Source: Acetofilamentum sp. (GTDB lineage Bacteria > Bacteroidota > Bacteroidia > Bacteroidales > JAADGE01). Taken from it: a stretch of DNA of 62,376 bases. This document shows positions 1 through 62,376 of the stretch, piece by piece. The notes below the pieces were generated by a model. The model saw nothing but the letters and a program-made list of their open reading frames with translations, searched no databases and had not been told where the DNA came from. A program made the position numbers and the translations under genes. The stretch is taken from assembly GCA_020720665.1 (NCBI GenBank), contig DYOF01000002.1, forward strand, positions 1-62,376, read 5' to 3'. How positions within the stretch are numbered: the first letter of the stretch is position 1; each line of letters starts with the position of its first letter.

Positions 1-6
1 TATAAT

Positions 7-447
7 TTAAACGGACTTAATCGTATCTTCAACAATTTTATGCATAATACCGGTAACTTTTTTAGATGTCGGAACTATGTCAATATCAGGAAACATCAGA
101 CTTACCATATATGGTTTTAGTTTCATAAATCTAAGAGTAGTTTTATTATTTTCCCGAGCAATTATAATGCTCTTAGGCATCATAATTCCCATATCAAAAC
201 TTAAATTTGTTAACGCATTATGAGATTTACTTGCGTTACATATTTGAACAATTTTATACCTAAAATCATCGCCAACTTTAAGTTTGTTTTTTTTATAAGT
301 TTCCTCTAAATCATGTATGGCTTGTATTGCAAATCCATTACTTTCAACAGCTTTTTTTAAAGAATCAATTACAGTATCAAAAGGTGCTTCTACTGTTTCT
401 GTATGAATAACAGAACCTAAGAATAATTTTGAAATAAATTTTTTCAT
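7..447 (-). CDS. DUF302-like small protein
   Basis: 146-aa ORF with no competing frame. Size and sequence pattern resemble the DUF302 family. Assigned from memory only. Confidence 0.5.
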   Translation of the reverse strand: MKKFISKLFLGSVIHTETVEAPFDTVIDSLKKAVESNGFAIQAIHDLEETYKKNKLKVGDDFRYKIVQICNASKSHNALTNLSFDMGIMMPKSIIIARENNKTTLRFMKLKPYMVSLMFPDIDIVPTSKKVTGIMHKIVEDTIKSV

Positions 448-759
448 TGTTTAATTAATTTAAGATAAAAAAATGCAAATCTATTATATTTAAAACTTAT
501 TTCAATACCAATATTTAGGTATTTTTATGAGTGTTTTTTGCAGATTTAACTCACATTTTTCATTCATAATGAGGATTTGAAAGTTTATATTTTAGAAGTC
601 AAAAGTTTATGTCGATTTTTTTATAATATTTTAGCCCAAATTTGAACTAAATTATTAAACTACAAAATTCTGTAAATTATGAAGTTTGAACTTTTTAACT
701 CTTGAATGATATGAATAATTCAGCGAGAGTCTCGATTCGACTGACTCGTCCCGATAAAG

Positions 760-1602
760 TTATTTTACCGTACAAAACGTTTCAATGTCTTTTGCAACCC
801 TGAAACCGATGGTTGATTTTTTTGTTTCCGGACGACAAGCACGTCGATTTGTTACTTTGATAAAATCTAATGAATTATACCACGAACCGCCTCTGTAAAC
901 TTTAATTAAACCGTCAGGTGGTCCTTGCGGATTTTTTTTTAATATATTTGCATAGTAATTATCTGAATACCAATCACTACACCATTCGTCAACATTTCCT
1001 GTCAAATCATAGATACCTTTTTTTTCAGCTTGTTTTAATCCTACTTGATGAACATTCATTTCTGAATTTTCTTTAAACCATGCAACTTTATCAGGAAAAT
1101 TACTTCCGGCGTAACTATGATACTTAAATAACAGATTTTTATTTTTCTTTTTGGCTGCATATTCCCATTCGGCTTCTGTAGGTAATCGAAAATTATAATA
1201 ATGACAAAAAGCGTTTGCACCAAACCAACTTACAAAATTAACCGGATAGTTTTCAAAGCCGGTATCAACATAAAAACGCTCCCCTTTAAAATATATTTTT
1301 GATGACCTTTCATTCGTTGAATCTTGCAAATTAATATATGAATGTATTGTGTCTTCTGAAATTTTATGAGAATTTAAAAACCGACAATATTCTGTATTGC
1401 TTACTTCAAATTTTCCGATAAAAAAATCTGAAATTGATATTTTTACTTCATGATTTTCATCAGAATTTCCTTTCTTATTTCCTATTTTATACTTTCCGCC
1501 TTTAATATAAATCGTTTCTGTTTCAATAGAATTACTTTGACTGAAAAATTCTGATATTTTAAATAAACCGATGAATAGTAAAATACTGAGTTTAAAAATC
1601 AT
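760..1602 (-). CDS. Secreted formylglycine-generating-enzyme (FGE-sulfatase/SUMF1) domain protein
   Basis: N-terminal signal peptide. Motifs YPVNFVSW, LPTEAEWEYAA, GNVDEWC, YRGGSW and GFRVAK are typical of the FGE-sulfatase fold. Confidence 0.8.
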   Translation of the reverse strand: MIFKLSILLFIGLFKISEFFSQSNSIETETIYIKGGKYKIGNKKGNSDENHEVKISISDFFIGKFEVSNTEYCRFLNSHKISEDTIHSYINLQDSTNERSSKIYFKGERFYVDTGFENYPVNFVSWFGANAFCHYYNFRLPTEAEWEYAAKKKNKNLLFKYHSYAGSNFPDKVAWFKENSEMNVHQVGLKQAEKKGIYDLTGNVDEWCSDWYSDNYYANILKKNPQGPPDGLIKVYRGGSWYNSLDFIKVTNRRACRPETKKSTIGFRVAKDIETFCTVK

Positions 1603-1640
1603 TTTAGCTTTGTTATTAGGTACATTTAGGTATTCCGAGT

Positions 1641-2567
1641 CTAAATATCTTCTGATTTTTTTGCAAACCGTTCATAATTTACCAACCAAGCGGCTGCATT
1701 TTTAACATATCTTCCCGTTCCTGCATGATCCCATGATATATATAAGCGTGTAAAACCACCGTCTAAGATTAATCGTTTACCGTCTTTTTCATATGTAGCC
1801 GTAACTAAATTGCTTTCATGACCGTAAATTAAAGGTTCAAGTACTTGTTGTTTATCTTGTAATGTAGCAATTGTAACACCTTCATATACATATTCTAAAC
1901 CGGTTGTAATTAAATGTCCGGGTGTGAGTCCGGTGTTTTTTTTGTTGTCATTTAAACCTACGACTTCGTTGCCGGGTAAATTCCCTAACATTTTAACCCC
2001 GATTAAATAATCTGAAACATAGTTAGCATCAGCATAATACGGTTCGTTATCACCCCAAATATAAACCCCTTTTCCGCTGTCGAAAAACGCTTTAATAACT
2101 TTTAAATGTTCTTCATTCAATTTTTGAGTATAACTTGAAATAATCCATAGCTGACATGCTTTTTTTAATGATTTTTCGAGTTCTTCGGGAGAGGGCGGGT
2201 TATCAATCCATCTGTAAACCGAAAAACCTTTTTCTTGTAATGCGGCTTTAGGCAGTGAAAAGTCAAAACCTTCGCCGGTATATAAATGTAGAACGGCAAC
2301 TGTTTCGCCTTGAAAAGCTCCGTCAACGGCTAAATCGTATTGATTTCCCTGAGCATTTCCGTGTCTGTCTGATTCAACTTTAATTTTTTTAACCGAGCCT
2401 GAAAGTGCATCTGTTTGTTCTTCATATACCGCATTTTTTGATGCACATTCATTATAAACTTGTGCCTGTAATTCTCCCATAAAAAAGAAGAACAATAAAA
2501 TAAAAGCAATTACGAAGGTCAAATAAATGCCTATCGTTTGTTTTGAGTTTGATTCGTAGTTTTTCAT
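1641..2567 (-). CDS. Hypothetical membrane-anchored/exported protein
   Basis: 308 aa with an N-terminal hydrophobic anchor (IGIYLTFVIAFILLFFFF). No family recognised. It ends 38 nt upstream of the FGE-domain gene, so the two are probably co-transcribed. Leader element copy A lies directly upstream. Confidence 0.6.
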   Translation of the reverse strand: MKNYESNSKQTIGIYLTFVIAFILLFFFFMGELQAQVYNECASKNAVYEEQTDALSGSVKKIKVESDRHGNAQGNQYDLAVDGAFQGETVAVLHLYTGEGFDFSLPKAALQEKGFSVYRWIDNPPSPEELEKSLKKACQLWIISSYTQKLNEEHLKVIKAFFDSGKGVYIWGDNEPYYADANYVSDYLIGVKMLGNLPGNEVVGLNDNKKNTGLTPGHLITTGLEYVYEGVTIATLQDKQQVLEPLIYGHESNLVTATYEKDGKRLILDGGFTRLYISWDHAGTGRYVKNAAAWLVNYERFAKKSEDI

Positions 2568-2585
2568 GTGTCTAAATATTTTTAA

Positions 2586-2740
2586 CTAATTAATAATCTG
2601 TAAATTGAATGCTTATGCTTATTTATAATCCTTGTTCTTTCCTGCACATAGGAACACTTCACTTTCTGTTAAATGTAATTGAGGTATTCTGTTAGTCATG
2701 CTCCTTTATGTAAAAAACTGTCTTACATGGGTGTTTCATA
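2586..2740 (-). repeat. Conserved ~170-nt leader element, copy A
   Basis: Shares long identical runs with copy B, read on the minus strand: aggagcatgactaacagaatacc (23 nt), tgaagtgttcctatgtgcag (20 nt) and cagattattaatta. The tttagacaNATGAAA end abuts the start codon at 2567. Confidence 0.85.
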
Positions 2741-2905
2741 ATTAATAATTTTCCTTATAGTTTGTAATTATCAGATGTTAAATCCGAAAAAAATCCACAA
2801 GGATTATTAAAATGATTTTAAAAAAAAGAGGAATGATATGATGCGGCAGCTTATAAAATACATATATATCTATTTCAATATAAACATTTTACGATTTTAA
2901 AACCA

Positions 2906-3901
2906 TTATTTATTTTCAATGATTTTTTCTTGAAGTTTTTCTAACTTTTCAGTAGCTCTTTTAAAAAATTTATATCTGTGAATTTGAGAAACTCCGCTTA
3001 TTAAATTAGATTTTTTAAGTAAGTTGTCTAACCATGTTTTTGTATCGGCAACAAAACCCGGGTTGCCTGTTGTTATTTTATTAAATGTATGAACACTTAA
3101 GTATATGGATTCAATTCCGGCTTTTCGTGTATAAATACAATTATTACCTATTTCAATTTGACTGTGAAATAAATTAAAGTTTTCAGACACAGGTGTTCCC
3201 TTAATATTTTTATGACTGATTTCAGCTTGTTTATTTAAAGTTTCTATCTCTAATTTAGCTTGTTCACAAACTTTTAAGGCATCTTCTTGTGTATCAAAGT
3301 TTCCTGAATCCCAATAAAATTCAATTTGCTTAATTAAACTGTTTATGGTTTCATCTGTCCAAATTTCTATTGAAGGGATTTTACAATATACTTCATAAAT
3401 TTTAGTTCCTATATCAGCAAATTCAGGGCTTATATGATTAATTGAAAATTTTTTATCGGCTAATGCAGGAACATTAACCACTGCTTTCATCCAATAAAAC
3501 ATTTTAAAAGCAGATAATTCAGGATATTTGAAATGATGGAAAATAGGAACGTCAATTGCTGCATAAATTATTTGTTTATCTTCAGCACGTTCAATTTGCA
3601 ACATATCATTTAAAATTGAAGTTAAATACGTCCTGAATCCGGCAGAACTTCCGAGTGAATCATAGTGAAATGCAATATTTTTGGCTTGATGTGTAAATAA
3701 ATCGAATGAAATATTATAATACGTGCACAGCTCATAAATTTCATTAACCGACAGTAGAGTTTCGCCTCTCAGCCTCCTATATACACTGTCGTTACTTATT
3801 TCAAGTACCTTAGCTAATTCATCTGTAAATGAATTTTGTTCAGGGATTAAGTCTTTAATACGATTTAAAAAATAAATTTGTAAGGTATTATCTTTCAGCA
3901 T
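2906..3901 (-). CDS. Helix-turn-helix transcriptional regulator with a large C-terminal domain
   Basis: 331 aa. The N-terminal segment FTDELAKVLEISNDSVYRRLRGETLLSVNEIYELC looks like an HTH. The C-terminal ~250 aa are unassigned. Confidence 0.55.
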   Translation of the reverse strand: MLKDNTLQIYFLNRIKDLIPEQNSFTDELAKVLEISNDSVYRRLRGETLLSVNEIYELCTYYNISFDLFTHQAKNIAFHYDSLGSSAGFRTYLTSILNDMLQIERAEDKQIIYAAIDVPIFHHFKYPELSAFKMFYWMKAVVNVPALADKKFSINHISPEFADIGTKIYEVYCKIPSIEIWTDETINSLIKQIEFYWDSGNFDTQEDALKVCEQAKLEIETLNKQAEISHKNIKGTPVSENFNLFHSQIEIGNNCIYTRKAGIESIYLSVHTFNKITTGNPGFVADTKTWLDNLLKKSNLISGVSQIHRYKFFKRATEKLEKLQEKIIENK

Positions 3902-3910
3902 ATTTAAGAT

Positions 3911-5215
3911 TTACAAGCGTTCAATTTGTGCACCTAATGCATTTAAGCGTTGATCAATATTTTGGTATCCTCGGTCTATTTGTTCGATATTATGAATGAT
4001 ACTGGTTCCTTCTGCCGACAAAGCAGCAATAAGAAGGGCTATACCGGCTCTGATATCGGGTGAAGTCATTGTTGCCGACCTGAGAGAAATTTCATTATTT
4101 AAACCGATAACAGTTGCTCTGTGCGGATCGCATAAAATTATTTTAGCCCCCATATCAATCAATTTATCGACAAAAAACAAACGACTTTCAAACATTTTTT
4201 GATGTATTAAAACACTTCCTTTTGCCTGAGTGGCGCACACTAAAATCACACTAAGTATATCAGGTGTTAAACCCGGCCAAGGGGCATCGGCAATTGTCAT
4301 TATTGAACCGTCAATAAATGTTTCTATTTCATAATTTTCATGCGCAGGGATAAATATATCATTTTCAATTTGTTCTACTTTAATTCCTAAATTTTTAAAT
4401 GCTTTAGGAATCATTCCTAAATCATTCATATTCACATTTTTAATTGTGATTTCAGATTTTGTCATTGCCGCTAAACCGATAAAACTTCCGACTTCAATCA
4501 TATCAGGCATAATGGTATGTGTACAGCCCTTAAGTTCATTAACCCCATCGATAAGCAATAAATTGGAGCCAACTCCGTTAATTTTCGCTCCCATGCTGAT
4601 TAACATTTTACAGAGTTGCTGCAAATACGGTTCGCAAGCTGCATTATAAATTGTAGTTTTTCCCTCAGCCATTACAGCTGCCATTAAAATATTTGCAGTA
4701 CCGGTTACCGAAGCTTCATCTAAAAGCATATAATCGCCTTTTAAATTTCCAGCCTCAACAGAATAGACATTTTCAAGCGAATTATATTTGAATTCTGCAC
4801 CTAATTTTTCAAATCCTATAAAATGAGTATCCAATCGCCGCCTTCCGATTTTATCACCGCCGGGTGCCGGTATAAACGCTTTTTTGAATCTTGCCAACAA
4901 AGGACCCAGAAGCATAACAGAACCTCTTAATCGGGCACTTTGGTCTTTAAATTCTTTACTTAATAAATAATCTTGATTAATATGCTCTGCTTTAAAAATA
5001 TAATCTGCATGATTTAAGCGAGTTACTTTAACTCCCATACTATCTATAAGATTAATCAAATTATTTACATCTAAAATATCGGGGATATTTTTGACGGTAA
5101 CTTCCTCTGAAGTCAGTAAAACTGCACATAAAATTTGCAATGCTTCATTTTTTGCACCTTGCGGAAATAATTCACCGTTTAATTTATTACCGCCTTTAAT
5201 TTTAAATGATGCCAT
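3911..5215 (-). CDS. murA: UDP-N-acetylglucosamine 1-carboxyvinyltransferase
   Basis: 434 aa. The MurA/EPSP-synthase fold is recognisable throughout (KIKGGNKLNGE..., GAKNEALQILCA, ...IDRGYQNIDQRLNALGAQIE). Confidence 0.95.
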   Translation of the reverse strand: MASFKIKGGNKLNGELFPQGAKNEALQILCAVLLTSEEVTVKNIPDILDVNNLINLIDSMGVKVTRLNHADYIFKAEHINQDYLLSKEFKDQSARLRGSVMLLGPLLARFKKAFIPAPGGDKIGRRRLDTHFIGFEKLGAEFKYNSLENVYSVEAGNLKGDYMLLDEASVTGTANILMAAVMAEGKTTIYNAACEPYLQQLCKMLISMGAKINGVGSNLLLIDGVNELKGCTHTIMPDMIEVGSFIGLAAMTKSEITIKNVNMNDLGMIPKAFKNLGIKVEQIENDIFIPAHENYEIETFIDGSIMTIADAPWPGLTPDILSVILVCATQAKGSVLIHQKMFESRLFFVDKLIDMGAKIILCDPHRATVIGLNNEISLRSATMTSPDIRAGIALLIAALSAEGTSIIHNIEQIDRGYQNIDQRLNALGAQIERL

Positions 5216-5258
5216 ATAACACGTTTTTTATTATTTACTGAAAATATATCTACCTGAC

Positions 5259-5363
5259 AATCAGAGTGCGAACGGCGAAGCCCTCACTGAAAGTAATTGT
5301 TCTAATAAATTGAAGCATAAAATATTATAACATGCTACTTATTAGCGTATTCGCACCCTGATT
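5259..5363 (-). other. Long imperfect inverted repeat; structured intergenic RNA candidate
   Basis: Arms of 14 nt: aatcagagtgcgaa (5259-5272) and ttcgcaccctgatt (5350-5363). The single mismatch becomes a G-U pair on the minus-strand transcript. The region is relatively GC-rich inside an AT-rich spacer between DUF4290 and murA. Confidence 0.35.
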
Positions 5364-5379
5364 TGCGAATTTAAGGCGT

Positions 5380-6018
5380 TTATAATTTTCTTCGTTTGTT
5401 GCTATACCTATTATCTTTTTTACCATTAAATTTATTGTCTTTCTTAAATTTTCCGTTCGGTTTACTACTCACTAAAGTTCCTGATTCACTCAAAACCAAA
5501 TCTTTGGTAATAATTAATTTTCCGTTTGTTAATTCTGTAATTTTTTGAAAAATGAATTCATCGTCAACCATATCTTTACTCCAAGTTAAATAGAGTTTTT
5601 TCATATGATTGGCAATCAGTGCCGTTAATAATCTTTTCTCATCGCTTTCTTCCAATCCAACGGCATATTTTAACATATCGACAATATTTTTACCGAAATA
5701 TTTATATTTGAAATTTTTATTTTCGTATGGTATTTTCTCGGGTTCTTCTGAAAATGTGGCTGATTTAGGCACATCGTAAGGTGAACTGTCATTTAGTTTA
5801 AAATCTGACATAACTACCAAATGATCCCATAATTTATGCTTAAAATCTTTTAAATCACGCAAATACGGATACATTCTACCCATAAGATTTATTATATTTT
5901 CTATAAAAAGTGCTTTTTCGTCCTTATCTTCAATTTGAACTGCTTGTTCTACTAATTGTTGAATATTTCTACCATATTCGGGTAAAATTAATTGTTTTAA
6001 TTGTGTGTTGTATTCCAT
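5380..6018 (-). CDS. DUF4290 domain-containing protein
   Basis: The MEYNTQLKQLILPEYGRNIQQLV N-terminus is typical of DUF4290, which commonly precedes murA in Bacteroidota. The ORF could also start at 6039. Confidence 0.7.
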   Translation of the reverse strand: MEYNTQLKQLILPEYGRNIQQLVEQAVQIEDKDEKALFIENIINLMGRMYPYLRDLKDFKHKLWDHLVVMSDFKLNDSSPYDVPKSATFSEEPEKIPYENKNFKYKYFGKNIVDMLKYAVGLEESDEKRLLTALIANHMKKLYLTWSKDMVDDEFIFQKITELTNGKLIITKDLVLSESGTLVSSKPNGKFKKDNKFNGKKDNRYSNKRRKL

Positions 6019-6091
6019 ATTTTTATTAATAATTATCAAAGTTAAATATTTTAATTTGAAATAAAAATGCCTGTTAAAATTAGAATGACAT

Positions 6092-8410
6092 TTATTTTAA
6101 TACTTGTAATTTTGCAAATTTCAACAATAAATTTTTCTGTCCTGATGAGTCAAAATTAATCAAAGCCTTTATATCAGGCATTGTTCCTTCTAAACTGATA
6201 ATTTTTCCGATACCGAAACGGGCATGATATACTTTAGAACCGATTTCTATATCGTTAATATCTGCACTAAATTCAGTTGTTGTATTTTGAATTTTAACTA
6301 ATTTTTTATTGTAATTTGTTTGAAGGGGTTTTTCGTTTTCAAAATGTAAATTATTACCGGATGTTTCAATCGTTTTTTTTCGTCCCCTGAATAATTTTTT
6401 TGGTTGTGCTGTTATATTTGTCGAAATATTTTGGGGTGAATTTTCAAATAGTGAATAAAACTCAATAAAATCGGGGTTAATATCTTTAATAAAGCGACTC
6501 GGAGTACAATCATAGAGTTGTCCCCATCGGTATCGTTGTCCGGAAAATGTGATGTATATTTCTTTTTCGGCGCGTGTCAGTGCAACATAAAAAAGTCTTC
6601 GTTCTTCTTCAATTTCTTTAATTGATAAAACAGCCATTTCAGAAGGGAACAAACGTTCTTCAACACCAACTATATACACATTTCTGAATTCCAAACCTTT
6701 AGCTGAGTGAATGGTCATTAATGTAACTTTATTTCGCTCGTCATCTTTATGCAAATCTTCATCTGTTAATAAAGCAACCGACTCTAAGTAATTACTTAAA
6801 AACCTGTCTTCGCCGGTTTCATCCGAATCGGCATAAACTCGGATGCCGTTCAACAATTCCTGAACATTTTCATGTCTGGATAAAGATTCAACAGATTTAT
6901 CTTCATATAAATCCTTTAAAATACCGCTTTTATCTGCAATTTCTTTGGCTAATGCATAGGCATCTTTTTCAAATAAATTTGCCGAAAAATTATTTATCAG
7001 ATTAACAAATGCAAAAATCTGATTAACAGCTCTGGAATTTAAGCCCATATCAACAGAACGGATTTTGGAAACGGCATCCCAGATTGATATATTTTCTGTT
7101 GATGCAAAATGAACTAAACGTTCAATGGTTGAATCGCCGATTCCTCTTTTCGGGTAATTGATAATTCGTTTAAATGACTCATCATCTTTTTTATTTACAA
7201 GCAATTTAAAATAAGCTAAGAGGTCTTTTATTTCTTTTCGTTGATAAAAAGAGATTCCGCCGTAAATTATGTAAGGAATGTTTCGTTTAAGTAAGGCTTC
7301 TTCAAAAATTCTGGATTGTGCATTCGTTCGATATAAAATTGCATGGTCTGAATATTCAATTTGTTCATTTAAAATTGATTCTGCAATTTTATTAACAACA
7401 ATAAATCCTTCTTCATGGTCAGTAACAGCTCCGATTAATTTAATTTTTTGTCCGTCTTCATTTTTTGAAAATACGTCTTTTTTAATTCGGTCTTTATTTT
7501 TTTCAATAACCGAATTTGCAGCATCAACAATAACTTTTGTCGACCGGTAATTTTGCTCGAGTTTATAAAGCTGATGTTGGGGATATTCGTTCCTGAATTT
7601 TAAAATATTTTCAATTTTTGCTCCTCTGAATGAGTATATGCTTTGAGCATCATCGCCGACAACACAAATGTTTTTATGAATTTCAGCTAATTTCTTAATT
7701 ATCAAATACTGAGAATAATTGGTATCTTGATATTCGTCAACCAAAATGTAATCGAATTTATTTTGATATTTTTGTAAAATTTCGGGTTTATCACGAAACA
7801 GTATATTCGTTTTTAACAACAAATCGTCAAAATCCATCGCTCCTGAACGGAAACATCGTTCGGTATAAATTTTAAAAATTCTGTAAAATTCAGGTATTTT
7901 TGATTTATCATCGTTAATTCTTGCGGGTGCATTTTTTTCGTAGGCTTCGGCTGTTATTAAATTATTTTTTGAGGAAGAAATTTTTGCATAAACAGAACTC
8001 GGTTTATAAATTTTATCATCTAATTTTAATTCTTTAATAATTGATTTTATGATATTTTTTGAGTCTTGTGCATCATAAATCGTAAAACTTGAAGGGAATC
8101 CTAATGATGCGGCTTCTTGTCTTAAAAATTTTGCAAAAACGGAGTGAAAAGTTCCCATCCAAAGAGGTTTTACGTGTTCTTCTCCGATAAGAAATGCAAT
8201 ACGCTCCTTCATTTCTCTTGCAGCTTTGTTTGTAAAGGTAAGTGCTAAAATCCGATAGGGTTTTACGTTGTTCTTAAGTAAATATGCAATCCGATAGGTT
8301 AATACACGTGTTTTGCCGGAACCGGCTCCCGCAATAACTAAGGAGGGTCCTTTAAAATTTATAACTGCTTTTTTTTGTGCTTCGTTTAATTGATTGATAA
8401 ATTCACTCAC
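6092..8410 (-). CDS. ATP-dependent DNA helicase, UvrD/PcrA/Rep family
   Basis: 772 aa. Walker A (AGAGSGKT), DEYQDT, and the TIHSAKGLEF and VALTRA helicase motifs are present. Confidence 0.92.
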   Translation of the reverse strand: MSEFINQLNEAQKKAVINFKGPSLVIAGAGSGKTRVLTYRIAYLLKNNVKPYRILALTFTNKAAREMKERIAFLIGEEHVKPLWMGTFHSVFAKFLRQEAASLGFPSSFTIYDAQDSKNIIKSIIKELKLDDKIYKPSSVYAKISSSKNNLITAEAYEKNAPARINDDKSKIPEFYRIFKIYTERCFRSGAMDFDDLLLKTNILFRDKPEILQKYQNKFDYILVDEYQDTNYSQYLIIKKLAEIHKNICVVGDDAQSIYSFRGAKIENILKFRNEYPQHQLYKLEQNYRSTKVIVDAANSVIEKNKDRIKKDVFSKNEDGQKIKLIGAVTDHEEGFIVVNKIAESILNEQIEYSDHAILYRTNAQSRIFEEALLKRNIPYIIYGGISFYQRKEIKDLLAYFKLLVNKKDDESFKRIINYPKRGIGDSTIERLVHFASTENISIWDAVSKIRSVDMGLNSRAVNQIFAFVNLINNFSANLFEKDAYALAKEIADKSGILKDLYEDKSVESLSRHENVQELLNGIRVYADSDETGEDRFLSNYLESVALLTDEDLHKDDERNKVTLMTIHSAKGLEFRNVYIVGVEERLFPSEMAVLSIKEIEEERRLFYVALTRAEKEIYITFSGQRYRWGQLYDCTPSRFIKDINPDFIEFYSLFENSPQNISTNITAQPKKLFRGRKKTIETSGNNLHFENEKPLQTNYNKKLVKIQNTTTEFSADINDIEIGSKVYHARFGIGKIISLEGTMPDIKALINFDSSGQKNLLLKFAKLQVLK

Positions 8411-8637
8411 ATTTATTCAAATTCAAGGTTTTATTAATTTAAACCACTCATTGTCCGATATTTTCATGCAGAGCTATTGTAGGAAATACAATTTTTTTCG
8501 GCGTAAAGGTTCTGCAAAATTATAAATGCAAATTTAATATTATTACTTTTTTTAATAATTTATAAAATAAAATGAAAAATTCATTGTTTTTAAATAGGAT
8601 TAGTTTATATCCGAATAGCTTATAAATCTTTTTAGTT

Positions 8638-10455
8638 TTGAATGATTTATTATTTTTGCATAAAATTTATACAGTGAAGCAACTTTTTTTTATATCCTTG
8701 TTATTTTTCTCAACTTATAGTTTTGCGCAACTCGAAATAGAACTTACAAGTTACACACTTCCCGTATATCCGTCTGACGGTGATACATTAAGTGTCTGCA
8801 GAGACTCAATGATTATATTTAAAGCCTATGTTACTAAAGACGGGGCACAAGTTACCGGAGCTGAATATTTTTGGGATTTTGACGACAATAACAAACCTTT
8901 CGGAACTGATTTAGATTCAGTTACAAATGTATATGACGAAGGAGGCGGTTATCGTGTAAAATTATTCGTGCAGAAAGATGCAGATAAATGGTTCAGCATT
9001 TTACCTGTTAAAGTTGCGATGCAAGCAAATTACTCAAAAACAAAATTAAATATACCCGAAGAACAGAGTGGTATATGCAAAGGCAGCACGGCTGAAATTA
9101 ACGGTGTAGCTTATCCGGTTTTATGGAAAGACGAACCTCAATATACATTATTTGAAGACCCCTACGCTTTTTTTGAATATAATGATGAATATTCAGCCGT
9201 ACTTACTTTTGATGAATTTGGTTTAGACTCTGTTTATAAATCGGGTGCTATAGATTCTGTCGGATTGAATATTTTACATGCCGACATGGGCGATTTAGAA
9301 ATAAAACTTTCATGTGAAAACGGTAATTCTGTCATTTTAAAAAATTTTGATGCAACAAACCATGCACTATTAGGCGATACATTAACAAATCTTTCTTACA
9401 CCTATTATTGGTCAGAACTAAGCGGCATTCAGACGATGAACAGTATAACAACCGAACAAATAATCAGTTCAAATGCATATTTACCTGATGAAAGTTTTGA
9501 CAATTTAATCGGTTGCCCGCTAAACGGAAATTGGACACTTGAAATTACAGATAATCAAGAACTTGACAGCGGATATGTTTATCAATGGTCTATTGTTTTT
9601 GACGAAGATATACTGCCGCCCGTGTGGAGTTTTAAAGACACTTTATTAACATTTAAAGAAATAAACTCCATAATTTACGGAACTTATTGGACGGGAATAA
9701 ATGTCGGCGGAAGCCAAGTATATAAATTATCAGATACAATTATAGTAAATTCATCAGGTTCGCCGGATATATACGGACCAAATAAATACAATCTCTTTGT
9801 AATTAATAATTGGGGATGCCCGCAAGATACATTTATAATTTTAAATGTTGAAGAACCTTCGTTTACTTCCGACCCGCAAGGCGGTGAAGCAAAATTAACG
9901 GTTCAATTTGAAAATACCACAACATGGGCTTCGGATTTATTTTGGGAATTAGGAGATAGAACGGAGGTTTCTGACTCAATTTCATTTATACATGAATATC
10001 AAGAAAAAGGTTCCTATGAAGTGATTTTATATGCAACTGATAATCAGGGTTGTATAGATACAGATACGCTTACGATTGAAGTTAGCGTAGAGCCGTCAAA
10101 GCTTTCAAACATACCAAATATGTTCAGTCCTAATGATGACGGAATAAATGACAGGTATTATTTTACCGAAGATAAATTAGCCGGTATGGATGAATTTATA
10201 ATTTCAATTTATAACCGTTGGGGAGAAAAAGTTTTTGAAGAAACGAATATGCAACAAATGATTGATGAAGGATGGGACGGACGTAATTTTTTAGGCTTAC
10301 GATTATCGCCGGGAGTTTACTACTATGTTATTAAAGCCATAGGAAAAGACGATGTAATTTACAAACATGTTAAAAACCCCGATAAAGTTTCGACGAATCA
10401 AAATGAAGTAATAATTTCTGCAGAAACACGCGGTACTATCCATTTATTCAGATAG
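8638..10455 (+). CDS. T9SS type-B C-terminal sorting domain protein with a P-domain-like and a PKD-like module
   Basis: The C-terminus (NMFSPNDDGINDRYYF ... IYNRWGEKVFE ... WDGRN ... GVYYYVI) is the gliding-motility/T9SS type-B CTD. The start is uncertain: a GTG at 8674 gives a clean signal peptide (KQLFFISLLFFSTYSFAQ). Confidence 0.85.
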   Translation: MNDLLFLHKIYTVKQLFFISLLFFSTYSFAQLEIELTSYTLPVYPSDGDTLSVCRDSMIIFKAYVTKDGAQVTGAEYFWDFDDNNKPFGTDLDSVTNVYDEGGGYRVKLFVQKDADKWFSILPVKVAMQANYSKTKLNIPEEQSGICKGSTAEINGVAYPVLWKDEPQYTLFEDPYAFFEYNDEYSAVLTFDEFGLDSVYKSGAIDSVGLNILHADMGDLEIKLSCENGNSVILKNFDATNHALLGDTLTNLSYTYYWSELSGIQTMNSITTEQIISSNAYLPDESFDNLIGCPLNGNWTLEITDNQELDSGYVYQWSIVFDEDILPPVWSFKDTLLTFKEINSIIYGTYWTGINVGGSQVYKLSDTIIVNSSGSPDIYGPNKYNLFVINNWGCPQDTFIILNVEEPSFTSDPQGGEAKLTVQFENTTTWASDLFWELGDRTEVSDSISFIHEYQEKGSYEVILYATDNQGCIDTDTLTIEVSVEPSKLSNIPNMFSPNDDGINDRYYFTEDKLAGMDEFIISIYNRWGEKVFEETNMQQMIDEGWDGRNFLGLRLSPGVYYYVIKAIGKDDVIYKHVKNPDKVSTNQNEVIISAETRGTIHLFR

Positions 10456-10555
10456 ATAAATTTAACCAAAAAGTAAATTACAAATCTGATTATAAGCCAC
10501 GTTATTATTAACCGTTGCGTTGTTCACGCAGCAACTTACAGATTTTGTGTAATTT

Positions 10556-11242
10556 TTATGTGTTGGGTTTGAACCTTGAAATCCCCGAAAGAAATTTCAT
10601 TTGTTTTAAGGCTAAAATTAAAATTGCAATTAAAAACGGAATAAATAAAATTAATAATATATTATTCCCCGACATCAAAATAAAGTCATAAAAACCGTGC
10701 AATACCACAGGAACAGAAATTGACAGGAATATCCAAAAAAAGAAATTAGAATTTTTAAATTTCGCCATTGCCAAAAAATACCCCATAGTTACACCAAAAA
10801 TTGTGTGAGCCGGAACAGCTGTTACAGCGCGTATAAAACCGGTTTGCATACCGTGTTGAAAAACGTATAAAATATTCTCTACTGCGGCAAAGCCTAAGGA
10901 AATATAAGCAGCATAAACAATTCCGTCAAATTTCTCATTAAAATTTTTACTTCTCCAAATAAGAATAATGAAGGCAAGATATTTGAATGTTTCTTCAGTA
11001 CCTGCCGCTACAATAAATGCATCGTAGGCTGCTTTAATCATTTGGTTGGTAAGTGTATATTTTTGTTCCCAATAATTACTTAAAGCAATTTCAATAAAAA
11101 GTATGGGTATAACTGTTAATGCACCTAAAATAAATGATTTAATTAATACAATACGCGGTTCTTTTTCATATCTGTCTCTGCGATAAACGTATATTAATAT
11201 CAGAACTATGGGAGCAAGGGCAATACCGATTAATGATAACAT
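10556..11242 (-). CDS. PrsW-family intramembrane protease
   Basis: 228 aa, polytopic. Shows the EETFKY and HGFYDF motifs of the PrsW family. Confidence 0.75.
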   Translation of the reverse strand: MLSLIGIALAPIVLILIYVYRRDRYEKEPRIVLIKSFILGALTVIPILFIEIALSNYWEQKYTLTNQMIKAAYDAFIVAAGTEETFKYLAFIILIWRSKNFNEKFDGIVYAAYISLGFAAVENILYVFQHGMQTGFIRAVTAVPAHTIFGVTMGYFLAMAKFKNSNFFFWIFLSISVPVVLHGFYDFILMSGNNILLILFIPFLIAILILALKQMKFLSGISRFKPNT

Positions 11243-11247
11243 AAATT

Positions 11248-13848
11248 TTAGTAATTATCTTGATAAAATTTCAAATATTTATCAATTATCGGTAATTTTT
11301 TGAGTTTTTGCAAATTTTTATTTGAAATTATGGTATGCCTGTAATCCGAAGCCTGCAGGTCGTTATATTTCCCTGAATTTATAACAGAATTCTTATAGGC
11401 TAAACAACTGTCAAACTTGCTAAATGATTCTGTGAGTAAAATTTGAAGTGAATCACCGATTATTTCGTTATTTAGTTTAAATGACGATTTCGGGTAATTA
11501 ACGGCATTGTGTGTTAAAAGGATGTATTTGATTTTGTCGTTTAATATTTGGTCTGATTTTGATGTTATTACCATGTAATAAAAAACACTGTCATTTTCTA
11601 ATGTATAGTAATGTGGGTCATATTTTCCGCTGTTTATCAATGCAACTGCATCTTTGGCATTGGTAGTGATTTCATCTTCCGGGAAATTAATAATCATAGT
11701 TTCTAATATTTTTTTCATTTCGAGAACATTTCCTAAACTTCCGGTTGATAAGGCTTTTAAATATTGAAATTTAGCTTCTAAATGGTTTTGGTCAGATATT
11801 TTGTGAGCCTCATCTGCTTTTGCAATAACTTCATTATAATTATCTTTTTTGTATGCATTATATGCCTGAGAATATAGTAAATCAACCGTTTCTTTATTTT
11901 CTTTAAGTTTCGTTAAATAATTAGGGTCGGACAATATATTTGCATATTTTGAATGCGGAAATTCGTTTAAAATTTTGTTTCTGTATGTTTCGGCAGTTTC
12001 TGAGTTTTTAAGAATATTAAAATTTAAAAGGTATAAATTAAAATAAGTTTCAAGAATCAATTCATTATTCGGGAATCGTTTAATTAAAGTTTCATAGGAT
12101 TTGATTGCTTCAGGATAATCTTCCATTTTACGTTCGTAAACGACACCGGCATCAAAATAGGCTTTGGCAATACGCTTGTCAGAGAGAGCTCTTAATGAAT
12201 CGTTAAGCGGTAAATCTTGTAAATAGAATTCAATTTTTTTGTTGTCGGTTATTCGCCCTGAATCTGTTTCGGCAACTTCTTCATTATCAATTTCTTCTGA
12301 TACTATTTGTTTGTTTTTTCTTCGCCAATTATCTTCTAATTTTATTTTTCCCCATATTTTTTGAAACTCTGTTCGCCCGATGCTTAACGCCTGCGGATTA
12401 TAAAAATACCATTTCCCTTTTGCTTCATTCGAATTGTAATCTCCTCTGTTGAATTGGTCGTAATTTCCGGATGGGGAATTAATAGCGGCACGTTCTTTTG
12501 CAATAAGAGTATTGATAATGTTTTGAATAAATGCAATACGTTTGGATGAATCCATTTGTGCAATTCGCTGCAAACTGTCTTCATGGTTTATCAGTTTCAA
12601 ATTATCGGTAAGTTCTTTGAGATTAATTGTTTTTTTTGAAAGTTTATCGTAGTCGGGATATTTTTTATCCAATACACTCATTGTGCTGTCATAATATGCT
12701 CCTGCGGTTAAATAGGTTCTCCGTTTAAAGTAAATATCTGCTAATGCCAAGTATGAAAGTGCTTTTTGGTTATTATCCGATACACTTTTTGAAATGGATT
12801 TTTTATAATAGTTTAATGCTAAATCTTCATTATTCTCTTTAAGTTCAATACCTGCGAAAACATAATAAATTTGATCTTGAAAATCAATATTTTTATCGTC
12901 TTTCAGCATTTTTGCTAATATTTTTCTTATTTTTTCTGAACTTTCAGAACTGTTAAGAAAGGCTTTTGCCATATTAATTTTTGCATTAAATACCATTTCA
13001 TAGACCGGATTCATTTTAATTATGCTTTCAAACAATTTAATGGCTTCGTCTCCTTTGTTAATTTTTTGAAATAATTGAGCTGTTAAATACGTTAAGCGTG
13101 CTTTGTTTTTTTTATTTTTTGTTTGCTTAATTAAATAATCCAATTTCTTAATGGCTTCGTGATATTTTTCTTGTTTAATATATATATCGGCATAAGCCAA
13201 GTCTATTTGGTAATTTAATTTTTTTGGGTGAGTAATGTCTTCGGTAATTAACTTTAAATAATTTTCAGCTTCGTTATAACTTCCTTCTGCACTATGCGAA
13301 CGAGCAATCCAGTAGAGTGCATCAAATTTAATCGGTTCATTTCTGAATTTATTTAGAATTAAGTGTAATGAACGCATAGCACCCTGATAATCACCTTTAT
13401 AATAATGAGCCATTCCGATTAATAAATAGGCATCATCAACATATTTATTGTATTCACTTTTGTTATAAAATTCTTTTTCTTTTTCGGTTAATTGATAGGT
13501 TTTTCTCCCGTTTTTGGATGCTTTTCTTTCAGGTTTTACGGTTATTGAATGCATTTTTATCATTTTAACCGATTTTTTTATTGCTTCATCCATATCGCCT
13601 GAAATACTTGATTTTATATCTTCTCTTTCATTTTTGAAAACAGGCAGTAGAATGATATAGTTCTCTTTTGAGCTTTCAATTGATTTTATGGCTTTTTCAT
13701 AACTTTCATTTCCGTTGAAATAGATATTAAATCGCCCGGTCGTGTTATGGTAAATTCGTGTAAGAGTAGTGTTTTTTTTGGTAGAGCAGGATGTTGCTCC
13801 AAAAAATAAAAACACTGTTATCAGAATATAATACAGTTGATTTTTCAA
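11248..13848 (-). CDS. TPR-repeat lipoprotein, SprE/PorW-like (T9SS/gliding)
   Basis: 866 aa. Has a lipobox (FGATSC) followed by STKKNTTLTRIYHNTTGRFNIYFNG and many TPR-like repeats. Size and N-terminus resemble SprE/PorW. The family call is from memory. Confidence 0.5.
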   Translation of the reverse strand: MKNQLYYILITVFLFFGATSCSTKKNTTLTRIYHNTTGRFNIYFNGNESYEKAIKSIESSKENYIILLPVFKNEREDIKSSISGDMDEAIKKSVKMIKMHSITVKPERKASKNGRKTYQLTEKEKEFYNKSEYNKYVDDAYLLIGMAHYYKGDYQGAMRSLHLILNKFRNEPIKFDALYWIARSHSAEGSYNEAENYLKLITEDITHPKKLNYQIDLAYADIYIKQEKYHEAIKKLDYLIKQTKNKKNKARLTYLTAQLFQKINKGDEAIKLFESIIKMNPVYEMVFNAKINMAKAFLNSSESSEKIRKILAKMLKDDKNIDFQDQIYYVFAGIELKENNEDLALNYYKKSISKSVSDNNQKALSYLALADIYFKRRTYLTAGAYYDSTMSVLDKKYPDYDKLSKKTINLKELTDNLKLINHEDSLQRIAQMDSSKRIAFIQNIINTLIAKERAAINSPSGNYDQFNRGDYNSNEAKGKWYFYNPQALSIGRTEFQKIWGKIKLEDNWRRKNKQIVSEEIDNEEVAETDSGRITDNKKIEFYLQDLPLNDSLRALSDKRIAKAYFDAGVVYERKMEDYPEAIKSYETLIKRFPNNELILETYFNLYLLNFNILKNSETAETYRNKILNEFPHSKYANILSDPNYLTKLKENKETVDLLYSQAYNAYKKDNYNEVIAKADEAHKISDQNHLEAKFQYLKALSTGSLGNVLEMKKILETMIINFPEDEITTNAKDAVALINSGKYDPHYYTLENDSVFYYMVITSKSDQILNDKIKYILLTHNAVNYPKSSFKLNNEIIGDSLQILLTESFSKFDSCLAYKNSVINSGKYNDLQASDYRHTIISNKNLQKLKKLPIIDKYLKFYQDNY

Positions 13849-14046
13849 AATTATAATTTTATTAATCTGCGAATTTACAATTTTAACCTTTTTTTTCTAA
13901 AAATATTGTTTGATATTAATATTTATATCGTCTTAAATTCAAATTAATCAGAATTAAAATTAATATATGCAAACAAAAAGAATAGTCTTTTTATCTTTAC
14001 AGAAAATTTACAGACAATTTCAGCAATAGAAAAGTAAGACTCATCG

Positions 14047-15759
14047 ATGAAAAAAAAAATAATTATAAAAAATCAAGGGGATGAAGAAATTGTAAAACAT
14101 TTGCAAGAAGTTTTAAGTATAAATAAAAGTTTAGCCGTTTTGCTTTACCAAAGAGGAATTGAAACCTTTGACGAAGCAAAAGCATATTTCCGACCGGATA
14201 TCTCGAATCTGCATGATCCGTTTTTGATGAAAGATATGAATAAGGCAGTTGAACGTTTAGAAAGAGCACTTGGTAAAAGTGAGAAAATTCTTATCTACGG
14301 CGATTATGATGTTGACGGAACAACTTCGGTTGCCTTGGTTTATTCATTCCTGAAAAAATATACAGAACACATTGGGTTTTATGTACCCGACAGATATAAA
14401 GAAGGTTACGGTATTTCAAAAGCGGGCATTGACTATGCTCATGAAAACAAGTTTACATTAGTAATTGCTTTGGATTGCGGTATAAAAGCGATTGAAAAAA
14501 TAGAATATGCCAACCAAAAGAAAATTGACTTTATAATTTGCGATCATCATACTGCCGGCGATAAAATACCGGAAGCTTGTGCAGTATTAGATCCCAAACA
14601 GAAGGATTGTATGTATCCCGACAAAAATCTTTCCGGTTGTGGTGTAGGATTTAAATTTCTTCAAGCCTATTCAGCCAGAAATAATATTGCATTTTCGGAG
14701 TTAATGCAATACATTGATTTAGTTGCTGTAAGTATCGCATCGGACATTGTTCCGATTATCGGTGAAAATCGAATTTTAGCTTATCACGGTCTGAAAAAAT
14801 TAAATAAGAATCCCATTAAAGGTCTTGAAATAATAAAAAAAGTAGCCGGAATAAAAGAGAAAAATATGAGTATTTCTGATTGTGTTTTTAAAATCGGACC
14901 AAGAATAAATGCAGCCGGGAGAATAAAATCAGGAGCTGCATCAGTTAATTTATTAATTTCCGACTACAATAAAACTGCATACGAATATGCAAATCAAATA
15001 AATACATATAATGATGAGCGGAAAGATCTGGACAGAGATATTACGCACGATGCATTACGGAAAATAGGAAACAGTATTGATTTGAAAAACAGACGGTCAA
15101 CCGTTTTATTTGATGAAAATTGGCATAAAGGCGTAGTGGGCATTGTTGCTTCGCGTTTAACCGAAACCTATTACAGACCCACTATAATATTAACCGAATC
15201 AAACGGCTTAGCAACAGGTTCTGCTCGGTCGGTTTCTGATTTTAATATTTATGATGCCATTGATTCATGCAGTCATTTATTGGAAAACTTCGGAGGTCAT
15301 AAATTTGCTGCAGGTTTAACATTAAAAATTGAAAATATTGAAAAGTTTTCAGAGTGTATTGAAAAATATGTGAGTGAAACCATTACGCCGGAACAACAAG
15401 TTCCTGAAATTGTTGTAGATACAGAATTATCATTTGCTGAAATTGATAAAAAGTTTTATAGTGTAATGAGTCAAATGGCTCCCTTCGGACCCGAAAATAT
15501 GTCGCCGGTTTTCATAACCCGGCAAGTTGTTGATACCGGCAAATCCGGTAAGGTAGGTAATAATAAAGAGCATTTGAAATTGGAAATTACCGATGTGGAA
15601 GGCACTATTATGACAGGTATTGCTTTCTCAATTAAACCGGAATATTTTAAACCGATTTTTGAAAAAAAACCCTTTTCAATTTGTTATTCCGTAGATAAAA
15701 ATGAATTTCGAGGAAATACAAGTTTGCAGTTAAGAGTTAAAGAAATTCTGTTTGACTAA
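14047..15759 (+). CDS. recJ: Single-stranded-DNA-specific exonuclease RecJ
   Basis: 570 aa with DHH-family motifs (GDYDVDGTTS, ALDCGI, CDHH) and a DHHA1 region (GGHKFAAG). Confidence 0.93.
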   Translation: MKKKIIIKNQGDEEIVKHLQEVLSINKSLAVLLYQRGIETFDEAKAYFRPDISNLHDPFLMKDMNKAVERLERALGKSEKILIYGDYDVDGTTSVALVYSFLKKYTEHIGFYVPDRYKEGYGISKAGIDYAHENKFTLVIALDCGIKAIEKIEYANQKKIDFIICDHHTAGDKIPEACAVLDPKQKDCMYPDKNLSGCGVGFKFLQAYSARNNIAFSELMQYIDLVAVSIASDIVPIIGENRILAYHGLKKLNKNPIKGLEIIKKVAGIKEKNMSISDCVFKIGPRINAAGRIKSGAASVNLLISDYNKTAYEYANQINTYNDERKDLDRDITHDALRKIGNSIDLKNRRSTVLFDENWHKGVVGIVASRLTETYYRPTIILTESNGLATGSARSVSDFNIYDAIDSCSHLLENFGGHKFAAGLTLKIENIEKFSECIEKYVSETITPEQQVPEIVVDTELSFAEIDKKFYSVMSQMAPFGPENMSPVFITRQVVDTGKSGKVGNNKEHLKLEITDVEGTIMTGIAFSIKPEYFKPIFEKKPFSICYSVDKNEFRGNTSLQLRVKEILFD

Positions 15760-15768
15760 AATAGAATT

Positions 15769-16716
15769 GTGAAAAAGAATTTTCGTAAATATATTTTTTT
15801 AATTCTGAAAACTGCTGTTGCAATTCTGTCGTTTGCATATATTTTTAATCAACTCAGCCAATATAAAACAACTGATTTTTTCAGACATTTAAGTTATTAT
15901 GAATTGCTTATCTTATTCATTGTTCTTCTTTTAATGTTTGTAAATTGGTCAATAGAATCAGTAAAATGGAAATATTTGCTTGCCGGAATTGAGTCAATTC
16001 CTTTTTTGAAATCAATTAAAGCCGTATTTACCGGAATTACCTTTGCAATTTTTACACCGAACAGAATAGGAGAATTAGCCGGACGAGTGTTTGTATTAGA
16101 AAAACAAAACAGACTTAAAGGCGTTTTTGCAACTGCTGCCGGCAGCTTTAGCCAAATGATGATAACAGCTTTGTTTGGCGTTATTGCAATTTTATTTTCT
16201 AAACTCAATGAAAATAACCCGAATTCGTTAATTCTGATTAAGATTATAGCTGCGTCTGTTTTAATTTTTGGTTTGCTTATTTATTTTAATCTGAAAGTTA
16301 CAATTCGTTTGATTGTAAAAATTAATTTCTTAAGACGTTTCAATCAATCTATAGAAATTTTATCGGGATATACACGAAAAAAATTATTATATATACTGGT
16401 ATTAAGTGGAATACGATATATTGTGTTCTTCTTGCAATTTTATTTATTATTAGTAGTATTTAATGTAGAAATTGGTTTTGCTGATGCATTTAAGGGTATT
16501 GCTTTAACCTATTTGTTCAGCTCTGTTATACCTTCTTTTGCGATAGCCGAAATAGGTATCAGGGGTAGTGCGGCAATTTTTTTTATAGGATTATATTCTT
16601 CGAATATTACCGGAATTATCAGTGCCGTTGCATTGTTATGGATTATTAATTTAGCTATACCCGCAGTAGCGGGAGCCGTTTTCCTGAGTTTCGCACTTTT
16701 TGAAAAAAAGCCCTGA
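15769..16716 (+). CDS. Flippase-like / lysylphosphatidylglycerol-synthase TM-region family membrane protein
   Basis: 315 aa, polytopic, with a GTG start. Contains the TPNRIGELAGR motif typical of the UPF0104/LPG-synthase TM family. Confidence 0.6.
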   Translation: MKKNFRKYIFLILKTAVAILSFAYIFNQLSQYKTTDFFRHLSYYELLILFIVLLLMFVNWSIESVKWKYLLAGIESIPFLKSIKAVFTGITFAIFTPNRIGELAGRVFVLEKQNRLKGVFATAAGSFSQMMITALFGVIAILFSKLNENNPNSLILIKIIAASVLIFGLLIYFNLKVTIRLIVKINFLRRFNQSIEILSGYTRKKLLYILVLSGIRYIVFFLQFYLLLVVFNVEIGFADAFKGIALTYLFSSVIPSFAIAEIGIRGSAAIFFIGLYSSNITGIISAVALLWIINLAIPAVAGAVFLSFALFEKKP

Positions 16717-16777
16717 AACCCTTTATTTATGGTGTGTAGTTTTGCAAAATGAGTATTGCAGGATATATTTGCGTCTG

Positions 16778-16903
16778 TATTTAAGAAAAATAAAGAATAG
16801 TTCGGGTAGTATTTCTGTTCAAATCTTATCAAAATCGAGCGGAAAATATAGAGTTGTCGAGTCAATCGGCAGCGGAAAGTCTGAACAAGAAATTCAAAAT
16901 TGA
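16778..16903 (+). pseudogene. N-terminal fragment of an IS1634/IS4-like transposase
   Basis: Translation LYLRKIKNSSGSISVQILSKSSGKYRVVESIGSGKSEQEIQN* matches the characteristic N-terminus of Bacteroidota IS1634-type transposases. It has no ATG (CTG at that position) and ends after about 40 codons. No transposase body follows. Confidence 0.5.
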
Positions 16904-17438
16904 CAAACGAACAGGTTTGGTAAACTTTAACAGCACATTTACTTTTACAAGTACTAAAAGCCGCGACTAAAACAAAAAAAGCATTTTCAACAATTGCAGC
17001 ATTGGTGAGAATATTTTTCATTAGCCATTTAGATATATTTTGGATGGTCGAAAATTGTAGAAGAACATATACAAAAAAGAAAAAAACTAAACCCAAAATT
17101 CAAGGTATTCAACAATCTTTATTCTGAAAAATAGAGGGTTGGATTTTAAAAATCAAAAAAACGAATAGTTTATTATTGTATGACTGATAAATACAATTCA
17201 ATTTGAATTACTTGGAGTTTTTGTCGGCTGATAGTGATATGTTATATAACAAATTCTAAGAATATAGCATATAACAATCATTAAATCAGAACTTTATTTG
17301 TAAACAATTCAATGAATTTTTATTTATAAAAACCTCTGTTATTTCTTCGTTTTTTATTATTTTTGTAAAAAATTTTTTCACATATAAATTTATATAACAA
17401 ATTGTATCTCAAATTATTAATATATATAAACAAAAAAA

Positions 17439-19673
17439 ATGGCACAACAAATTTCTAAAATTATTTGGACAAAGATAGATGAAGCTCCGGCTTTGGCAAC
17501 TTATTCTTTACTACCGATTGTAAATTCATATACAAAAACAGCAGGTATTGAAATTGTAACAAAAGATATTTCATTAGCAGGACGAATAATTGCTAATTTT
17601 CCTGAGAAATTAAACGATAATCAAAAAATTAAAGACTACTTAACCGAACTGGGTGAACTAACTCAATTACCTGAAACAAATATCATTAAATTGCCTAATA
17701 TAAGTGCATCCGTACCGCAGTTAAATGAAGCAATTAAAGAATTGAGAGAAAAAGGATACAATGTACCCGAATACCCGGAGAATCCTAAAACAGAAGAAGA
17801 AAAAGAAATTGCCGACCGCTATGCAAAAGTATTGGGAAGTGCCGTAAATCCGGTTTTAAGAGAAGGTAACGCTGACCGAAGAGCTGCAATTTCGGTAAAA
17901 CAACATGCTCAGAAAAATCCGCACAGAATGATGAAGGCATGGAGTAAAGATTCTAAAACTCATATTTCATATATGAATGCCGATGACTTTTACGGAAATG
18001 AAAAATCTGTCATCGTCGATAAAGCCATAGATTTCAAAATTGAATTTACCGATTTAAACGGGAAAAAAACTATCCTAAAAAATAATCTTCATGCAGAAGA
18101 CGGCGAAATATTAGACGGAACTTTTATGAACGTTTCTGCTTTAACCAAATTTTATGAAGAACAAATAAATCTGTCAAAAAAGGAAAATTTATTACTTTCT
18201 CTCCACCTTAAAGCAACAATGATGAAGGTTTCCGACCCCATCATGTTCGGACATGCGGTTAAAGTATATTATAAAACCGTTTTTGAAAAATATAAAACCG
18301 TTTTTGAAAAAATCGGAATAAATCCAAACTACGGCTTAGGTGATGTTTACTCTAAAATCGAAAATTTATCTGATATTGAAAAAAATAATATTGAAAAAGA
18401 TATTGCTGATTTATACAATATCCGAGCCGATTTAGCAATGGTTGACTCTGATAAAGGAATAACCAATTTACATGTACCGAATAATATTATTATTGACGCA
18501 TCGATGCCGGTTGTTATTCGTGACGGAGGTAAAATGTGGAATTCGGAAGGAAAACTGCAAGATACAAACGCAATGATTCCTGACAGATGCTATGCAACAT
18601 TATATCAAACAATGATTAGCGATTGTAAACTAAACGGTGCATTTAATCCGGCAACTATGGGTTCTGTTGCAAACGTAGGTTTGATGGCACAAAAAGCAGA
18701 AGAATACGGCTCACATCCTACAACATTTGAAATTCCTGCTGACGGAAAAGTACAGGTTATTTGTTCCGATAATACAATTTTAATCGAACATAATGTTAGT
18801 AAAGGAGATATTTGGAGAATGTCTCGCGCCAAAGATATTGCCATTCAAGATTGGATTAAATTAGCCGTTACACGTGCCCGAAAAACCAATACTCCGGCTA
18901 TTTTTTGGCTTGATAAAAACAGAGCTCACGATGCACGAATGATTAAAAAAGTTGAACCTTATTTAAAAAACCACAACACAGAAGGTTTAGACATTAAAAT
19001 TATGTCACTCACAGAAGCCATGCAATTTACAATTGACAGAAGCAGAAAGGGTGAAGATACCATTTCGGTTACCGGTAATGTTCTAAGAGACTATTTAACT
19101 GACTTATTTCCCATTTTAGAATTAGGTACAAGTGCAAAAATGTTATCTGTTGTGCCTTTATTAAAAGGCGGCGGATTATTTGAAACCGGTGCCGGAGGTT
19201 CGGCACCAAAACACGTTCAACAATTTCTTGAAGAAGGACATCTTCGTTGGGATTCATTAGGCGAATTTTTAGCTTTGACGGTTTCTTTAGAGCATTCAGC
19301 ATCAAATTTTATTAATACTAAAGCACAAATTCTTGCTGATACGCTTGATGAAGCTATAGGCAAATATCTTGAAAACGGTAAAGCCCCGTCTCGTAAAGCA
19401 GGCGAACTTGATAACAGAGGAACACACTTCTTTTTGGCAAAATATTGGGCAGAAACATTATCTGAGCAAAATAAAGATTTGGAATTAAAAAACAAATTTT
19501 TACCTGTTTCGAATGAATTAAATGCAAACGAAACCCTTATTTTAAAAGAAATAGCAGCCGTTGAAGGCAAAAAAACCGACATCGGAGGATATTATATGCC
19601 CGATGATGAAAAAGCTACAAATGCCATGCGTCCGTCAAATACATTTAATTCAATTATTAATAAGATAATTTAA
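17439..19673 (+). CDS. icd: NADP-dependent isocitrate dehydrogenase, monomeric type
   Basis: 744 aa. The N-terminus ([22 protein letters not shown]) and the ~740-aa length are diagnostic of monomeric IDH. Confidence 0.93.
18270..18311 (+). repeat. Perfect 2 x 21-bp in-frame tandem duplication inside icd
   Basis: tataaaaccgtttttgaaaaa occurs at 18270-18290 and again at 18291-18311. This gives [14 protein letters not shown] in the protein. Confidence 0.95.
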
Positions 19674-19684
19674 ATCAAATAATT

Positions 19685-20197
19685 ATGCAAAGTAAAAAAG
19701 TTGAACAAGCATTAAACAGGCAAATAGAACTGTAACAATTTTCTTCCCGGTTGTATTTAGCTATGGCATCATGGGCTGAAGTAAACGGATATAACGGTTC
19801 GGCTAATTTTTTATATATTCACTCCGATGAAGAACGCGTTCAGATGTTAAAATTATTTCATTACATCAATGACAGAAACGGGCACGCAATTGTTCCAAAA
19901 GTTGAACAACCCAAAGCAACTTATGATTCAATTCAAGCTGTTTTTGAAGAAATTTATGAACATGAGAAAATGATATCGTCTGAAATAAATAATTTAGTAG
20001 GTATTTGTTATGATGAACGAGATTTTTCAACACAAAACATTCTGCAATGGTATGTTCAAGAACAAATTGAAGAAGAAAATTTATTCAGCATGATTTTAGA
20101 TAAATTAAATTTATTAGGCGGAGATAAAGCAAAACTGTATATGTTTGACAACGAAACGGAAAAACTTTCCGCTGCTCATACTCAAGCTAAAAATTAA
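19685..20197 (+). pseudogene. ftnA: Ferritin interrupted by an in-frame TAA
   Basis: The ATG at 19685 gives MQSKKVEQALNRQIEL, then TAA at 19733-19735. The same frame continues as QFSSRLYLAMASW... through the 148-aa ORF. The stop aligns with the conserved ferroxidase Glu (E. coli FtnA ...NLELYSS...). Confidence 0.7.
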
Positions 20198-20216
20198 AAA
20201 AACTACAGAACATATA

Positions 20217-20247
20217 AAGACTCCTCAAATAAAGGAGTCTTTTTTTT
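20217..20247 (+). terminator. Rho-independent terminator after ferritin
   Basis: Stem agactcct / aggagtct (8 bp), loop caaataa, followed by a T7 run. Confidence 0.8.
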
Positions 20248-20274
20248 GACATTTGTATAAAAAAATCGTATCTT

Positions 20275-20706
20275 ATGCAAAATCTTAACCTAATAAATAG
20301 CACTAAAATGAAATACGATTATTTTTGTCCGACCTGCCTGTCTCCGATAACCGTAAATAATAATATTGTATTAACAATTCAGAGACAAAGCGGAGAATCA
20401 GGAATTATTTTTTTAGACACAACACCGGGAAACTATTCAAAAATTAAACACAGCTCTTTTAAAACTGACAAGAATGAACTGATGAAAATATTTTGCCCGG
20501 TATGTCATAAAGATTTATTGTGTTTACCTGATAAAAACTTGGCACGCTTGTATATGAAAGATTCTGACGGCGACAATCTTACCGTTTTGTTTTCAGTTAA
20601 ATACGGTGAAGAATCAACCTATATTGTCAAAGATAAAGAAATTCAATCAAAATACGGAAAAGATTCGGAAGATGTTGATTTTGAATCACTTTCATTATGT
20701 AAATAA
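20275..20706 (+). CDS. Hypothetical protein with two CxxC pairs (zinc-ribbon-like)
   Basis: 143 aa with CPTC...CPVC. The start may be the ATG at 20308 (MKYDYF...). Confidence 0.5.
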   Translation: MQNLNLINSTKMKYDYFCPTCLSPITVNNNIVLTIQRQSGESGIIFLDTTPGNYSKIKHSSFKTDKNELMKIFCPVCHKDLLCLPDKNLARLYMKDSDGDNLTVLFSVKYGEESTYIVKDKEIQSKYGKDSEDVDFESLSLCK

Positions 20707-20708
20707 CT

Positions 20709-22238
20709 TTATTCCCATTCAATTGTTGCCGGAGGTTTTGAACTGATATCGTAAACAACTCGGTTTATACCCTTCACTCGGTTTATAATTTTATTTGAAA
20801 CGCTTGCTAAAAATTCATGAGGCAAATGCGACCAATCAGCTGTCATTCCGTCTGTTGAGCCTACCGCTCTCAAAACAACCGTGTTCTCATAAGTTCGTTC
20901 ATCACCCATAACACCGACAGATTTTACCGGCAATAAAATGCTTGCTGCCTGCCAAACTTGATTATATAAATCTTGTTTTTTTAATTCTTCTATAAAAATT
21001 GAATCTGCTTCTTGTAATATTTTAACTTTTGCTTCAGTAACATCACCGATAATTCGAATACCTAATCCGGGTCCCGGAAAAGGATGCCTGTTTAATATAT
21101 CTGCCGGAACTTTCAATGCTGCCCCTACCCTTCTGACTTCATCCTTAAACAATAAACGTAAGGGTTCAACAATTTTAAGTTTCATAAAATCGGGTAATCC
21201 GCCAACATTATGATGCGACTTTATAGTTGCTGAGGGTCCCTTTACCGAAACGGATTCAATAACATCCGGATAAATTGTACCTTGAGCTAACCACTTAACA
21301 CCCTTAATTTCAGAAGCTTCTTTATCAAAAATTTCAATAAATGTATTTCCTATTATTTTCCTTTTTTGTTCAGGATCTGATACTCCTTTTAGTGCCTCGT
21401 AAAAATCACTTTTAGCATCAACTCCCTTAACATTTAAACCTAAACCTTTATAGGATTCTAAAACTTGGGTGAATTCATTTTTTCTCAGTAAACCGTTATC
21501 TACAAAAATACATATCAAATTTTTATGAATTGCTTTATCAATCAATACAGCTGCAACAGATGAATCAACACCACCCGATAAACCGAGGATAACTTTATCA
21601 TTACCTAAGGTGCGTTTTAACTCATCAATAGTTTTTTCAATATAAGATACGGGAGTCCAATTTTGTTGCATACCGCAAACTTCAAGAACAAAATTTTTCA
21701 GAATTGTTTGACCCTGAATTGAATGATAAACCTCCGGGTGAAATTGCAAACCAAAAGTATTTTCACCGATTATTTCAAATGCACCTACCTTAACATCCTC
21801 GGTAGCCGCAGTAATTTTATAATTTTCAGGTAACTTAACAATTGTATCGGCATGCGACATCCAAACTTGTTCGCCGTCAGTTATGCCTTTAAATAACCTG
21901 TTTGCAGTGTCAAAAATTTTTAAATTGGCACGACCGTATTCGCGAAATTCTGAAGCTGCAACTTCACCTCCGAAATGATGGGCTAAATGTTGTGCTCCGT
22001 AACATATTCCTAACAACGGTTTTAAACCTTTAACTTCAGAAATATCGGATGTCGGAGCTTTTTCGTCTCTTACTGATGAAGGGCTGCCTGACAAAATTAC
22101 TCCTTTAATACTTGAATCTTTTTCAATTTTTTTATTAAAGGGCCATACTTCACAATACACATTCAATTCTCTTATTTTTCTGGCTATCAATCTTGTATAT
22201 TGTGAACCAAAATCTAAAATTATAATTTTGTCTTGCAT
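20709..22238 (-). CDS. guaA: GMP synthase (glutamine-hydrolysing)
   Basis: 509 aa. Has a GATase domain (ICYGAQ), an ATP-PPase P-loop ([10 protein letters not shown]) and the C-terminal PPATIEWE. Confidence 0.96.
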
Positions 22239-22243
22239 TTTAA

Positions 22244-23308
22244 TTACTTAAATAAATCTAAATAAACGGGTAAATGATCGCTAAAACCGTCGTGAAATGT
22301 AAATCCGACATAGGTTCTGAAAGGTTTATATCCTACAAAATTCTCATCCGTTTCTAACAAAAACGGAGCATCAAATACATGAGCATCATCAAGGCTTGTA
22401 TGGATGTTATTTTTAGGATTTAACATTGAACCGGATACGATTATTTGATCTAAAACCCCCCATTCTCCTTCGTGTTTATGCGACCCCTTTCCCTTTTTTT
22501 CTTGCAAATAATACGCTAAATTATATAAACTTTCATTTTCAATTTCTGAATATTCGGTTTTAGCCGATAAGGTTTCTTTGAGGCTGTTATTTTGGGGATA
22601 ATCATTCAAATCGCCCATTATAATAATGTTTGGTTCTGTATCGGCATTAAATATTGAATCCGTTTTATGTTTTAAAACCGAAGCTACAAAAATTCTTTTA
22701 TGGTCGGTTTCCATTTGTCCGCCCCAACGTGAGGGCCAATGATTTATAAAAATATGCATTGTGTCTTTAAATTTATTAAAACCTTTAACATACAATATAT
22801 CACGTGTTTTACTATCCGGTTCATAAGGAAACATAATTTTGATTGCCTCATATTCAATTGGTGTAAATTTATCTTTCCTGTATAAAAATCCGACATCAAT
22901 TCCGCGTCTGTCAGGTGATTCTTTGTGAATTATTCTATAAGGGTATTTTTTTAATGCCGTTTGCTTAATAATTCCTTCCAATACATATCGGTTTTCAATT
23001 TCACAAACCCCTATAATTTCGGGTAATTCCCATTGACCGATTGCAGTTATTACTTTTGAAATATTATTCAACTTTTTATAATATCTGCTGTTCATCCAAT
23101 GTCGTCCGCCTTCGGGTGTAAATTCCTCATCAGAAGTTATTGAATCATTATAAATATCGAATAAGTTTTCAACATTATAAAACATAATCCGCATATCACC
23201 TCTCGGGAATTCGTATTCATTCAGATTTTGAGCATTGTTCAACAAAGATACTGAAATGAAAAAAACAAATAATACATATTTTATTATTCTCTTAGTCATA
23301 CTTATCAA
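22244..23308 (-). CDS. Endonuclease/exonuclease/phosphatase (EEP) family protein, exported
   Basis: 354 aa with a signal peptide. Ends with the [10 protein letters not shown] motif of EEP enzymes. Confidence 0.75.
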
Positions 23309-23594
23309 AAAATTTATTTTTTATAAAACGAATAAATATAGCAACTGTTACCCATACAATATTCAGTAAAATGAAAGCTGCAAAAAATTTGAATATTGCT
23401 GTAGTAGTGTCAAATACAGATTTAATACTGTCAATAAACAAATAATTTTCAGATTTATAATTTAAAGAGAAATGAGTAATAACCGCCATTATTGAATATG
23501 TAAAAAAAGTGATTATTAAAATAATAAACACCGTTTTTAAAATAACAGTAAAGTGAATATCGGTATTTTTTTTATCTTTACTCATTCGTTGCAA
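23292..23594 (-). CDS. Small membrane protein, hypothetical
   Basis: 100 aa with two or three hydrophobic helices. Overlaps the EEP ORF by 17 nt. Confidence 0.4.
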   Translation of the reverse strand: MQRMSKDKKNTDIHFTVILKTVFIILIITFFTYSIMAVITHFSLNYKSENYLFIDSIKSVFDTTTAIFKFFAAFILLNIVWVTVAIFIRFIKNKFFDKYD

Positions 23595-23627
23595 AAATAA
23601 TATTTCATTTTAATTAATTAATTTAAT

Positions 23628-26600
23628 ATGAATAAAAAAAGGCTTTTTCTGATATTAATTGTTTTGATTGGTTTTAATATTAATTATACATTTTCTCAAT
23701 CTGCCGTAAAATTTACAACCGACAGTATAATTTCAGAACTTAAACTGTTTTACCAAGTTAACAATGCTGATTTAGAAAAAGATAAGAAAGCATTAAAAAA
23801 GGATTCGATATTAAATAATTTAGCAGAATTATGGATTTCAGGCTTAAACGCTAATGAAAAAAAAATCATAAGCGAAATTGCAAATTATCATGTTTCAAGA
23901 AGCTTAGAAAAAGAAACAACACTGATGCAATTTATTCAATCAATTATCTTTTTAAAAACAAAGAATTCAACAAATTTTTCGGCATGGTTAAACATGTTAA
24001 ATTATCTTATAAACTCACAGCAAGTAAGTTCTGCAAAAACAGGACAGTTTATTGAAAGCGTATATTCACTTATTTCTGATAATTATTTGTTAAATAAAGC
24101 CTCATCGAAGTGGAAACTAAAAGAAAATACCGCCTTTAAATTTATTTATTCTCAACCGGAAAATAAATTCAGCATTCAATTTCCTGCTACAAACATAGAA
24201 TCATACAGTATTGACGGAGATACGATAAAAGTGTTGAACACACAAGGCGAGTATGATATTTTTGAATCTCATTGGAAAGGAAAAAACGGAACAATCACTT
24301 GGGAAAAATATGGCATTGCAGCTTCCGACATTAATGTAAAACTATCACACTACAATATAAACATGAATAAGACTGAATTTCATGCGGATTCGGTAGTTTA
24401 TATTAACAATCCGGCATTTAAGGAAAAAATTTTAGGGAAAATTACTGTTTTAGCTTCAAAAAGAGCCTTTACTCAAAGTCAAACACCCGAATTCACATCT
24501 TATCGAAATAATTTTAAAATTAAGAGTAAATATCCGAATATTTATTTTACTTCCGGAATTGAAATGAAAGGAAAAACTTTAAATTACGTAGGGACCGAAA
24601 CCGTACCTGCCGTTGCTGAATACATTTCTAACGGAAAACCTATAATAAAAGCTCGATCATTAAGGTTTTCGGATATTGATGAAACATTAAAATCAAATCA
24701 AACAGATATTAGTATATTTATTGCCGACAATGATTCAATTACACATCCTAATGTTTCATTTTCAGTAAAAAATGAGCAGTTTTCTTTTACAAGAAATTTA
24801 AAAGGAACCGGAAATAGTCCGTTCATGAATTCATACCAAATGATGAATTTTACAGTCGATAATATTGAATGGAACATAAAAGATTCACTCATTCACTTTT
24901 ATTCAAAAGCCGGAAACGAAGCGATGTTTAAATCAACAGATTATTTCACAAAGGAAGATTTTATAAAACAACAGATGTATGAAACAACAAATCCGTTGTT
25001 TGAAATTAATAAATATACAAAAAAAATAGGCTCTGATGAATTTTTCTCGCAGGATTTTGCTTCCTTTATTAAAAAACCGAGTACAACCGTTAATCACCGA
25101 TTAATGGAATTATGGTATGAAGGTTTTTTAGATTACAATCCGAACAATAATTATGTAAAAGTTAAACAAAAACTCTACGATTACATCCAATATTTTTTTG
25201 ATAAAAAAGACTACGACGTTATAAATATCATTTCAAAAGGTAAAGAGCGAACAAAAGATGCCCAATTATTTCCTGTATCGAATGCTGTGTTTGACATAAA
25301 AACAAATCAAATGGCACTTTTCGGAGTTGAACAAATCGTTTTAAACGAACGAAAAAAAGTCGGTATCGTTCCTGCAAACCAAATGATTTTAATCGGACAA
25401 AACAGACAATTGTTTTTTTCAGGTCGTTTAAGAGCCGGATTAGCTGATATTTACGGCAAAAGTTTTGCTTTTAATTATGAAAATTATGAAATTAATACAA
25501 GCAATGCCGACTCGTTAGTCTATCGAATTTGGGACAAAAAAATTTTAAATTCAGAAGAAAAATTATCTGCAAAATTCTTAAATTCAACAATTGAAAATGT
25601 AAGCGGAACGGTTAAAATTGATATTAAAACAAACAAATCCGGTTCAAAAGATAGTGCACAATTTCCGCTTTTTATATGTTCTGATACCTCTTATGTTTAC
25701 TACGATAAAAGAAACAAACAAGGAACAACATACCCGCGTGAGCGTTTTTATTTTAAAAACTATCCGTTTATGCATGACAGTTTATTATATATAACAAAGT
25801 CGCAATTGCTTATACCCGGAATGATGTTTACGGGAGATATTATACCGACTTTTCAAGACACATTAGAAGTTCAGAACGATTATTCTTTAGGTTTTATTCA
25901 CCAAACACCTGACGGCGGATTTCCGCTCTTTAAAGGAAAAGGAACCTTGTCATCTGGAAATAACAATATGAATAGCTTTATCAGGCTAAGCAACAACGGA
26001 TTAGAAGCTAACGGCGTAGCTAAATGGAACAATACAACAATAACAACAAAAGATTTCACTTTATACCCCGACTCACTGACTACTTTAGCCGATGAAATAG
26101 AAATTAGTGAATTTATTAATACCGAAACCTATGCAGAATTTCCGGTAGTTAAAGGAAAATTAGTTTCAACCAGCTGGGATGCTGTAAATGATGTTATTAG
26201 GTATAAAACAACCGGTATAGCAGTTGATATGTATAATGAAAAAGTTCAATTTTCGGGTAACTTTGAATACCGTCCTAAATCTCTGACAGGAAAAGGTCGT
26301 GCAAAAATTCAGGAAGGAACAGTTTCATCGGAGGATTTTGAATTTAACAAAAATTCATTTCTCTCTGAAAAAGCCGACATTAAAATAAATGAAAAAAATT
26401 CTGACACAAAAGACGTTATAATAAAAAACATGAAATCTTTCGTTGATTTAAAATCTGATAAAGCAGTGTTTCAAAAAATTGAAAATGAAGATTCATATGT
26501 ACATTTTGTAACCGACCAATATTTAAGCTATCCGAATCATTTAGTTTGGCATACCGGACAAGGTAAAATTAACCTGAATTACAATATGAGTAAATTCACG

Positions 26601-28292
26601 AATAAACTTTTCTCAAAAGATTCTATTTTGCTTGACAGCACTTATCTTACAGACTATTGCAGATTCGATAAAACTTTGTTTTCATCTTCATACGGCGATT
26701 TAAAATTTGTTTCAATAAAACCTGAACAAGATTCATTGATGTTTTTCGGCAGTCGTGCTAATTATTATACCGGTAACAAAAAAATTGTTGCTATGGATGT
26801 TCAAAAAATTATTGTTGCCGATATTGTTGTAACCCCTAACAGTGAGCTTATTATAAATGAAAACGGTGAAATGGAAAAGCTGTTAAAAACAATGGTTAAG
26901 GCACGAGGAATTCACAACATCAGCGATGTTGATATTAAAATTAACAGCAGCAAAAAATATGTTGCATCGGCAGGAATATATCAATATGAAGATATGAATA
27001 AAAACTTGCAAAACATTAATTTTGATAATATTACCTATGATGAAGCCGCCGGAGCTACCGTTGCACATGGTTTTGTCGATCAATATCAAAAATTCAACCT
27101 CAATCCGTGGTTTAATTATTACGGCGATGTAAATTTTAATGCATCAAAAGACCGACTTCGATTTGAAGGATACGCACGTATAATTCATTCATGTCCTTCA
27201 ATTCCGCAGTGGTTTTATTTTGAATCGGAAATTAATCCGGACAGTATTTACTTACCCCTCGAATCGAAATTATACTCTGATTTAGCTTCAAATAAAGCCC
27301 GAATTTATGCAGATATTATGTCTTCAAAAGACTCGACACATGTTTTTCCTGTATTCTTATCGACCGACCCTTACGGAAATTCAGAATCAATTTTATCTCT
27401 AAGAGACTCTTCGTTTTATGTTACGTACAACGATAACGAAAATAAATACGAAATTACAACATTAGCAAAGTTTAATAACCGAAGCCTTCCGGATGCATAT
27501 TTGGAATTACAAAGAAGCAAATGTATTATTAACGGCGAAGGTCCGTTAAGCCTGTCGGAAACCGTAAAAGTAAATGAGTTTAAAAGTTTCGGAGAATTAC
27601 GTTTTGATACAAATTCTGATGAATTTACAATGGGAACATTAACATATTTAGACTTTTTCTTTGCGAAGAAGCCCTTAGATATTTTGAATGAAAAATTAAT
27701 TTTAAATCCGAATTTAAGTGGTATTCCGTTGGAAAATGACTCCTATAAAAAGCCCATGTATCAAATTATAGGAATTGAAACATGCGATAAAATGCTCAGT
27801 GAAATGTCATTAAATGCCGGAGTACTTAAAAAATTTCCGAAAGAACTTGATAAAACCATAGTTTTTACAAATTTAGCCTTTAAGTGGGATAAAAAATCAA
27901 TATCCTATAAATCAATAGGAAAAATAGGTATTTCCAACATAGGCAATCAAATGATTAATAAATATGTTAACGGATATATTCAAGTAAGAAAACGATTAAA
28001 CGGTGATAAAATATTTATTTATCTTGAAACCGGCGAAAAGGAATGGTTTTTCTTTGCATTTTCCGGCGGTATTTTACGAACCCTTTCTTCTGTAAGTGAA
28101 TACAATCAGGTTATTTCAGATATGAAAACTAAAGATAAGAAAATTAAAACCGATAAAGGAATTTTTAATTATATGCTCACAAATGAAGAAACTAAAAACT
28201 TGTTCATTTATGAATTTACCGGAGTTCATCCTGCTATTGACAACTTTAACGGAAGCACGGAAGACTTGCTTGATGATGAAGAAAATAATTAG
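23628..28292 (+). CDS. Very large exported hypothetical protein (1554 aa)
   Basis: Uninterrupted 4.66-kb ORF with a signal peptide (LFLILIVLIGFNINYTFSQS). I recognised no domain. Confidence 0.8.
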   Translation: MNKKRLFLILIVLIGFNINYTFSQSAVKFTTDSIISELKLFYQVNNADLEKDKKALKKDSILNNLAELWISGLNANEKKIISEIANYHVSRSLEKETTLMQFIQSIIFLKTKNSTNFSAWLNMLNYLINSQQVSSAKTGQFIESVYSLISDNYLLNKASSKWKLKENTAFKFIYSQPENKFSIQFPATNIESYSIDGDTIKVLNTQGEYDIFESHWKGKNGTITWEKYGIAASDINVKLSHYNINMNKTEFHADSVVYINNPAFKEKILGKITVLASKRAFTQSQTPEFTSYRNNFKIKSKYPNIYFTSGIEMKGKTLNYVGTETVPAVAEYISNGKPIIKARSLRFSDIDETLKSNQTDISIFIADNDSITHPNVSFSVKNEQFSFTRNLKGTGNSPFMNSYQMMNFTVDNIEWNIKDSLIHFYSKAGNEAMFKSTDYFTKEDFIKQQMYETTNPLFEINKYTKKIGSDEFFSQDFASFIKKPSTTVNHRLMELWYEGFLDYNPNNNYVKVKQKLYDYIQYFFDKKDYDVINIISKGKERTKDAQLFPVSNAVFDIKTNQMALFGVEQIVLNERKKVGIVPANQMILIGQNRQLFFSGRLRAGLADIYGKSFAFNYENYEINTSNADSLVYRIWDKKILNSEEKLSAKFLNSTIENVSGTVKIDIKTNKSGSKDSAQFPLFICSDTSYVYYDKRNKQGTTYPRERFYFKNYPFMHDSLLYITKSQLLIPGMMFTGDIIPTFQDTLEVQNDYSLGFIHQTPDGGFPLFKGKGTLSSGNNNMNSFIRLSNNGLEANGVAKWNNTTITTKDFTLYPDSLTTLADEIEISEFINTETYAEFPVVKGKLVSTSWDAVNDVIRYKTTGIAVDMYNEKVQFSGNFEYRPKSLTGKGRAKIQEGTVSSEDFEFNKNSFLSEKADIKINEKNSDTKDVIIKNMKSFVDLKSDKAVFQKIENEDSYVHFVTDQYLSYPNHLVWHTGQGKINLNYNMSKFTNKLFSKDSILLDSTYLTDYCRFDKTLFSSSYGDLKFVSIKPEQDSLMFFGSRANYYTGNKKIVAMDVQKIIVADIVVTPNSELIINENGEMEKLLKTMVKARGIHNISDVDIKINSSKKYVASAGIYQYEDMNKNLQNINFDNITYDEAAGATVAHGFVDQYQKFNLNPWFNYYGDVNFNASKDRLRFEGYARIIHSCPSIPQWFYFESEINPDSIYLPLESKLYSDLASNKARIYADIMSSKDSTHVFPVFLSTDPYGNSESILSLRDSSFYVTYNDNENKYEITTLAKFNNRSLPDAYLELQRSKCIINGEGPLSLSETVKVNEFKSFGELRFDTNSDEFTMGTLTYLDFFFAKKPLDILNEKLILNPNLSGIPLENDSYKKPMYQIIGIETCDKMLSEMSLNAGVLKKFPKELDKTIVFTNLAFKWDKKSISYKSIGKIGISNIGNQMINKYVNGYIQVRKRLNGDKIFIYLETGEKEWFFFAFSGGILRTLSSVSEYNQVISDMKTKDKKIKTDKGIFNYMLTNEETKNLFIYEFTGVHPAIDNFNGSTEDLLDDEENN

Positions 28293-29230
28293 GTTTTAAA
28301 ATATTTTCCTTGCCAAGTATTTTGTATAAGAAACTGTTTTTTAATTTTTTCAACGATTTCAAAATTTTTTAATCCTCCCCAAAGAGGTGCAATTAATAAA
28401 TTTGTCGGCGATTCGCTGATAAAACGTTCAATTATTATGTCAGGATTCAGTCGTTCAGCAAATTGAACTACAAATTTAATGTATTCGTCGGCAGTAAACA
28501 ATTTGAAGTTTTCAGGATTTCGGCTATATTCTTTTGCCATCACGGTTCCTTTTATAATTTGAAGTTGATGTAACTTTAAAGTTTCAAAGGGTAATTCTGA
28601 AATTATTTCGGCATGCTTTAAATTTTCTTCACGGCTGTCGCCCTGCAAACCTATTATATAATGAATACCGACATGAATCCCTCTGTTTTCAGAAAGTTTC
28701 AGAGCTTTAACAGAGTCTTCGAAGGTATGAGCTCTGTTAATTTTCTTTAATGTTTCATTGCTACATGATTCTATTCCGTATTCAATGATTATGTAATAGC
28801 GTTCGGCTAAATGTTCTAAATAATCAAGTGTTTCATTATCAACACAATCAGGTCTGGTTGCAATAACTAAACCGATTACACCGTCAAGCGATAAAGCTTC
28901 TTCATAATAGTTCTTTAAAACATCTATTTCGGCATAAGTATTTGAATAAGCCTGAAAATATGCTAAATACTTTTGTGTCTTATATTTCATTGAAAAAAAA
29001 GCAATTCCCTCATTTAATTGTTGAGTAATTGTTTTTTTAGGATGGCAATAAAACGGATTAAATGTGTCATTATTACAATATGTGCATCCTCCTCTCCCTT
29101 TTGTACCGTCACGATTGGGGCATGTAAATCCGGCATCAACAGCAATTTTTTGAATTCTTGTATCGAATTTATTTTTAAAAAAAACTGAAAATTCGTTGTA
29201 AGGCTGCTCGTTTCCCCATGAATAATTCAT
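28289..29230 (-). CDS. TIGR01212-family radical SAM protein
   Basis: 313 aa with the motif CPNRDGTKGRGGCTYCNN near the N-terminus. Confidence 0.85.
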   Translation of the reverse strand: MNYSWGNEQPYNEFSVFFKNKFDTRIQKIAVDAGFTCPNRDGTKGRGGCTYCNNDTFNPFYCHPKKTITQQLNEGIAFFSMKYKTQKYLAYFQAYSNTYAEIDVLKNYYEEALSLDGVIGLVIATRPDCVDNETLDYLEHLAERYYIIIEYGIESCSNETLKKINRAHTFEDSVKALKLSENRGIHVGIHYIIGLQGDSREENLKHAEIISELPFETLKLHQLQIIKGTVMAKEYSRNPENFKLFTADEYIKFVVQFAERLNPDIIIERFISESPTNLLIAPLWGGLKNFEIVEKIKKQFLIQNTWQGKYFKT

Positions 29231-30777
29231 TAATTATTTATTTTACCTTCAATAATCTCAATTGCTTGTTCGTAGCTAATTTTTTTTGCAATAATTTTTT
29301 TATCTTTATCCAACAAATATAATATCGGCGAGCTGCTCAGGTCGTAATTTATTCGATACGAATCGAAAGGATTCCATGCATTAATCCATTCATATAATTG
29401 ATGTTCATTAATAAATTCTAACCAATCTATAGTTACTTTTGAAAATTTTGTCCAATCGGTAATATCTTTTTGCATAAAAAAAGAAATAACTTTAACGTTT
29501 TTACTTTTCAAATCTTTTTCTAAATACAATTTATAAAACTCGGGGGTTTCTTTTCGGCAATGGCTGCAATCTGGTGTCCAAAACCACAAAATGGTATATT
29601 CTGCTTCCACATTTTTTAACGCCCCTTCGTTCTTAAACTCATCAAAAAATTGTTTCAACAATTCTACTTTTAGATTATATTTTATGATACTGTCGGCATT
29701 CGATTTTTCAATTTGAATTCCTTCATTTTTATATTGTTCACAGCGTTCAACCAAGTGGTTAATTTCTTCGGGTTTGTTTATAGTCATTTGATAGTTAATG
29801 TTATATGCCTGATTTCCTACCAAACATTTCTTTTTATTGGCAATTTTTCCCTTTAATTCATTTATAAATTTTGCATCGCTCCATTCGGCATCTTTTATAT
29901 AATATTTGTCGGCAATATGAACAAAAACGTTTTCGGCAGTCATCATCTGATTTGCTTGAAACTTATTAAACATATGAACCAGCATAAATCTGAATAATTC
30001 CTTATTTGTTCTTGATTTCTCAATTAATAAATCAATTTCGGAAATAAGTGTATCCGGGTGTTGCATTAAAACTTTATCAACAAAAATGTCAATAGTATTT
30101 TGATAAATCGGGGTTCGAAGCAAACGCGGATCCGATACATCAAAATTGTCAAAATAATGATTTCTGAACCAATAATATTGTTTTTCTTTATCTGTTATTG
30201 TCGGCGGTACTTCCGGACGGCGGGTTGCTTTTAAAAATTTAATAAAAAATAGGGACGGATTATCGGTAAGCACTTTATTATAAAAACTATTAATTTCCTC
30301 TCTCATCGCGTTTATTTGTTTATCAATTTCTTTTACTTTTTGACCGTCTTGTTTATTCAACTCTCTGCTCTTCATTAACTCTTCTTGCTGTTGAGTTACC
30401 GTTCTCACTTTCTTTTCATATTCTTTGAAAATAAGATTTTCCTCCGACCCTTTAAAACTTACCGTTTCACTAAAGTTAAATGTATCGGCAATAATTGAAA
30501 ACTCTTGATCGGCATCTAAAATAAAATCAAATAAATTTTTATTCGGTAAAAACAAAAAATACATTCCTCCCGGAAATGCCTCTTTGCCTTTAAAAACGCC
30601 TTCACCCTTAGCATTTAGAGTAATCGTATCATCCGGAACAAGTTGTTCGTTAAAGTGATGACCTAAAATTACATCTTGATTTTTTAAGTTTTTTATAAAT
30701 ACTTCAATTTGATGCCCTTGCGAAAGCATTATTCGTGTAAAAATTAAAAAAAGTGTCAGTAATGCTATTTTTCTCAT
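29230..30777 (-). CDS. Thioredoxin-fold (TlpA-like) protein with a DUF5106-like middle region
   Basis: 515 aa with a signal peptide. The C-terminal thioredoxin motif is WFWTPDCSHCRKETPEF. Confidence 0.7.
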   Translation of the reverse strand: MRKIALLTLFLIFTRIMLSQGHQIEVFIKNLKNQDVILGHHFNEQLVPDDTITLNAKGEGVFKGKEAFPGGMYFLFLPNKNLFDFILDADQEFSIIADTFNFSETVSFKGSEENLIFKEYEKKVRTVTQQQEELMKSRELNKQDGQKVKEIDKQINAMREEINSFYNKVLTDNPSLFFIKFLKATRRPEVPPTITDKEKQYYWFRNHYFDNFDVSDPRLLRTPIYQNTIDIFVDKVLMQHPDTLISEIDLLIEKSRTNKELFRFMLVHMFNKFQANQMMTAENVFVHIADKYYIKDAEWSDAKFINELKGKIANKKKCLVGNQAYNINYQMTINKPEEINHLVERCEQYKNEGIQIEKSNADSIIKYNLKVELLKQFFDEFKNEGALKNVEAEYTILWFWTPDCSHCRKETPEFYKLYLEKDLKSKNVKVISFFMQKDITDWTKFSKVTIDWLEFINEHQLYEWINAWNPFDSYRINYDLSSSPILYLLDKDKKIIAKKISYEQAIEIIEGKINN

Positions 30778-30930
30778 AATTAAAAGATTTGAACTGTAGT
30801 ATTGTGGTGTTAATATTTTAAAAACTATTAACGAAACAAAATTAAAAATAATATAAATTTATTCGTGTATATTAACTGAATATTTAAATCTCTGTATAAA
30901 TTTGTACCTTAAAATAAAATTTTACACATT

Positions 30931-32268
30931 ATGAAAGTTATAATTGCAGGAGCCGGTGAAACCGGAACATATCTTGCACAATTACTATATAAAGCGAATA
31001 AAAATATTATCATTATTGATAAGAATAAAGATCTTCTCGAATACATTGATTCACACTATGATTTTTTAACCAAATACGGTTCATCTACTTCTATTAATGA
31101 TTTAAATTCAATCGGTATTAATAATGCCGATTTATTTATTGCCTTAACGCAAACAGAAGAAGCAAATATTACATCATGCATATTAGCTAAGAAATTAGGC
31201 GCAAAAAAAGTAATTGCAAGAATTGATAACAGCGAATATTTAGAAAATGATAATGAACGTTTTTTTAAAGAACTCGGAATTGATTCTTTAATTTATCCTG
31301 AAATTTTGGCAAGTGAAGAAATAATGAATTTAATTAACCGAACAGGAGCCAGTAAAACCTTCACTTTTGCCGAAGGAAAACTCCAATTGCTTGCCATTAA
31401 AATTAAAAAGGATGCTCCGGTACTTCTAAAAACCCTTCATGAAGTAACCTTAGAAGCCGGTGATTTAGATTTTAGAGCCGTTGCCATTACACGAAAAAAT
31501 GAAACAATTATTCCTAAAGGGTTTAACGCATTTCAAGAAGATGATTTATTTTATGTGATTTGTAATGAACAAGGCATCGGGAAATTAATGGAACTTTCAG
31601 GTAAAAAGCAAATTAATGTTGAAAACATTATGATTATGGGCGGTAGCCGAATAGGGTTAAAAACTGCTCTAAAATGTGAAAAAAGATGTCGAGTTAAATT
31701 GGTTGAAAAAGACCGTGATAAATGTGAAGAACTCAGTGAAAAATTGACGAATACTTTGGTTATTCACAGTGACGGGCGTGATACCGAACTGCTGAAAGAA
31801 GAAGGAATTGAAGGAACAGATATTTTTATTGCCGTAACCGGCAACTCCGAAACCAATATTTTAGCTTGTTTGCATGCAAAAAAATTAGGCGTTCCTAAAA
31901 CTATTGCCGAAATTGAAAACATGGATTATTTAGCTGTTGCCGAACAAATGGGAATTGAAAGTGTTATTAACAAAAAAACGATTGCATCCGGACACATATA
32001 TTCGCACATTATGAGCAAACAAGTTTCTTCTGTACAATGTTTAATAGGCAGTGATGCCGAAATACTTGAATATACTGTGAGAAAAGGGGCTAAAATAACT
32101 AAAAAGAAATTGATGGACATAAATTTTCCAAAAAAAGCTATAGTAGGCGGTGTAATCAGAAATGATGAAGTATTAATTGCAAAAGGCGACACATTAATAG
32201 AGGAAAATGATAAAGTAATTTTATTTGTCCTCCCCGAAGCTATTGATAAAGTAAATAATTTTTTTTAA
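30931..32268 (+). CDS. trkA: Trk potassium uptake system protein TrkA
   Basis: 445 aa. Two Rossmann motifs (IIAGAGETGTYLA, IMIMGGSRIGLK), each followed by a TrkA-C domain. Confidence 0.9.
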   Translation: MKVIIAGAGETGTYLAQLLYKANKNIIIIDKNKDLLEYIDSHYDFLTKYGSSTSINDLNSIGINNADLFIALTQTEEANITSCILAKKLGAKKVIARIDNSEYLENDNERFFKELGIDSLIYPEILASEEIMNLINRTGASKTFTFAEGKLQLLAIKIKKDAPVLLKTLHEVTLEAGDLDFRAVAITRKNETIIPKGFNAFQEDDLFYVICNEQGIGKLMELSGKKQINVENIMIMGGSRIGLKTALKCEKRCRVKLVEKDRDKCEELSEKLTNTLVIHSDGRDTELLKEEGIEGTDIFIAVTGNSETNILACLHAKKLGVPKTIAEIENMDYLAVAEQMGIESVINKKTIASGHIYSHIMSKQVSSVQCLIGSDAEILEYTVRKGAKITKKKLMDINFPKKAIVGGVIRNDEVLIAKGDTLIEENDKVILFVLPEAIDKVNNFF

Positions 32269-32282
32269 TTAAAATCATTATA

Positions 32283-32315
32283 AGCGGGAGTGCGACTCCG
32301 ATACGCACTCCCGCT
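32283..32315 (+). terminator. GC-rich perfect 12-bp hairpin downstream of trkA
   Basis: agcgggagtgcg (32283-32294) pairs with cgcactcccgct (32304-32315) around a 9-nt loop. There is no clear U-tract on the plus strand. Confidence 0.5.
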
Positions 32316-32332
32316 AAAATCACAAAGCAAAA

Positions 32333-32788
32333 ATGAAAAACATCCTGTTAATTATTATTATTTTTCTTTTCCTTTTTTCAGGAAAAACATTTTCACAATG
32401 TAATGTTGATAGCTTAATATATTTAAGAGATTTTAACACAACAAGTAAAGCTATAAAATATGAAGCTGTAAAATGGCCCGTTATACTAAACAGGCGTACA
32501 ATATACAAATTTTGCTTTACAGAAGGATTCGATAAACCGGCAAATTCCGATTATTATTGGAGAACTTTTAAAACACCGCAGTATTCAGAAATGCAATTAA
32601 TTAATTATACAGATTCATCTATAACAAAAATAAAATCCTCATATGAAAACGGTGTTGATACCTGTTGTTTTGATTATGATTGTCCAAAATCCGGAAAATA
32701 TTATATTATGATTTCAGCGAAAGATACTTCCTATGTACATAGATACTTCATTACTGCCGGATTATTTTTTGCAGGCAGAGTTAAATAA
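32333..32788 (+). CDS. Small exported Cys-containing hypothetical protein
   Basis: 151 aa with a signal peptide (LLIIIIFLFLFSGKTFSQ). No family recognised. Confidence 0.5.
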   Translation: MKNILLIIIIFLFLFSGKTFSQCNVDSLIYLRDFNTTSKAIKYEAVKWPVILNRRTIYKFCFTEGFDKPANSDYYWRTFKTPQYSEMQLINYTDSSITKIKSSYENGVDTCCFDYDCPKSGKYYIMISAKDTSYVHRYFITAGLFFAGRVK

Positions 32789-32800
32789 AAGTATATAGCA

Positions 32801-32831
32801 GCGAGAGTAAGACTTGGAATAGAACTCCCGC
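32801..32831 (-). terminator. Hairpin between convergent genes
   Basis: Arms gcgagagt (32801-32808) and actcccgc (32824-32831). On the minus-strand RNA this forms 8 bp including one G-U. It sits 11 nt past the stop of the 32842..34161 gene. Confidence 0.4.
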
Positions 32832-32841
32832 ATATGATATG

Positions 32842-34161
32842 CTAATAGTTTTCAAAAGGCAACCATAGTTTATCTCTGTAATCTTCACGATTAAAACGCT
32901 TTGTATCGGCAACTGTTCGGATATGTTCAGTAGTATAAGCCACTTCTTGTAAAAAGCCCAATGCTCTGTTAGCACTTTCGCCCATATTAATAAATACAGA
33001 TTCTCCGTTGTGTATTAATCCTCGTTTTAATGCTTCAAAAAAACCTAATACACCGGCAGCCGACGCCGGACCGATTTTAATTACACGTTCAAAACCGACC
33101 AAGCGAGCCAACGGAACAGCCATCTCTTCATTTACCGAAAAAATTTCGCCGCCGCTTTTTCTTACCAAAGGACCCATAAAGGGGTACATGCCGGGATTTC
33201 CTGTTGCAATGGTAGGAATGAGTGTAACCGGATTTTCGTAAATCGGATAATCTTTTTCCCATCCGTTCGGATAATTGTTATTTTTTGCATTTTCCCAGGC
33301 ATGTGCCATCGGAGCACATCGGTCGCCTTGTGATAATAAGAAACGCGGTAACTTTCCGAATAAATTTAATTCTTTAAAATCATCAAAAGCTTTGTCAACT
33401 GCAAACGGACCGGTTCCGCCGCTTAATGCCTGAATGTACACATCAGGGGTTTTGCCCATAACACGCATCATTTCAAATACTTGTGTTTTTTTTGCTTCCA
33501 ATCGCAAAGGGTCAAGATTTCCGCCGGTAATTAAAATTCCGTGTTCTTTTGCATAATCGGCAGCAACTTTTTTAGCATAGGCATAATCGCCTTTTACACG
33601 AAATAATTTTTGTCCGTAAGTTCCGATATGAGCTTCGCTGTCGGGAAGGGAATCTTCGGGAACAAAAACGGCACAAGAAACTCCGGCACGTGCCATATAA
33701 TGAGCGAATGCACTGGCTGTATTTCCGGTGCTCACTACAACATATTCTTTTATACCGTGTTCTTTCATTACTGAGGCTGCTAATGCTCCACCTTTGTCTT
33801 TGAAAGTTCCGGTTGCAAAACTTTTATCATTTCGGTTAATGAAAACTTCCAAATTCAAGTTATATTTTCGTTTTGCATAATCTTCAAAGAACTGCCAACG
33901 TTCAATCGGAGCTACTCCTTCACCTTCTGTAACAATATTTTCTTTATGTTCTAAAGGTAAAAAATCAAAGTAATGCCATAAACTTTCGGGTTTTTGATTT
34001 GCCTGAATTAATTCAATCAATTTATTTTTATCGGTATGATATATGGTATTTATCTTGTTATCACCGCATTCAGGACATTTTTGATTATTTGAAAACCATT
34101 CTTTAAAACCTTCAATTTCAAAACCGCAGGTCTTGCATTTAAAATAAAATTTATTATTCAT
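32842..34161 (-). CDS. Threonine-synthase-like PLP enzyme with an N-terminal zinc ribbon; candidate cysteate synthase
   Basis: 439 aa. Has CKTC...CPEC at the N-terminus and the PLP-lysine motif ATGTFKDKG. It is the last gene of the sulfate-activation operon. Confidence 0.55.
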   Translation of the reverse strand: MNNKFYFKCKTCGFEIEGFKEWFSNNQKCPECGDNKINTIYHTDKNKLIELIQANQKPESLWHYFDFLPLEHKENIVTEGEGVAPIERWQFFEDYAKRKYNLNLEVFINRNDKSFATGTFKDKGGALAASVMKEHGIKEYVVVSTGNTASAFAHYMARAGVSCAVFVPEDSLPDSEAHIGTYGQKLFRVKGDYAYAKKVAADYAKEHGILITGGNLDPLRLEAKKTQVFEMMRVMGKTPDVYIQALSGGTGPFAVDKAFDDFKELNLFGKLPRFLLSQGDRCAPMAHAWENAKNNNYPNGWEKDYPIYENPVTLIPTIATGNPGMYPFMGPLVRKSGGEIFSVNEEMAVPLARLVGFERVIKIGPASAAGVLGFFEALKRGLIHNGESVFINMGESANRALGFLQEVAYTTEHIRTVADTKRFNREDYRDKLWLPFENY

Positions 34162-34222
34162 TTTTAGTTTTTTACAAATATTTAAACTTATATTTTATGA
34201 TTATTTTAGTGTACAACTTTGA

Positions 34223-34480
34223 TTAATAGGAGTTTATCCTTCTATTTGTTTTAACGTAATAATAAATTCCGAATATTAAAAGCAAAAAAGCAACGACCAT
34301 TAAAATAATTCCCAGAACAAACATATTTTCAAGAAATTCAATTTTAATAACAACAAATCCGGAACTTAACAAAACAACAAACGACCTGAAAAAAGCTAAA
34401 AAAGTTCGAACATTTGCCAACTTAGTTCTTTCTGTTGCTAATTTATCGTTAGAGTCTAATTTTTGTTTTTCGCTCATCAT
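34223..34480 (-). CDS. DUF202 (YidH-like) small membrane protein
   Basis: 85 aa. Shows ERTKLANVRTFLAFFRS plus two TM helices. Confidence 0.65.
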   Translation of the reverse strand: MMSEKQKLDSNDKLATERTKLANVRTFLAFFRSFVVLLSSGFVVIKIEFLENMFVLGIILMVVAFLLLIFGIYYYVKTNRRINSY

Positions 34481-34484
34481 TTTA

Positions 34485-35291
34485 TTATCTTTTTACAATA
34501 AAATCAGGGTTTAATAAATTTTCTTTATTATACAGAAACGGACTTCCGTTAACTTGAGTTAATGATGCACCGGAAGCATTTAAAATGGCATGTCCGGCAG
34601 CTGTATCCCACTCCATTGTAGTACCGAAACGCGGATAGACATCGGATTTCCCCTCTGCTATCATACAGTGTTTTAAAGAACTTCCTACAGACATTAATTC
34701 GATTTCGCCTTTTTCTTCTTTTATTTTTTTTATATATTCAAGTGTTTCATCTGACATATGAGAACGACTTCCGACAACCGTAAAATTTCTTTTATCAGCC
34801 GGTAAGGGTAATTTTTGAGCATCAAAAGAGAAAACCGAAAAACCTTCTTTTTTATATCCGGTGAAGTTTATACCTTCAATTTTAAATGCTCCGGTTTCAG
34901 AATCTCCGAAGTATAAAACACTCGTAACCGGCACATAAATTATTCCCATAACGGGTATCTTATTATGAATTAATGCAATATTAACAGTAAATTCGCCGTT
35001 TCGTTTTATAAATTCTTTTGTTCCGTCAAGCGGATCGACTAACCAGAAATATTCCCAATTTTTTCTTTCGTTAAATGAGAGCAGCTTACCTTCTTCACTT
35101 AATATCGGAATATTTGTTTCAAGTAAAATTTCAACAATTTTCAAATGTGCATTTTTGTCAGCTTTTGTTAAAGGAGAATTATCTTCTTTTGAAACAATCT
35201 GAAAATCATCGCCTTTATAAACTGCTAAAATTTCGTCGCCGGCAGCTAAAGAAGCTTCTACGGCAATTTTCATTAATTTATTAAAATCCAT
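34485..35291 (-). CDS. cysQ: 3'(2'),5'-bisphosphate nucleotidase
   Basis: 268 aa with inositol-monophosphatase-family motifs (LSEEG, WLVDPLDGTKEF, WDTAAG). Confidence 0.85.
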   Translation of the reverse strand: MDFNKLMKIAVEASLAAGDEILAVYKGDDFQIVSKEDNSPLTKADKNAHLKIVEILLETNIPILSEEGKLLSFNERKNWEYFWLVDPLDGTKEFIKRNGEFTVNIALIHNKIPVMGIIYVPVTSVLYFGDSETGAFKIEGINFTGYKKEGFSVFSFDAQKLPLPADKRNFTVVGSRSHMSDETLEYIKKIKEEKGEIELMSVGSSLKHCMIAEGKSDVYPRFGTTMEWDTAAGHAILNASGASLTQVNGSPFLYNKENLLNPDFIVKR

Positions 35292-36049
35292 TATACGATT
35301 CGGTGTGTGTGTGATGAATTCGCTTGGTTTGTCGGCATTATTAAAATATCATTAATCGTAACGTGAGGCGGTCGTGTAATAACAAACTCTATCGCATCTG
35401 CAATATCTTGAGCGTAAAGCGGTGTTAATCCTTCATAAACTTTATCAGCAGCTTGTTTATCACCTAAACGAACTTCTGAAAATTCCGTATCAACCATACC
35501 CGGGCTGATTGAACTTACTTTAATTCCGTAGGGTAACATATCAATTCGCATGGCTTTTGTTAGTGAATCAACGGCATGTTTTGTGGCACAATAAACATTT
35601 CCTTTAAAGTAGGTTTCTTTTCCTGCAATTGAACTGATATTTATTATTTGACCTGTTTTGCGTTTAATCATCAGAGGCATTATTGAACGTGAAATATATA
35701 ACAGACCTTTTACATTTGTGTCAATCATTTTTTCCCAATCATCAATATTTCCTTCCTGAATTAAATCTAATCCGGATGCCAAACCGGCATTATTTAACAG
35801 TACATCAACGGATTTCCATTCAACAGGCAGGTTCTCAATTTGAGCGGCAGTTTCACTCCTGTTTCTTATATCAAAATTTAATGTCAATACTTCAACACCA
35901 TATTCTTCAATTATTTTTTTTGATAAGTCTTGTAAACGTTCGTTTCTTCTGCCGGTAATAATTAAATTGTAATTTAATTTTGCCAGCATTAATGCAGCTG
36001 CTTTTCCAATTCCGGAAGTAGCTCCGGAAACTATTGCCGTTTTATTCAT
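35291..36049 (-). CDS. Short-chain dehydrogenase/reductase (SDR)
   Basis: 252 aa with GATSGIGKA, NNAG and YCATKHA motifs. Embedded in the cys operon: a 1-nt overlap with cysQ and a 2-nt gap to the permease. Confidence 0.88.
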   Translation of the reverse strand: MNKTAIVSGATSGIGKAAALMLAKLNYNLIITGRRNERLQDLSKKIIEEYGVEVLTLNFDIRNRSETAAQIENLPVEWKSVDVLLNNAGLASGLDLIQEGNIDDWEKMIDTNVKGLLYISRSIMPLMIKRKTGQIINISSIAGKETYFKGNVYCATKHAVDSLTKAMRIDMLPYGIKVSSISPGMVDTEFSEVRLGDKQAADKVYEGLTPLYAQDIADAIEFVITRPPHVTINDILIMPTNQANSSHTHRIV

Positions 36050-36051
36050 TT

Positions 36052-37827
36052 TTAAAAATACATTAAACTTAATATCGTAATAGTAACAATCATATATAAT
36101 AAAGTCAAGGGTGCACCTATCCGGAAAAAATCTTTAAATTTATATCCTCCCGGTCCGTATATCATTAAATTGGTTTGATAACCTATGGGTGTCATAAAAT
36201 TAGCTGCAGCAGCATATGCAACAACTAAAATAAAAGGCATAACATCAACATTTAATTCTAATGCTAAGCTAAGTGATACCGGGAAAATTACGGCAACAGC
36301 AGCTTTATTTGTAATATAAGCTGCTAAAATTGTAGTTATCATATAAATTCCGGTAAGTATTCCGACTTTTCCGAGCGGTTTAAAAACAATAATTATTCCC
36401 TCAGAAAATAATTCGGCTACACCGGTTTTCATCATAGCCATTCCGAGTGCCAATGATAGTGCAATTATTATAATCAGGTCATAATCAATACTTTTAACTA
36501 AATCTTTTGGTCTTGTAATTTTCATTATTACAAGTCCGGTAAGTAAAACCATTAAGCCGTTAAAAAATTTAATAAGACCGATTGTTGACAGCAAAATTAC
36601 TAAAATTGTACCGCCTACTAAAAACATTGTTCTTAAAAAACCGAGCCGTCTTATTTCTTTTACTCTTGATGTTAAGAAAAAATCAACAGTATCTTTTAAT
36701 CTGGCTTCAAAATATGTCCCTGCAAGCAAAAGAACAGAGTCGCCTGCTTTTAATTCGGTATTTCCTAATTTCCCGGCAAAAGTTTCACCGTCACGATTTA
36801 CTGCTATAGCGGTTGCATCATATTTAGCTCTGAAATTAACTTCTTTTATCGTTTTTCCGGCAATTGAAGAATTATGTGAAATAACAACTTCAATAACTTC
36901 TGTATTTTTTTTTCTTGAAAACATCCCTACGGAAGGAATTTCAATTCCGTTTTTTGATTTTACGAAATCAGCTATTGATTCTGTTGAGCCTGTAAATAAC
37001 AAAATATCTTCTTCCATTAAAATGGTATCATTCGGAACTGCTGTAATGCGAATATCTTCACGTAATATTTCAAACAAAAACAGTCCTTCTAAATTTCTTA
37101 AACCGGCTTCTGCAATGGTTTTCCCTATTAAATCGCTGTTTGTTTTTATTCGCCCTTCAACAATAAATTTTCGTTCTAAAGCATTGATTTTATCTATCGG
37201 ATTTTTATTTTCGGGTAATAGTTTTTGACCGAAAAATAAAATATAGGCAATTCCTATAACAATCATTGGAACACCCACGGCCGAAAAATCAAAAATATCT
37301 AATTGCGGTAAATTGGGAATTATTTTCTGGTCGGTTACTAAGCCGTTAACGATTAAATTTGTTGATGTTCCGATTAAAGTTGCACAGCCTCCGAGAATTG
37401 CAGCAAAAGACAAGGGAATCATCAATTTTGAAACCGGAGCTTTTAATCTGTCGGCTGTTGTGTGTACGTAGGGCATTAATAAAGCCACAAGAGGAGTATT
37501 GTTCAAAAAAGCCGATAAGAATGCTACGACAAACATCATTCTTGCCGTAAAATTCCGGATTGATTTGGAGCGTGTAAAGAAGTAATCAAAAAAGATATCT
37601 AAAACAGATGTTCTTCTGTAAATATCACCTAATAACAATAACATAACAATAACGGCAATTTGCTCATTAGCAAAACCGTCAAGAATTTCTGACGGGTCTA
37701 ATACATTTGTTATTCCTAAAACAATAACGGCAATAATAAATGTCATAGTCGGTCCTAAAATCTCTTTATATAAAGAGACAATTAAAAAAAGAAGTACTGC
37801 TATAACAATTATTGCATCAAAAGTCAT
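36052..37827 (-). CDS. SLC13/DASS-family anion permease with two central TrkA-C domains (probable sulfate transporter)
   Basis: 591 aa, polytopic. Two TrkA-C-like segments (GKTIAEAGLRNLEGLFLFEI..., GKTIKEVNFRAKYDATAIAV...). Operon context with cysDN. Confidence 0.75.
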   Translation of the reverse strand: MTFDAIIVIAVLLFLIVSLYKEILGPTMTFIIAVIVLGITNVLDPSEILDGFANEQIAVIVMLLLLGDIYRRTSVLDIFFDYFFTRSKSIRNFTARMMFVVAFLSAFLNNTPLVALLMPYVHTTADRLKAPVSKLMIPLSFAAILGGCATLIGTSTNLIVNGLVTDQKIIPNLPQLDIFDFSAVGVPMIVIGIAYILFFGQKLLPENKNPIDKINALERKFIVEGRIKTNSDLIGKTIAEAGLRNLEGLFLFEILREDIRITAVPNDTILMEEDILLFTGSTESIADFVKSKNGIEIPSVGMFSRKKNTEVIEVVISHNSSIAGKTIKEVNFRAKYDATAIAVNRDGETFAGKLGNTELKAGDSVLLLAGTYFEARLKDTVDFFLTSRVKEIRRLGFLRTMFLVGGTILVILLSTIGLIKFFNGLMVLLTGLVIMKITRPKDLVKSIDYDLIIIIALSLALGMAMMKTGVAELFSEGIIIVFKPLGKVGILTGIYMITTILAAYITNKAAVAVIFPVSLSLALELNVDVMPFILVVAYAAAANFMTPIGYQTNLMIYGPGGYKFKDFFRIGAPLTLLYMIVTITILSLMYF

Positions 37828-37859
37828 CTAATCATTTTTGAAACGAAATTGATAATTCA

Positions 37860-39149
37860 TTATTGGCGTTCAACAATCATACCTGCTCCTACAGTTTCAT
37901 TCGTAACTTCATCAACCAAAATGAAACTGCCTGTATTACGGTTTTTTCGGTATGAATCAAAAAACAAAGTTTGTGTCGTGCGGAGTTGAATACGAGCAAT
38001 ATCATTCATTTTAACCGTTTTATCTTCATAATTACGTTCAAGAGTATTGATATCCATTTTAAATTTCACCTCTTGAATCATACATTTTACATCTTTAGTT
38101 GTATGTCTTAAACTATATTTTCCTCTGACTTGGAGCGGTCGTTCATTGAACCAACTAATCATCGCAGTAATATCTTGGCTTTGAAGCGGAATATTATTTG
38201 CTTTAACAATCATATCTCCTCTGCTGACATCAATATCATCAGTAATTGTAATAGAAACGGATTGCGGAGCAAATGCCGTTTCTAAACTTTCTGTCAAAGT
38301 ATCAATTGATTGTATTGATGATTCAAATCCTGACGGTAAAATTTTAATTCGGTCACCAACTCTAAAAATACCTCCGTCTATTCTGCCGCCGTATCCTCTG
38401 TAATCATGGTATTCATCAGTTTGGGGTCTGATTACAAATTGAACAGGAAATCGGGCATCTACATGATTATGGTCACCTGATATGTAAACATTTTCTAAAA
38501 GATGTAACAAGGTTGCACCTTCATACCATTTCATATTTTTTGAGCGTTCTACAACATTGTCGCCCACTAATGCACTGATAGGAATAAAACTGATATCTTT
38601 TGTATCTAATTTGGGAGCAAAACCCATAAATTGTTTTTTTATTTTATCATAAACGTCTTCTTCGTAAGCTACTAAATCCATTTTATTAATACAAACAACA
38701 AGATGAGGTATTTGCAATAATGATGCAATATATGCATGGCGAAGTGTTTGCTCTACTACACCGTTTCTGGCATCAATTAAAATGATAGCCAAATTGGCAG
38801 TGGATGCACCGGTAACCATATTTCGAGTATATTGAATATGTCCGGGAGTATCTGCAATAATAAATTTTCTTTTAGGAGTTGCAAAATATCTGTATGCAAC
38901 ATCAATGGTAATTCCTTGTTCTCTTTCGGCTCTTAATCCGTCAGTTAACAATGCCAAATCGGCTTCTTCTTTTCCTTTATTTTTACTGGCTCGTTCTATG
39001 GCTTCAATTTGATCTTCAAAAATGGATTTACTGTCATAAAGTAATCGACCGATTAATGTACTTTTACCGTCATCAACACTTCCTGCTGTTGTAAAACGTA
39101 AAAGTTCCATGTCAAGATACCCGTTTGAATCGTATGTATTGTTTTCCAT
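37860..39149 (-). CDS. cysN: Sulfate adenylyltransferase subunit 1 (GTPase), without a fused APS kinase
   Basis: 429 aa with GSVDDGKST, DTPGH and NKMD. Too short to include a CysC domain. Confidence 0.93.
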   Translation of the reverse strand: MENNTYDSNGYLDMELLRFTTAGSVDDGKSTLIGRLLYDSKSIFEDQIEAIERASKNKGKEEADLALLTDGLRAEREQGITIDVAYRYFATPKRKFIIADTPGHIQYTRNMVTGASTANLAIILIDARNGVVEQTLRHAYIASLLQIPHLVVCINKMDLVAYEEDVYDKIKKQFMGFAPKLDTKDISFIPISALVGDNVVERSKNMKWYEGATLLHLLENVYISGDHNHVDARFPVQFVIRPQTDEYHDYRGYGGRIDGGIFRVGDRIKILPSGFESSIQSIDTLTESLETAFAPQSVSITITDDIDVSRGDMIVKANNIPLQSQDITAMISWFNERPLQVRGKYSLRHTTKDVKCMIQEVKFKMDINTLERNYEDKTVKMNDIARIQLRTTQTLFFDSYRKNRNTGSFILVDEVTNETVGAGMIVERQ

Positions 39150-39169
39150 TATTTTGTTTTTGCTTGGGT

Positions 39170-40075
39170 TTAAAAATATCCTTCTTTTTTTCTGTCTTCC
39201 ATTGCTGTTTCAGAGCGTTTATCGTCAAACCTCTTTCCTCTTTCGGTTGTACGTTCGGCTGCTGTTTCCTCAATAATATCTTTTACGTTATCTGCTTTAG
39301 AACGGGTTAAACCGGTATTGGTTATATCGCCTATTGTTCTGCATCTTACATCTAAAATTTCTGCCTTTTCTTCAGGTTTCAATTTCATAAAAGGTGCCGT
39401 TGATAACAATACGCCGTCACGATTAAACACTTCACGTTTGTGAGTAAAATACAGACTCGGAATTTCAATATCTTCCATGTAAATGTATTGCCATACATCT
39501 AATTCTGTCCAATTACTTAGCGGAAACACTCTAAAATGTTCTCCCATTCTTTTTTTCCCGTTAAATATATTCCACAATTCGGGTCTTTGATTTTTCGGAT
39601 CCCATTGTCCGAACTCATCTCTGTGTGAAAAAAATCGTTCTTTTGCTCGAGCTTTTTCTTCGTCTCTTCTGCCACCCCCTATAGCTGCATCAAATTTATA
39701 TTCTTCTATGGCATCTAACAATGTAGTTGTTTGCAACACATTTCTGCTGGCATTATAACCGGTTTCTTCTTGAACTCTGCCGGCATCAATAGTTTTTTGC
39801 ACGGAACCGATATATAATTTTACACCGTGTTTTTTAACTAAATTGTCTCTAAAAATAAGTGTTTCTTCAAAATTATGTCCGGTGTCAATATGTAACAAAG
39901 GAATAGGTACTTTTGCAGGGAAAAAAGCTTTTCCGGCTAAATGAAACATTACGATTGAATCCTTACCTCCCGAAAATAGTATTACCGGATTATCAAATTG
40001 AGCAGCTACTTCTCTGAATACAAAAATTGATTCGGCTTCTAACTCTCTTAAATGATTAAGATTATATTTACTCAT
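39170..40075 (-). CDS. cysD: Sulfate adenylyltransferase subunit 2
   Basis: 301 aa with a PAPS-reductase-like fold (LFSGGKDS) and the conserved C-terminus KKEGYF. Confidence 0.93.
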   Translation of the reverse strand: MSKYNLNHLRELEAESIFVFREVAAQFDNPVILFSGGKDSIVMFHLAGKAFFPAKVPIPLLHIDTGHNFEETLIFRDNLVKKHGVKLYIGSVQKTIDAGRVQEETGYNASRNVLQTTTLLDAIEEYKFDAAIGGGRRDEEKARAKERFFSHRDEFGQWDPKNQRPELWNIFNGKKRMGEHFRVFPLSNWTELDVWQYIYMEDIEIPSLYFTHKREVFNRDGVLLSTAPFMKLKPEEKAEILDVRCRTIGDITNTGLTRSKADNVKDIIEETAAERTTERGKRFDDKRSETAMEDRKKEGYF

Positions 40076-40087
40076 ATTCCAAATTGT

Positions 40088-40822
40088 TTATTTTATTCTT
40101 TTTATATTAAAACTTAGCGTTTTTTGGTCTATATGGAGACCGCATTCTTTACTGTCTTTATTTTCCCACCACCATCTGCCGGCTCTGATATCTTCTCCGG
40201 GATTGACGGCTCGTGTACAAGGAGCACAACCTATACTCAAAAAACCTTGATCGTGTAAATTATTATACGGAACATTATATTTTTTAAGGTATAACAATAC
40301 TTCGTTCAAAGTCCACTTTGTTAACGGATTAAATTTTATTACATTGAAACTGTCATTAGGTTCCAATAATGCTAATTCTGTACGGGTTACTGATTGTTCC
40401 GCTCTTAAACCCGTTATCCATAAATCTGCTGACTTTAATGCTCTTGCCAGGGGGTAAACTTTGCGAATATTGCAACACTCTTTTCTATTTTCTATCGAAT
40501 CATAAAAACTATAAACACCTTTTTCGGAAACCATTTTTTCAACTTGCTCTTTATCGGGAAAATAAACTTTTATTTTTTGTTCATATTTTTCATTCGTTTT
40601 ATTCCATATTTTATAGGTTTCTTCAAACATTCGCCCGGTATCTAATGTAAAAATTTCAATCTGAATTTTATTTCTGAAAATTAAATCAGTTAACACTTGA
40701 TCCTCTTGCCCGAAACTTGTTGAAAATGCTATTTTATCTTTGTATTTTTCAGCCAAAAATTTAAGTTGATTCTCTATTGACAAATTTTGAATTTGTTCTG
40801 TCAGTTTGTTCAGTTCTTCCAT
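40088..40822 (-). CDS. cysH: Adenylylsulfate (APS)/PAPS reductase of the Fe-S (APS-reductase) type
   Basis: 244 aa. Has the cysteine pairs ECCNIRK and GCAPCT plus the catalytic KECGLH tail. Confidence 0.85.
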   Translation of the reverse strand: MEELNKLTEQIQNLSIENQLKFLAEKYKDKIAFSTSFGQEDQVLTDLIFRNKIQIEIFTLDTGRMFEETYKIWNKTNEKYEQKIKVYFPDKEQVEKMVSEKGVYSFYDSIENRKECCNIRKVYPLARALKSADLWITGLRAEQSVTRTELALLEPNDSFNVIKFNPLTKWTLNEVLLYLKKYNVPYNNLHDQGFLSIGCAPCTRAVNPGEDIRAGRWWWENKDSKECGLHIDQKTLSFNIKRIK

Positions 40823-40960
40823 TTTTTTTATAATTTTTGCAATGATAACTTTTTGCTGACGGAATTATTTTTCCGGCACTAAAAACGCTTTTATCAAACA
40901 ATTATCATTTAGCAAAATTTCATCAATTCGACATTAACTCTTGTGTTGTTCAACTATAAT

Positions 40961-42064
40961 TTATTTTACCCTGTTCCATGCTAATGTTTTCAGCATAAAA
41001 TTAGGTAAGGGTTTAAGTTGATTTCGTTTAATCAGGTTTAAATTCCAACCGATTTTTTTTAAAATCGGTATTTTGTGTGTTTCAACAAATTCAATTAAAG
41101 TTCCGTCCGGATCTTCAACATATGCAAAATGTCCCGCTGCTTCTCCCATATCGAAAATTTTTCCGCCCTGTTCATATATCTCCGGATTACTGTCCACCGT
41201 GAAAGGATGCCCGTTCGTATTACAATAATCTTTTAAACACTTCATACAACTGACATCGAAGCATATTTGAATAAAGCCCGGATCACCCCAAAAACGATTT
41301 TCATACATTTTTTTAGCTTCTGTATCATGTACTTGCACCAATTCTATCTGACTGTTTCCAAACAGTTTACTAAATGCCCCTAAACGAGGTTTACTATGTG
41401 ATAACAGAACCCTTTCAAATTTCGCATTCCCTCTTTTTAAACCTGATAAATCTTGAAAATTACCTGTTTTATTATATTCAATAACATCATAACCTAATAT
41501 TTCAGAATAAAATGAAACGGCTTTTTTCATATCACTGACCCCTATTAATGCTCCAAAAACTCCGCCGTTTAAGGCTTTTGATTTTGCAAAAACAGAATGT
41601 TCTTCAATTATTTGAAATACATTACCATAAGGATCTTCGATAAAGCAATGTCTTTTACCGTTCGGATCTTTTTGAATATCACTTAGGATTTTAACATTAT
41701 TTTCTTTATAAAATTTAATAGCCTGCTCAATTTTGTTACTTTTAATTTTGGCAGCATAAATACCTAAATCACCTAATTGAACTTCAAATTCGGCATGTTT
41801 TGGCTCTCTTGTTAAATACTGCCAAACCTCTAATCCGCCTCCGCCTTGTAAATTTATGGCAATTACGGCATGTCTGTGTTGTGGTTTTCCGCCGGTATAG
41901 CGTAACATTTTTTCGGCTGTTCCGGGTGCATCTACAACCGGGATGTCAAATCCTAAATATTTACGATACCACTCCCAAGCTTTCTGAATATCAGTTACTC
42001 CGATACCAACTTGCTGAATTCCGCTGATAATATGATGCATATAATTAGTTAAAATAATTTGCAA
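40961..42064 (-). CDS. Two-domain VOC (glyoxalase/bleomycin-resistance/dioxygenase) family protein
   Basis: 367 aa. GIQQVGIGVTDIQKAWEWYRKYLGF, and a second similar module (ALIGVSDMKKAVSFYSEILGY). Confidence 0.7.
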   Translation of the reverse strand: MQIILTNYMHHIISGIQQVGIGVTDIQKAWEWYRKYLGFDIPVVDAPGTAEKMLRYTGGKPQHRHAVIAINLQGGGGLEVWQYLTREPKHAEFEVQLGDLGIYAAKIKSNKIEQAIKFYKENNVKILSDIQKDPNGKRHCFIEDPYGNVFQIIEEHSVFAKSKALNGGVFGALIGVSDMKKAVSFYSEILGYDVIEYNKTGNFQDLSGLKRGNAKFERVLLSHSKPRLGAFSKLFGNSQIELVQVHDTEAKKMYENRFWGDPGFIQICFDVSCMKCLKDYCNTNGHPFTVDSNPEIYEQGGKIFDMGEAAGHFAYVEDPDGTLIEFVETHKIPILKKIGWNLNLIKRNQLKPLPNFMLKTLAWNRVK

Positions 42065-42188
42065 AGATAGGAATTTACATTTTCACATAAAAAATTAACT
42101 TTTAATTATCAACGATTTTAAAAAAAAGTTTTTCATATATTTGCAGCCTTATTAAATAAAGATATTAAATAATATAAATCTCAACAAC

Positions 42189-43415
42189 GTGGATATTTTT
42201 AAAAAATTAGACACATCAAAAACCGACTTGGGAAAATATCAAGCGTCGGTTCACGGCTATATGACCTTTCCGAAATTAGAAGGCGAAATAGGTCCTGTGA
42301 TGAAATTTCAAGGAAAAGATGTTATTACTTGGAGCGTTAATAATTATTTAGGCTTAGCCAACACCCCTGAGGTCAGAAAAGCCGATGCCGATGCGGCAGC
42401 TAAATATGGTATGGCTTACCCGATGGGTGCCCGTATGATGACCGGTAACACAAAATACCATGAAGAATTAGAACAAAAACTCGCTAACTTTGTTGGTAAA
42501 GAAAGTGGATATTTGTTAAACTACGGCTATCAAGGAATGTTATCAATTATTGATTCTTTGGTTGACAGAAATGATGTTATTGTTTACGACTCAGATTCAC
42601 ATGCTTGTATTTTAGACGGAGCCAGATTACATATGGGTAAACGTTTCGTTTATAAACATAATGACATGGAAAGCTTGGATAAACAATTAGCCCATGCTAC
42701 AAAATTTTTAGAAAGTAATGATAAAGGGGGAATTCTTGTTATAACCGAAGGTGTTTTTGGAATGGAAGGCGATCTCGGAAATTTAAAAGCAATTACTGAT
42801 TTTAAGGAAAAATATAATTTCCGTTTATTTATAGATGATGCTCACGGATTCGGAACAATGGGGAAAACCGGTGCCGGAACAGGAGAACATTACGGAGTTC
42901 AAGACAAAGTAGATGTTTATTTCGGCACTTTTGCCAAAGCAATGGCGGGAATAGGCGGATTTGTTGCCAGCGAAAAACATATCGTTGATTATCTTCGTTA
43001 CACGATGCGTTCGCAAATTTTTGCAAAAGCCTTACCGATGCCTATGGTTTTAGGGGCTTTTAAAAGATTGGAAATGCTGCAAAACAACCCTGAATATAAA
43101 AACAAATTATGGGAAATTGTAAATGCATTACAAAAAGGTTTGAAAGAAAACGGATTTAATTTAGGTGAAACAGAATCACCGGTTACCCCTGTATTTTTTG
43201 ACGGAGATGACACAATGGTAATAAAAATAACAAAAGATTTAAGAGAAAATTACGGTATTTTCTGCTCTGCTGTTGTATATCCGGTAATTCCTAAAGGAAA
43301 AATAATGTTAAGATTGATTCCTACAGCTGCTCATACTCTTGAGCATGTTGAAAAAACGATTGCCGCTTTTTCAGAAATACAAGAGAAGCTTAAAAAAGGT
43401 GTTTATACAAACTAA
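42189..43415 (+). CDS. PLP-dependent alpha-oxoamine synthase (Kbl/BioF/SPT family); candidate cysteate- or serine-acyltransferase
   Basis: 408 aa with a GTG start. Motifs NNYLGL, DDAHGFG and the PLP lysine in GTFAKA. Confidence 0.85.
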   Translation: MDIFKKLDTSKTDLGKYQASVHGYMTFPKLEGEIGPVMKFQGKDVITWSVNNYLGLANTPEVRKADADAAAKYGMAYPMGARMMTGNTKYHEELEQKLANFVGKESGYLLNYGYQGMLSIIDSLVDRNDVIVYDSDSHACILDGARLHMGKRFVYKHNDMESLDKQLAHATKFLESNDKGGILVITEGVFGMEGDLGNLKAITDFKEKYNFRLFIDDAHGFGTMGKTGAGTGEHYGVQDKVDVYFGTFAKAMAGIGGFVASEKHIVDYLRYTMRSQIFAKALPMPMVLGAFKRLEMLQNNPEYKNKLWEIVNALQKGLKENGFNLGETESPVTPVFFDGDDTMVIKITKDLRENYGIFCSAVVYPVIPKGKIMLRLIPTAAHTLEHVEKTIAAFSEIQEKLKKGVYTN

Positions 43416-43420
43416 TATTA

Positions 43421-43450
43421 AAAAAAGCTGCTGCATAAAGCAGCTTTTTT
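43421..43450. terminator. Bidirectional terminator hairpin
   Basis: aaaaaagctgct (43421-43432) pairs with agcagctttttt (43439-43450) around a 6-nt loop. It lies between convergent genes. Confidence 0.8.
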
Positions 43451-44715
43451 TATATCTTTTTCATTGTATTTAGTACTTTATATCCGATAATTTCTTCGTA
43501 AAGATTTGACGGATTTTTATAATAAACAAATATATAGTAATCGTTTTCTGTTTCATAAAAATCTCCTTCTGTAAACATTAAATTTTGTTTATTTTCTTTA
43601 CTATTTACAAAAACAAATTGATAATTATAAAACCCTTGCTTTAGCAACATTCTTAAATTATAAGCCCGGTCTGAATAATTATAATACATTTCGTTTGTTT
43701 TATTTGTCTCCCAACCGCTTAATTCTCCGTAAACATAAATATTACCTTCAGGTATGAAATCTGATTTGTATTTAAAATCAACATACACATATTCCGCTTC
43801 TGTTTCATCATTTTCAACATAATCTGCCGTAACTAAAAATTTACCGTTAATGTCTTCCTGATAAGTATATGATAAATTCGATTTTTTAAAATCATCTGTT
43901 AATTCAAAAAAATAATAGGGTGATTCATGGTAAATTGATTTAACCCTCTGATTTACATATTTAGTATTCTTTACATTAAAAAACCGATATTCGTTTCCTC
44001 CTCTAAATCTTAATTTCCTTGCGTTATTATATTCATATACATTTGATTTAATAAAATCCGGCTTAATTTGGCTGATGTAATTGTATTGATTTTGATTTTG
44101 GAAAATTGTAACATTCATATTATCACCTGAATTAAAAATAAAATTTGAGTTGTCAATAATTTTAAATGTAATTTCTTGCGAATTATCAATTGAACTGACA
44201 ACCGATGAACGCTTAATTTCGGCTTCAATTTTCACATTTGAATCAACAACAAAAAAACGTTGCGATAAAACTAATTTTTCTCTTCCGTAACCCTCATAAA
44301 CTAAAAATAAATAATTTCCGCTCAACAAGGGTTTAATATCTTCATCGGGAAAGAGAATTTCATAATGCCGATAAGGAACTTTAGTATTGAAAGAATTTTC
44401 ATATTCGGATATTACATTTTCTTTAAAACCGTCAATGTACTCTATTGAACTGATATCGGAAGGTTCCCAATTTGAATTGCAATGAATAATTGTATAGTAA
44501 TAGTCTGTTCCGTTTTCATTCAAATCATCAAAACTTAAAATTAATGACTTTGGATTCTTTAAATCGATTAAGGGAATTGAAAATTTGGAATCAATTTGAT
44601 AAAACTCTACGGTTTTTATTTTTTCTTTATAAACTTTATTTTCATAACTAATTTCCTGAGAGAAACTAAAACGAAAAAGGACTGTAAACAGTAATAAAAT
44701 AGGATATTTTAACAT
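43450..44715 (-). CDS. DUF5103-like protein (T9SS plug-protein family)
   Basis: The signal peptide starts at the internal ATG (MLKYPILLLFTVLFRFSFSQ). The segment LILSFDDLNENGTDYYYTIIHCNSNWEPSD resembles DUF5103. The ORF track extends to 44787. Confidence 0.6.
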   Translation of the reverse strand: MLKYPILLLFTVLFRFSFSQEISYENKVYKEKIKTVEFYQIDSKFSIPLIDLKNPKSLILSFDDLNENGTDYYYTIIHCNSNWEPSDISSIEYIDGFKENVISEYENSFNTKVPYRHYEILFPDEDIKPLLSGNYLFLVYEGYGREKLVLSQRFFVVDSNVKIEAEIKRSSVVSSIDNSQEITFKIIDNSNFIFNSGDNMNVTIFQNQNQYNYISQIKPDFIKSNVYEYNNARKLRFRGGNEYRFFNVKNTKYVNQRVKSIYHESPYYFFELTDDFKKSNLSYTYQEDINGKFLVTADYVENDETEAEYVYVDFKYKSDFIPEGNIYVYGELSGWETNKTNEMYYNYSDRAYNLRMLLKQGFYNYQFVFVNSKENKQNLMFTEGDFYETENDYYIFVYYKNPSNLYEEIIGYKVLNTMKKI

Positions 44716-45016
44716 TTTTTCCTCAAATATATGTTTATAAACTAAATTTATTTGCATAAAGTATAAAAAATTTATATTTTGCAACATATAAACATAAAAA
44801 AAGAAACAAGTAATGATTTGTTTATACTAAAAAACAAGAAACTTACAAACGATTAACATAACAAAAGTGCTGAAAATTTCAGACCTTTTTATTGTTTCAT
44901 TCAAAGTTTTGGTAATAAAAGTAAATAAATTTCATACAAAATACTTTCAAAACTAACATTTTTTGTAATTTAGCAGATTGAATTAATATATCTTGTAAAA
45001 ACTTATAAATATTATC

Positions 45017-47416
45017 ATGAAGCAATCTTTCAGAATAAAAAATTCTATAATACCGAAAATCTCATTATTACTCTTTATTATACTTACAGCAGGTAGAGAG
45101 CCTCAACAAATTTCAGATTTCGAATTCGGAGATTTAAAATCAAAATCGTACTATACAACATTATTTAATCAATCCGAACAAACTGAACTTGCAACAGCTG
45201 ATGAAGATTACCTCAGAGGCAAAACAGAACTCTTAAATGCCGAAAAAGAATTTAAAAAAGCTGAGGGTTATCAAATATTATCACAAGATAACGGAGAAAA
45301 AACAAATAAAAAAGCTTTAAAATACGAGAAAAAGGGCGTAAAAAGTGCAATTAAAGCCTACGACTATTTTTTTAAAGCATCCGACAGAAAATTTAAAGTT
45401 TATTCTGACCGATTAAAGCGGATGGACAACAATAACAGCAAAATTCACCTGAAAGCAGAAGAAATAAGTATTGAAGCCCGTGCAACATACATGTCGGGGA
45501 ATGAGATGAAACAAATTGCACAATCAATGAACGGAAAACGCAAAATTGAACAATTAGAATCGGCATTTTCAACTCATTTAAAAGCAATTCGATCGCAAGA
45601 AGAAGCATTTAAAATTTATATGAACGACACAGAGGCAGATAAGTCCGATTACGAAACAGAAAATAATACCGAAAATGTAACAGATAATGATATTGAAAAT
45701 AACAATACTTACAATCCTGAAAATGACCCGAATGTATATATTTCAAAAGAAGAACATATTATTTCAAAATTAAATATAAGTTCTTCTGATATATTAATTC
45801 TCGAAGATGCCAAAGATAAAAGAACCTATGCCGAATCAATTCAGCAGGAAACGGATAAAGAATATCTAAAAATTGAAACAATCAGAGAACAAGCAGAAAA
45901 TATCAGTGATTCGGAAGAAAAAGAACAAAAATTAAAAATGGCTGCAGGATTAGAAAAAATTTTGGTTGAAAAAATGATTAAAGCATCGAAGCTTTTTTTT
46001 GAGGCCGATAAAATGAAATATGAAATTTATGCAAAATATTTACCTTCTGCACGAAATTCAAAATTAATTTCAGAAGCAAAAAAATACGAAGAAAATTCTG
46101 TAAAACTTCATGCTAACGCACAAATGATGTACAATAAAGCAAATTTCTATACCGAACATAAAAGCAATTTATACATTCAAATTATGAATGCCGTACAAAC
46201 CGAACTGTCGGCAATTCAGGAACAAGAAAATGCCTTTTCAACGTATTTTGCTCTTGAAACTACTCCGCTCGAAGAAATGATTTCTGACACTGATAACTCT
46301 GATAATCAGACCGGTAAAACAAATGACAACTCAGAGGAAACAACTTTAACTTTTAATTACAAAGGTTCATTCGTATATTCTAAAAACAATCCGAAGCCGG
46401 TTGCTTTAGTTCATAAAAAAGGTATCATTTTTAAAATTCAATTAGGGCTGTTTAAAGATTTATTACCGCTTAATAAATACGGCAAATACTCACCGATAAG
46501 CTATGACACCTTTAAAAATAATCCTTATAAACGTTTTATGTTAGGCGAATACAGAAGTTACAAAGCTGCTGAATTTGTTCTGAACAGTGTTATTTCAAAA
46601 GGATTAACCGATCCGTTTATTGTTGCATATATTGACGGAGTAAGAAAATCAACAAGCTATGCAATGGCAAACATTCAAAGAGATGATGAATTTGAAAAAG
46701 TTGAAGCCGGCGAAATGGCATACCTAAAAACCGGAATAACTAACGAAACTTCCGAAAACATAAACAATTCAAATAATAATATAACAGAAAATTCAAACAC
46801 CGATAAAATTGATTTCTCAAAAATTAATGACATTAAAACAATCAAATCATTAGCTTATTTTATCCAGTTAGGAAATTTTTCAAGTAAAAAGGATTTAAAC
46901 AACTTTATAGATATAAATCCGATATATGAAGAAAAATCGAATATCGGTTATAAATATTTAACCGGTACATATAAAACATACGAATCAGCCAAAGAATCCT
47001 TAAATGAAATTTCAAAAAAAGGATTTCCCGAAGCCTTTGTAACTGCCTATTATAAAGGCGAAAAAATTACATTGAACAAAGCGAAAACTATGCTTGAATC
47101 GCCTGAACAAAACCAATTTAACACGTCTGAAACAAAAATATATTTTACGGTTCAAATCGGAGCTTTCTCAAATGAGCTAAACAAAGAAGAATTAAAACAA
47201 TTTGACGAAGTTGCTCGCATACAAAAAATTTCATCAACAAAAATTGACGGCGGTTTGTATTTATACACAGTAGGAAAATTTAACGAATACAGCGAAGCAG
47301 CTGACTTAAAAAAAGAAATAAAAACTCTGAATATAGACAGTTTTGTTATTGCATTTAAAAACGGACAAAGAATAAGCGCTCAAGAAGCTATTGAATATTT
47401 AAAACAAAATAAATAA
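45017..47416 (+). CDS. Coiled-coil protein with three C-terminal SPOR-like modules
   Basis: 799 aa. Three repeats of the pattern F(K/T/I)(I/V)Q(L/I)G.F... with (Y/F)..G.(Y/F)....A, at FKIQLGLF, YFIQLGNFS and FTVQIGAFS. Confidence 0.6.
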   Translation: MKQSFRIKNSIIPKISLLLFIILTAGREPQQISDFEFGDLKSKSYYTTLFNQSEQTELATADEDYLRGKTELLNAEKEFKKAEGYQILSQDNGEKTNKKALKYEKKGVKSAIKAYDYFFKASDRKFKVYSDRLKRMDNNNSKIHLKAEEISIEARATYMSGNEMKQIAQSMNGKRKIEQLESAFSTHLKAIRSQEEAFKIYMNDTEADKSDYETENNTENVTDNDIENNNTYNPENDPNVYISKEEHIISKLNISSSDILILEDAKDKRTYAESIQQETDKEYLKIETIREQAENISDSEEKEQKLKMAAGLEKILVEKMIKASKLFFEADKMKYEIYAKYLPSARNSKLISEAKKYEENSVKLHANAQMMYNKANFYTEHKSNLYIQIMNAVQTELSAIQEQENAFSTYFALETTPLEEMISDTDNSDNQTGKTNDNSEETTLTFNYKGSFVYSKNNPKPVALVHKKGIIFKIQLGLFKDLLPLNKYGKYSPISYDTFKNNPYKRFMLGEYRSYKAAEFVLNSVISKGLTDPFIVAYIDGVRKSTSYAMANIQRDDEFEKVEAGEMAYLKTGITNETSENINNSNNNITENSNTDKIDFSKINDIKTIKSLAYFIQLGNFSSKKDLNNFIDINPIYEEKSNIGYKYLTGTYKTYESAKESLNEISKKGFPEAFVTAYYKGEKITLNKAKTMLESPEQNQFNTSETKIYFTVQIGAFSNELNKEELKQFDEVARIQKISSTKIDGGLYLYTVGKFNEYSEAADLKKEIKTLNIDSFVIAFKNGQRISAQEAIEYLKQNK

Positions 47417-47436
47417 TAATGCTTAATTGAACAGAT

Positions 47437-47712
47437 ATGGCAAATCAAAATAAAACACAAAAGCAAAACGAAGATTTAACATCCTTAAAGAATAATAATT
47501 TCTTAATTCTTCATAATGATGATTATCACACATTTGACTATGTAATTGATGCACTGATTGATGTTTGCGAACACGATATTGAACAAGCCGTTCAATCAAC
47601 ATACTTAGTTCATTATAAAGGAAAAGCAGACGTTAAAAAAGGAAGCTATGATTTTTTAAAACCGATGATGAGCAAATTAAAAGACAAAAAATTAAAAGCA
47701 ACCATCGAGTAA
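47437..47712 (+). CDS. clpS: ATP-dependent Clp protease adaptor ClpS
   Basis: 91 aa. FLILHNDDYHTFDYVIDALIDVCEH...A...VH.KG is the ClpS core. Confidence 0.88.
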   Translation: MANQNKTQKQNEDLTSLKNNNFLILHNDDYHTFDYVIDALIDVCEHDIEQAVQSTYLVHYKGKADVKKGSYDFLKPMMSKLKDKKLKATIE

Positions 47713-47736
47713 ACAAAAAATAAGTAAACTCAAAAA

Positions 47737-49203
47737 ATGGATATAATTATTATAACAATATTCTTAGCTTTCACTCTTTTATGTTTGATATATTCATATG
47801 TTCCGAATGAATTACAATCTTTAGCCAATATTGCCGGGTTCAGTAAATTATCACTTCGGTTTGGCATTTTACGACTTCAAAAAATACCTGTAAAACTGCT
47901 TTTTGAAGAATATTCGAAACTAAAACAGCATGATATTAATATTGATTTTGATGATTTTAATAAAATTTGGAAAACCGGAGAAGAAAATATTCATCAAATC
48001 ACAAATATTTTAATTAAAGCAAAGCAAAAAGGACTTAATATTTCTTTATCAGAAATTGAAACTTATAATTTAAACAATACAAATTCCGAGAATTATTATA
48101 AAATATTACAAAATTCTCAACACTTCAATTTACATATTTCATCTGAAGAAATTTTAGATTTGCTTCGCTCTGATTTTGATTCCGATACCTATTTTAAAAT
48201 TTATTCTGCAAGTAAACAATTAAATCTTAATATAAACCGGTCTGAAATTTTTAAATCAGATTTTCAATCAGCACTTAAATATATTGAAACGGTTAAAACA
48301 GCTGTTGAAATGAATTTAGAATATAATTTTATACAACAGTCAGAATTTAATTTTAAGGAAAAAACCGATTTATTAATAAATTTCATCGAAATTAATAAAC
48401 ATAATATTGCAATTTCAAACGACGAACTGATTGAATTTACCAAAAATAAGTTAAATTTAAACGATTTCATTGATGCAATAAAGCTGATAAGAACAAATAA
48501 TTTAGACCCAATATCAAACGAACAAATTAAAAATCACTTTCAAAAAGGCGGTAATCCAAAACAAGTTTTAGAGTCATTTTTATACCTAAACGCAAATAAT
48601 ATAAACCTAAGCCCCGAAACTTTGTTTACAATTGATTTAAAGCAAAAAGGAAATTTAACAGACATAATTAAAAAAACAGTCATCCCTTTTGACAGTGAAC
48701 CTATTAATATCTCAGCCGTTATACTAAAAGACGGCTTAACAATTATTCCGAAAATAGTTTTAAGTTTAAAAGAAAAAATTGAAACCGTAAACAATTATTT
48801 TGACGAGAATATTTTTTTTATGTCAATCAGTGAAATTATCAGAAAAGAATTTTTAAAATTTAATTCTTATGAAGATTTACTAAAAAATTTGAATTCCTTT
48901 TCTGAAAACGCAATCAATAAAATTAATACTGATTATAAAAATATTGAAAACAGTCGTTTCATTTTAAATGAAATTAAAATTATTGATTTAAAAACTGAAG
49001 AAAATACAACATCAAAAATCAATAAAGAAAATATTCGCTTAAAAACAGAAGAATTTAAACTTAAAAAAGCTGAAACCGAATTGAAATTAAGTGAAGAAAT
49101 AGCTGATGCTTTTAAAAAAGGAAAAATAAGTTTAAAAGATTATCAAAAAGAAAAATATATTTTCGGCTCTGATACCGAAGGTGAATTACCTTACACAAAA
49201 TAA
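47737..49203 (+). CDS. Highly divergent FloA-like (UPF0365) paralog with expanded helical repeats
   Basis: 488 aa. The N-terminal TM helix plus LRLQKIP aligns with FloA MRLQSIP. The repeat ILIKAKQKGLNISLSEIE resembles a FloA unit. The C-terminus ADAFKKGKISLKDYQKE aligns with FloA ASAFLDGNLSVNDYQKI. Confidence 0.6.
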   Translation: MDIIIITIFLAFTLLCLIYSYVPNELQSLANIAGFSKLSLRFGILRLQKIPVKLLFEEYSKLKQHDINIDFDDFNKIWKTGEENIHQITNILIKAKQKGLNISLSEIETYNLNNTNSENYYKILQNSQHFNLHISSEEILDLLRSDFDSDTYFKIYSASKQLNLNINRSEIFKSDFQSALKYIETVKTAVEMNLEYNFIQQSEFNFKEKTDLLINFIEINKHNIAISNDELIEFTKNKLNLNDFIDAIKLIRTNNLDPISNEQIKNHFQKGGNPKQVLESFLYLNANNINLSPETLFTIDLKQKGNLTDIIKKTVIPFDSEPINISAVILKDGLTIIPKIVLSLKEKIETVNNYFDENIFFMSISEIIRKEFLKFNSYEDLLKNLNSFSENAINKINTDYKNIENSRFILNEIKIIDLKTEENTTSKINKENIRLKTEEFKLKKAETELKLSEEIADAFKKGKISLKDYQKEKYIFGSDTEGELPYTK

Positions 49204-49230
49204 TATATTCGTTAAATAAAACCGATTAAA

Positions 49231-50415
49231 ATGATAACGGCACTTATTCTCATTATAATTTTCATAATTGTTTTGTTCTTTTGGTACTTTGCACCGTTTT
49301 CATTATGGTATAAAGCCAAATTGTCAGGCATTGAAGCCGGATTAGGAAACATGGCAAAAATGCGATTACAAAGCATACCTCACGAACTGATAATTTCTAA
49401 TTTAATAAAAGCAAATAATGCCGGTTTACCTGTTAAAAGTTCTGAACTAATGCAAAATTATTTAGCCGGTGTTAATATTGAAAACGTTGTTGATTCGGCA
49501 ATCCGTGCAAAAAATGCAGGCATATCTTTAAACTTTAATAACATAGCTAAACATTACTTAGCTAAAGTTGATACCGACCGAATTATCCATGCCTTAATTA
49601 CGGCACACAATGCAGGCATAAATACCGATATAAATGAATTAGCTTCATTTTATTTATCAAACGTTGATATCATAAAGATTGTAGATGCTGCCGTAAGTGC
49701 TAAAAATGCCGGATATGAACACATTACACTTCAAATTCTGAAAGAGCATAATTTATCAAACGGAAATGTTATAAAAGCTGTAAATGCATATATTGCTGCA
49801 AAAGAAGCACATTACAACGAAATTACATTTAAGGAAATTGCCGCAATTGATTTAACAGAACTCGATGTAACCGATGCCGTAAATCGTTCAATTAATCCCG
49901 TTGTTATTGAAACTGATCTTATTAAAGGTATTTGTGCTGACGGAATTGAAATTCAGTTGAAACTAAAATTAACCGTCAGAGCCGATTTAAAAAATATTAT
50001 CGGCGGTGCAAATGAACAAACTGTTTTTGCAAGAGTTAATGAATACCTTACAACAGAAATCGGACGAACTGAAAACCATCAGGAAGTTTTAAGAAATCCA
50101 TACGAATTAGCCCAAAAAGTTCAATTGAAAGAATTAGGAAGAGCTACAGCTTTTGAAATTTTATCTGTTGATGTTTCAAATATAAATGTGGGAAAAGATA
50201 TTCAAGCTAAATTATTAAAAGAACGTGCAAAAGCAAATGCCGAAAAAGCAAAAACAGAATATATAAAAGCAGAAGAAAAAGTTCAAAAAGCTATGGCATC
50301 CGCATTTTTAGACGGAAATTTATCAGTTAACGATTACCAAAAAATACAAAACACCGAAGCTGATACAAAAATGAGAAAAGACATCAGCAATTCAATAAAA
50401 AAAGATAAAAAGTAA
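49231..50415 (+). CDS. floA: Flotillin-like protein FloA (UPF0365/YqfA family), repeat-expanded
   Basis: 394 aa. Shows NPVVIETDLIKGICADGIEIQLKLKLTVRA, AFEILSVDVSNINVGKDI and DYQKIQNTEADTKMR. About five KA.NAG...YLA-type units precede the core. Confidence 0.8.
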   Translation: MITALILIIIFIIVLFFWYFAPFSLWYKAKLSGIEAGLGNMAKMRLQSIPHELIISNLIKANNAGLPVKSSELMQNYLAGVNIENVVDSAIRAKNAGISLNFNNIAKHYLAKVDTDRIIHALITAHNAGINTDINELASFYLSNVDIIKIVDAAVSAKNAGYEHITLQILKEHNLSNGNVIKAVNAYIAAKEAHYNEITFKEIAAIDLTELDVTDAVNRSINPVVIETDLIKGICADGIEIQLKLKLTVRADLKNIIGGANEQTVFARVNEYLTTEIGRTENHQEVLRNPYELAQKVQLKELGRATAFEILSVDVSNINVGKDIQAKLLKERAKANAEKAKTEYIKAEEKVQKAMASAFLDGNLSVNDYQKIQNTEADTKMRKDISNSIKKDKK

Positions 50416-50425
50416 ATTCTTAATC

Positions 50426-50463
50426 AAAAAAAAATCAGCTCTTTCGTGAACTGATTTTTTTTT
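50426..50463. terminator. Bidirectional terminator hairpin flanked by A and T runs
   Basis: aaaaaaaatcag ... ctgattttttttt with an imperfect inner stem. It lies between convergent floA and the beta-barrel gene. Confidence 0.6.
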
Positions 50464-50464
50464 A

Positions 50465-51250
50465 TTACTTCAACCAACGTCTGAGCCACATTTCGGCTGC
50501 ATAAATCTTCCGAGTGGTCCAACTGTTAATCGGTACATTTAAACCGGTTTTTATTAATAAAGTTCCTTTAGGCTGACCTTCATAAACATTTACCTCAAGA
50601 GTTGAATTTGTGTAATCCGGACTCAAAAAATTGCCGATGACATAATTTGCTTCAAAATTAAAAAACATAAAATTAAAGCCTAAAATTGCCGCTAAATTAC
50701 TTTTTCTAAGCATTTCCTTATAATTTGCAGGCTGAGTTGTAGAGGATGTTGCCGAATAACTTACATTATCGGTTTTACTTAAGAATAAATTATAACTGTA
50801 TGAAACACCTCCGTATAAATACTTTTGACTTTCATAAAACTTTTTTCCGTATTTAATATAAACCGGAACTGTTACCTGCGACACTCGATAAGTTTCTTTT
50901 AATGTATAACTTGGTATTGAAGCTGTATAATAATTTGCAGCAATACCATACATTTTATATTCTAATCCTATACTTATCCCGGCATTATTACTTTTTAAAT
51001 CATGACTATACATTAAACTTCCGTAATAACCCGGTACATAATTAATATTAAAACTCGTATCCGGAAATAATTGTAAATGATCTAGCCCGTTTTTTGATAA
51101 TAACATAAAATTTAATAAAGTATCCGGTTGAGGAGATAAAACGGAATGATTTGCTCCTATTTTTATTGAAAAATAATCATACTCACTATCCCACTGTGAA
51201 AATGAATAAGTAGTGATTAAAATAAATATTATTATTATTGACTTTTTCAT
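50465..51250 (-). CDS. Outer-membrane beta-barrel (porin-family/PorT-like) protein
   Basis: 261 aa with a signal peptide and alternating aromatic/hydrophilic beta-strand pattern (YSYNLF, ANYVIGNF). Confidence 0.55.
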   Translation of the reverse strand: MKKSIIIIFILITTYSFSQWDSEYDYFSIKIGANHSVLSPQPDTLLNFMLLSKNGLDHLQLFPDTSFNINYVPGYYGSLMYSHDLKSNNAGISIGLEYKMYGIAANYYTASIPSYTLKETYRVSQVTVPVYIKYGKKFYESQKYLYGGVSYSYNLFLSKTDNVSYSATSSTTQPANYKEMLRKSNLAAILGFNFMFFNFEANYVIGNFLSPDYTNSTLEVNVYEGQPKGTLLIKTGLNVPINSWTTRKIYAAEMWLRRWLK

Positions 51251-51307
51251 CGGTCTTGCTTTTTAGTTTCTTTAATATAAACTTTTATTGAAGTATAATT
51301 GATATAA

Positions 51308-52933
51308 TTAAGGCCTGTAGTGCCAAAAATCATTAAAATCTAATTCCGGCACACCTGCCCAACCGCTACCCACATACGCTCTATAGTCATTATCACTTAT
51401 TTTAATGCCTACACCCACTGCTTCATATCTGGGTTTTCCTACCTGTACACCGTCAATTTTCCCGAAATCAGCTCTTTGTTCCCATTGATTGGTGAACGGG
51501 TTATATCTGTAAAAATCAGATAAAGCCTCACCGGAAGAATTTTTACCTAAGCCTACATAGCCCATTTCACCTAATGCAAACCCCACAGCCTCCACACGGG
51601 CTTCGCCCGGAAACGGTGTACGTTGCGTCCAACTCAAATAATCGCCTGTAGTTTGTCGGCACATCCACAAATCATTTTTATATACACCGGCTTCATCTCT
51701 TCCGCATGCAACATAAACATTGCTTCCTAAGGTAAAACAAACGGCTTCGGTTCGTTTACCGCCCGGGAAATTACCAATTTTTGTCCACGTTCCTCTTTCA
51801 TGATATAAACTTTTTTCCGTAGGATCATATTTGTAAACATATTCAACAGGCTCATTGCTGTAATCGGTTGTTCCTAAGGCTACATAGCCTATTCCGTTTA
51901 ATGAAAAAGCAATTGAATTTTCTGTAATAGTTCCGGGAAAATCAGCTCGTGATGTACCTTCTGTAATATTTTCCCATGTTCCCCACTCTCCTAAAGGTTT
52001 GTGTAAAACATCCGTCAGTTCTAATCTGTAAAAATTTACATTACCGGCATCGCCGTCATTGGTAATACCGAGTCCTAAAAATAAATAATCTGATTCTTGA
52101 TTATTTTCTAATTTAATATCTTCAAGAACAAAACAAACTGCATTTGTAAAATTAACCTGCTCTCCTACAGTAAAATTTTTGTACGGGTTATCCCATGAAT
52201 TACTTACCGGGTCGTATCTGTATAGCTCAATTTGATTACTCATAGGGGCTTCATCATGTCCTTGTAATATAAACATATATCCGTTGTATGAAAAAGATGT
52301 TGCACCCCAATAATAATTATCGTCAAAAGCTGCCGGAGTATCGGTCATACCGCCTCCTACCCACAAATCAACCGGGCTTTTTGTATTAATTTCTAAATCT
52401 TTTTGATTGTATGCAATATCTTTATATACCGGTAAACCTCCCACAAAACGACCGGTAACAACGAATGACCGCACATAATAGGTTTCTTCATAATGCAATC
52501 CTAAACTGCTTTGAAATTCTTTTCCTGCAAATAAATCTTCACCGGTTAAAAAACTTTCAGGTGCTTCTGTTCCTTTAAAATGATAAGAAGAATTTTGTTT
52601 TAAACGTTCTAATAAATTTATTTTACTCACAGAATCATATCCGCAAACTACCGGATTTGGATTTTTTGAATAAACATGACCGTATATTAAAATACTGTCT
52701 TTCAACATTCCGTTGTCATATTTTTTTACATAAGTAATATTTTCTTGTATAACAGCATAATTATCAGTAACAATAATTAAACTGTCCGGCGTACCGCTGA
52801 TATATTTGACTTTACCGTCCGGTGTAATAAACGTACCGCCGTCAAACTCTCTCGTAAAGGCATACGGATTCTCATCATATTTACAAGATGATATCAGTAA
52901 AAACGCTAACAGAAAATAAGTAATTTTTTTCAT
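51308..52933 (-). CDS. Kelch-like beta-propeller lipoprotein
   Basis: 541 aa with a lipobox (LISSC). Repeated blades of the form (D/N)(F/L)W.Y.P..N.W....FPG..R..AV.F.....YVGLG. Confidence 0.7.
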   Translation of the reverse strand: MKKITYFLLAFLLISSCKYDENPYAFTREFDGGTFITPDGKVKYISGTPDSLIIVTDNYAVIQENITYVKKYDNGMLKDSILIYGHVYSKNPNPVVCGYDSVSKINLLERLKQNSSYHFKGTEAPESFLTGEDLFAGKEFQSSLGLHYEETYYVRSFVVTGRFVGGLPVYKDIAYNQKDLEINTKSPVDLWVGGGMTDTPAAFDDNYYWGATSFSYNGYMFILQGHDEAPMSNQIELYRYDPVSNSWDNPYKNFTVGEQVNFTNAVCFVLEDIKLENNQESDYLFLGLGITNDGDAGNVNFYRLELTDVLHKPLGEWGTWENITEGTSRADFPGTITENSIAFSLNGIGYVALGTTDYSNEPVEYVYKYDPTEKSLYHERGTWTKIGNFPGGKRTEAVCFTLGSNVYVACGRDEAGVYKNDLWMCRQTTGDYLSWTQRTPFPGEARVEAVGFALGEMGYVGLGKNSSGEALSDFYRYNPFTNQWEQRADFGKIDGVQVGKPRYEAVGVGIKISDNDYRAYVGSGWAGVPELDFNDFWHYRP

Positions 52934-52950
52934 CTGTCTAAAAATTTATA

Positions 52951-53104
52951 ATTAATTAATAATCTGCAAATTGAATTGATATTACTATTAATAATGTTTT
53001 TTTCTCTGCACATAGGAACACTTCAATTATGCACTAAACATAATTACGGTATTCTGTTAGTCATGCTCCTGTGAGCTAAAAATTGTCTTACATTGGTGTT
53101 TTAT
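52951..53104 (-). repeat. Conserved ~170-nt leader element, copy B
   Basis: Collinear with copy A and ends at the Kelch-lipoprotein ATG (52933). See the copy A evidence. Confidence 0.85.
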
Positions 53105-53245
53105 GTGTTTATTTTTTAATTTTCGTTATAAATTTCAAAATGTCCTTTTTTAAAGCATAAAATTATACAAATAAAACGAAATTTCATTAAAATAAATTGT
53201 TTTTTTGATAAATGCTTTTAATAAAACAACTAAATCAATTAAATC

Positions 53246-53270
53246 TGTCAAAAATTATTCCGCTTTGACA
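53246..53270. promoter_or_regulatory. Perfect inverted repeat TGTCAAA-N11-TTTGACA upstream of grpE
   Basis: Read directly from the sequence, about 130 nt upstream of the grpE ATG. Function unknown. Confidence 0.2.
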
Positions 53271-53401
53271 AATTTAACAGTCTTTTAATAAATAAAATTT
53301 AAAATAAATGACATTTTGTCTATATATAAGGTTTGGCAAAAATTTTGATTAGTTTCACAGCGTTGATATGATTATTTAATTAATAACAAATTGAGTTAAG
53401 T

Positions 53402-53998
53402 ATGGCAAAAAAAGCTAAAAAGGAAAAAGATGCAAAAGAAACAGAAAATGAAGTGATTAACGAAAATCAAAATATCACGGAGCAAATTTCCGAAGAAAAT
53501 CAAGAAATCACAGAGGACATATCAGAACCGGCGGAAACGGAAAAAAAAGAACAAAAAGATGATTTTGAAATAAAATATAACGAATTAAACGATAAATATC
53601 TTCGATTAGTTGCCGAATATGACAATTACAGAAAAAGAACTCTTAAAGAGCGCATGGAGTTAATGAAAAACGCCGGTGAAGATATACTTGTTAATTTTTT
53701 ACCGATTTTGGATAACATTGAAAGAGCCCGACGATCAGTCGATGAAGCCAAAGAAATTGAAGCGGTTAAGGAAGGTATAAATTTAATTCACAAAAATATT
53801 TTTGATTTTTTAAGTCAGAAAGGAATTAAAGAAATTGATGCAAAAGGCGAAGTTTTTGATACAGATTTACACGAAGCGATAACAAAAATACCTGCACCAG
53901 ACGAAACTATGAAAGGAAAAGTTATCGATGTAATTGAGAAAGGATATAAAATGAAAGACAAAATCCTCAGATACTCAAAAGTAGTGGTCGGAGAATAA
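53402..53998 (+). CDS. grpE: Nucleotide exchange factor GrpE
   Basis: 198 aa. Acidic N-terminus, YLRLVAEYDNYRKR, and C-terminal FDTDLHEA...V.EKGY. Confidence 0.93.
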   Translation: MAKKAKKEKDAKETENEVINENQNITEQISEENQEITEDISEPAETEKKEQKDDFEIKYNELNDKYLRLVAEYDNYRKRTLKERMELMKNAGEDILVNFLPILDNIERARRSVDEAKEIEAVKEGINLIHKNIFDFLSQKGIKEIDAKGEVFDTDLHEAITKIPAPDETMKGKVIDVIEKGYKMKDKILRYSKVVVGE

Positions 53999-54054
53999 AA
54001 AAATAACAGGGAAATTATAAACATGACCGTTATGTTTTCCGAAATCATGATATT

Positions 54055-55188
54055 ATGACTAAAAAAGATTATTACGAAATTCTCGGTATTTCAAAAAATG
54101 CCGATAAAAATGAAATAAAAAAAGCATATCGAAAAATTGCTTTAGAATATCATCCTGATAAAAACCCGGATAACAAAGAAGCCGAAGAAAAATTTAAGGA
54201 AGCGGCAGAAGCATATGAAGTTTTAAGCAATGACGATAAACGAGCAAAATATGACCGTTTCGGACATTCGGCATTTGACGGTGCAGGCGGATTCAGCGGA
54301 GGCGGTATGACAATGGATGATATCTTTTCACAATTCGGAGATATATTCGGTGGTTTCGGTTTCGGAGGTTTCGGAGGAAGCAGCAGAAGAGGCAGGCACG
54401 TCAATAAAGGAAGTAATTTAAGAGTTAAAGTACAATTAGACCTTACAGAAATTTTATACGGAGCAACAAAAAAAATTAAGGTCAAAAAATACATTGCTTG
54501 TTCGCATTGTTCCGGCTCGGGTTCTGAAAACAATTCATTCTCAGATTGTTCTACATGCAACGGAACAGGACAGGTGTACAGAGTTCAAAATACCATACTC
54601 GGACAAATGCAAACCACAAGTACATGTCCTACTTGCCAAGGAGAAGGTAAAATAATTAAAAATAAATGTACGCACTGCTACGGTGAGGGCATTGTTCAAG
54701 GTGAGGAGGTGGTTCAAATTAATGTTCCTGCCGGTGTAGCCGAAGGCATGCAAATGAAAGTTTCAGGAAAAGGAAATGCAGCAAGAAGAGGCGGCGTTAA
54801 CGGTGATTTAATGGTTGTCTTTGAAGAAGAAGAACACCCGGATTTAATAAGAGACGGGGAAGACCTGCTGTATAATTTGTTTATCAGTTTTCCTGAGGCG
54901 GTTTTAGGCACTTCGGTTGAAATTCCGTCAATTGAAAATAAAGTTAAAATTAAAATTTCTCCCGGAACACAAAGCGGTAAAGTTCTTCGACTAAAAGGAA
55001 AGGGACTTCCTTCATACGGAAGTTACGGAAAAGGAGACATTTTAGTTAAAGTTAATGTTTGGATACCTCAAACTGTTGATAAAGAAGAAAAGAAATCTCT
55101 TGAAAAATTTTTAGAATCTGATAATTTTAAACCAAACCCTGATAAATCCGAAAAAAGTTTTTTTGACAGAGTAAAAGATATGTTTTAA
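54055..55188 (+). CDS. dnaJ: Molecular chaperone DnaJ
   Basis: 377 aa. J-domain (DYYEILGI...YHPDKN), G/F region and four CxxCxGxG zinc motifs. Confidence 0.96.
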
Positions 55189-55189
55189 T

Positions 55190-55218
55190 AAAAAAGCCGA
55201 AATTAATTCGGCTTTTTT
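55190..55218. terminator. Bidirectional terminator hairpin
   Basis: aaaaaagccgaa pairs with ttcggctttttt around the loop attaa. It lies between convergent dnaJ and 55220..56191. Confidence 0.8.
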
Positions 55219-55219
55219 A

Positions 55220-56191
55220 TTAAATATCTTTCATATATAATTTAACCTCTTTTCCGTTCTTATATTCAGTTATATATGTATTTGACAGTCCGTTTGCATT
55301 CTTAAAATTCTTTGCCTCTTGGTAATTTGAAAAACTACCTATGGTATATTTATAGTAAACTTGTGATTTATAGATGTTTACCCCTAAATCTGTCGGATTC
55401 AAACGTTTTATCTGACTATCGGAAGCCGGCAATATTGATGTACCTATTTGAATTCTGTACTCTGAGCCTTTTACAATAGTATTAGGATTATTTACACTAT
55501 TATTTGTATTTATATTGTTTATTTGTCCGTCTGATTGATTACCGTTAGTTTTATTAACGCCGTTTTCATTTGAATTAAATGTAAAATTTTCGGGCAAACT
55601 TGCATTATGCACTGAAAAGCTCCTTGTATTATATTCGATTGAATTGGTCGGCTGCTCTGTTAAATCAATACGATAATTATGGTCGGGAATATTAGTTTCC
55701 GCCGCTATCCTGCCGTTTAATACACCAAATGCTTTATCCTGCAATTTTATGGCTTCCTGCTCTGATACATGTGCTGATTTTAAAAATTCCATACAGATAT
55801 TTTCTTCTTTTTCTTTATTTGCAGATAAACGTTCGGAAATAGAATTTCTAAACTTATTTTTGGCTTCCTGAGTTAAATAAATAATATATTTTTTTTTATT
55901 TTCTTCTGTTTCTTTAGTTAAAACATCAATTTTTGCTTCATAAATTAAAAACAATTCATGATAATTTTCTTGAAACAAATCTGATGCTTTTTGCATTTTT
56001 GAAAAATTGCTCTCACTTAACGATTCTGAATAAATTTTATCCGCTTCGCTTAAATTTTCTTTAATTTTTTTTAAACCATCCTGTTTATCCTTCTCAAAAT
56101 TTTGCATGTTTAAATCAAAATTCTCATCCATTTGAGAATATGACGTAAAAACTGAAAAAATAAATAAAAAACATAGTAAATGTGTCTTCAT
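55220..56191 (-). CDS. Coiled-coil protein with a C-terminal SPOR-like module (paralog of 45017..47416)
   Basis: The signal peptide starts at the internal ATG (MKTHLLCFLFIFSVFTSYSQ). The C-terminus is YRIQIGTS...YKYTIGSFSNYQEAKNF. The ORF track extends to 56260. Confidence 0.55.
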   Translation of the reverse strand: MKTHLLCFLFIFSVFTSYSQMDENFDLNMQNFEKDKQDGLKKIKENLSEADKIYSESLSESNFSKMQKASDLFQENYHELFLIYEAKIDVLTKETEENKKKYIIYLTQEAKNKFRNSISERLSANKEKEENICMEFLKSAHVSEQEAIKLQDKAFGVLNGRIAAETNIPDHNYRIDLTEQPTNSIEYNTRSFSVHNASLPENFTFNSNENGVNKTNGNQSDGQINNINTNNSVNNPNTIVKGSEYRIQIGTSILPASDSQIKRLNPTDLGVNIYKSQVYYKYTIGSFSNYQEAKNFKNANGLSNTYITEYKNGKEVKLYMKDI

Positions 56192-56438
56192 TTCAATAAA
56201 GTTAAGTTGTTTTTTCTGATAAAATAAATGTTTTTTCAATATATATAAATGTGCTAACAAATAATTTGCCGGAACATTAATCCATACAAATTTAAAACAT
56301 TTTAAGCAAATTTACAAACATCATAAGTAAACTAATGTTATGTTATGAATAATATGTTTAATAATAGTTAATAAAATAACATTTTAAAACGTTTATCAAC
56401 TACTTTTGCAGCGATTTTTTACATATATATAAATCGGT

Positions 56439-57272
56439 ATGAATACTATAATCGATAAACAATATTTTTCTGAAAAAGTGGTAAAACTGACTATTTTGGC
56501 TCCTGATATTGCCAAAAACAGAAAACCCGGAAATTTTGTAATCATAAAAATTGGGGAAAAAGGCGAAAGAATACCTTTAACTATTGCCGGAGCTGATATT
56601 GAAAAAGGGTCTGTTGATTTGGTGGTTCAAATTGTGGGAGTAAGCTCACATAAACTAAGCGCATTAAATATCGGAGATGCCGTAACTGATATTGTCGGTC
56701 CCTTGGGACAAGCCACACATATTGAAAAAGTCGGAACAATTTTGGCTGCCGGAGGCGGCGTTGGTGCTGCACCGCTATTGCCTATTATTGAAGCATTTAA
56801 AAAAGCAGGAAATAAAGTAATTACTGTTTTGGCTGCCCGAAATAAAGACCTTATTATTTTAGAAGATGAAGTCAGAAAACATTCTGATGAAGTAATTATT
56901 ATGACCGACGACGGTTCATACGGCACAAAAGGATTAGTTACTGCCGGAATGGAAGAAGTAATTCAACGAGAAAAAATTGACCTTTCGGTTGTTATCGGAC
57001 CTGCCATAATGATGAAATATGCCGCCATGACTACAAAAAAATACAACATCAATACCATAGCCAGCCTCAATACCATAATGGTTGACGGAACAGGAATGTG
57101 CGGTGCATGCAGAATCACAGTTGACGGAAAAACAAAATTTGTTTGCATTGACGGTCCTGAGTTCGATGCCCACAAAGTAGATTTTGACGAAATGCTTTTA
57201 CGTCTTTCTGCATACAAGGACATGGAAGCCAAGGCATACGAAAAACATATTTCGTGTAAAACACAATCATAA
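56439..57272 (+). CDS. PyrK/NfnA-like FAD/NAD(P)-binding electron-transfer subunit with a [2Fe-2S] site
   Basis: 277 aa. GNFVIIKIGEKGERIPLTI, AAGGGVGAAPL and the C-terminal cluster motif GTGMCGACR. Confidence 0.8.
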   Translation: MNTIIDKQYFSEKVVKLTILAPDIAKNRKPGNFVIIKIGEKGERIPLTIAGADIEKGSVDLVVQIVGVSSHKLSALNIGDAVTDIVGPLGQATHIEKVGTILAAGGGVGAAPLLPIIEAFKKAGNKVITVLAARNKDLIILEDEVRKHSDEVIIMTDDGSYGTKGLVTAGMEEVIQREKIDLSVVIGPAIMMKYAAMTTKKYNINTIASLNTIMVDGTGMCGACRITVDGKTKFVCIDGPEFDAHKVDFDEMLLRLSAYKDMEAKAYEKHISCKTQS

Positions 57273-57282
57273 TTTTTACAAA

Positions 57283-58779
57283 ATGGCTGAGAATCAAACA
57301 GAATATTATAAAATTGAAAGGGCACAAGAATGGCGTGCCGAAATACGAAAAAATATTAAAGTTAAAGACAGAACCGAAATGATTAGGGTTAAAATGCTTG
57401 AACAAGACCCTTTAATCAGAAATAAAAACGGTTTGGAAGTGAACTTAGGCTTAACCGAAGAATTAGCAGTTACAGAAGCTCAAAGATGCATTGATTGTCC
57501 CGACCCGACTTGCATCACAGGTTGCCCTGTAAATATCTATATTCCGAAATTTATTAAAAAAATTGAAATCAGAGATTTTTTAGGCGCCGCACAAGTTCTG
57601 AAAGAAACCAATTCGTTGCCTGCTGTTTGCGGAAGAGTTTGTCCGCAAGAAAAACAATGCGAAAACTCATGCTTTTACACCATAAAACTTAATAAACCGC
57701 CGGTAGCCATCGGATTTTTGGAACGTTTTGCTGCCGACTATGAAAGAAATTCAGGCAAGATAAATATCCCCGAAACTGCTCAAAAAAACAATATAAAAGT
57801 AGCCGGTATCGGCTCCGGACCGGCATCTTTGGCTTGGGCTACCGATATGGCAAGAATGGGTTATGATGTAACGGTTTTTGAAGCCTTACATGAAATAGGG
57901 GGTGTTTTAAAATACGGAATTCCTGAGTTTCGATTGCCCAACAGCATTGTTGATATTGAAATAAACAATCTGAAAAAAATGGGCGTTAAATTCGTAACTA
58001 ATTTTGTAGTAGGCAAAACAGCAAGTTTGGACGATTTGAGAGAACAAGGTTTTCAAGCGTTTTTTGTGGCAAGTGGTGCAGGTCTTCCTCGTTTTATGGA
58101 TATTCCGGGCGAAAATTCAATCAATATTTTCTCTTCAAATGAATATCTTACAAGAATTAATTTAATGGGTGCGGCAAAAGACGATTACGATACACCCGTT
58201 CCCTTCGGAAAAAATGTTGCCGTTATCGGCGGCGGAAATACTGCTATGGATTCCGTAAGAACGGCCAAAAGGCTCGGGGCTGAAAGAGCAATGATTGTTT
58301 ACAGACGTACTCGAAACGAAATGCCCGCAAGAGTTGAAGAAGTTGAACATGCCATTGAAGAACAAATAGAATTTATGAACCTGAACAACCCGGTAAGCTA
58401 CATTGCCGACCAAAAAGGAAGAGTAACTAAAATGGTTCTTCAAAAAATGGTATTGGGCGAACCCGACAGTTCCGGAAGAAGGAGCCCCGTGCCTCTCGAA
58501 GGAAGCGAATACGAAGTAGATGTTGACATAGTGGTGGTTGCAGTGGGCGTTTCTCCTAATCCTTTAATTCCGGCAAGCGTAAAAGGTTTGGAAACTACCA
58601 AATGGGGAACTATAAAAGTTAATGAGCAATTCCAATCCTCCATTGAAGACATTTTTGCAGGCGGTGATATTGTAAGAGGTGGCGCAACCGTTATCTTAGC
58701 CATGGGAGACGGAAGAAAAGCTGCCGAAAATATGGATATTTACATAAAAACAACATTAAAACACAAGTCAAATGATTGA
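57283..58779 (+). CDS. GltD/NfnB-like NADPH-dependent oxidoreductase (glutamate synthase small-subunit family)
   Basis: Starts at MAENQTEYY. Two Fe-S motifs (CIDCPDPTCITGCP, CGRVCPQEKQCENSC) and dinucleotide folds (VAGIGSGPASL, VAVIGGGNTAMD). The upstream extension to 57184 overlaps the previous gene and is rejected. Confidence 0.85.
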   Translation: MAENQTEYYKIERAQEWRAEIRKNIKVKDRTEMIRVKMLEQDPLIRNKNGLEVNLGLTEELAVTEAQRCIDCPDPTCITGCPVNIYIPKFIKKIEIRDFLGAAQVLKETNSLPAVCGRVCPQEKQCENSCFYTIKLNKPPVAIGFLERFAADYERNSGKINIPETAQKNNIKVAGIGSGPASLAWATDMARMGYDVTVFEALHEIGGVLKYGIPEFRLPNSIVDIEINNLKKMGVKFVTNFVVGKTASLDDLREQGFQAFFVASGAGLPRFMDIPGENSINIFSSNEYLTRINLMGAAKDDYDTPVPFGKNVAVIGGGNTAMDSVRTAKRLGAERAMIVYRRTRNEMPARVEEVEHAIEEQIEFMNLNNPVSYIADQKGRVTKMVLQKMVLGEPDSSGRRSPVPLEGSEYEVDVDIVVVAVGVSPNPLIPASVKGLETTKWGTIKVNEQFQSSIEDIFAGGDIVRGGATVILAMGDGRKAAENMDIYIKTTLKHKSND

Positions 58780-59761
58780 TTTATCTGTTCAGTATGCAGG
58801 TTTATTCCTGAAAAACCCCATAATTGCAGCCGCTTCAGGACATACTTCAAGTTTAGAACATTTAATTGAGCTTGAAAAAAACGGAATTGCTGCTGTAGTT
58901 CTTAAATCCTTATTCGAAGAAGAAATTATCAATGAATTTCATAACACTTTAGACGCTGACGACCAATTTCAAAGCAATATCGAATTCTTGGATTATTACG
59001 ATTACGAATTAAAAAAAGAAAACGTAAATCGATACATTAAACTTATCAAAGATGCTAAGCAAAAATTAAATATTCCTGTAATTGCAAGCATTAATTGTGT
59101 GAGTGCCGGCGAATGGACCCCTTATGCCGAGAAATTTGAAGAAGCAGGTGCTGATGCCTTAGAACTGAATATTTTTATTTTGCCGTCTGATAATGCAAAA
59201 ACGTCCATAGATATAGAAAACGATTATTTCAAAATCATAAACAGTATTAAAGAAAAACTGAGTATCCCGATTACCGTTAAAATAAGTCCGTTTTTTACAA
59301 ATGTTTCGGAAATAATTCAAAAAACTTCAAAAACAGGTATTTCCGGCATTGTGTTATTTAATCGCTCATACAGCCCTGACTTTGATATTGAGAAAATGAC
59401 ATTAAACACGTCAAATGTTTTCAGTAGTCCGAACGATTACACCCTACCCTTGCGATTTATTGCAATGAATTCCAAAAAAGTATCGTGCTCGTTAGCTGCA
59501 TCTACAGGCATACACGACGGCAGTGCACTTATTAAAATGTTATTGGCAGGTGCCGATGCCGTTCAAATTGCTTCCTGTATCTATCTGCATGGCAGCACAC
59601 ATATCAACAAAATGCTGGTAGAACTTGAAACTTGGATGAACTCTAAAAACTATTTGAATATTTCGATGTTCAAAGGCAAACTGAGCGGTGAAAATATTGA
59701 AAATCCGGCGGAATTTGAGCGCGTTCAGTTTATGAAGTATTTCAGCAATCATGAAATATAA
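58772..59761 (+). CDS. Dihydroorotate-dehydrogenase-like (class 1 DHOD/DPD domain IV fold) protein
   Basis: 329 aa with a TIM-barrel FMN-enzyme pattern (NPIIAAASG, LELNI, TVKISP, VLFNR). Overlaps the preceding gene by 8 nt. Confidence 0.7.
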   Translation: MIDLSVQYAGLFLKNPIIAAASGHTSSLEHLIELEKNGIAAVVLKSLFEEEIINEFHNTLDADDQFQSNIEFLDYYDYELKKENVNRYIKLIKDAKQKLNIPVIASINCVSAGEWTPYAEKFEEAGADALELNIFILPSDNAKTSIDIENDYFKIINSIKEKLSIPITVKISPFFTNVSEIIQKTSKTGISGIVLFNRSYSPDFDIEKMTLNTSNVFSSPNDYTLPLRFIAMNSKKVSCSLAASTGIHDGSALIKMLLAGADAVQIASCIYLHGSTHINKMLVELETWMNSKNYLNISMFKGKLSGENIENPAEFERVQFMKYFSNHEI

Positions 59762-60124
59762 AACAATTTTTTCGGAATATTATTTTTTGTTTTTTTGTTA
59801 ATCATTGTTCCTTTTATTGCTCAAAATACTCATTCCCTAAAATACAAACAAGCCTTAAGTTTAAAATACAACACTTTAAGCTTAAAACCTTTAAAGTAAT
59901 CCGTGTATGATTTCGGCATCGAATATTTTCCTTTTCATAGTTAAAAAAAATATTTAACGCCTAATAAATATTTTTACCTAAATTTGCCTAAAATGAAGTA
60001 GCATTAGTGTTTGAATTCTGTTTTGAAAAATAATAATTATATTTACAAAAATTTACAAAAAGGAATTATTTAAAACCTATAATTAATTTTCTGAAAATTA
60101 CTGAAATATTTAAAAGGAACGTCT

Positions 60125-61561
60125 TTGGAAATAAAAAACAAAATATTAAACGAATTTTTTAAAATAATACTATTCGGTTTCTCATCATACATCTTGGGTT
60201 TAATACGTTTTTCAATTCCCGGTTTAGAAAGTACTACAAGTGATTTTAGGGAAATACCGCTATTGATAAGTATTTTTCATGTTTCAAATCCGATTTCATT
60301 AATCATAATGAGTTTGATTACTTCATTAGATTTTATAACTCAACATACATTTACTCAAACCTTTATCTCACATGCTTTTGCACTAACAGTATCATGGTAC
60401 ATCTTCAAATTTATTAAAACAAAAAAAAGGTCTTACTACATTTCCGGTTTTATTTGGCTCAGTTATGTGACCATATATTATTTTATTTTTTTAGTTCCCG
60501 CGATTATTATTTCTTATGAAATATCAGATATATATATCGACACTCCGTTTTGGCTCTCATTCCAAAAGTTTATATTTTCACTCCGTTTTGAAATTATTGC
60601 AACAAGTCTTATTACTTCATTATACTTAATACAATTAAAAATAAGGAAAGAACTAATCAAGCAAAAAGATTATTTAGAAACAGCCGTTAGAGAAAGAACC
60701 GATGAACTTGAAAGCGCCAATGAAGAATTAGTATCAATTAATGAAGAATTAATATCGGCAAACGAAACAATGTCAGATAAAAATGAAATTATAAATAAAC
60801 AAAATATAGACTTACAAAACACTTTAAACAATTTAAAAGAAGCACAAATACAACTTCTTCATGCTGAAAAAATGGCTTCCTTAGGAACTTTAACTGCAGG
60901 GGTTGCACATGAAATTAATAATCCGTTAAATTTTATATTGGGTTCCTATCATGCCTTAGAAGAATATTTTAAAAATTACGGAAGTCAAGACACAAAAAAA
61001 ACAACTTTTTTATTGGAGAGTATAAAAACAGGTATTGAAAGAACTTCAGAAATTGTGAAAGGCTTAAATCAATTCAGCAGAAGTAACAAAACCCTTGATG
61101 AAGATTGCGAACTTCAACCAATAATAGAGAACTGTTTGGTGATGTTAAATAACCCCTTCCGACATAGGATAAACATAATTAAAAATTATGACCCTGAAAT
61201 AAATTATATTAAAGGAAACATAGGAAAACTCCATCAAGTTTTTATGAATATCATTTTCAATGCAATTCAAGCAATTGATGATGAAGGAGAAATAATTATA
61301 ACTACTAAAAAAATAAATACGAATGTTCATATTGAAATTTCCGATAACGGTTGCGGAATAGATAAAAACAATTTACCCAAAATTGCCGACCCGTTTTTCA
61401 CAACAAAAGACTCCGGTAAAGGTATCGGATTAGGTTTATCCATTTCATATTCCATTATCAAAGAACATAAAGGAGAAATTTCTTTTGAATCTGAGCTGAA
61501 TAAAGGCACAAAAGTACTGATTGTAATACCTGTTAATTTAAATTATGACCCCAAAAATTAA
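60125..61561 (+). CDS. Membrane sensor histidine kinase
   Basis: 478 aa. Polytopic N-terminus, coiled coil, H-box (AHEINNPLNF), N-box (NAIQA) and G-boxes (DNGCGI, GKGIGLGLS). The TTG start is uncertain. Confidence 0.85.
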   Translation: MEIKNKILNEFFKIILFGFSSYILGLIRFSIPGLESTTSDFREIPLLISIFHVSNPISLIIMSLITSLDFITQHTFTQTFISHAFALTVSWYIFKFIKTKKRSYYISGFIWLSYVTIYYFIFLVPAIIISYEISDIYIDTPFWLSFQKFIFSLRFEIIATSLITSLYLIQLKIRKELIKQKDYLETAVRERTDELESANEELVSINEELISANETMSDKNEIINKQNIDLQNTLNNLKEAQIQLLHAEKMASLGTLTAGVAHEINNPLNFILGSYHALEEYFKNYGSQDTKKTTFLLESIKTGIERTSEIVKGLNQFSRSNKTLDEDCELQPIIENCLVMLNNPFRHRINIIKNYDPEINYIKGNIGKLHQVFMNIIFNAIQAIDDEGEIIITTKKINTNVHIEISDNGCGIDKNNLPKIADPFFTTKDSGKGIGLGLSISYSIIKEHKGEISFESELNKGTKVLIVIPVNLNYDPKN

Positions 61562-61913
61562 AATCTTATACGTAGATGATGAACCTATTAATCTTCAACT
61601 ATTCGAAATAATTTTTAATAGTCAATATGAAATATTAACTGCAAAAAACGGTATAGAAGGACTTTCTGTTTTAGAAAAATCACCCGATATTAAAATTATA
61701 CTAAGTGATATGAAAATGCCGATAATGTCCGGCTTAAATTTCATTCAAAAAGCCCATGAATTATACCCCGATAAAAAATATTTTATAGTAACCGGATTTG
61801 AAGCAACTCCAGAAATTTTAAATGCTGTTGATTCCGAACTGATTGTTAAATATCTAAGTAAACCATTTATTATCAATGAAATAAAAACTGAAATTGCAAA
61901 TGCATTAAAATAA
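61545..61913 (+). CDS. Stand-alone response-regulator receiver protein (CheY-like)
   Basis: 122 aa with LYVDDEP, SDMKMP and SKP. No output domain. Overlaps the kinase gene by 17 nt. Confidence 0.88.
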   Translation: MTPKIKILYVDDEPINLQLFEIIFNSQYEILTAKNGIEGLSVLEKSPDIKIILSDMKMPIMSGLNFIQKAHELYPDKKYFIVTGFEATPEILNAVDSELIVKYLSKPFIINEIKTEIANALK

Positions 61914-62100
61914 GTATCTCAGTTTTTTTCTATAATTCATTTTTATCATTTAAGCTCTGCAACTCTTTTACATAGTATCAACGAACCACAAATAATTAGT
62001 CCTGTTCTGTATTTTAAAAATAATTCAAATATTTAATCTTGTTTACAACAAATATATTTTTAAATTTATATTCTGTATTTTATAATATCTAAATCATATT

Positions 62101-62267
62101 AAACACCCATAATAACAATGTTTTCACACATAGAGCATGGCTGACAGAATTCCATAATTGCGTTTCGTTCAAAAAAAAATATTCTTATGTGCAGGAAAAA
62201 CAAGCAAAATTAATAATGATAAGCATTCAATTAACAAATTCTTAACTAACTATAAAATTTTAAACAG
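62101..62267 (+). repeat. Conserved ~170-nt leader element, copy C
   Basis: Collinear with A and B: aaacacccat, gagcatggctgacagaattcc, ttatgtgcaggaaaaacaag and ataagcattcaatt. It ends in aaacagATG at 62268-62270. Confidence 0.8.
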
Positions 62268-62269
62268 AT

Positions 62270-62376
62270 GAAACACCCATGATAAACAAGTTTAACACAC
62301 AAGGACATGACTAAACAAATCACCTTGCATAATTGCGTAGAGTTTTCAGATGTTCCTATCTGCGGGGAAAAACAAG
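62270..62376 (+). repeat. Conserved leader element, copy D (truncated by the window edge)
   Basis: gaaacacccatg, ggacatgactaaac, cataattgcgt and gttcctatctgcggggaaaaacaag. It starts directly at the ATG that terminates copy C. Confidence 0.75.

What the first reader, a model, noticed from the sequence alone, without database searches (positions are those of the whole stretch)
2568..2740. Unassigned ~170-nt conserved element filling the whole 5' leader of an exported-protein operon (copy A of four)
Read on the minus strand, the element starts at ATGAAACACCCATG. It continues through AGGAGCATGACTAACAGAATACC, then GAAGTGTTCCTATGTGCAGGAAAGAACAAGG, then ATAAGCATTCAATTTACAGATTATTAATTA. It ends TTTAGACAC directly on the start codon of the 308-aa gene, which is followed by the FGE-sulfatase gene. 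The same collinear blocks recur at 52951-53104 and twice at 62101-62376, always in the same orientation relative to the downstream ATG. The distance from AAACACC to the ATG is 167-169 nt in copies A, B and C; copy D is cut off by the window edge. Identical runs of 20-23 nt in an AT-rich intergenic background are not expected by chance. Two mutually exclusive pairings are visible. UUCCU (2639-2643 on plus) can form a local hairpin UUCCU-AUGUGC-AGGAA. Alternatively the 8-mer GUGUUCCU can pair with the upstream AGGAGCAU (plus 2698-2705). In copy C one G:C pair of that long-range stem becomes A:U, but another pair is lost, so covariation support is weak. This could be a cis-regulatory leader RNA (switch or attenuator), or a regulator-binding module that carries its own promoter.
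Basis: seen in the sequence. Interest (0 to 1): 0.82.

Follow-up and report, generated by a model that had tools for sequence, protein, structure and literature searches.

The report
Small repeat inserted at start codons
The repeated ~170-base "leader" is a species-specific insertion that has landed exactly on the ATGAAA start of at least three unrelated envelope-protein genes and rebuilt the start codon each time; it is not a conserved regulatory RNA.

Summary
Four collinear copies of a ~166-nt non-coding element lie directly on a downstream ATG: A and B on the minus strand, and C and D in tandem on the plus strand. None is expected by chance.

The "conserved leader RNA" reading does not hold. 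Orthologous loci in related Bacteroidales MAGs are empty at all three sites. There the native promoter and leader run straight into ATGAAA or ATGGAA. In the window the same native sequence is still present, immediately upstream of the element.

Each copy sits between two copies of the hexamer ATGAAA. The upstream hexamer has decayed to ATAAAA in B and ATTAAA in C. The element has no terminal inverted repeats, no ORF, no Rfam match, no folding energy beyond shuffled controls and no covariation. It was not found in any public DNA collection searched outside this species.

Assemblies break inside the copies, and one copy is a recombinant mosaic between strains 99.8% identical.

My best reading is a TIR-less, non-autonomous insertion element. 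It targets ATGAAA in one orientation and regenerates the start codon, giving each gene a new AT-rich, unstructured leader and perhaps a promoter. How it moves, and whether it regulates anything, is unresolved. Only four copies could be reached.

The parts
2568..2733 (-). Copy A core (166 nt, CACCCATG...TTTAGACAC), inserted between the native leader and the 308-aa gene
   Evidence: The site is empty in orthologous loci L009 and L012, and in P0003's upstream translation.
2734..2739 (-). Upstream ATGAAA hexamer of copy A. It is the old start codon, now heading a 15-codon uORF.
   Evidence: Native sequence homologous to the relatives' promoter and leader ends exactly here.
2562..2567 (-). Downstream ATGAAA hexamer of copy A, the working start of the 308-aa gene (1641-2567)
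52934..53098 (-). Copy B core (165 nt), upstream of the 541-aa Kelch lipoprotein and OMP operon
   Evidence: The site is empty in syntenic L077.
53099..53104 (-). Upstream hexamer of copy B, decayed to ATAAAA
52928..52933 (-). Downstream ATGAAA hexamer of copy B, the start of the Kelch lipoprotein gene
   Evidence: The gene begins ATGAAAAAAATTACTTATTT in both the window and the empty orthologue.
62098..62103 (+). Upstream hexamer of copy C, decayed to ATTAAA
62104..62267 (+). Copy C core (164 nt), first unit of the tandem pair upstream of the alpha-2-macroglobulin gene
   Evidence: The site is empty in L077 and L078.
62268..62273 (+). ATGAAA hexamer shared by the end of C and the beginning of D
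62274..62376 (+). Copy D core, first 103 nt (cut by the window end). It is complete in L005:10731-10895 and is followed by the A2M gene, which starts ATGAAACAC.
   Evidence: The window ends at the point where strains differ in D's 3' half.
52967..52974 (-). TCAATTTG inside copy B, a near match to the Bacteroidota -7 box TAnnTTTG, 33 nt before the ATG. The same position reads TCAATTTA in A (2601-2608) and TCAATTAA in C. A promoter role is inferred, not shown.
   Evidence: Native TAnnTTTG boxes lie 26-73 nt before the ATG of several window genes.
62039..62068 (+). Native A2M promoter-like signal (TTG, 19 nt, TAAATTTA). It is conserved in the empty orthologous loci and now lies upstream of the C-D pair.

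Best explanation
The element is a lineage-specific, non-coding, non-autonomous insertion element of about 166 bp with no terminal inverted repeats.

Shown:
- It has integrated, always in the same orientation relative to the gene, at the hexamer ATGAAA (start codon plus a Lys codon) of at least three unrelated genes.
- After integration it is flanked by ATGAAA on both sides. The downstream hexamer serves as the gene's start, so the ORF is untouched.
- The upstream hexamer is the orphaned old start. It either heads a short uORF (A, D) or has lost its G (B, C).
- A second insertion at the regenerated hexamer explains the C-D tandem.
- The native promoter and leader are pushed about 170 nt upstream (about 340 nt for A2M).
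- The gene acquires a new leader that is AT-rich and no more folded than shuffled sequence.

Inferred:
- The conserved 3' module (AATTTGCAGATTATTAATTAATTA.AAATTTTTAGACAG) may supply a Bacteroidota-type -7 box about 33 nt before the ATG, together with a favourable initiation context. That would make the element a portable promoter/leader cassette.
- Mobility is probably provided in trans by a site-specific, non-DDE enzyme encoded elsewhere in the genome. Candidates are an IS110/IS1111-type RNA-guided DEDD recombinase or an HUH single-strand transposase. This follows from the lack of inverted ends, the sequence-specific target and the fixed orientation.
- The exclusive location at gene starts can be explained by target specificity plus loss of insertions at internal ATGAAA sites.
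For: 1. Empty sites at all three loci.
- 308-aa gene: L012, L009 and P0003 read ...AAGGAAA...TTATT|ATGGAAAAC. The window has the homologous ...AAGGAAAATTATTAATT immediately upstream of the element.
- Kelch gene: syntenic L077 reads ...GTATTAAAC|ATGAAAAAAATTACTTATTT. The window reads ...AATAAACAC|ATAAAA[165 nt]ATGAAAAAAATTACTTATTT.
- A2M gene: L077 and L078 read ...TAAATTTAAC...|ATGAAAAAC. The window keeps the same TTG-N19-TAAATTTA signal upstream of C-D.

2. The flanking hexamers are ATGAAA/ATGAAA for A and D, ATAAAA/ATGAAA for B and ATTAAA/ATGAAA for C.

3. About 80 kb from three relatives contains no copy (nhmmer; L077 sites read directly). Two pattern scans found no true copy in GTDB species genomes, JGI metagenome contigs or IMG/VR. 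blastn found nothing in plasmids or phages.

4. It is non-coding: no frame is conserved across copies.

5. It has no terminal inverted repeats: first 50 nt against reverse-complemented last 50 nt score the same as shuffles.

6. It behaves as a repeat in assemblies. Logan contigs start inside A at the same base in different runs. Contigs end in C/D. The window itself ends inside D.

7. Copies recombine. Strains that are 99.79% identical over 21 kb carry different 3' halves of D.

8. The window has 7 gene starts with ATGAAA (8 with A2M), 11 other intergenic ATGAAA sites and 132 internal coding ones. All three insertion sites are gene starts: (8/151)^3 = 1.5e-4 if insertion were random over all ATGAAA sites.
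Against:
- No autonomous partner, transposase or recombinase was seen in the window.
- No excision or empty-allele polymorphism within the species was seen, so mobility is inferred from comparison between species only.
- The copies are 64-76% identical. That is far more diverged than a recent burst, yet they keep identical 20-23 nt blocks. This could instead mean selection for a host function.
- Among non-disruptive ATGAAA sites the start-site bias is not significant: (8/19)^3 = 0.075.
- B and C/D lie 9 kb apart in opposite orientations, which argues against a strictly replication-strand-biased IS200/IS605-type mechanism.
- No conserved subterminal hairpins were found.
- The -7-like box is good only in B and in the sister-strain D.
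Confidence: 0.72

Rival explanations
1. A host-selected portable promoter or operator cassette: a "putative mobile promoter". In this reading the conserved blocks are binding sites for a regulator or sigma factor, they tie the downstream envelope genes into one regulon, and the element persists because of that function. This overlaps with the best explanation and differs in what maintains the blocks.
For: - Identical 20-23 nt blocks survive in copies that are otherwise 25-35% diverged.
- All downstream genes encode membrane or exported proteins.
- A and B are 83.6% identical over 73 nt within -150..-50 upstream of non-homologous genes. That meets the operational criterion for putative mobile promoters in PMC3575422.
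- TTCC-N8-GGAA and TGT-N3-ACA dyads and a -7-like box are present.
Against: - No regulator was identified.
- The neighbouring response regulator is a bare receiver domain.
- The HTH gene upstream of A is syntenic in relatives that lack the element.
- The blocks occur nowhere else in the window.
- A sister strain carries a substitution inside the TTCCTATG block.
- Three loci are too few to define a regulon.
Confidence: 0.2
2. A cis-regulatory leader RNA (riboswitch, attenuator or thermosensor) that toggles between the local UUCCU/AGGAA hairpin and the long-range AGGAGCAU/GUGUUCCU helix.
For: Both helices can be drawn in about 90% of cells across six sequences. The long-range helix is the only feature in the RNAalifold consensus and in the centroid fold of A. 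The element lies on the sense strand between the native promoter and the ORF, so it is probably transcribed.
Against: - It is absent from orthologous genes.
- Folding energies equal or are worse than dinucleotide shuffles on the sense strand; C has z = +2.44.
- There are zero compensatory changes.
- There is no terminator or expression platform.
- There is no Rfam match, even at E up to 10.
- The tandem C-D arrangement is not expected for a switch.
Confidence: 0.05
3. An ancestral leader that was precisely deleted in the relatives by recombination between the flanking ATGAAA repeats, rather than gained in this lineage.
For: Six-base direct repeats could mediate precise deletion. The copies are old enough to be 25-35% diverged.
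Against: This needs independent precise losses at three loci in every relative examined: L009, L012 and P0003 for A, L077 for B, and L077 and L078 for C/D. It also needs total absence of the family from about 80 kb of relatives and from all collections scanned.
Confidence: 0.03

Closest known systems
Bacterial MITEs and other small interspersed repeats that carry promoters (Correia/CREE, ERIC, REPIN, BOX; listed in PMC3575422)
   Same: Short (about 170 bp), non-coding and multi-copy. It lies in gene-proximal intergenic DNA, is flanked by a short direct repeat, breaks short-read assemblies and may add promoter or leader sequence to neighbouring genes.
   Different: It has no terminal inverted repeats and no stable hairpin. 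The target is a specific hexamer that is also a start codon. All copies share one orientation relative to the gene, and the ORF start is regenerated. A relative (L009) carries classical TIR MITEs in the same intergenic region, and they look quite different.
Putative mobile promoters (Matus-Garcia, Nijveen and van Passel 2012; commentary PMC3575422)
   Same: Highly similar upstream sequence in front of non-homologous genes within one genome. A and B pass the criterion of at least 80% identity over at least 50 nt in -150..-50. Neither an Rfam nor an IS assignment exists, and the way of moving is unknown.
   Different: That class is an operational catalogue with no defined boundaries or target. 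Here the insertion boundaries, the target hexamer and the empty sites are resolved to the base.
IS110/IS1111-family insertion sequences, for example IS900
   Same: TIR-less (IS110 type), sequence-specific and orientation-specific insertion with little or no target duplication. The IS900 target motif CATGNNNNNNTCTCCTT (PMC8141618) is, from my own knowledge of the older IS900 literature, the reverse complement of an RBS plus ATG. That makes it a precedent for insertion at translation-start signals. Mini-IS carrying only the ends can be moved in trans (PMC11187229).
   Different: No DEDD transposase, seekRNA/bridge-RNA region or autonomous copy was seen. The element is about 10 times shorter. The six-base flanking repeat is longer than the usual 2-nt core. 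Membership is untested.
IS200/IS605-derived PATEs (HUH single-strand transposition)
   Same: No inverted ends, no true duplication, insertion next to a short specific sequence in one orientation, and small size.
   Different: The defining subterminal hairpins were not found. Neighbouring copies lie in opposite orientations 9 kb apart.

Membership tests
MITE (DDE-transposon-derived miniature element) | Terminal inverted repeats | tested here: not met
   For every copy, local alignment of the first 50 nt against the reverse-complemented last 50 nt scores 10-12. Shuffles average 11-13.
MITE (DDE-transposon-derived miniature element) | Short direct repeat of the target flanking the element | tested here: met
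   ATGAAA flanks A and D perfectly, and flanks B and C at 5 of 6 bases. Empty orthologous sites carry a single ATGAAA or ATGGAA.
MITE (DDE-transposon-derived miniature element) | Small, non-coding, multi-copy within a genome | tested here: met
   The core is 164-166 nt, no frame is conserved, and there are four copies in 62 kb. The Logan contig break inside A hints at a further copy or variant.
MITE (DDE-transposon-derived miniature element) | Ends shared with an autonomous IS in the same or a related genome | not testable with these tools
   The rest of the genome (GCA_020719425.1, GCA_022729925.1) could not be scanned. No transposase is present in the window.
Cis-regulatory RNA (riboswitch or attenuator) | Conserved upstream of orthologous genes across species | tested here: not met
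   It is absent upstream of the orthologues of all three genes.
Cis-regulatory RNA (riboswitch or attenuator) | Conserved secondary structure supported by covariation or by excess stability | tested here: not met
   Sense-strand z-scores range from -1.23 to +2.44. There are 0 compensatory pairs. Power is low with four independent copies.
Cis-regulatory RNA (riboswitch or attenuator) | Match to a curated family, or an expression platform such as a terminator or a sequestered start | tested here: not met
   Rfam gives nothing at gathering or at E up to 10. There are 0 terminator-like sites.
Putative mobile promoter (PMP) | At least 80% identity over at least 50 nt within -150..-50 of non-homologous genes in one genome | tested here: met
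   A against B: 83.6% over 73 nt. The downstream proteins are unrelated.
Putative mobile promoter (PMP) | Actual promoter activity | not testable with these tools
   There is only a -7-like box, T[CT]AATTTG, 33 nt before the ATG in B and in the sister-strain D.
IS110/IS1111 family (or a mini derivative) | DEDD transposase and a non-coding region that encodes a guide (bridge or seek) RNA | not testable with these tools
IS110/IS1111 family (or a mini derivative) | Sequence-specific, orientation-specific insertion without terminal inverted repeats | tested here: met
IS200/IS605 PATE | Subterminal imperfect hairpins at both ends | tested here: not met
   No conserved hairpins were found. Folding of either strand is not better than shuffles, except weakly for one copy's antisense strand (z = -1.7).

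The most novel reading that the evidence does not exclude
A previously undescribed family of TIR-less mobile cassettes that home to the translational start ATGAAA and recreate it on insertion. A gene's promoter and leader could then be swapped or stacked without harming the ORF. Mobility would come from a site-specific (possibly RNA-guided) recombinase encoded elsewhere in the genome, and copies would exchange modules by recombination.
Probability: 0.35. Interest if true: 0.7.

Novelty: new variant of a known kind. Interest (0 to 1): 0.5.

Why it matters
If the start-codon targeting is confirmed genome-wide, this would be a clean natural case of mobile DNA that rewires 5' regulatory regions while leaving coding sequences intact.

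It would also flag a site-specific insertion activity with a six-base target, in an uncultured sulfidic-biofilm Bacteroidales lineage, that may be worth finding.

In practical terms, it warns that "conserved leader" signals seen within a single genome can be insertions. Orthologous empty sites should be checked before a riboswitch is proposed.

Tried and rejected
1. Known RNA family: Rfam at gathering threshold on the whole window, and at E up to 10 on each copy region, gave nothing meaningful.

3. Small protein or leader peptide: six-frame translations share no ORF.

4. Classical MITE: no terminal inverted repeats.

5. More copies through DNA pattern scans:
- The two-block pattern gave 0 hits in genome contigs, metagenome contigs and viral contigs.
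- The relaxed three-block pattern gave two hits in a fermentation metagenome. nhmmer shows these are chance matches (E about 0.1).

6. More copies through relatives: 60 loci around PyrD from GTDB genomes are at most 67% identical. They share no synteny for the flanking genes checked and contain no element.

7. blastn against plasmids and phages: no match.

8. Extending the left end of the contig through the DUF302 protein: the protein is not on record.

9. tRNA-linked integration: there are no tRNA genes in the window.

10. Neighbouring regulators as partners: the HTH gene upstream of A is syntenic in element-free relatives, and the response regulator upstream of C has no output domain.

11. 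Faster evolution of B between strains: its 2 SNPs match a local 2.4-kb SNP cluster that covers the whole downstream operon, so they say nothing about constraint.

Full report
**Observation**

Read on the strand of the downstream gene, four collinear copies of one element are present.
- Copy A: core at window 2568-2733 (minus strand).
- Copy B: core at 52934-53098 (minus strand).
- Copy C: core at 62104-62267 (plus strand).
- Copy D: from 62274 to the window end (plus strand).

A two-block pattern derived from the copies hits exactly these four places, against 0.00 expected from shuffles. A profile search gives E = 5e-48 to 2e-23 for the four copies and nothing better than E = 5 elsewhere in the window.

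It is 169 nt in the complete D.

Overall identity between copies is only 64-76%. Several blocks are nevertheless invariant or nearly so: AAACACC, GAGCATGACTAACAGAAT, TTCCTATGTGCAG, ATTCAATTTRCAGATTATTAATTA and TTTAGACAS directly before the ATG.

**Context**

The window is AT-rich (31.6% GC). It comes from an uncultured Bacteroidales-like organism.
- Near-identical contigs (99.7-99.9% DNA identity) occur in JGI samples 3300000234 and 3300042874, and a further contig carrying C and part of D comes from 3300000230.
- The same is true of NCBI MAGs GCA_020719425.1 and GCA_022729925.1 and of several Logan runs.

The downstream genes are unrelated to each other.
- Copy A precedes a 308-aa membrane-anchored protein with no Pfam family, followed by an FGE-sulfatase-domain protein and a DUF302 protein.
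- Copy B precedes a 541-aa Kelch-repeat lipoprotein followed by a beta-barrel OMP.
- The C-D pair precedes an 1852-aa alpha-2-macroglobulin. This was seen on contig L005, which extends past the window end.

The window holds no transposase, integrase or tRNA gene.

**The decisive result: all three sites are empty in relatives**

The 308-aa protein belongs to a well-conserved Bacteroidota family. I fetched its locus from two related MAGs with 84-86% amino-acid identity.
- Gene order is conserved: UvrD, DUF4290, EPSP synthase, a 320-331-aa protein, then the 308-aa homologue.
- The upstream sequence reads ...CATCTG..ACAAAC.ATAAGGAAA...TTATT|ATGGAAAAC with no element.
- In the window the homologous native stretch, ...catctgataattacaaactataaggaaaattattaatt, lies immediately upstream of the element.
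- The closest relative (P0003, 87% identity) has an upstream in-frame translation ...ETLKLFIM. This matches the same native leader, so that site is empty too.

For copy B, the syntenic locus L077 (grpE-dnaJ divergent from the Kelch gene, then FloA and ClpS) reads ...GTATTAAAC|ATGAAAAAAATTACTTATTT. The window reads ...AATAAACAC|ATAAAA[165 nt]ATGAAAAAAATTACTTATTT.

For C-D, the alpha-2-macroglobulin genes of L077 and of a closer relative, L078 (75% identity), are preceded by CTTG-N19/20-TAAATTTA and then about 39 to 46 nt before ATGAAAAAC. The window keeps the same signal and follows it with C and then D.

When the element is removed in silico, the window aligns cleanly with the empty loci at the B and A2M sites.

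The element is therefore an insertion in this lineage. It sits between an intact native promoter/leader and the ORF.

**Anatomy of the insertion**

Every copy lies between two copies of a hexamer.
- A: ATGAAA[core]ATGAAA
- B: ATAAAA[core]ATGAAA
- C and D: ATTAAA[core C]ATGAAA[core D]ATGAAA

The downstream hexamer is the gene's start codon plus a Lys codon. The upstream hexamer is the displaced original start.
- In A it opens a 15-codon uORF.
- In D it opens a 4-codon uORF.
- In B and C the G of the ATG has been lost.

The core has no terminal inverted repeats and no ORF shared between copies. A short motif, T[AT]A[GA]ACA[GA], recurs three times in direct orientation: near the 5' end, in the second block and at the 3' terminus.

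The tandem is what one expects if the regenerated ATGAAA is itself a target.

**Repeat behaviour and recombination**

Short-read assemblies break in the element.
- Logan contigs from different runs begin at the same base inside A.
- Other contigs stop in C or D.
- The window itself stops inside D.

The break inside A needs a 30-mer shared with some other sequence, and copy B does not supply it. At least one more copy, or a recombinant variant, probably exists in these samples. This is an inference.

Two MAGs that are 99.79% identical over 21 kb carry different 3' halves of D.
- In L005 the 3' half of D equals that of C.
- In L076 and L008 it is a distinct sequence whose last 38 nt match B at 37 of 38 positions.

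The window ends exactly at this switch point. Either gene conversion between copies is ongoing, or one MAG collapsed the repeat. The two independent contigs with the distinct version argue that at least that version is real.

**The RNA hypothesis**

- Rfam gives nothing, at curated thresholds on the whole window or at E up to 10 on each copy.
- The minimum free energy of A equals that of its shuffles (z = +0.61).
- Across the copies, sense-strand z-scores are +0.39, -1.23, +2.44, +1.02 and +0.66. The leader is no more structured than shuffles, and C clearly less so.
- RNAalifold keeps only the AGGAGCAU/GUGUUCCU helix, with a covariation term of 0.
- Explicit counts for that helix and for the UUCCU/AGGAA hairpin show about 90% pairing but no double-sided change. 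The values equal those of column shuffles.
- No terminator-like site is present.

With four independent sequences the covariation test has little power. Absence from the orthologues and the lack of stability weigh more heavily against a switch.

**Distribution**

- The element was not found in 185,579 species-representative genomes, in the JGI metagenome contig set or in IMG/VR when scanned with a two-block pattern.
- A relaxed three-block pattern produced only two chance matches in the metagenome contig set, the only collection scanned with it.
- It is absent from plasmid and phage collections.
- It is absent from about 80 kb of three related MAGs and from 60 more distant loci.
- The window's own organism appears not to be in the DNA collections, so copy number in the genome is unknown.

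**Why always at gene starts?**

The window has these ATGAAA sites on either strand:

| Class | Count |
|---|---|
| Gene starts | 7 (8 with A2M) |
| Other intergenic | 11 |
| Internal to coding sequence | 132 |

If insertions hit ATGAAA at random, three out of three at gene starts has a probability of about 1.5e-4. If internal insertions are removed by selection, it is 0.075. Target specificity plus purifying selection is therefore enough, and no extra homing to genes needs to be assumed.

The exact junction at all three sites cannot be explained without sequence-specific targeting.

Five other ATGAAA-start genes in the window carry no element.

**Likely consequence for expression (inferred)**

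Native TAnnTTTG boxes lie 26-73 nt before the ATG of several window genes. The organism therefore appears to use Bacteroidota-type promoters and short leaders.

The best-conserved 3' module of the element places T[CT]AATTTG 33 nt before the ATG in B and in the sister-strain D. A has TCAATTTA and C has TCAATTAA.

Two outcomes are possible.
- The element brings a weak or moderate promoter of its own.
- Transcription from the displaced native promoter reads through a 200-400-nt unstructured leader.

Which one applies, and whether the 5' blocks are operator sites or recombinase sites, cannot be decided from sequence.

**Comparison with known systems**

Operationally the A/B pair qualifies as a "putative mobile promoter": 83.6% identity over 73 nt within -150..-50 of non-homologous genes (criterion in PMC3575422).

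It behaves like a MITE in size, copy number and flanking direct repeat. It fails the defining inverted-repeat test. A relative carries true TIR MITEs in the very same intergenic region, which makes the contrast clear.

The combination of no inverted ends, a specific target and a fixed orientation is what IS110/IS1111-type elements show.
- The IS900 target motif is CATGNNNNNNTCTCCTT (PMC8141618). From my own knowledge of the older IS900 literature, this corresponds to a ribosome-binding site plus start codon on the other strand.
- Mini-IS of that family can be mobilised in trans (PMC11187229).

IS200/IS605-type elements show similar traits, but their hallmark hairpins are missing here.

No defining protein or guide RNA could be tested, so I do not file the element in any family.

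**Verdict**

- The sequence observation is confirmed.
- The "conserved regulatory leader RNA" interpretation is not supported.
- The "portable module with its own promoter" alternative remains open.
- The best-supported account is a lineage-specific, TIR-less, non-autonomous insertion element that targets ATGAAA and regenerates the start codon.
- It is a new variant of a known kind of thing: small interspersed or mobile-promoter repeats.
- Interest is moderate. It would rise if a genome-wide census confirmed start-codon homing and identified the enzyme responsible.

Noticed in passing
L009:9380-9604 and L009:9694-9912: A related MAG carries two classical MITE-like elements of about 220 bp in the intergenic region upstream of the same 308-aa gene. 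They have 15-17-nt terminal inverted repeats (TTAACCCGCATAATTCA / TGAATAATGCGGGTTAA). Contigs of that MAG also break near there (L010, L011).
   Followed up: partly
window 50594-53015: 28 of the 37 SNPs between the window and a sister strain (99.79% identical over 21 kb) fall in this 2.4-kb stretch. It covers the OMP gene, the Kelch lipoprotein gene and the 3' part of element B. This suggests an imported recombination tract or diversifying selection on these surface proteins. The cluster ends inside the element.
   Followed up: partly
window 62363-62376; L005:10819-10895; L076:487-563 (minus strand); L008:2350-2415: The 3' half of copy D exists in two versions among near-identical strains. One is identical to C's 3' half. 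The other is a distinct sequence whose last 38 nt match B at 37 of 38 positions. The window contig ends exactly at the switch point.
   Followed up: yes
window 53099-53104 and 62098-62103: In B and C, two of the three copies that lie directly downstream of a native promoter, the displaced original start codon has lost its G (ATA, ATT), while the adjacent AAACACC is intact. This may reflect selection against initiation at the old start, or it may be chance.
   Followed up: no
L005:10896-10904 (just beyond the window end): The alpha-2-macroglobulin gene starts ATGAAACAC (MKH) in this organism but ATGAAAAAC (MKN) in two relatives. The changed base makes the first 9 nt identical to the 5' end of the element. 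This could be coincidence or a trace of the insertion or recombination event.
   Followed up: partly
window 1641-2567: The 308-aa protein downstream of copy A belongs to a large, highly conserved Bacteroidota family (1762 hits at E <= 1e-5, many at 65-87% identity). It has an N-terminal membrane anchor and no Pfam or NCBIfam model. Here it sits next to a GldK/GldJ-like FGE-sulfatase-domain protein, but that neighbour is missing in the two related MAGs checked.
   Followed up: no
window 60125-61913: A histidine kinase gene overlaps by 17 nt a stand-alone receiver-domain gene (122 aa, no output domain), directly upstream of the C-D pair. This gene pair is missing at the corresponding place in relative L077, where a peptidase M1 gene precedes the alpha-2-macroglobulin gene.
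   Followed up: no
window 36052-40822: A sulfate-assimilation cluster is present: two PAPS-reductase-family genes (cysD/cysH-like), a GTPase of the CysN/EF-Tu type, and a CitMHS/TrkA_C transporter. This fits the sulfidic-biofilm origin I infer from the sample names (from memory, not checked).
   Followed up: no

What the first reader, a model, noticed from the sequence alone, without database searches (positions are those of the whole stretch)
32842..43415. Sulfate-activation operon ending in a cysteate-synthase-like gene, next to an alpha-oxoamine synthase: candidate pathway from sulfate to sulfonolipid
The minus-strand genes are packed with gaps of -1 to 32 nt, plus one 61-nt gap. The order is cysH, cysD, cysN, SLC13 permease, SDR, cysQ, DUF202, then a threonine-synthase-like PLP enzyme. 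The operon stops at sulfite: there is no sulfite reductase and no O-acetylserine sulfhydrylase. Cysteate synthases are ThrC-like PLP enzymes that condense sulfite with O-phosphoserine. Capnine-type sulfonolipids of Bacteroidota are made by cysteate synthase, a Kbl/SPT-like cysteate acyltransferase and an NAD(P)H-dependent reductase. All three enzyme types are present here: 32842..34161, 42189..43415 and 35291..36049. They sit alongside a dedicated sulfite supply and an anion importer. Sulfonolipids are linked to gliding in Cytophaga and Flavobacterium, and the window also carries T9SS/gliding genes. The individual enzyme steps are known. Their physical fusion with the cysDNH module into one locus is the notable point.
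Basis: inference. Interest (0 to 1): 0.68.

Follow-up and report, generated by a model that had tools for sequence, protein, structure and literature searches.

The report
Sulfate-to-sulfonolipid operon, new cysteate synthase candidate
An uncultured Bacteroidota bacterium packs sulfate uptake, sulfate-to-sulfite reduction, a clear sulfonolipid condensing enzyme and an unclassified threonine-synthase-like enzyme into one locus, and comparison with about 180 related loci suggests this last enzyme is a third, so far undescribed kind of cysteate synthase.

Summary
Eight minus-strand genes lie at the stated coordinates, with gaps of -1 to 61 nt.

- **AOS:** it is an unambiguous CapB/SulA ortholog (596 and 580 bits, against 270 for serine palmitoyltransferase). 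SulA's diagnostic Lys281 is conserved.
- **439-aa PLP enzyme (ThrCL):** it belongs to no characterised family. It fails every threonine synthase model and the archaeal/CapA2 cysteate synthase model (122 vs 325 bits), and it does not hit the CapA model.
- **Context evidence that ThrCL makes cysteate:**
  - A CapB ortholog lies within 10 kb in 31 of 80 dereplicated loci, in four different architectures.
  - ThrCL takes the place of a true TIGR03844 cysteate synthase in a cysteate synthase, AOS, SDR, VOC gene set.
  - In a close relative (L180) the same operon slot holds a CBS/CysK-like enzyme instead.
- **SDR:** it is a generic YdfG/IsfD-like reductase and is a weak CapC candidate.

Verdict: partly supported. 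This is a new variant of a known pathway. Nothing has been tested biochemically.

The parts
32842..34161 (-). ThrC-like PLP enzyme (ThrCL, 439 aa) with an N-terminal 4-Cys zinc ribbon. It is the candidate cysteate synthase of a new type.
   Evidence: It matches PF00291. It falls below the cutoff of every ThrC model and of TIGR03844. Its PDB matches are ThrC at 107 bits and CapA2 at 47.7 bits. Linkage to CapB orthologs is shown. Slot equivalence with other PLP enzymes is shown.
34223..34480 (-). DUF202 small membrane protein of unknown role. It is present only in some lineages.
   Evidence: It matches PF02656. It is found in only a handful of related loci, such as L009, L016, L019 and L097. DUF6498 takes its place in L180.
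34485..35291 (-). CysQ, a 3'(2'),5'-bisphosphate nucleotidase.
   Evidence: It scores 268 against a cutoff of 228.8 for TIGR01331. In my ORF clustering a CysQ gene occurs in 36 related loci, and in every locus mapped it lies directly upstream of ThrCL.
35291..36049 (-). NADPH-type short-chain dehydrogenase of the YdfG/IsfD-like family. It is a weak candidate for the 3-ketocapnine reductase.
   Evidence: Its best model is NF007829 (YdfG), at 224 bits against a cutoff of 411. Its best PDB matches are YdfG-type SDRs and sulfoacetaldehyde reductase 6ixj. The family is very large. It sits in the operon only in the window, L019, L020, L024, L060, L097 and L180.
36052..37827 (-). SLC13/DASS-type anion permease with two TrkA_C domains. 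It is the presumed sulfate importer.
   Evidence: It matches CitMHS, TrkA_C and Na_sulph_symp. It keeps the same position in 29 related loci.
37860..39149 (-). CysN, the GTPase subunit of sulfate adenylyltransferase. It has no APS kinase domain.
   Evidence: It scores 560.8 against a cutoff of 336.1 for TIGR02034.
39170..40075 (-). CysD, the small subunit of sulfate adenylyltransferase.
   Evidence: It scores 444.5 against a cutoff of 195 for NF003587, and 422.3 against 396.6 for TIGR02039.
40088..40822 (-). CysH of the thioredoxin-dependent APS reductase type, which converts APS to sulfite.
   Evidence: It scores 256 against a cutoff of 235.3 for TIGR02055. The translation contains the CC...CxxC Fe-S motif and ECGLH.
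40961..42040 (-). Two-domain VOC (glyoxalase-fold) protein of 359 aa. Its function is unknown, but it is a conserved partner of the AOS and SDR genes.
   Evidence: It matches PF00903 twice. Homologs are 359 aa long. The AlphaFold2 model has pLDDT 89 and resembles two-domain glyoxalase I, GLOD4 and PcpA. It lies next to CapB-like AOS genes in Bacteroidota, Sporobacter and Haloplasma.
42041..42188 (.). Divergent intergenic region carrying one Bacteroidota-type TAnnTTTG motif facing each way.
   Evidence: TATATTTG lies at 42136-42143 on the plus strand, 46 nt before the AOS start. TATCTTTG lies at 42069-42062 on the minus strand, 21 nt before the VOC ATG at 42040. I read these motifs by eye and did not test them.
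42189..43415 (+). Cysteate acyltransferase, an ortholog of CapB/SulA in the alpha-oxoamine synthase family.
   Evidence: It scores 596 bits to A. finegoldii SulA (7u7h) and 580 bits to 'cysteate-C-fatty acyltransferase' (28eh), both aligned end to end. Serine palmitoyltransferase scores 270. SulA Lys281 (FAKALPMP) and the PLP lysine are conserved (PMC9304779).
43419..43452 (.). Bidirectional terminator-like hairpin between the AOS gene and the convergent T9SS plug gene.
   Evidence: The hairpin has a 14-bp stem with T tracts on both strands.
43450..44787 (-). Type IX secretion plug protein. It is a syntenic neighbour and is not shown to be part of the pathway.
   Evidence: It matches PF17116. 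L180 has the same neighbour.

Best explanation
The locus is a self-contained route from external sulfate to the sulfonolipid headgroup and long-chain base.

**Proposed steps**
1. The SLC13 permease imports sulfate.
2. CysD and CysN activate sulfate to APS.
3. The Fe-S APS reductase CysH reduces APS to sulfite.
4. The 439-aa ThrC-like PLP enzyme (ThrCL) condenses sulfite with O-phospho-L-serine by beta-replacement, giving L-cysteate.
5. The divergently transcribed CapB/SulA ortholog condenses cysteate with an acyl thioester to give 3-ketocapnine.
6. An SDR reduces 3-ketocapnine to capnine. This may be the in-operon YdfG-like SDR or one encoded elsewhere.

The VOC protein is a conserved but unexplained partner.

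**Shown by family thresholds or strong homology:** CysD, CysN, CysH, CysQ and CapB/SulA.

**Inferred from comparative genomics only:**
- the cysteate synthase activity of ThrCL;
- the substrate of the permease;
- the role of the SDR.

The ThrC-like enzyme would be a third type of cysteate synthase, distinct from CapA (CBS-like) and from CapA2 (archaeal type).
For: 1. **AOS identity.** It scores 596 and 580 bits to SulA and CapB, against 270 to serine palmitoyltransferase. Lys281 is conserved.
2. **Sulfite module.** CysD, CysN, the APS-reductase-type CysH and CysQ all pass curated thresholds. No sulfite reductase is present in the Pfam-scanned ORFs of the window or in the Pfam-annotated related loci.
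3. **Linkage.**
   - Of 80 dereplicated ThrCL loci, 31 carry a CapB ortholog within 10 kb. Among the 35 loci with at least 9 kb of upstream sequence, 23 do.
   - By my estimate (about 20 kb out of a 3-4 Mb genome) fewer than 1% would be expected if the two genes were unlinked.
   - The linkage appears in four architectures:
     - a divergent AOS next to VOC-cysHDN-SLC13-cysQ-ThrCL;
     - AOS-cysH-SLC13-ThrCL;
     - a bare AOS-ThrCL pair 50-85 nt apart, flanked in the loci checked by unrelated housekeeping genes (13 lineages);
     - AOS-ThrCL-SDR-VOC next to gldKLMN.
4. **Slot equivalence.** Sporobacter termitidis has [TIGR03844 cysteate synthase, 450.7 against a cutoff of 324.9]-AOS-SDR-VOC. 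This is the same gene set with ThrCL exchanged.
5. **Replacement in place.** L180 is a close relative (AOS 86.5%, CysD 89%, CysN 85% identity) with the same synteny. Its operon ends in a 323-aa CBS/CysK-like PALP enzyme, from the superfamily of CapA, instead of ThrCL.
6. **Not a canonical threonine synthase.** ThrCL scores 78 against a cutoff of 167 for TIGR00260. L044 carries a gene that passes the thrC threshold right beside its ThrCL.
7. **Active site.** ThrCL keeps the PLP lysine, the STGNT loop and the arginine that aligns with R160 of Thermus ThrC. This fits a phospho-amino-acid substrate. It replaces the ThrC GNAGN loop with SGGTGP, which resembles GSGTG in CapA2.
Against: - No biochemical data exist for any member of the ThrCL family.
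- By sequence and fold it resembles threonine synthases more than CapA2: 107 against 47.7 bits, and TM 0.84 to ThrC.
- About 60% of dereplicated ThrCL loci show no AOS within the sequence available. These include Flavobacteriales MAG loci with 10 kb of flank.
- The nearest outgroups of the family, at 41-46% identity, sit in capsule or nonulosonic-acid clusters with no AOS. The family is therefore not uniformly tied to sulfonolipids.
- The CBS/CysK-like enzyme in L180 does not reach the CapA threshold either (260 against 600).
- I could not check whether these genomes also encode CapA, CapA2, a housekeeping thrC or a sulfite reductase elsewhere.
- CysQ is conserved although no APS kinase is present. 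This is unexplained.
Confidence: 0.7

Rival explanations
1. ThrCL incorporates sulfur or performs beta-replacement, but with a different specificity. It could be an O-phosphoserine sulfhydrylase that makes cysteine. It could also act on O-phosphohomoserine plus sulfite to give a methyl- or homo-cysteate analogue, so that the lipid made is not classical capnine.
For: The fold and the STGNT/Arg motifs are of the ThrC type, and the natural ThrC substrate is O-phosphohomoserine. Relatives in glycan clusters probably make other unusual amino acids. No assay exists.
Against: The partner AOS aligns end to end with SulA at 596 bits (about 70% identity, estimated by eye from the alignment), with its cysteate-related Lys281 kept. 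The gene is exchanged for a true TIGR03844 cysteate synthase in Sporobacter, and for a CBS/CysK-like enzyme in L180. The operon stops at sulfite, not sulfide.
Confidence: 0.15
2. The operon is ordinary assimilatory sulfate reduction for cysteine and methionine. ThrCL is a divergent threonine synthase, or an unrelated housekeeping enzyme, that merely shares the transcription unit. The adjacency to the AOS is inherited synteny.
For: The closest solved structures are threonine synthases. JGI annotates the family as threonine synthase. Sulfite reductase and cysK could be encoded outside the window.
Against: ThrCL is below threshold for all seven ThrC models. A gene that passes the thrC threshold sits beside the ThrCL of L044. 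The AOS-ThrCL pairing was re-created in four different architectures, including isolated two-gene units. The family is small: 67 clusters at E <= 1e-30 among 1.84 billion representatives. A housekeeping thrC would not be so rare.
Confidence: 0.07
3. The locus does make cysteate, but for a product other than a sulfonolipid, such as taurine, sulfolactate-type osmolytes or a cofactor. The YdfG/IsfD-like SDR would then act on a small sulfonated carbonyl compound.
For: The in-operon SDR is most similar to small-substrate reductases, including sulfoacetaldehyde reductase IsfD (6ixj, 187.5 bits). Five lineages have cysQ-ThrCL with no AOS or other cys gene within the 4-10 kb of upstream sequence available.
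Against: A CapB/SulA ortholog is the divergent neighbour here and in 13 other dereplicated operons of this type. No aminotransferase, decarboxylase or sulfolactate-pathway gene is present in the locus.
Confidence: 0.05

Closest known systems
Capnine pathway CapA/CapB/CapC of Capnocytophaga ochracea and Ornithobacterium rhinotracheale (Liu et al. 2022, Biochemistry 61:2861; summarised in PMC10191378, with details from my memory of the abstract)
   Same: The chemistry is the same: O-phosphoserine plus sulfite gives cysteate, cysteate plus an acyl thioester gives 3-ketocapnine, and an NAD(P)H-dependent step gives capnine. The window's AOS is a clear ortholog of CapB (580 bits to PDB 28eh).
   Different: CapA is CBS-like. 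The window enzyme does not hit the CapA model NF053679 and has a ThrC-type fold with a zinc ribbon. In the organisms studied so far the cys, cfat and kcr genes are scattered (PMC11211663). Here they are fused with a sulfate-to-sulfite module.
Alistipes finegoldii SulA (7u7h) and CapA2 (9k3c), the gut Bacteroidales sulfonolipid enzymes
   Same: The AOS scores 596 bits to SulA with Lys281 conserved (PMC9304779). CapA2 is also a PLP enzyme derived from ThrC.
   Different: ThrCL shares only about 20% identity (47.7 bits) with CapA2 and scores 122 against a cutoff of 324.9 on TIGR03844. In the NJ tree the CapA2 branch lies outside the ThrCL clade and its near outgroups.
Archaeal cysteate synthase of coenzyme M biosynthesis (TIGR03844; Graham et al. 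2009, cited in PMC4045070)
   Same: It sets the precedent that a threonine synthase scaffold can be recruited to make cysteate from O-phosphoserine and sulfite.
   Different: It is a different clade. If ThrCL has this activity, it was recruited independently. The downstream pathway also differs (coenzyme M rather than a lipid).
Class I (short) threonine synthases, for example Thermus 1uim, Aquifex 2zsj and M. tuberculosis 2d1f
   Same: They are the best fold and sequence matches (TM 0.82-0.84 normalised to the target, 24-26% identity). ThrCL shares their PLP lysine, STGNT loop and Arg160 equivalent.
   Different: ThrCL is below all ThrC thresholds. It has SGGTGP in place of the GNAGN loop and G-N in place of N154-S155. 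It carries an extra N-terminal zinc ribbon, and its genomic context is sulfur and lipid metabolism.
Bacteroidota sulfate-activation operons (cysD-cysN with an SLC13 permease and cysQ, usually with the APS kinase cysC; from my own knowledge of Bacteroides genomes, not tested here)
   Same: They share the cysDN + SLC13 + cysQ module.
   Different: Here an APS reductase (cysH) is present and no APS kinase. The output is therefore sulfite rather than PAPS, and a PLP enzyme is appended.

Membership tests
CapB/SulA cysteate acyltransferase (alpha-oxoamine synthase subgroup) | Alpha-oxoamine synthase fold with a PLP-binding lysine | tested here: met
   PF00155 scores 129.6 bits. The TFAKAMAGIGGF motif aligns to the PLP lysine motif of SulA.
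CapB/SulA cysteate acyltransferase (alpha-oxoamine synthase subgroup) | Closer to characterised SulA/CapB than to SPT, Kbl, BioF or ALAS | tested here: met
   The scores are 596 and 580 bits to SulA and CapB. The others score 270 (SPT), 239 (Kbl), 164 (ALAS) and 140 (BioF).
CapB/SulA cysteate acyltransferase (alpha-oxoamine synthase subgroup) | Lys281 of SulA, reported to distinguish SulA from Spt (PMC9304779) | tested here: met
   MRSQIFAKALPMP aligns with MRSQLYAKSLPMP of SulA.
CapB/SulA cysteate acyltransferase (alpha-oxoamine synthase subgroup) | Condenses cysteate with acyl-ACP or acyl-CoA | not testable with these tools
   This needs an enzyme assay.
Archaeal/CapA2-type cysteate synthase (TIGR03844) | Score at or above the curated equivalog threshold | tested here: not met
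   ThrCL scores 122.3 against a cutoff of 324.9. The positive control, the Sporobacter enzyme, scores 450.7.
Archaeal/CapA2-type cysteate synthase (TIGR03844) | Close sequence relationship to the solved CapA2 structure (9k3c) | tested here: not met
   The match is 47.7 bits and about 20% identity. In the NJ tree the CapA2 branch lies outside the ThrCL clade and its near outgroups.
Archaeal/CapA2-type cysteate synthase (TIGR03844) | Makes cysteate from O-phosphoserine and sulfite | not testable with these tools
   The activity is inferred only from gene context.
CapA-type (CBS-like) cysteate synthase (NF053679) | Match to the CapA equivalog model | tested here: not met
   NF053679 is absent from the 19 NCBIfam families that match at E <= 1e-3.
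Threonine synthase | Score at or above the threshold of any curated ThrC model | tested here: not met
   The scores are 78.4 against a cutoff of 167.1 for TIGR00260 and 159.3 against 303 for PRK08197. The five other ThrC models are also below their cutoffs.
Threonine synthase | ThrC-type fold | tested here: met
   Foldseek's top 13 hits are all class I threonine synthases, with TM 0.82-0.84 normalised to the target. The model has a mean pLDDT of 78.
Threonine synthase | Canonical active-site loops (GNAGN, N154/S155 in Thermus numbering; their role in substrate phosphate binding is from my memory of Omi et al. 2003) | tested here: not met
   SGGTGP replaces GNAGN, and G-N replaces N-S. The Arg160 equivalent and STGNT are kept.
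Threonine synthase | Is the only thrC of the genome | tested here: inconclusive
One locus (L044) has a gene that passes the thrC threshold (185.8 against a cutoff of 167.1) next to its ThrCL.
CapC / 3-ketocapnine reductase | NAD(P)H-dependent SDR | tested here: met
   PF00106 scores 185 bits. The sequence has a TGRR NADPH-type motif.
CapC / 3-ketocapnine reductase | Homology to characterised CapC or KCR enzymes | not tested
The nearest solved relatives are YdfG-type enzymes and sulfoacetaldehyde reductase.
CapC / 3-ketocapnine reductase | Conserved association with the cysteate acyltransferase | tested here: inconclusive
   This SDR type is in the operon only in the window, L019, L020, L024, L060, L097 and L180. 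A different SDR (29% identity, lipid-type) accompanies AOS and VOC elsewhere.
Assimilatory sulfate activation and APS reduction (CysDN, CysH) | Curated thresholds passed, and Fe-S cysteine motif of APS reductases present | tested here: met
   CysD, CysN and APS_reductase (TIGR02055) are all above their cutoffs. The CysH translation contains CC...CxxC.

The most novel reading that the evidence does not exclude
The zinc-ribbon ThrC-like family is a third, independently recruited cysteate synthase. It is interchangeable in place with the CBS-like and archaeal-type enzymes. The two-domain VOC protein that travels with the acyltransferase and a lipid-type SDR in Bacteroidota, Firmicutes and Haloplasma is an unrecognised enzyme of sulfonolipid or sphingoid-base biosynthesis.
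Probability: 0.3. Interest if true: 0.75.

Novelty: new variant of a known kind. Interest (0 to 1): 0.62.

Why it matters
Sulfonolipids are outer-membrane lipids of Bacteroidota. They are tied to gliding motility and to host signalling through TLR4 and to IBD (PMC11525784, PMC10191378).

- **Surveys may undercount producers.** Current genome surveys find producers by homology to CapA/CapA2, CapB and SDRs. A third cysteate synthase family would be invisible to them. Sulfonolipid capacity in uncultured, mostly sulfidic-habitat Bacteroidota would then be underestimated.
- **The sulfite source.** The fused cysDNH module suggests where the sulfite comes from in organisms that probably do not need sulfate assimilation for cysteine.
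- **A testable gene list.** It gives a compact, transplantable gene set to test.
- **A missing step.** The recurrent VOC partner is a concrete lead for an unassigned step of the pathway.

Tried and rejected
- **Aminotransferase next to ThrCL in L006-L008.** It looked like a second AOS linkage, but tblastn shows it is not CapB-like, so I dropped it.
- **RNA and signals.** Rfam found no riboswitch or other RNA in the window. The sigma-70 promoter scan was at background, 58 sites against 55.9 expected, and does not cover Bacteroidota promoters.
- **Literature.** I found no paper on CapA2 or on a ThrC-like bacterial cysteate synthase. The F. johnsoniae Fjoh_2419 paper is not held. The reference enzyme list of PMC11525784 is not held. 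I therefore could not compare with CapA, CapC or KCR sequences directly.
- **VOC function.** The fold search for the VOC protein gave only generic two-domain VOC matches at 12-15% identity, so I assign no function.
- **Planctomycete locus L083.** It has ThrCL followed by a cysH-like gene. High GC content made ORF calling ambiguous, so I did not pursue it.

Full report
**1. The observation**

All of these genes are on the minus strand:
- ThrC-like gene, 32842-34161 (439 aa)
- DUF202, 34223-34480
- cysQ, 34485-35291
- SDR, 35291-36049
- SLC13-type permease, 36052-37827
- cysN, 37860-39149
- cysD, 39170-40075
- cysH, 40088-40822

The gaps are 61, 4, -1, 2, 32, 20 and 12 nt. The alpha-oxoamine synthase (AOS) lies on the plus strand at 42189-43415.

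Pfam and NCBIfam confirm the assignments:

| Gene | Model | Score | Cutoff |
|---|---|---|---|
| CysD | NF003587 | 444.5 | 195 |
| CysN | TIGR02034 | 560.8 | 336.1 |
| CysQ | TIGR01331 | 268 | 228.8 |
| CysH | TIGR02055 (APS reductase) | 256 | 235.3 |

CysH also carries the CC...CxxC motif of Fe-S APS reductases in its translation. CysN has no APS kinase domain, so the module ends at sulfite.

A two-domain VOC (glyoxalase-fold) protein lies on the minus strand between cysH and the AOS.
- Its mechanical ORF runs 40961-42064 from a TTG codon.
- All homologs are 359 aa long.
- The ATG at 42040 is preceded by a Bacteroidota-type TAnnTTTG box. The likely gene is therefore 40961-42040.

I scanned 40 of the window's 49 ORFs of at least 120 aa with Pfam. 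The nine left out are five short ORFs (5380-6039, 10556-11242, 19751-20197, 20275-20706, 61545-61913) and four ORFs that overlap longer ORFs. The scan found:
- no sulfite reductase, cysK or thrC;
- a T9SS plug gene next to the AOS (43450-44787);
- a CHU_C T9SS cargo protein (8638-10455);
- an FGE-sulfatase-domain protein (760-1602), the domain also found in GldK.

A bidirectional terminator-like hairpin separates the AOS from the plug gene. No Rfam family matches anywhere in the window.

**2. The AOS is a CapB/SulA ortholog**

Against all PDB sequences, the AOS aligns end to end with two characterised enzymes:
- Alistipes finegoldii SulA (7u7h), 596 bits;
- a chain deposited as 'cysteate-C-fatty acyltransferase' (28eh), 580 bits.

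The next matches are far weaker: serine palmitoyltransferase 270, Kbl 239, ALAS 164 and BioF 140. The lysine that Radka et al. report as distinguishing SulA from Spt (Lys281, PMC9304779) is conserved: FAKALPMP here, YAKSLPMP in SulA.

**3. The 439-aa PLP enzyme belongs to no characterised family**

It has PF00291 and an N-terminal zinc ribbon with four invariant cysteines. Its scores against curated models are all below threshold:

| Model | Score | Cutoff |
|---|---|---|
| PRK08197 (threonine synthase) | 159 | 303 |
| TIGR00260 (threonine synthase) | 78 | 167 |
| TIGR03844 (archaeal-type cysteate synthase) | 122 | 324.9 |
| NF053679 (CBS-like CapA) | no match | 600 |

Five further ThrC models are also below their cutoffs.

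Against the PDB, the best matches are short threonine synthases at 86-107 bits. The chain named 'cysteate synthase' (9k3c) scores only 47.7 bits. The fold search identifies 9k3c as CapA2 of Alistipes finegoldii. This is the archaeal-type enzyme that the literature says Alistipes and Odoribacter use instead of CapA (PMC10191378).

The AlphaFold2 model has a mean pLDDT of 78. It superposes best on class I threonine synthases, with TM 0.82-0.84 normalised to the target and 24-26% identity.

An exhaustive HMMER search of 1.84 billion cluster representatives shows that the family is small. Only 67 clusters score E <= 1e-30, and scores fall quickly to the generic ThrC level.

In a neighbour-joining tree of the catalytic core, the family forms its own clade. 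The solved threonine synthases and CapA2 both fall outside it.

At the active site:
- Kept: the PLP lysine (TFKD), the STGNT loop, and the arginine that aligns with R160 of Thermus ThrC. These fit a phospho-amino-acid substrate.
- Changed: SGGTGP replaces the ThrC GNAGN loop (CapA2 has GSGTG), and G-N replaces N154-S155.

The role of these ThrC residues in binding the substrate phosphate is from my memory of the Thermus structure paper. I did not test it.

**4. What the family does, judged from context**

A scan of GTDB species genomes returned 79 loci. Nearly all are uncultured Bacteroidota MAGs. Several are labelled Chlorobiota, and many come from sulfidic caves, vents or sediments. With loci from other look-ups, these give 80 dereplicated ThrCL loci.

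A CapB ortholog (59-86% identical to the window's) lies within 10 kb in 31 of the 80. Among the 35 loci with at least 9 kb of upstream sequence, 23 have one. If the two genes were unlinked, I estimate well under 1% would (about 20 kb out of a 3-4 Mb genome).

The linkage occurs in four architectures:
- **A.** The window type: a divergent AOS, then VOC-cysH-cysD-cysN-SLC13-(SDR)-cysQ-(DUF202)-ThrCL. 14 dereplicated lineages carry the AOS.
- **B.** AOS-cysH-SLC13-ThrCL, all co-directional. 3 lineages.
- **C.** A bare AOS-ThrCL pair 50-85 nt apart. 13 lineages, with ThrCL only 49-53% identical to the window's. In the loci checked, the flanking genes are unrelated housekeeping genes: an ABC-F ATPase, TrmD and a 2-oxoacid oxidoreductase subunit.
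- **D.** AOS-ThrCL-SDR-VOC directly upstream of porP-gldK-gldL-gldM-gldN (L089/L090). The same four-gene unit occurs in L134 and L143.

Two further comparisons speak to function.

First, Sporobacter termitidis (Firmicutes) has PALP-AOS-SDR-VOC. Its PALP passes the cysteate synthase equivalog (450.7 against a cutoff of 324.9). Its AOS keeps the SulA lysine. This is the same gene set as architecture D, with ThrCL exchanged for a true cysteate synthase.

Second, L180 is a close relative of the window organism. Identities are AOS 86.5%, CysD 89%, CysN 85%, SLC13 82%, SDR 72% and VOC 69%. Its synteny is identical from the SPOR protein and T9SS plug through cysQ. Yet its operon ends in a 323-aa CBS/CysK-like PALP enzyme instead of ThrCL. 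That enzyme belongs to the superfamily of CapA, although it too is below the CapA threshold (260 against 600).

So three unrelated or distantly related fold-type-II PLP enzymes occupy one functional slot. The slot sits next to a sulfite source and a cysteate-consuming enzyme.

In addition, the L044 genome has a gene that passes the thrC threshold (185.8 against a cutoff of 167.1) right next to its ThrCL. In that genome, ThrCL is not the only threonine synthase candidate.

Together this makes cysteate synthase the best reading. I put it at about 0.7.

**5. Limits of that inference**

- No family member has been assayed.
- About 60% of dereplicated loci show no AOS in the sequence available. Some have a full 10 kb of flank.
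- The nearest outgroups (41-46% identity) sit in capsule or nonulosonic-acid clusters. One has SerA-like and amino-acid dehydrogenase genes, one has NeuB, and one has a CMP-sugar synthetase and a sulfotransferase. The wider family probably makes other unusual amino acids.
- I could not check whether ThrCL genomes lack CapA and CapA2, or have thrC, sulfite reductase and cysK elsewhere.

**6. The SDR**

It is an NADPH-type SDR with a TGRR motif.
- Its best model is YdfG (224 bits against a cutoff of 411).
- Its nearest solved relatives are YdfG-type enzymes and the sulfoacetaldehyde reductase IsfD.
- Its family is enormous: all 8000 scored candidates reach E <= 1e-30.
- A 65%-identical homolog in Carboxylicivirga sits in an unrelated context.
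- It is in the operon only in the window, L019, L020, L024, L060, L097 and L180. It is absent from most architecture A loci.

A different SDR accompanies the AOS and VOC genes in architecture D. It is only 29% identical to the window's SDR. Its nearest structures are lipid-type SDRs such as 11beta-HSD1.

Published work shows that several unrelated SDRs can reduce 3-ketocapnine, and that the kcr genes are unlinked to cys and cfat in the organisms studied (PMC11211663). The YdfG family also acts on 2-amino-3-hydroxy acids (my own knowledge). The assignment is therefore possible but weak.

**7. The VOC protein**

It is a confident two-domain VOC fold (pLDDT 89). It resembles two-domain glyoxalase I, GLOD4 and PcpA at only 12-15% identity.

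The family is very large and highly conserved. Bacteroidota and Firmicutes members are 57-58% identical.

In a metagenome scan of 80 VOC loci, 45 have the lipid-type SDR immediately adjacent. CapB-like AOS genes adjoin it in:
- architecture A, where AOS and VOC are divergent, and one of the three architecture B loci (L046);
- architecture D;
- L136 and L159;
- Sporobacter;
- Haloplasma.

I cannot name its reaction. It is a consistent partner of the acyltransferase/reductase pair and a lead for an unassigned step.

**8. Comparison with what is known, and novelty**

The pathway chemistry is known: CapA/CapB/CapC, and SulA. Two cysteate synthase types are known: CBS-like CapA, and archaeal-type CapA2, which has a solved structure.

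Three things are not described in the literature I could search:
- a zinc-ribbon ThrC-like family in the cysteate synthase slot;
- the fusion of that enzyme and CapB with a complete sulfate-to-sulfite module, conserved in at least 14 lineages, whereas the genes are scattered in the model organisms;
- the recurrent VOC partner.

I file this as a new variant of a known kind. It is not categorically new, and it is not proven.

CysQ remains unexplained. My ORF clustering finds a CysQ gene in 36 related loci, and in every locus mapped it lies directly upstream of ThrCL. Five of these lineages have no other cys gene in the 4-10 kb of upstream sequence available. Yet no APS kinase is present to generate PAP.

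**9. Verdict**

Interest is 0.62.

Noticed in passing
It also sits next to CapB-like AOS genes in Bacteroidota, Sporobacter termitidis and Haloplasma contractile. Its fold resembles two-domain glyoxalase I, GLOD4 and PcpA, and its function is unknown.
   Followed up: partly
L180 12482-13453 (also L177, L178): In a close relative with identical synteny, the ThrC-like gene is replaced in place by a 323-aa CBS/CysK-like PALP enzyme. DUF202 is likewise replaced by a DUF6498 membrane protein.
   Followed up: yes
window 34485-35291 (-); L039, L040, L042, L056, L057: cysQ lies immediately upstream of the ThrC-like gene even where no other cys gene is nearby. No locus has an APS kinase, and cysH is the APS-reductase type. 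The need for a PAP phosphatase is therefore unexplained.
   Followed up: no
L088 10001-11341; L091 8001-9314; L093 8001-9245: The nearest outgroups of the ThrC-like family (41-46% identity) sit in capsule or nonulosonic-acid clusters. L088 has SerA-like and ELFV dehydrogenase genes plus CapK. L091 has NeuB. L093 has a CMP-sugar synthetase and a sulfotransferase. This suggests they make other unusual amino acids for glycan decoration.
   Followed up: partly
L044 11401-12597 (-): A gene that passes the curated thrC threshold (185.8 against a cutoff of 167.1) lies convergent to, and immediately downstream of, the ThrC-like gene in one Bacteroidales MAG.
   Followed up: yes
L083 9790-11946: A Thermoguttaceae (Planctomycetota) MAG has a 45%-identical ThrC-like gene directly followed by a cysH-like PAPS_reduct gene. 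The pairing with a sulfite source may therefore extend beyond Bacteroidota.
   Followed up: partly
L089 11422-17124: The AOS-ThrCL-SDR-VOC unit lies directly upstream of porP/sprF, gldK, gldL, gldM and gldN on the same strand. This is a physical link between sulfonolipid genes and the gliding/T9SS core.
   Followed up: no
window 23628-28292 (+): A 1554-aa ORF has no Pfam match at E <= 1e-4.
   Followed up: no
window 56439-59761 (+): Three adjacent genes encode a PyrK-like Fe-S/FAD subunit, a GltD/NfnB-like Fer4_20 + Pyr_redox_2 protein and a DHO_dh-like protein. They could form a dihydropyrimidine dehydrogenase-like or NfnAB-like system. I did not examine them further.
   Followed up: no
window 36052-37827 (-) and 30931-32268 (+): The SLC13 permease carries two internal TrkA_C regulatory domains. 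A separate TrkA gene lies just beyond the operon end.
   Followed up: no

What the first reader, a model, noticed from the sequence alone, without database searches (positions are those of the whole stretch)
52934..53104. Copy B of the leader element drives a second, unrelated exported-protein pair (Kelch lipoprotein plus beta-barrel protein)
The block order and spacing match copy A, ending TTTAGACAG-ATG at 52933. The downstream genes are a Kelch-like lipoprotein and a putative outer-membrane beta-barrel. They have no similarity to the genes behind copy A. The element is therefore shared by different cargo genes rather than being part of a gene duplication. All four downstream products have signal peptides or anchors, which suggests a regulon of envelope or secreted proteins. 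By eye, the Kelch gene and the 308-aa gene look less AT-rich than their neighbours. That is an impression only and was not computed. The short ORF that opens copy A (MKHPCKTVFYIKEHD) is absent here because ATG is replaced by ATA. The conserved unit is therefore nucleic acid, not a leader peptide.
Basis: partly seen in the sequence, partly recalled or inferred. Interest (0 to 1): 0.7.

Follow-up and report, generated by a model that had tools for sequence, protein, structure and literature searches.

The report
Start-codon-targeting repeat element of Bacteroidota
The "leader" in front of the Kelch lipoprotein gene is one copy of a short repeated DNA element, widespread in Bacteroidota and apparently undescribed, that inserts at the start codon of unrelated genes and rebuilds that codon, so it is mobile DNA and not the switch of an envelope-protein regulon.

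Summary
Copy B (52934-53104, minus strand) is real. It is 77% identical to copy A over about 205 nt, and the similarity stops at the start codon.

Orthologous loci in other MAGs show that copies A and B are clean insertions. The empty site reads ...ATGAA..., and the filled site reads ...AT(G/A)AA-[element]-ATGAA-gene. The "short ORF" of copy A is therefore the gene's former start codon.

A pattern scan found the family in about 72 loci from about 27 assemblies, nearly all Bacteroidota, plus one phage contig. Forms range from about 90 to 190 nt. Tandem arrays are common, and 99-100% identical copies sit at unrelated genes. About 38% of linked genes lack a hydrophobic N-terminus, including recognisably cytoplasmic enzymes.

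A central segment pairs with both element ends, including the downstream AUG, with some covariation. There is no Rfam match, no terminal inverted repeats and no transposase partner.

Verdict: this is a site- and orientation-specific non-autonomous repeat of unknown mobilisation mechanism. The envelope-regulon idea is not supported. I found no description of it in the literature.

The parts
52934..53099 (-). Body of element copy B (long subfamily), from ACACCAATG... to ...TTTAGACAG. It is inserted directly 5' of the Kelch gene's start codon.
   Evidence: Alignment A3 shows this stretch is absent from the orthologous loci L015 and L016.
53100..53104 (-). Relic of the gene's original start (ATAAA, decayed from ATGAA). 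This is the upstream copy of the duplicated target pentamer.
   Evidence: The empty site reads ..TTAAAC|ATGAA|AAAATTAC. The filled site reads ..AAACAC|ATAAA|[element]|ATGAA|AAAATTAC.
52929..52933 (-). Downstream ATGAA. This is the functional start codon plus the first two bases of codon 2 of the Kelch lipoprotein gene.
53057..53064 (-). Conserved single-stranded box ATGACTAA, part of CA.AGGRRATGAYTAA, the most conserved block of the family.
53006..53021 (-). Central segment GTGTTCCTATGTGCAG. Its left half pairs with the element's 5' end (AACAC, helix P1). Its right half (TATGTG) pairs with the 3' end plus start codon (CA(C/G)ATG, helix P3). In copy B, P3 has one G-G mismatch.
   Evidence: family-level pair counts; fold of B.
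53164..53180 (-). Block TTCGTTTTATTTGTATA, conserved with element-free orthologues. In L015 and L016 it reads TATATTTG, a match to the Bacteroidetes -7 promoter motif TAnnTTTG. It is the presumed ancestral promoter of the Kelch operon (inferred).
   Evidence: invariant columns upstream of the insertion. The motif assignment rests on my own knowledge.
51308..52933 (-). Kelch/NanM-like lipoprotein gene (541 aa).
50465..51250 (-). 261-aa putative outer-membrane beta-barrel gene. Its start is an empty site here but is filled by an element copy in L017 and L018.
2568..2739 (-). Copy A: relic ATGAA (2735-2739) plus the element body (2568-2734), in front of the 308-aa conserved hypothetical gene (1641-2567).
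   Evidence: Element-free orthologues L101, L102 and L103 start ATGGAAAA and share the left flank.
62098..62267 (+). Copy C: relic ATTAA (62098-62102) plus the element body (62103-62267).
62268..62376 (+). Junction ATGAA (62268-62272) and copy D, which is cut by the window end. In L001, D runs to 10895 and the alpha-2-macroglobulin ATG is at 10896.

Best explanation
Copy B is a member of a Bacteroidota-wide family of short (about 90-190 nt) repeats that encode no protein. These elements insert in a single orientation at the pentamer ATGAA where it forms the start of a gene (Met-Lys/Asn), and they leave that pentamer on both sides. The upstream copy is the gene's former start codon. It opens a meaningless mini-ORF (MKHP...) or decays, to ATA in copy B and ATT in copy C. 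The downstream copy keeps the gene intact.

The element has no recognisable promoter or terminator. By inference, it is therefore transcribed inside the 5' UTR from the gene's ancestral promoter.

A central segment (GGRTGTTCC-ATGTGAC) is complementary to the element's 5' end (helix P1) and to its 3' end plus the downstream ATG (helix P3). In a tandem or circular form it is nearly the reverse complement of the junction GACAC-ATGAA-ACAYCC. The A-rich 3' tail leaves the real start region about as accessible as that of ordinary genes.

I therefore read copy B as a largely neutral, self-accommodating insertion. It is not the driver of a regulon. The way it moves was not shown. My best guess (inferred) is site-specific recombination or single-strand transposition in trans, through a folded or circular intermediate in which the central segment presents the ends.
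For: (1) Three empty-versus-filled comparisons with orthologous, syntenic loci: the Kelch start, the barrel-gene start and the 308-aa gene start. In each, the insertion is bounded by ATGAA-like repeats.

About 72 are real by covariance model, from about 27 assemblies that are nearly all Bacteroidota. One copy lies in a phage contig, at an overlapping stop/start.

(3) Three 90-nt copies that are 99-100% identical sit at unrelated genes in one MAG. At least 37 units occur in one Flavobacteriaceae MAG.

(4) Tandem arrays of 2-3 units share a single ATGAA between units.

(5) Of 75 units with a defined 3' end, 52 abut an ORF of at least 80 aa and 8 abut another unit. The genes are functionally unrelated.

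(6) P1 and P3 are 83% paired over 100 distinct copies. There are 73 double-change cells against 22 in shuffles, and slid controls reach only 16-39% paired. Subfamilies show ACAUCC/GGAUGU, ACACCC/GGGUGU, ACGCCC/GGGCGU and ACCCUC/GAGGGU.

(7) No Rfam family matches.

(8) Predicted unpaired probability of the downstream start region is 0.59, against 0.56 for ordinary ATGAA gene starts. The relic start region scores lower, at 0.51.
Against: No transposase or recombinase partner was found, and no copy carries one. The element has no terminal inverted repeats, so the usual MITE mechanism does not apply.

Copies sit at true gene starts roughly ten times more often than the supply of non-coding ATGAA sites predicts. 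This needs either an extended target or selection.

An orthologous copy is 89/90 identical between assemblies labelled as different genera, whose flanking coding sequence is about 89% identical. The Kelch gene carries copies of different subfamilies in three lineages. Both facts could mean the element is kept for a function.

G-U pairs are not favoured over A-C mismatches in the helices. In the unfitted alignment of 21 pattern-selected copies, covariation is thin: 2 pairs and 6 cells.

Confidence: 0.7

Rival explanations
1. Dispersed cis-regulatory RNA module. Whatever its origin, the element is retained because, as part of the 5' UTR, it places the linked genes under common post-transcriptional control. 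Helix P3 would occlude the start codon, translation of the relic mini-ORF or a trans factor binding the conserved box (CA.AGGRRAUGAYUAA) would open it, and a 'regulon by repeat' would result, as proposed for Neisseria REP2.
For: Covariation supports P1 and P3, and P3 contains the downstream AUG. A roughly 20-nt unpaired box is conserved across the phylum. The element is more conserved than the flanking coding sequence at an orthologous site. Copies are enriched at real gene starts. Minimal copies fold better than shuffles, with z between -2.1 and -2.9. [quoted passage not shown]
Against: The linked genes are functionally unrelated. P3 is weak: the consensus fold is only -4.7 kcal/mol, and the downstream start region is predicted to be as open as in ordinary genes. 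The long copies A and B in this window do not fold better than shuffles (z -1.5 and +0.4). The relic ATG is lost in copies B and C. Helix conservation is equally expected if a transposition machinery reads the fold.
Confidence: 0.25
2. One reading: a shared leader or promoter element that drives a regulon of envelope or secreted proteins.
For: All four linked products in this window have a signal peptide, lipobox or membrane anchor. Family-wide, 62% of linked ORFs have a hydrophobic N-terminus, against 32% of all ORFs (p = 4e-5).
Against: Compared with genes that start MK/MN, the excess disappears (62% against 48%, p = 0.11). 38% of linked ORFs lack a hydrophobic N-terminus, and several are recognisable cytoplasmic enzymes. 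Orthologues without the element keep the same conserved upstream block. The promoter scan of the copy B region found no more sites than in shuffles.
Confidence: 0.04
3. Leader-peptide attenuator: the conserved unit is the mini-ORF MKHP..., whose translation or stalling controls the downstream gene.
For: Most copies keep the upstream ATG, and the ORF begins M-K-H-P. Two L017 copies encode MKHPF* with synonymous differences.
Against: ORF length and sequence after codon 4 are not conserved: MKHP*, MKHPF*, 15-29 codons, with frame changes caused by 1-nt indels. The ATG is lost in copies B and C and in other copies (ATA, ATT). MK is dictated by the target, and HP by the bases that form helix P1.
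Confidence: 0.04
4. Chance similarity, or a recent segmental duplication within this genome.
For: None beyond the AT-richness of the region.
Against: The BLASTN matches have E 2.5e-40 and 5e-24. Similarity stops at the start codon. The family is found in about 27 other assemblies.
Confidence: 0.01

Closest known systems
IS110/IS1111-family insertion sequences (DEDD transposase with a seekRNA or bridge RNA)
   Same: Insertion is site-specific and orientation-specific, without conventional terminal inverted repeats. Target choice is nucleic-acid-guided, and the donor must be flanked by the correct target (PMC11187229). From my own memory, not checked here: IS492 is flanked by a 5-bp repeat of its target and excises as a circle, and IS900-type elements insert between the ribosome-binding site and the start codon.
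   Different: Those elements are 1.2-1.5 kb and encode their own transposase and guide RNA. These are 90-190 nt with no ORF. The central segment is complementary to the element's own ends on one strand only, not to both strands of the target. No DEDD transposase was linked to any copy. The one seen near L103 shows no sequence resemblance to the element.
Neisseria REP2 repeats
   Same: Both are short repeats lying directly upstream of unrelated ORFs and contributing the ATG. REP2 is associated with regulation of genes for host-cell interaction (Delihas 2011, PMC3184786).
   Different: REP2 is described as carrying a promoter and a Shine-Dalgarno site. Here no promoter is evident, Bacteroidota rarely use Shine-Dalgarno sites, and the element leaves a relic start codon and forms tandem arrays.
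Classical bacterial MITEs (Correia/CREE, ERIC, RUP, Nezha)
   Same: They are non-autonomous, under 200 bp and multi-copy. They show filled and empty sites between relatives, are flanked by short direct repeats, often lie 5' of genes and are co-transcribed (PMC3184786).
   Different: MITEs are defined by terminal inverted repeats and a target duplication of loose specificity, such as TA. This element has no terminal inverted repeats, has one fixed 5-nt target and always lies in the sense orientation at gene starts.
IS200/IS605-derived palindrome-associated elements (PATEs)
   Same: They have no terminal inverted repeats, insert strand-specifically next to a fixed 4-5-nt target, and have ends recognised through intramolecular base pairing in single-stranded DNA (my own knowledge).
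   Different: Those elements have local subterminal hairpins and make no target duplication. Here the pairings are long-range (spans of 35-60 nt) to one central segment, the same pentamer lies on both sides, and no Y1 transposase was seen.
Rickettsia palindromic elements, and the translational bypass ('byp') elements of T4 gene 60 and Magnusiomyces
   Same: These selfish insertions are tolerated inside or at the edge of coding sequence because the reading frame or start is preserved. Byp elements are flanked by matching codons (my own knowledge).
   Different: Those elements are translated or hopped over within ORFs. This one lies 5' of a regenerated start codon.

Membership tests
MITE (miniature inverted-repeat transposable element) | Terminal inverted repeats at the two ends | tested here: not met
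   The 5' end is ACAYCCAT, and the reverse complement of the 3' end is GTGTCTAT. Only 4 of 8 bases match. Inspection of the copies shows that the inverted repeats link each end to the centre, not to each other.
MITE (miniature inverted-repeat transposable element) | Short, non-coding, multi-copy, flanked by direct repeats, with filled and empty sites between relatives | tested here: met
REP/BIME | A 20-40-nt GC-rich palindrome with a conserved GTAG-type head, lying mostly between convergent genes or after genes | tested here: not met
   The element is 90-190 nt, AT-rich (27-37% GC) and lies at gene starts. Only nested GC-rich hairpins inside some copies look REP-like.
IS200/IS605-type PATE | A fixed 4-5-nt target at the left end and strand-specific insertion | tested here: met
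   ATGAA lies at the left of every intact copy, and all copies are in the sense orientation.
IS200/IS605-type PATE | Local subterminal hairpins, no target duplication, and a Y1 (HUH) transposase in the genome | tested here: inconclusive
   The pairings are long-range. The pentamer lies on both sides, which could equally be a right-end cleavage site identical to the target. The transposase could not be sought genome-wide.
IS110/IS1111-type site-specific element (non-autonomous derivative) | Specific target, fixed orientation, no terminal inverted repeats, and a short core repeated at both ends | tested here: met
IS110/IS1111-type site-specific element (non-autonomous derivative) | A DEDD transposase and a guide RNA that matches both strands of the target; a circular intermediate | not testable with these tools
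   A motif search of all fetched loci found no IS110 C-terminal motif. One IS110-family gene lies near L103, but its flanks are unlike the element. Circles need an experiment.
Known structured RNA family (Rfam 15: riboswitches, leaders, ribozymes, sRNAs) | A match to a curated covariance model | tested here: not met
   No hit at gathering score in the window or in 7 carrier loci. Only noise appeared at E up to 10.
Riboswitch or cis-regulatory leader of a regulon | Consistent association with functionally related genes across species | tested here: not met
   The downstream genes are unrelated. Orthologues of the same genes lack the element.
Leader-peptide attenuator | A conserved upstream ORF, with start codon, length and peptide maintained | tested here: not met
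Neisseria REP2-like promoter/RBS/ATG repeat | The repeat supplies a promoter and ribosome-binding site, and the linked genes are co-regulated | not tested
   The sigma-70-type scan is uninformative for Bacteroidota. No expression data were available.

The most novel reading that the evidence does not exclude
This is a previously undescribed class of mobile element that homes to start codons. It is a non-coding unit of about 90 nt, spread through Bacteroidota and their phages. It recognises ATGAA at gene starts, regenerates the start codon, and carries an internal 'anti-junction' complementary to its own right end, core and left end. That architecture suggests self-templated, nucleic-acid-guided site-specific recombination through a folded single strand or a circle, and/or a design that keeps the host gene translatable.
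Probability: 0.4. Interest if true: 0.8.

Novelty: new variant of a known kind. Interest (0 to 1): 0.66.

Why it matters
If confirmed, this element would show that a very small non-coding unit can spread through a whole phylum by targeting the first five bases of coding sequences without destroying them.

This matters in three ways. First, for mobile-DNA biology, it would be a new target logic whose mobilising enzyme is unknown and which may be nucleic-acid-guided. Second, for annotation, relic start codons, mini-ORFs and 90-250-nt "leaders" in Bacteroidota would be explained, and start-site calls could be corrected. Third, for translation in Bacteroidota, which lack Shine-Dalgarno-led initiation, the element amounts to a natural experiment: a structured insert placed immediately 5' of dozens of start codons.

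It also removes a false lead. The four envelope genes in this window are not a regulon on this evidence.

Tried and rejected
- **Strict two-block scan of genome contigs:** 0 hits, not even the window's own copies. The source genome is therefore absent or masked, and a genome-wide census of this organism was impossible.
- **Three-block scan of metagenome contigs:** 10 hits, all random by nhmmer.
- **Rfam, at gathering and E-value thresholds:** nothing.
- **Sigma-70 promoter and terminator scan:** no excess over shuffles, and of limited meaning for Bacteroidota.
- **Search for an autonomous copy (element ends separated by an ORF):** none. The pattern hits without a 3' end were chance matches or copies interrupted by insertions.
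- **Regex search for the IS110 C-terminal motif in all loci:** none.
- **Annotation of most of the rest of the window through two further look-ups:** housekeeping genes only, no transposase or integrase.
- **BLASTN against plasmids and phage GenBank records:** no match.
- **Literature searches by sequence strings and by keywords:** no description of such an element.
- **G-U against A-C mismatch counts, to tell an RNA from a DNA constraint:** uninformative (39 against 57 in core pairs by my tally; 53 against 101 over all pairs).
- **IS110-family gene 670 nt upstream of the L103 orthologue:** inspected, and its flanks do not resemble the element.
- **Hammerhead-type ribozyme, tRNA-like fold, group I-type internal guide:** considered by eye and dropped for lack of any supporting motif.

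Full report
**1. The observation**

On the minus strand, the stretch 53104-52934 ends ...TTTAGACAG, directly before the ATG (52933-52931) of a 541-aa gene. BLASTN of this region against the whole window finds copy A at 2560-2759 (77.3% identity over 207 columns, E 2.5e-40).

The alignment keeps block order and spacing, and similarity ends within a few bases after the ATG. Reading on at the window's end shows that copy C (62103-62267) is followed head-to-tail by a fourth copy, D.

The window is contig DYQH01000002.1 of MAG GCA_020719425.1. In the longer contig, copy D ends exactly at the ATG of a 1852-aa bacterial alpha-2-macroglobulin gene.

The gene descriptions hold:
- The 541-aa product has Kelch/NanM matches and a lipobox.
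- The 261-aa product has a weak OMP beta-barrel match.
- The 308-aa product behind copy A is a conserved hypothetical protein with an N-terminal membrane anchor.

The GC impression is numerically right (36.8% and 35.4% against 32.3 +/- 3.3%). Both values lie inside the range of ordinary genes here.

**2. The element is an insertion at the start codon**

Homologues of the Kelch protein led to syntenic loci (grpE divergent from Kelch plus barrel) in three other uncultured Bacteroidota. In L015 and L016 the intergenic region aligns with the window up to the start codon but lacks the roughly 170-nt element.
- Empty site: ..TTAAAC|ATGAA|AAAATTAC
- Filled site..AAACAC|ATAAA|[ACACCAATG...TTTAGACAG]|ATGAA|AAAATTAC

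The ATG of copy A's "short ORF" is the same thing, still intact.

A conserved block upstream of the insertion is shared with the element-free orthologues. In L015 and L016 it reads TATATTTG, a match to the Bacteroidetes -7 motif (my own knowledge). The ancestral promoter region therefore lies 5' of the element. That copy B is co-transcribed is inferred, not shown.

The same logic holds at two further sites:
- The barrel gene is empty in the window and in L015, but filled in L017 and L018.
- The 308-aa gene is filled in the window (copy A) but empty in L101, L102 and L103. Their coding sequence starts ATGGAAAA, so the ATGAA pentamer is missing.

L017 and L042 also carry copies at the Kelch start, but of shorter subfamilies (81 and 129 nt). 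The window's copy B is therefore probably an independent insertion at the same site.

**3. The family**

A strict pattern built from copies A-D found nothing in the genome collection. A three-block pattern found only chance matches in metagenomes.

Nearly all are Bacteroidota: Flavobacteriaceae, Bacteroidales, Aequorivita, Arenibacter, Winogradskyella, Sphingobacteriia, MAGs labelled 'Chlorobi', and one Balneolaceae. A covariance model confirmed about 72 of these loci and found further, more divergent copies. One copy lies in an IMG/VR phage contig between two genes whose stop and start overlap (..CTATGAAA).

Features of the family:
- The commonest form is 90-94 nt. Longer forms (106-190 nt) carry extra sequence in the loops.
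- Copies A-D belong to a long subfamily that is also seen in L079, L053, L084 and L090.
- Tandem arrays of two or three units, often of different subfamilies, share a single ATGAA between units.
- One MAG holds three copies that are 99-100% identical at unrelated genes. One Flavobacteriaceae MAG holds at least 37 units.
- Where the downstream codon 2 is AAG or AAT, the upstream repeat is still ATGAA. The duplicated unit is therefore five bases.
- In copies found without the ATG-containing pattern, the 5' pentamer is mostly ATGAA. In some it has decayed to ATAAA, ATTAA or GTGAA.

**4. The regulon idea**

Of 75 units with a defined 3' end, 52 abut an ORF of at least 80 aa and 8 abut another unit. 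The ORFs are unrelated. From their N-terminal sequences I recognise among them flavodoxin, SDR/FabG, CoaD, QueA, ArgH and KdsB.

Hydrophobic N-termini occur in 32 of 52 linked ORFs. The comparison values are 72 of 149 for element-free ORFs that also start MK/MN (p = 0.11) and 144 of 457 for all ORFs (p = 4e-5). The envelope flavour of the four window genes therefore follows largely from the target. Met-Lys is the usual opening of signal peptides.

The association with true gene starts is nonetheless stronger than the supply of ATGAA sites predicts, by roughly tenfold over non-coding ATGAA sites. This is unexplained. It points either to an extended target or to selection.

**5. Anatomy**

RNAalifold on 21 non-redundant minimal copies predicts two helices:
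- P1 pairs the first bases of the element (A)ACAYCC(AU) with (AU)GGRUGU(U).
- P3 pairs CAUGUG(A)C with G(A)CACAUG, which includes the downstream start codon.

The two 3'/5' strands are adjacent. The central segment ATGGATGTTCCATGTGAC is therefore almost the reverse complement of the junction GACAC-ATGAA-ACATCCAT that exists in tandem arrays, and that would exist in a circle.

Pair counts:
- On the model-fitted alignment of 100 distinct copies, 83% of cells are paired. There are 73 double-change cells against 22 +/- 4 in shuffles, and slid controls reach only 16-39% paired.
- On the unfitted alignment of pattern-selected copies, covariation is thin: 2 pairs and 6 cells.

The clearest support comes from divergent subfamilies:
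- P1: ACAUCC/GGAUGU, ACACCC/GGGUGU, ACGCCC/GGGCGU, ACCCUC/GAGGGU
- P3: CAUGUG/CACAUG against CAUCUG/CAGAUG

One subfamily (ATGAAACGAGC...) lacks an obvious P1. G-U pairs are not favoured over A-C mismatches, so an RNA constraint cannot be told from a DNA constraint.

Between the helices lie a variable hairpin and a conserved unpaired box, CA.AGGRRAUGAYUAA. GC-rich palindromes are sometimes nested between TTCC and ATGTG.

Folding:
- Minimal copies fold better than shuffles, with z between -2.1 and -2.9.
- When the 5' flank reads CACAUG, the central CAUGUG prefers the upstream (relic) AUG.
- The long copies A and B in this window do not fold better than shuffles.
- The predicted unpaired probability of the real start region (0.59) equals that of ordinary ATGAA gene starts (0.56). 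The relic start region scores lower, at 0.51 (p = 9e-6).

**6. Mechanism: what is shown and what is inferred**

Shown:
- precise, oriented insertions at ATGAA
- regeneration of the start codon
- multi-copy dispersal, including near-identical copies and a phage copy
- tandem arrays
- internal complementarity to both ends

Inferred:
- The element rides in the 5' UTR of its host gene.
- It is tolerated because it restores the start codon in an open, A-rich context and partly hides the relic start.
- It is mobilised in trans by an enzyme that recognises the folded ends.

I favour a site-specific recombinase or a single-strand transposase acting on a folded or circular intermediate. The reasons are the absence of terminal inverted repeats, the fixed orientation, the short core on both sides and the tandem arrays. 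This is a guess. No partner enzyme was found. An IS110-family gene near one orthologue is unrelated in sequence.

The main rival is that the element is kept as a translational control module that gives its hosts a common response, in the manner proposed for Neisseria REP2. Three facts fit that view: the element is more conserved than the flanking coding sequence at an orthologous site (89/90 against about 89%), it recurs at the Kelch gene, and it is enriched at true starts. The two views are not exclusive.

**7. Comparison with known systems, and novelty**

The element is not a member of any Rfam family. It fails the defining MITE feature of terminal inverted repeats, and it is not REP-like.

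It behaves most like target-specific elements of the IS110/IS1111 or IS200/IS605 kind. It is twenty times smaller than the former, however, and shows neither their hairpin layout nor their enzymes.

Sequence-string and keyword searches of the paper library found no description of it. This does not prove that none exists.

I classify it as a new variant of a known kind, namely bacterial non-autonomous interspersed repeats. Its unusual properties are start-codon homing with regeneration of the codon, and an internal anti-junction.

**8. Verdict on the finding**

- Right: the element is nucleic acid, is shared by unrelated cargo, and is not a gene duplication or a leader peptide.
- Not supported: that it drives an envelope regulon.

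Noticed in passing
window 62170-62276 compared with L001 10812-10904 (copies C and D): The 3' halves of the tandem copies C and D are 100% identical over about 98 nt, from GGAAAAACAAGC to ATGAAACAC. Their 5' halves are only about 70% identical. This suggests gene conversion or recombination between adjacent units, with a breakpoint at the central segment.
   Followed up: partly
L031, L073, L092, L018, L083; L080 5068-5191: GC-rich palindromic hairpins, such as CTGCCTACCGGCAGGCAGG, are nested inside some copies, always between TTCC and ATGTG of the central segment. They may be a second, REP-like repeat that uses the element as its target, or a tolerated third helix.
   Followed up: no
L065 1810-2256: Three tandem units begin about 55 nt after a Bacteroidales-type small SRP RNA gene (Rfam RF04183, 108.7 bits) and end at the start of an SDR gene.
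   Followed up: no
L100 7813-7915 (IMG/VR UViG 3300006226_001713): A copy lies in a phage contig, inserted at an overlapping stop/start (..CTATGAAA). The upstream ORF ends ...EWGGDWKMKDYPHFELKL, and the next gene encodes a small protein with a hydrophobic stretch. The upstream gene keeps its TGA inside the 5' ATGAA.
   Followed up: partly
L040 (Arenibacter certesii DSM 19833) and L085 (Winogradskyella epiphytica CECT 7945): The two isolate assemblies are 100% identical over more than 1 kb around the element. This indicates contamination, mislabelling or very recent transfer. Against L091 and L080 the element differs at 1 of 90 bases, while the flanking coding sequence is about 89% identical.
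   Followed up: partly
window about 53305-53345 (grpE-Kelch divergent intergenic region): Two blocks are conserved in all four species: TCAAAAT(A/T)TTTGCC and the near-palindrome GACAAAATGTCAT. They lie on the grpE side and may be a heat-shock operator or promoter for grpE-dnaJ.
   Followed up: no
window 47737-50415: Two adjacent FloA (flotillin-like) paralogues of 488 and 394 aa lie next to the Kelch-barrel pair. Synteny is conserved in L015 and L016 but not in L017.
   Followed up: no
window 23628-28292: A 1554-aa ORF has no Pfam family on record.
   Followed up: no
window 60125-61913: A histidine kinase and a receiver-only response regulator, overlapping by 17 nt, lie directly upstream of the C-D array and the alpha-2-macroglobulin gene. 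In L015 and L017 the alpha-2-macroglobulin gene has a peptidase M1 gene as its neighbour on the 3' side.
   Followed up: no
L103 1259-2329: An IS110-family transposase gene (DEDD_Tnp_IS110 plus Transposase_20) lies 670 nt upstream of the element-free orthologue of the 308-aa gene. Its flanks carry a 14-nt inverted repeat (GAGTTCGATATAAG) and do not resemble the element.
   Followed up: partly
L102 2230-2990: The roughly 770-nt region upstream of the 308-aa orthologue in this MAG holds internally repeated, GC-richer sequence (..GGGTTTTCAACC.., ..GGTTGAAAACCC..). It looks like a different structured or repeated element.
   Followed up: no

What the first reader, a model, noticed from the sequence alone, without database searches (positions are those of the whole stretch)
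62099..62376. Head-to-tail tandem copies (C and D): the terminal ATG of one copy is the first codon position of the next
Copy C ends ...TTTTAAACAG-ATG at 62268-62270. Instead of a gene, the sequence continues AAACACCCATGATAA, which is the start of copy D. The resulting ORF is only MKHP-stop. The unit period is 170 nt. Copy A is likewise preceded by ATGAAA, and copies A and B are followed by ATGAAA of the gene. The element is therefore bracketed by AT(G/A/T)AAA direct repeats. This could mean the ATGAAA belongs to the element, which would make it a portable promoter, leader and start-codon cassette. It could also be a target-site-like duplication from a mobile past. Copies C and D are more diverged from A and B, and from each other, than A is from B. 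The tandem pair lies 190 nt downstream of an orphan histidine kinase and CheY-like receiver pair that has no DNA-binding output.
Basis: seen in the sequence. Interest (0 to 1): 0.72.

Follow-up and report, generated by a model that had tools for sequence, protein, structure and literature searches.

The report
Repeated leader inserted at start codons
A 171-base non-coding repeat, found only in this uncultured Bacteroidales species, sits exactly at the start codon of three unrelated envelope-protein genes (twice in a row before one of them) and supplies a new ATG each time. This is an unusual but thinly sampled case of a movable gene leader.

Summary
Four copies of a ~171-nt unit lie in the window: A, B, and the head-to-tail pair C-D, period 170 nt. 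Eight independent assemblies confirm the pair. The array is exactly two units and is followed directly by an 1852-aa alpha-2-macroglobulin gene.

Orthologous loci in relatives (72-86% protein identity) lack the unit at all three sites. Their upstream sequence aligns right up to the native ATG. So the unit is an insertion placed precisely at the start codon, and it ends in a fresh ATG.

It is non-coding and has no Rfam match. It has no terminal inverted repeats, no fold stability beyond shuffles and no covariation. No homologue turned up anywhere else.

C and D are the most diverged pair (66%), so the pair is not a recent duplication. The 3' half of D exists as two alleles, one identical to C's 3' half. 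This looks like a gene-conversion tract, and the window ends exactly at its edge.

The native promoter of the macroglobulin gene is conserved upstream of C, and gene A has a conserved ECF-like motif upstream. No unit has a canonical Bacteroidota -7 box. The unit is therefore more likely a transcribed leader than a promoter.

Best reading: a recombination-propagated leader cassette of the "putative mobile promoter" kind. Its function is untested.

The parts
62098..62267 (+). Unit C (170 nt). It starts with the former start codon, now ATT, followed by AAACACC. It ends ...TTTTAAACAG.
62268..62376 (+). Unit D, cut by the window end. The full unit is 172 nt in L024 (9829-10000). Its ATG at 62268-62270 is also the terminal ATG of C and opens only MKHP-stop. 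The window stops at the exact point where two alleles of D's 3' half diverge.
2568..2739 (-). Unit A (172 nt), directly upstream of the ATG (2567..2565) of a conserved 308-aa protein with no Pfam or NCBIfam family. The old ATG at 2739..2737 is kept and opens a 15-codon ORF.
52934..53104 (-). Unit B (171 nt), directly upstream of the ATG (52933..52931) of a 541-aa Kelch-repeat lipoprotein. The old start codon is now ATA (53104..53102).
62039..62068 (+). Native promoter-like motif of the macroglobulin gene: TTG (62039-62041), 19-nt spacer, TAAATTTA (62061-62068). It is conserved in two other species, where it lies about 35-45 nt before the ATG. It now sits upstream of unit C.
   Evidence: consensus TTTG/TAnnTTTG from own knowledge of Bacteroidota promoters
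62133..62150 (+). Conserved box 2 of unit C (GAGCATGGCTGACAGAAT; GAGCATGACTAACAGAAT in A and B).
62181..62195 (+). Conserved box 3 of unit C (ATTCTTATGTGCAGG; GTTCCTATGTGCAGG in A; GTTCCTATGTGCAGA in B). With the sequence just 5' of box 2 it forms an imperfect long-range inverted repeat.
1641..2567 (-). Gene served by unit A (308 aa, 84-87% identical in relatives). An FGE-sulfatase-domain gene follows it (760-1602).
51308..52933 (-). Gene served by unit B (Kelch-repeat lipoprotein). An outer-membrane beta-barrel gene follows it (50465-51250).

Best explanation
The ~171-nt unit is a lineage-specific, non-coding dispersed repeat without terminal inverted repeats. It has been copied into the junction between the 5' untranslated region and the coding sequence of at least three unrelated envelope-protein genes or operons. 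These encode alpha-2-macroglobulin, a Kelch lipoprotein followed by an outer-membrane barrel protein, and a conserved 308-aa protein followed by an FGE-sulfatase-like protein.

Shown:
- Each unit sits exactly at the native start codon.
- Each begins AT(G/A/T)-AAACACC and ends in a conserved, AT-rich ~43-nt stretch plus a new ATG, which is now the gene's start.
- Relatives have empty sites.
- The macroglobulin gene's native promoter motif remains upstream of C, and gene A has a conserved ECF-like motif upstream.
- Copies exchange segments.

Inferred:
- The unit is transcribed from the native promoters as a long, weakly structured leader, about 200 nt for single copies and about 370 nt for the pair.
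- Its AT-rich 3' end acts as the translation-initiation region.
- The conserved boxes are either a shared post-transcriptional control site or sequences needed for propagation.
- Spread occurs by recombination or template switching at the short homology ATGAAA(A/C)A(C/A), which the unit's 5' end shares with the start of many Bacteroidota secreted-protein genes.
- Each insertion recreates that site, so a second, diverged unit could land next to the first. This would produce the head-to-tail pair C-D without a local duplication.
For: Four copies, against 0 pattern matches in shuffles. An nhmmer profile finds only these copies.

Empty sites exist in relatives at all three loci. Upstream homology runs to the ATG, and removing 172, 171 and 342 nt restores collinearity.

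The TTG-N19/20-TAAATTTA motif upstream of C is conserved in three species. GGAWT-N15/16-TCTG upstream of A is conserved in L019 and L021.

This organism uses TAnnTTTG 18-73 nt before start codons, but no unit has an exact box. No terminators are present.

The unit is non-coding. Frames are broken by indels between copies. A concatenated six-frame query of all copies and one 50-aa frame of copy C found no protein.

Invariant columns are clustered (permutation p=0.02). The last 43 nt are 70% invariant and boxes 2 and 3 are 61-67% invariant, against 17-35% in the spacers.

C-D2 is the least similar pair, at 66%.

Recombination between copies is visible in two places. The two D alleles differ at 17 sites confined to the last ~80 nt, with 0 differences in the other ~460 nt of the intergenic region, and allele 1 equals C's 3' half. 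The last 43 aligned columns of D2 match B at 41 of 43, although the 5' parts are far more diverged.

At two loci the gene start has shifted towards the unit's ATGAAACAC. The macroglobulin gene has AAC to CAC, and gene A has GAA to AAA, relative to orthologues.
Against: Only four copies at three loci could be examined. The rest of the genome was out of reach, so start-codon specificity rests on n=3 sites.

No transcription data exist. An internal promoter cannot be excluded: B and D2 have TCAATTTG and TTAATTTG 32 nt before the ATG, a 5-of-6 match to the consensus.

Absence in relatives could in principle reflect precise loss through the flanking direct repeats.

Recombination on 6-9 nt of homology is inefficient, and no enzyme is identified.

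Block-wise conservation fits a host function and a propagation requirement equally well.

The two amino-terminal codon changes could be ordinary drift.
Confidence: 0.5

Rival explanations
1. Portable promoter cassette. Each unit carries its own Bacteroidota promoter in its AT-rich 3' part and drives the downstream gene. Tandem units give two promoters.
For: A and B meet the operational definition of putative mobile promoters: at least 80% identity over at least 50 nt upstream of non-paralogous genes (81% over 77 nt and 83% over 70 nt; PMC3575422). B and D2 have TCAATTTG and TTAATTTG 32 nt before the ATG, a typical distance in this genome. They also have TTTG-N18-TAAATTTT 10 nt before the ATG. 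The 3' 43 nt is the best conserved part.
Against: No unit has an exact TAnnTTTG box, although exact boxes are common upstream of other genes here. In A and C the candidate box is weaker still (TCAATTTA, TCAATTAA). The macroglobulin gene's native promoter is retained and conserved just upstream of C, and gene A has a conserved ECF-like motif upstream. Sigma-70-type matches are at chance level.
Confidence: 0.2
2. Classical non-autonomous transposon (MITE) mobilised by a transposase encoded elsewhere, with ATG or ATGAAA as the target-site duplication.
For: The unit is small, non-coding, dispersed and lineage-restricted, and relatives have empty sites. Short direct repeats flank each copy.
Against: There are no terminal inverted repeats. 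Only low-complexity AT-rich matches were found. The same tool readily finds 15-17-nt terminal inverted repeats in an unrelated element pair in relative L021. No subterminal hairpins are conserved between copies. No transposase domain occurs in the window. Insertion exactly at the start codon at three of three loci is not a known transposon preference. The MITE review PMC10969869 never mentions start codons.
Confidence: 0.1
3. Structured cis-regulatory RNA (riboswitch-like leader), used singly or in tandem for a sharper response.
For: It lies in the 5' leader, and tandem arrangements are known for some riboswitches (own knowledge). A long-range imperfect helix (ACAYA-A-GGAGCAT with RTGTTCC-T-ATGTG) can form in all four units. 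It pairs in 91.5% of cells, against 28-64% when the partner is slid.
Against: There is no Rfam match even at E<=10. Fold energies are no better than shuffles, with z-scores of +0.6, -1.2 and +2.4. No compensatory changes occur, and the consensus energy is only -3.8 kcal/mol. The unit is absent upstream of the orthologous genes in relatives. The three served genes share no obvious metabolite.
Confidence: 0.07
4. Small-protein gene or type I toxin-antitoxin-like module. This would be either the forward upstream ORF, or a hydrophobic peptide on the reverse strand, antisense to the leader.
For: The forward ORF is MKHPCKTVFYIKEHD in A. Its frame is also open in B, and a stop codon lies at the same column in all four units. 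Reverse-strand ORFs start with ATG in A (28 aa), B (26 aa) and D (50 aa) and share LHIGT or QIGT.
Against: The forward ORF has no ATG in B and stops after 4 codons in C and D. Reverse ORFs differ in frame and length, and the one in C stops after 13 codons. A concatenated six-frame query of all copies found no protein among 5.8 billion. One 50-aa frame of copy C found none among 1.84 billion.
Confidence: 0.03
5. Recent local tandem duplication, or an assembly artefact of a single copy.
For: In allele 1 the 3' halves of C and D are identical over 88 nt.
Against: The 5' halves of C and D are strongly diverged, and C-D2 is only 66% identical overall. The junction is reproduced in eight independent assemblies, and the two-unit array in six. 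The exact stretches shared between C and D outside the converted tract are too short (about 9-14 nt) to confuse an assembler.
Confidence: 0.02

Closest known systems
Putative mobile promoters (Matus-Garcia, Nijveen and van Passel 2012; PMC3575422)
   Same: Homologous non-coding sequence upstream of unrelated genes within one genome. It is not associated with a known insertion sequence or Rfam family, and the mobilisation route is unknown. Units A and B pass the published threshold of at least 80% identity over at least 50 nt.
   Different: That class is defined operationally on positions -150 to -50 and says nothing about boundaries. Here both boundaries fall at the start codon, the unit supplies the ATG, empty sites are documented, two diverged units are stacked, and a promoter role looks unlikely.
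Correia elements of Neisseria and ERIC repeats of enterobacteria (PMC10969869; PMC3575422)
   Same: Units of about 100-170 nt, dispersed, lying just upstream of genes, co-transcribed with them and able to alter expression.
   Different: Those elements are palindromic, with terminal inverted repeats. Correia elements duplicate TA. They fold into long hairpins and are not tied to the start codon. This unit has no inverted termini and folds no better than shuffled sequence.
Integron cassette arrays and other site-specific insertions that recreate their target site (own knowledge)
   Same: Each insertion regenerates the attachment sequence, so diverged units can stack head to tail at one site.
   Different: There is no attC-like structure, no integrase nearby and no coding cassette. 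The shared core is only ATGAAA(A/C)A(C/A). This is an analogy of outcome, not a demonstrated mechanism.
Tandem riboswitches (own knowledge)
   Same: Two related leader units in series before one gene.
   Different: There is no conserved structure, no covariation, no Rfam family, and no conservation upstream of orthologous genes.

Membership tests
MITE (miniature inverted-repeat transposable element) | Terminal inverted repeats at the two ends | tested here: not met
   The inverted-repeat search on all units and flanks gives only AT-rich low-complexity pairs, none at the termini. The same tool finds 15-17-nt termini in an unrelated element pair in L021.
MITE (miniature inverted-repeat transposable element) | Target-site duplication of fixed length and varied sequence | tested here: inconclusive
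   The flanking direct repeats are always AT(G/A/T)AAA-like. The AAACAC part is carried by the unit, so at most ATG or ATGAAA could be a duplication.
MITE (miniature inverted-repeat transposable element) | Small, non-coding, several dispersed copies, empty sites in relatives | tested here: met
   Four copies of ~171 nt at three loci, no conserved ORF, and empty orthologous sites.
MITE (miniature inverted-repeat transposable element) | Parent element or transposase that shares the ends | not testable with these tools
   No transposase domain occurs in the window. The rest of the genome could not be fetched.
Putative mobile promoter (PMC3575422) | At least 80% identity over at least 50 nt upstream of genes whose coding sequences are not paralogous | tested here: met
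   A versus B: 81% over 77 nt and 83% over 70 nt. The downstream proteins are unrelated.
Putative mobile promoter (PMC3575422) | Actual promoter activity | not testable with these tools
   Motif evidence is weak. No unit has an exact TAnnTTTG box. The macroglobulin gene's native promoter is retained upstream of C, and gene A has a conserved ECF-like motif upstream.
Riboswitch or structured cis-regulatory RNA | Match to a curated RNA family | tested here: not met
   Rfam 15: 0 matches at gathering score in the window. Nothing in the units at E<=10.
Riboswitch or structured cis-regulatory RNA | Conserved secondary structure supported by covariation and by stability | tested here: not met
   z-scores of +0.6, -1.2 and +2.4. 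No pair changes on both sides, and the consensus energy is -3.8 kcal/mol. Only four sequences were available, so power is low.
Riboswitch or structured cis-regulatory RNA | Conserved upstream of orthologous genes across species | tested here: not met
   Absent upstream of orthologues in L015, L016, L018, L019 and L021.
IS200/IS605-derived small elements | Conserved subterminal hairpins at both ends; insertion 3' of a fixed tetra- or pentanucleotide without duplication | tested here: not met
   No hairpin is conserved between copies near either end. The 5' flank is AT(G/A/T), which could be a target, but the start codon is resupplied at the 3' end.
Minisatellite or recent tandem duplication | Near-identical head-to-tail units with copy-number variation between strains | tested here: not met
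   The units are 66% identical. Six assemblies all carry two units.

The most novel reading that the evidence does not exclude
The unit is a new kind of site-specific mobile leader. It targets the ATGAAA start of secreted-protein genes, regenerates that site on insertion so that diverged units can stack like cassettes, and rewires translation or mRNA control of envelope genes. It would be driven by a recombination system not yet recognised, or by host microhomology-mediated template switching.
Probability: 0.2. Interest if true: 0.75.

Novelty: new variant of a known kind. Interest (0 to 1): 0.45.

Why it matters
Repeated upstream sequences shared by unrelated genes have been catalogued in bulk as putative mobile promoters. 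How they move and where exactly they land is mostly unknown.

Here the boundaries can be read to the nucleotide because empty sites exist in relatives. The insert sits at the start codon, replaces it with its own ATG, leaves the native promoter motif upstream of the macroglobulin gene in place, can stack, and swaps segments with its relatives.

If the rest of the genome shows the same rule, this would be a clean natural example of leader or start-codon cassettes spreading among genes in a phylum that does not use Shine-Dalgarno initiation. It would also be a tractable system for asking how 5' leaders are exchanged.

If only these few copies exist, it is a minor lineage-specific curiosity.

Tried and rejected
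- Rfam search at gathering score on the window, and at E<=10 on the extended locus: no match in the units.
- Pattern scans. The scan of 185,579 species-representative genomes gave 7 chance hits in Firmicutes and Vibrio. The JGI/ENA metagenome contigs gave 2 chance hits, which I inspected and found unrelated. IMG/VR gave 0. The patterns were strict, so diverged relatives could have been missed.
- blastn of unit B against plasmids and phages: no match.
- An nhmmer profile of A-D against about 190 kb from relatives found nothing credible.
- A concatenated six-frame peptide query of all copies against 5.8 billion proteins found no hit. A 50-aa frame of unit C against 1.84 billion representatives found none. 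So no further copies could be reached through spurious ORF calls.
- I tried to reach other contigs of the same species. The 90%-identity clusters of ten neighbouring or relatives' proteins held no further usable members.
- Sigma-70 and terminator scans gave chance-level promoters and no terminators.
- Plain global alignments of the filled against the empty loci were uninformative in this AT-rich DNA. I replaced them with virtual-deletion alignments.
- Rejected readings: a 9-bp target-site duplication (it would need the same CAC to arise independently at three sites), coding potential on either strand, a group I or II intron (wrong size and boundaries; judged from own knowledge), and a functional link to the adjacent kinase/receiver pair (not syntenic in relatives).

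Full report
**Observation**

The sequence at 62098-62376 is as described. Unit C starts ATT-AAACACCCATAAT at 62098 and ends TTTTAAACAG at 62267. ATG follows at 62268-62270, and the text continues AAACACCCATGATAA, which is the start of unit D. That ATG opens only MKHP-stop. The AAACACC motif recurs at 62101 and 62271, a period of 170 nt.

Two further copies lie on the minus strand. Unit A is at 2568-2739 and unit B at 52934-53104. A pattern built from three conserved boxes hits these four places only, and none in 100 shuffles. Tandem Repeats Finder misses C-D because the units are too diverged. Pairwise identity is 79% for A-B and 66-71% for the other pairs. C-D is the lowest.

**Beyond the window**

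The receiver protein encoded at 61545-61913 is found on other public contigs. Cluster look-ups led to more assemblies of the same species. The C-D junction is present in eight independent assemblies. Six of them span the whole array, and each has exactly two units in a 526-nt intergenic region. An 1852-aa alpha-2-macroglobulin gene follows directly and starts ATGAAACACAAAAAA. The arrangement is therefore not an assembly artefact, and a gene does follow.

The 3' half of D exists in two forms.
- In L001 and L014 it is identical to the 3' half of C over 88 nt.
- In L004 and L024-L026 it is a distinct sequence resembling A and B.

The 17 differences are confined to the last ~80 nt. The other ~460 nt of the intergenic region do not differ at all. 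This looks like a gene-conversion tract between neighbouring units. The window ends at exactly the base where the two forms diverge, which probably explains why its contig stops there.

**The units are insertions at the start codon**

Homologues of the macroglobulin and of the 308-aa protein downstream of A were found in related Bacteroidales and Bacteroidota genomes at 72-87% identity. I fetched their loci. None carries the unit, either at the three orthologous sites or anywhere in about 190 kb.

Deleting 172 nt (A), 171 nt (B) and 342 nt (C+D) from the present species gives sequences collinear with the relatives. Upstream homology runs right up to the relatives' ATG (raw sequence). The upstream AT(G/A/T) of each unit therefore sits where the native start codon was. 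It is still ATG in A and D, and has decayed to ATA in B and ATT in C.

The AAACAC that follows must belong to the unit, because the native second and third codons differ between the three genes (GAAAAC, AAAAAA, AAAAAC). This rules out a 9-bp target duplication. At most ATG or ATGAAA could be one.

**What it is not**

- It has no Rfam match, even at E<=10.
- Single units fold no better than shuffled sequence, with z-scores of +0.6, -1.2 and +2.4.
- One long-range imperfect helix, between the sequence 5' of box 2 and box 3, can form in all four units. It pairs in 91.5% of cells against 28-64% in slid controls. It shows no compensatory change, and the consensus energy is -3.8 kcal/mol. With four sequences this is not evidence for an RNA structure.
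- No frame is conserved on either strand. A concatenated six-frame peptide query of all copies and one 50-aa frame of unit C matched no protein in very large collections.
- There are no terminal inverted repeats. The same tool readily detects them in an unrelated element pair in a relative.
- No transposase or integrase domain is encoded in the window.
- No terminators are present, and sigma-70-type promoter matches are at chance level.

**Promoter or leader?**

The organism uses the canonical Bacteroidota -7 box TAnnTTTG (consensus from own knowledge). Exact boxes lie 18-73 nt before many start codons in the window. No unit has an exact box. The best candidates are TCAATTTG (B) and TTAATTTG (D, second allele), 32 nt before the ATG. 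A and C are weaker.

The macroglobulin gene's own promoter-like motif, TTG-N19/20-TAAATTTA, is conserved in three species. In this species it lies just upstream of unit C, at 62039-62068. Gene A has a conserved GGAWT-N15/16-TCTG motif, resembling extracytoplasmic-function sigma promoters, upstream of unit A.

The simplest reading is that the units are transcribed from the native promoters as long leaders. This is inferred, not shown.

**Conservation and exchange**

Invariant columns are clustered (permutation p=0.02).

| Region of the unit | Invariant columns |
|---|---|
| First 13 nt | 85% |
| Box 2 | 61% |
| Box 3 | 67% |
| Last 43 nt before the ATG | 70% |
| Spacers | 17-35% |

(All.)

The last 43 aligned columns of D2 match B at 41 of 43, although their 5' parts are far more diverged. 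Together with the two D alleles, this shows that copies exchange segments by recombination. The alternative is that the 3' end is under strong constraint.

At two loci the gene's first codons have shifted towards the unit's ATGAAACAC, relative to orthologues. The changes are AAC to CAC in the macroglobulin gene and GAA to AAA in gene A. This is what crossovers within a short shared core would produce, but the numbers are tiny.

**Most likely explanation**

The unit is a lineage-specific leader cassette that spreads by recombination or template switching at the short homology ATGAAA(A/C)A(C/A). Its 5' end shares this sequence with the starts of many secreted-protein genes. Each insertion recreates the site, so a second, diverged unit can land beside the first. 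This explains why the tandem neighbours are the least similar pair.

Whether the conserved boxes serve the host or the unit's own propagation cannot be decided here. A host role could be, for example, a shared post-transcriptional control site on three envelope operons. I put about 0.5 on this overall picture. The alternatives are about 0.2 for an internal promoter, 0.1 for a conventional transposon derivative, and less for a structured RNA, a small protein or a recent duplication.

**Comparison with known systems**

The closest described category is the putative mobile promoter (PMC3575422). Units A and B meet its operational threshold. That category does not specify boundaries or mechanism.

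Correia and ERIC elements are similar in size and position but are palindromic (PMC10969869, PMC3575422). A recent review of prokaryotic MITEs does not mention start codons at all.

I found no family member outside this species with the strict patterns used, nor among plasmids or phages.

**Kinase and receiver**

The pair is real, and the receiver is a stand-alone 122-aa domain. In relatives the macroglobulin gene is preceded by a peptidase M1 gene instead. The adjacency is therefore specific to this lineage, and nothing links the pair to the units.

**Limits**

Only four copies at three loci were accessible. The collections that could be scanned by pattern do not contain this species. Attempts to reach other contigs of its genome failed. 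The start-codon rule, the copy number in the genome and any function remain to be tested.

Noticed in passing
L021 9380-9604 and 9694-9912 (relative, ENA ERZ26872899): Upstream of the orthologue of gene A, this relative carries two ~225-nt elements with 15-17-nt terminal inverted repeats (TTAACCCGCATAATTCA / TGAATAATGCGGGTTAA). They are spaced 311 nt apart, and each has a long internal hairpin. One has a weak, sub-threshold Flavo-1 RNA match (22.5 bits against a gathering score of 42). This looks like a classical MITE pair at the same locus, unrelated to the unit studied here.
   Followed up: partly
window 2757-2790 (minus strand), with L019 and L021 upstream of gene A orthologues: A conserved GGAWT-N15/16-TCTG motif lies upstream of the 308-aa gene in three species. 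It resembles extracytoplasmic-function sigma promoters rather than the TAnnTTTG type.
   Followed up: partly
window 62376 (right end): The contig ends at the exact base where two population alleles of unit D diverge. This suggests that both alleles were present in the source sample.
   Followed up: yes
window 1-6; L027 12562-12600; L028, L029 ends: All assemblies of this species break shortly after the FGE-sulfatase-domain gene (760-1602) or the adjacent DUF302 gene (7-447). This hints at a repeat or strain-variable region just beyond the left end of the window.
   Followed up: no
window 18270-18311: A perfect 21-nt tandem duplication (TATAAAACCGTTTTTGAAAAA, two copies) lies inside the monomeric isocitrate dehydrogenase gene (17439-19673). 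It would give an in-frame 7-aa repeat.
   Followed up: no
window 23628-28292: A 1554-aa ORF has no Pfam domain at E<=0.001.
   Followed up: no
L024 16182-17908 (GCA_973317445.1): A type I restriction-modification methylase gene (HsdM) lies downstream of the macroglobulin gene in the one assembly that extends that far. The other assemblies end before it. The region may vary between strains.
   Followed up: no
window 56439-61913 compared with L015 and L016: Between the conserved 323-aa gene downstream of dnaJ and the macroglobulin gene, this species has three dihydroorotate-dehydrogenase-related genes plus the kinase/receiver pair. In relatives a peptidase M1 gene directly precedes the macroglobulin gene. 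The macroglobulin promoter motif is kept.
   Followed up: partly
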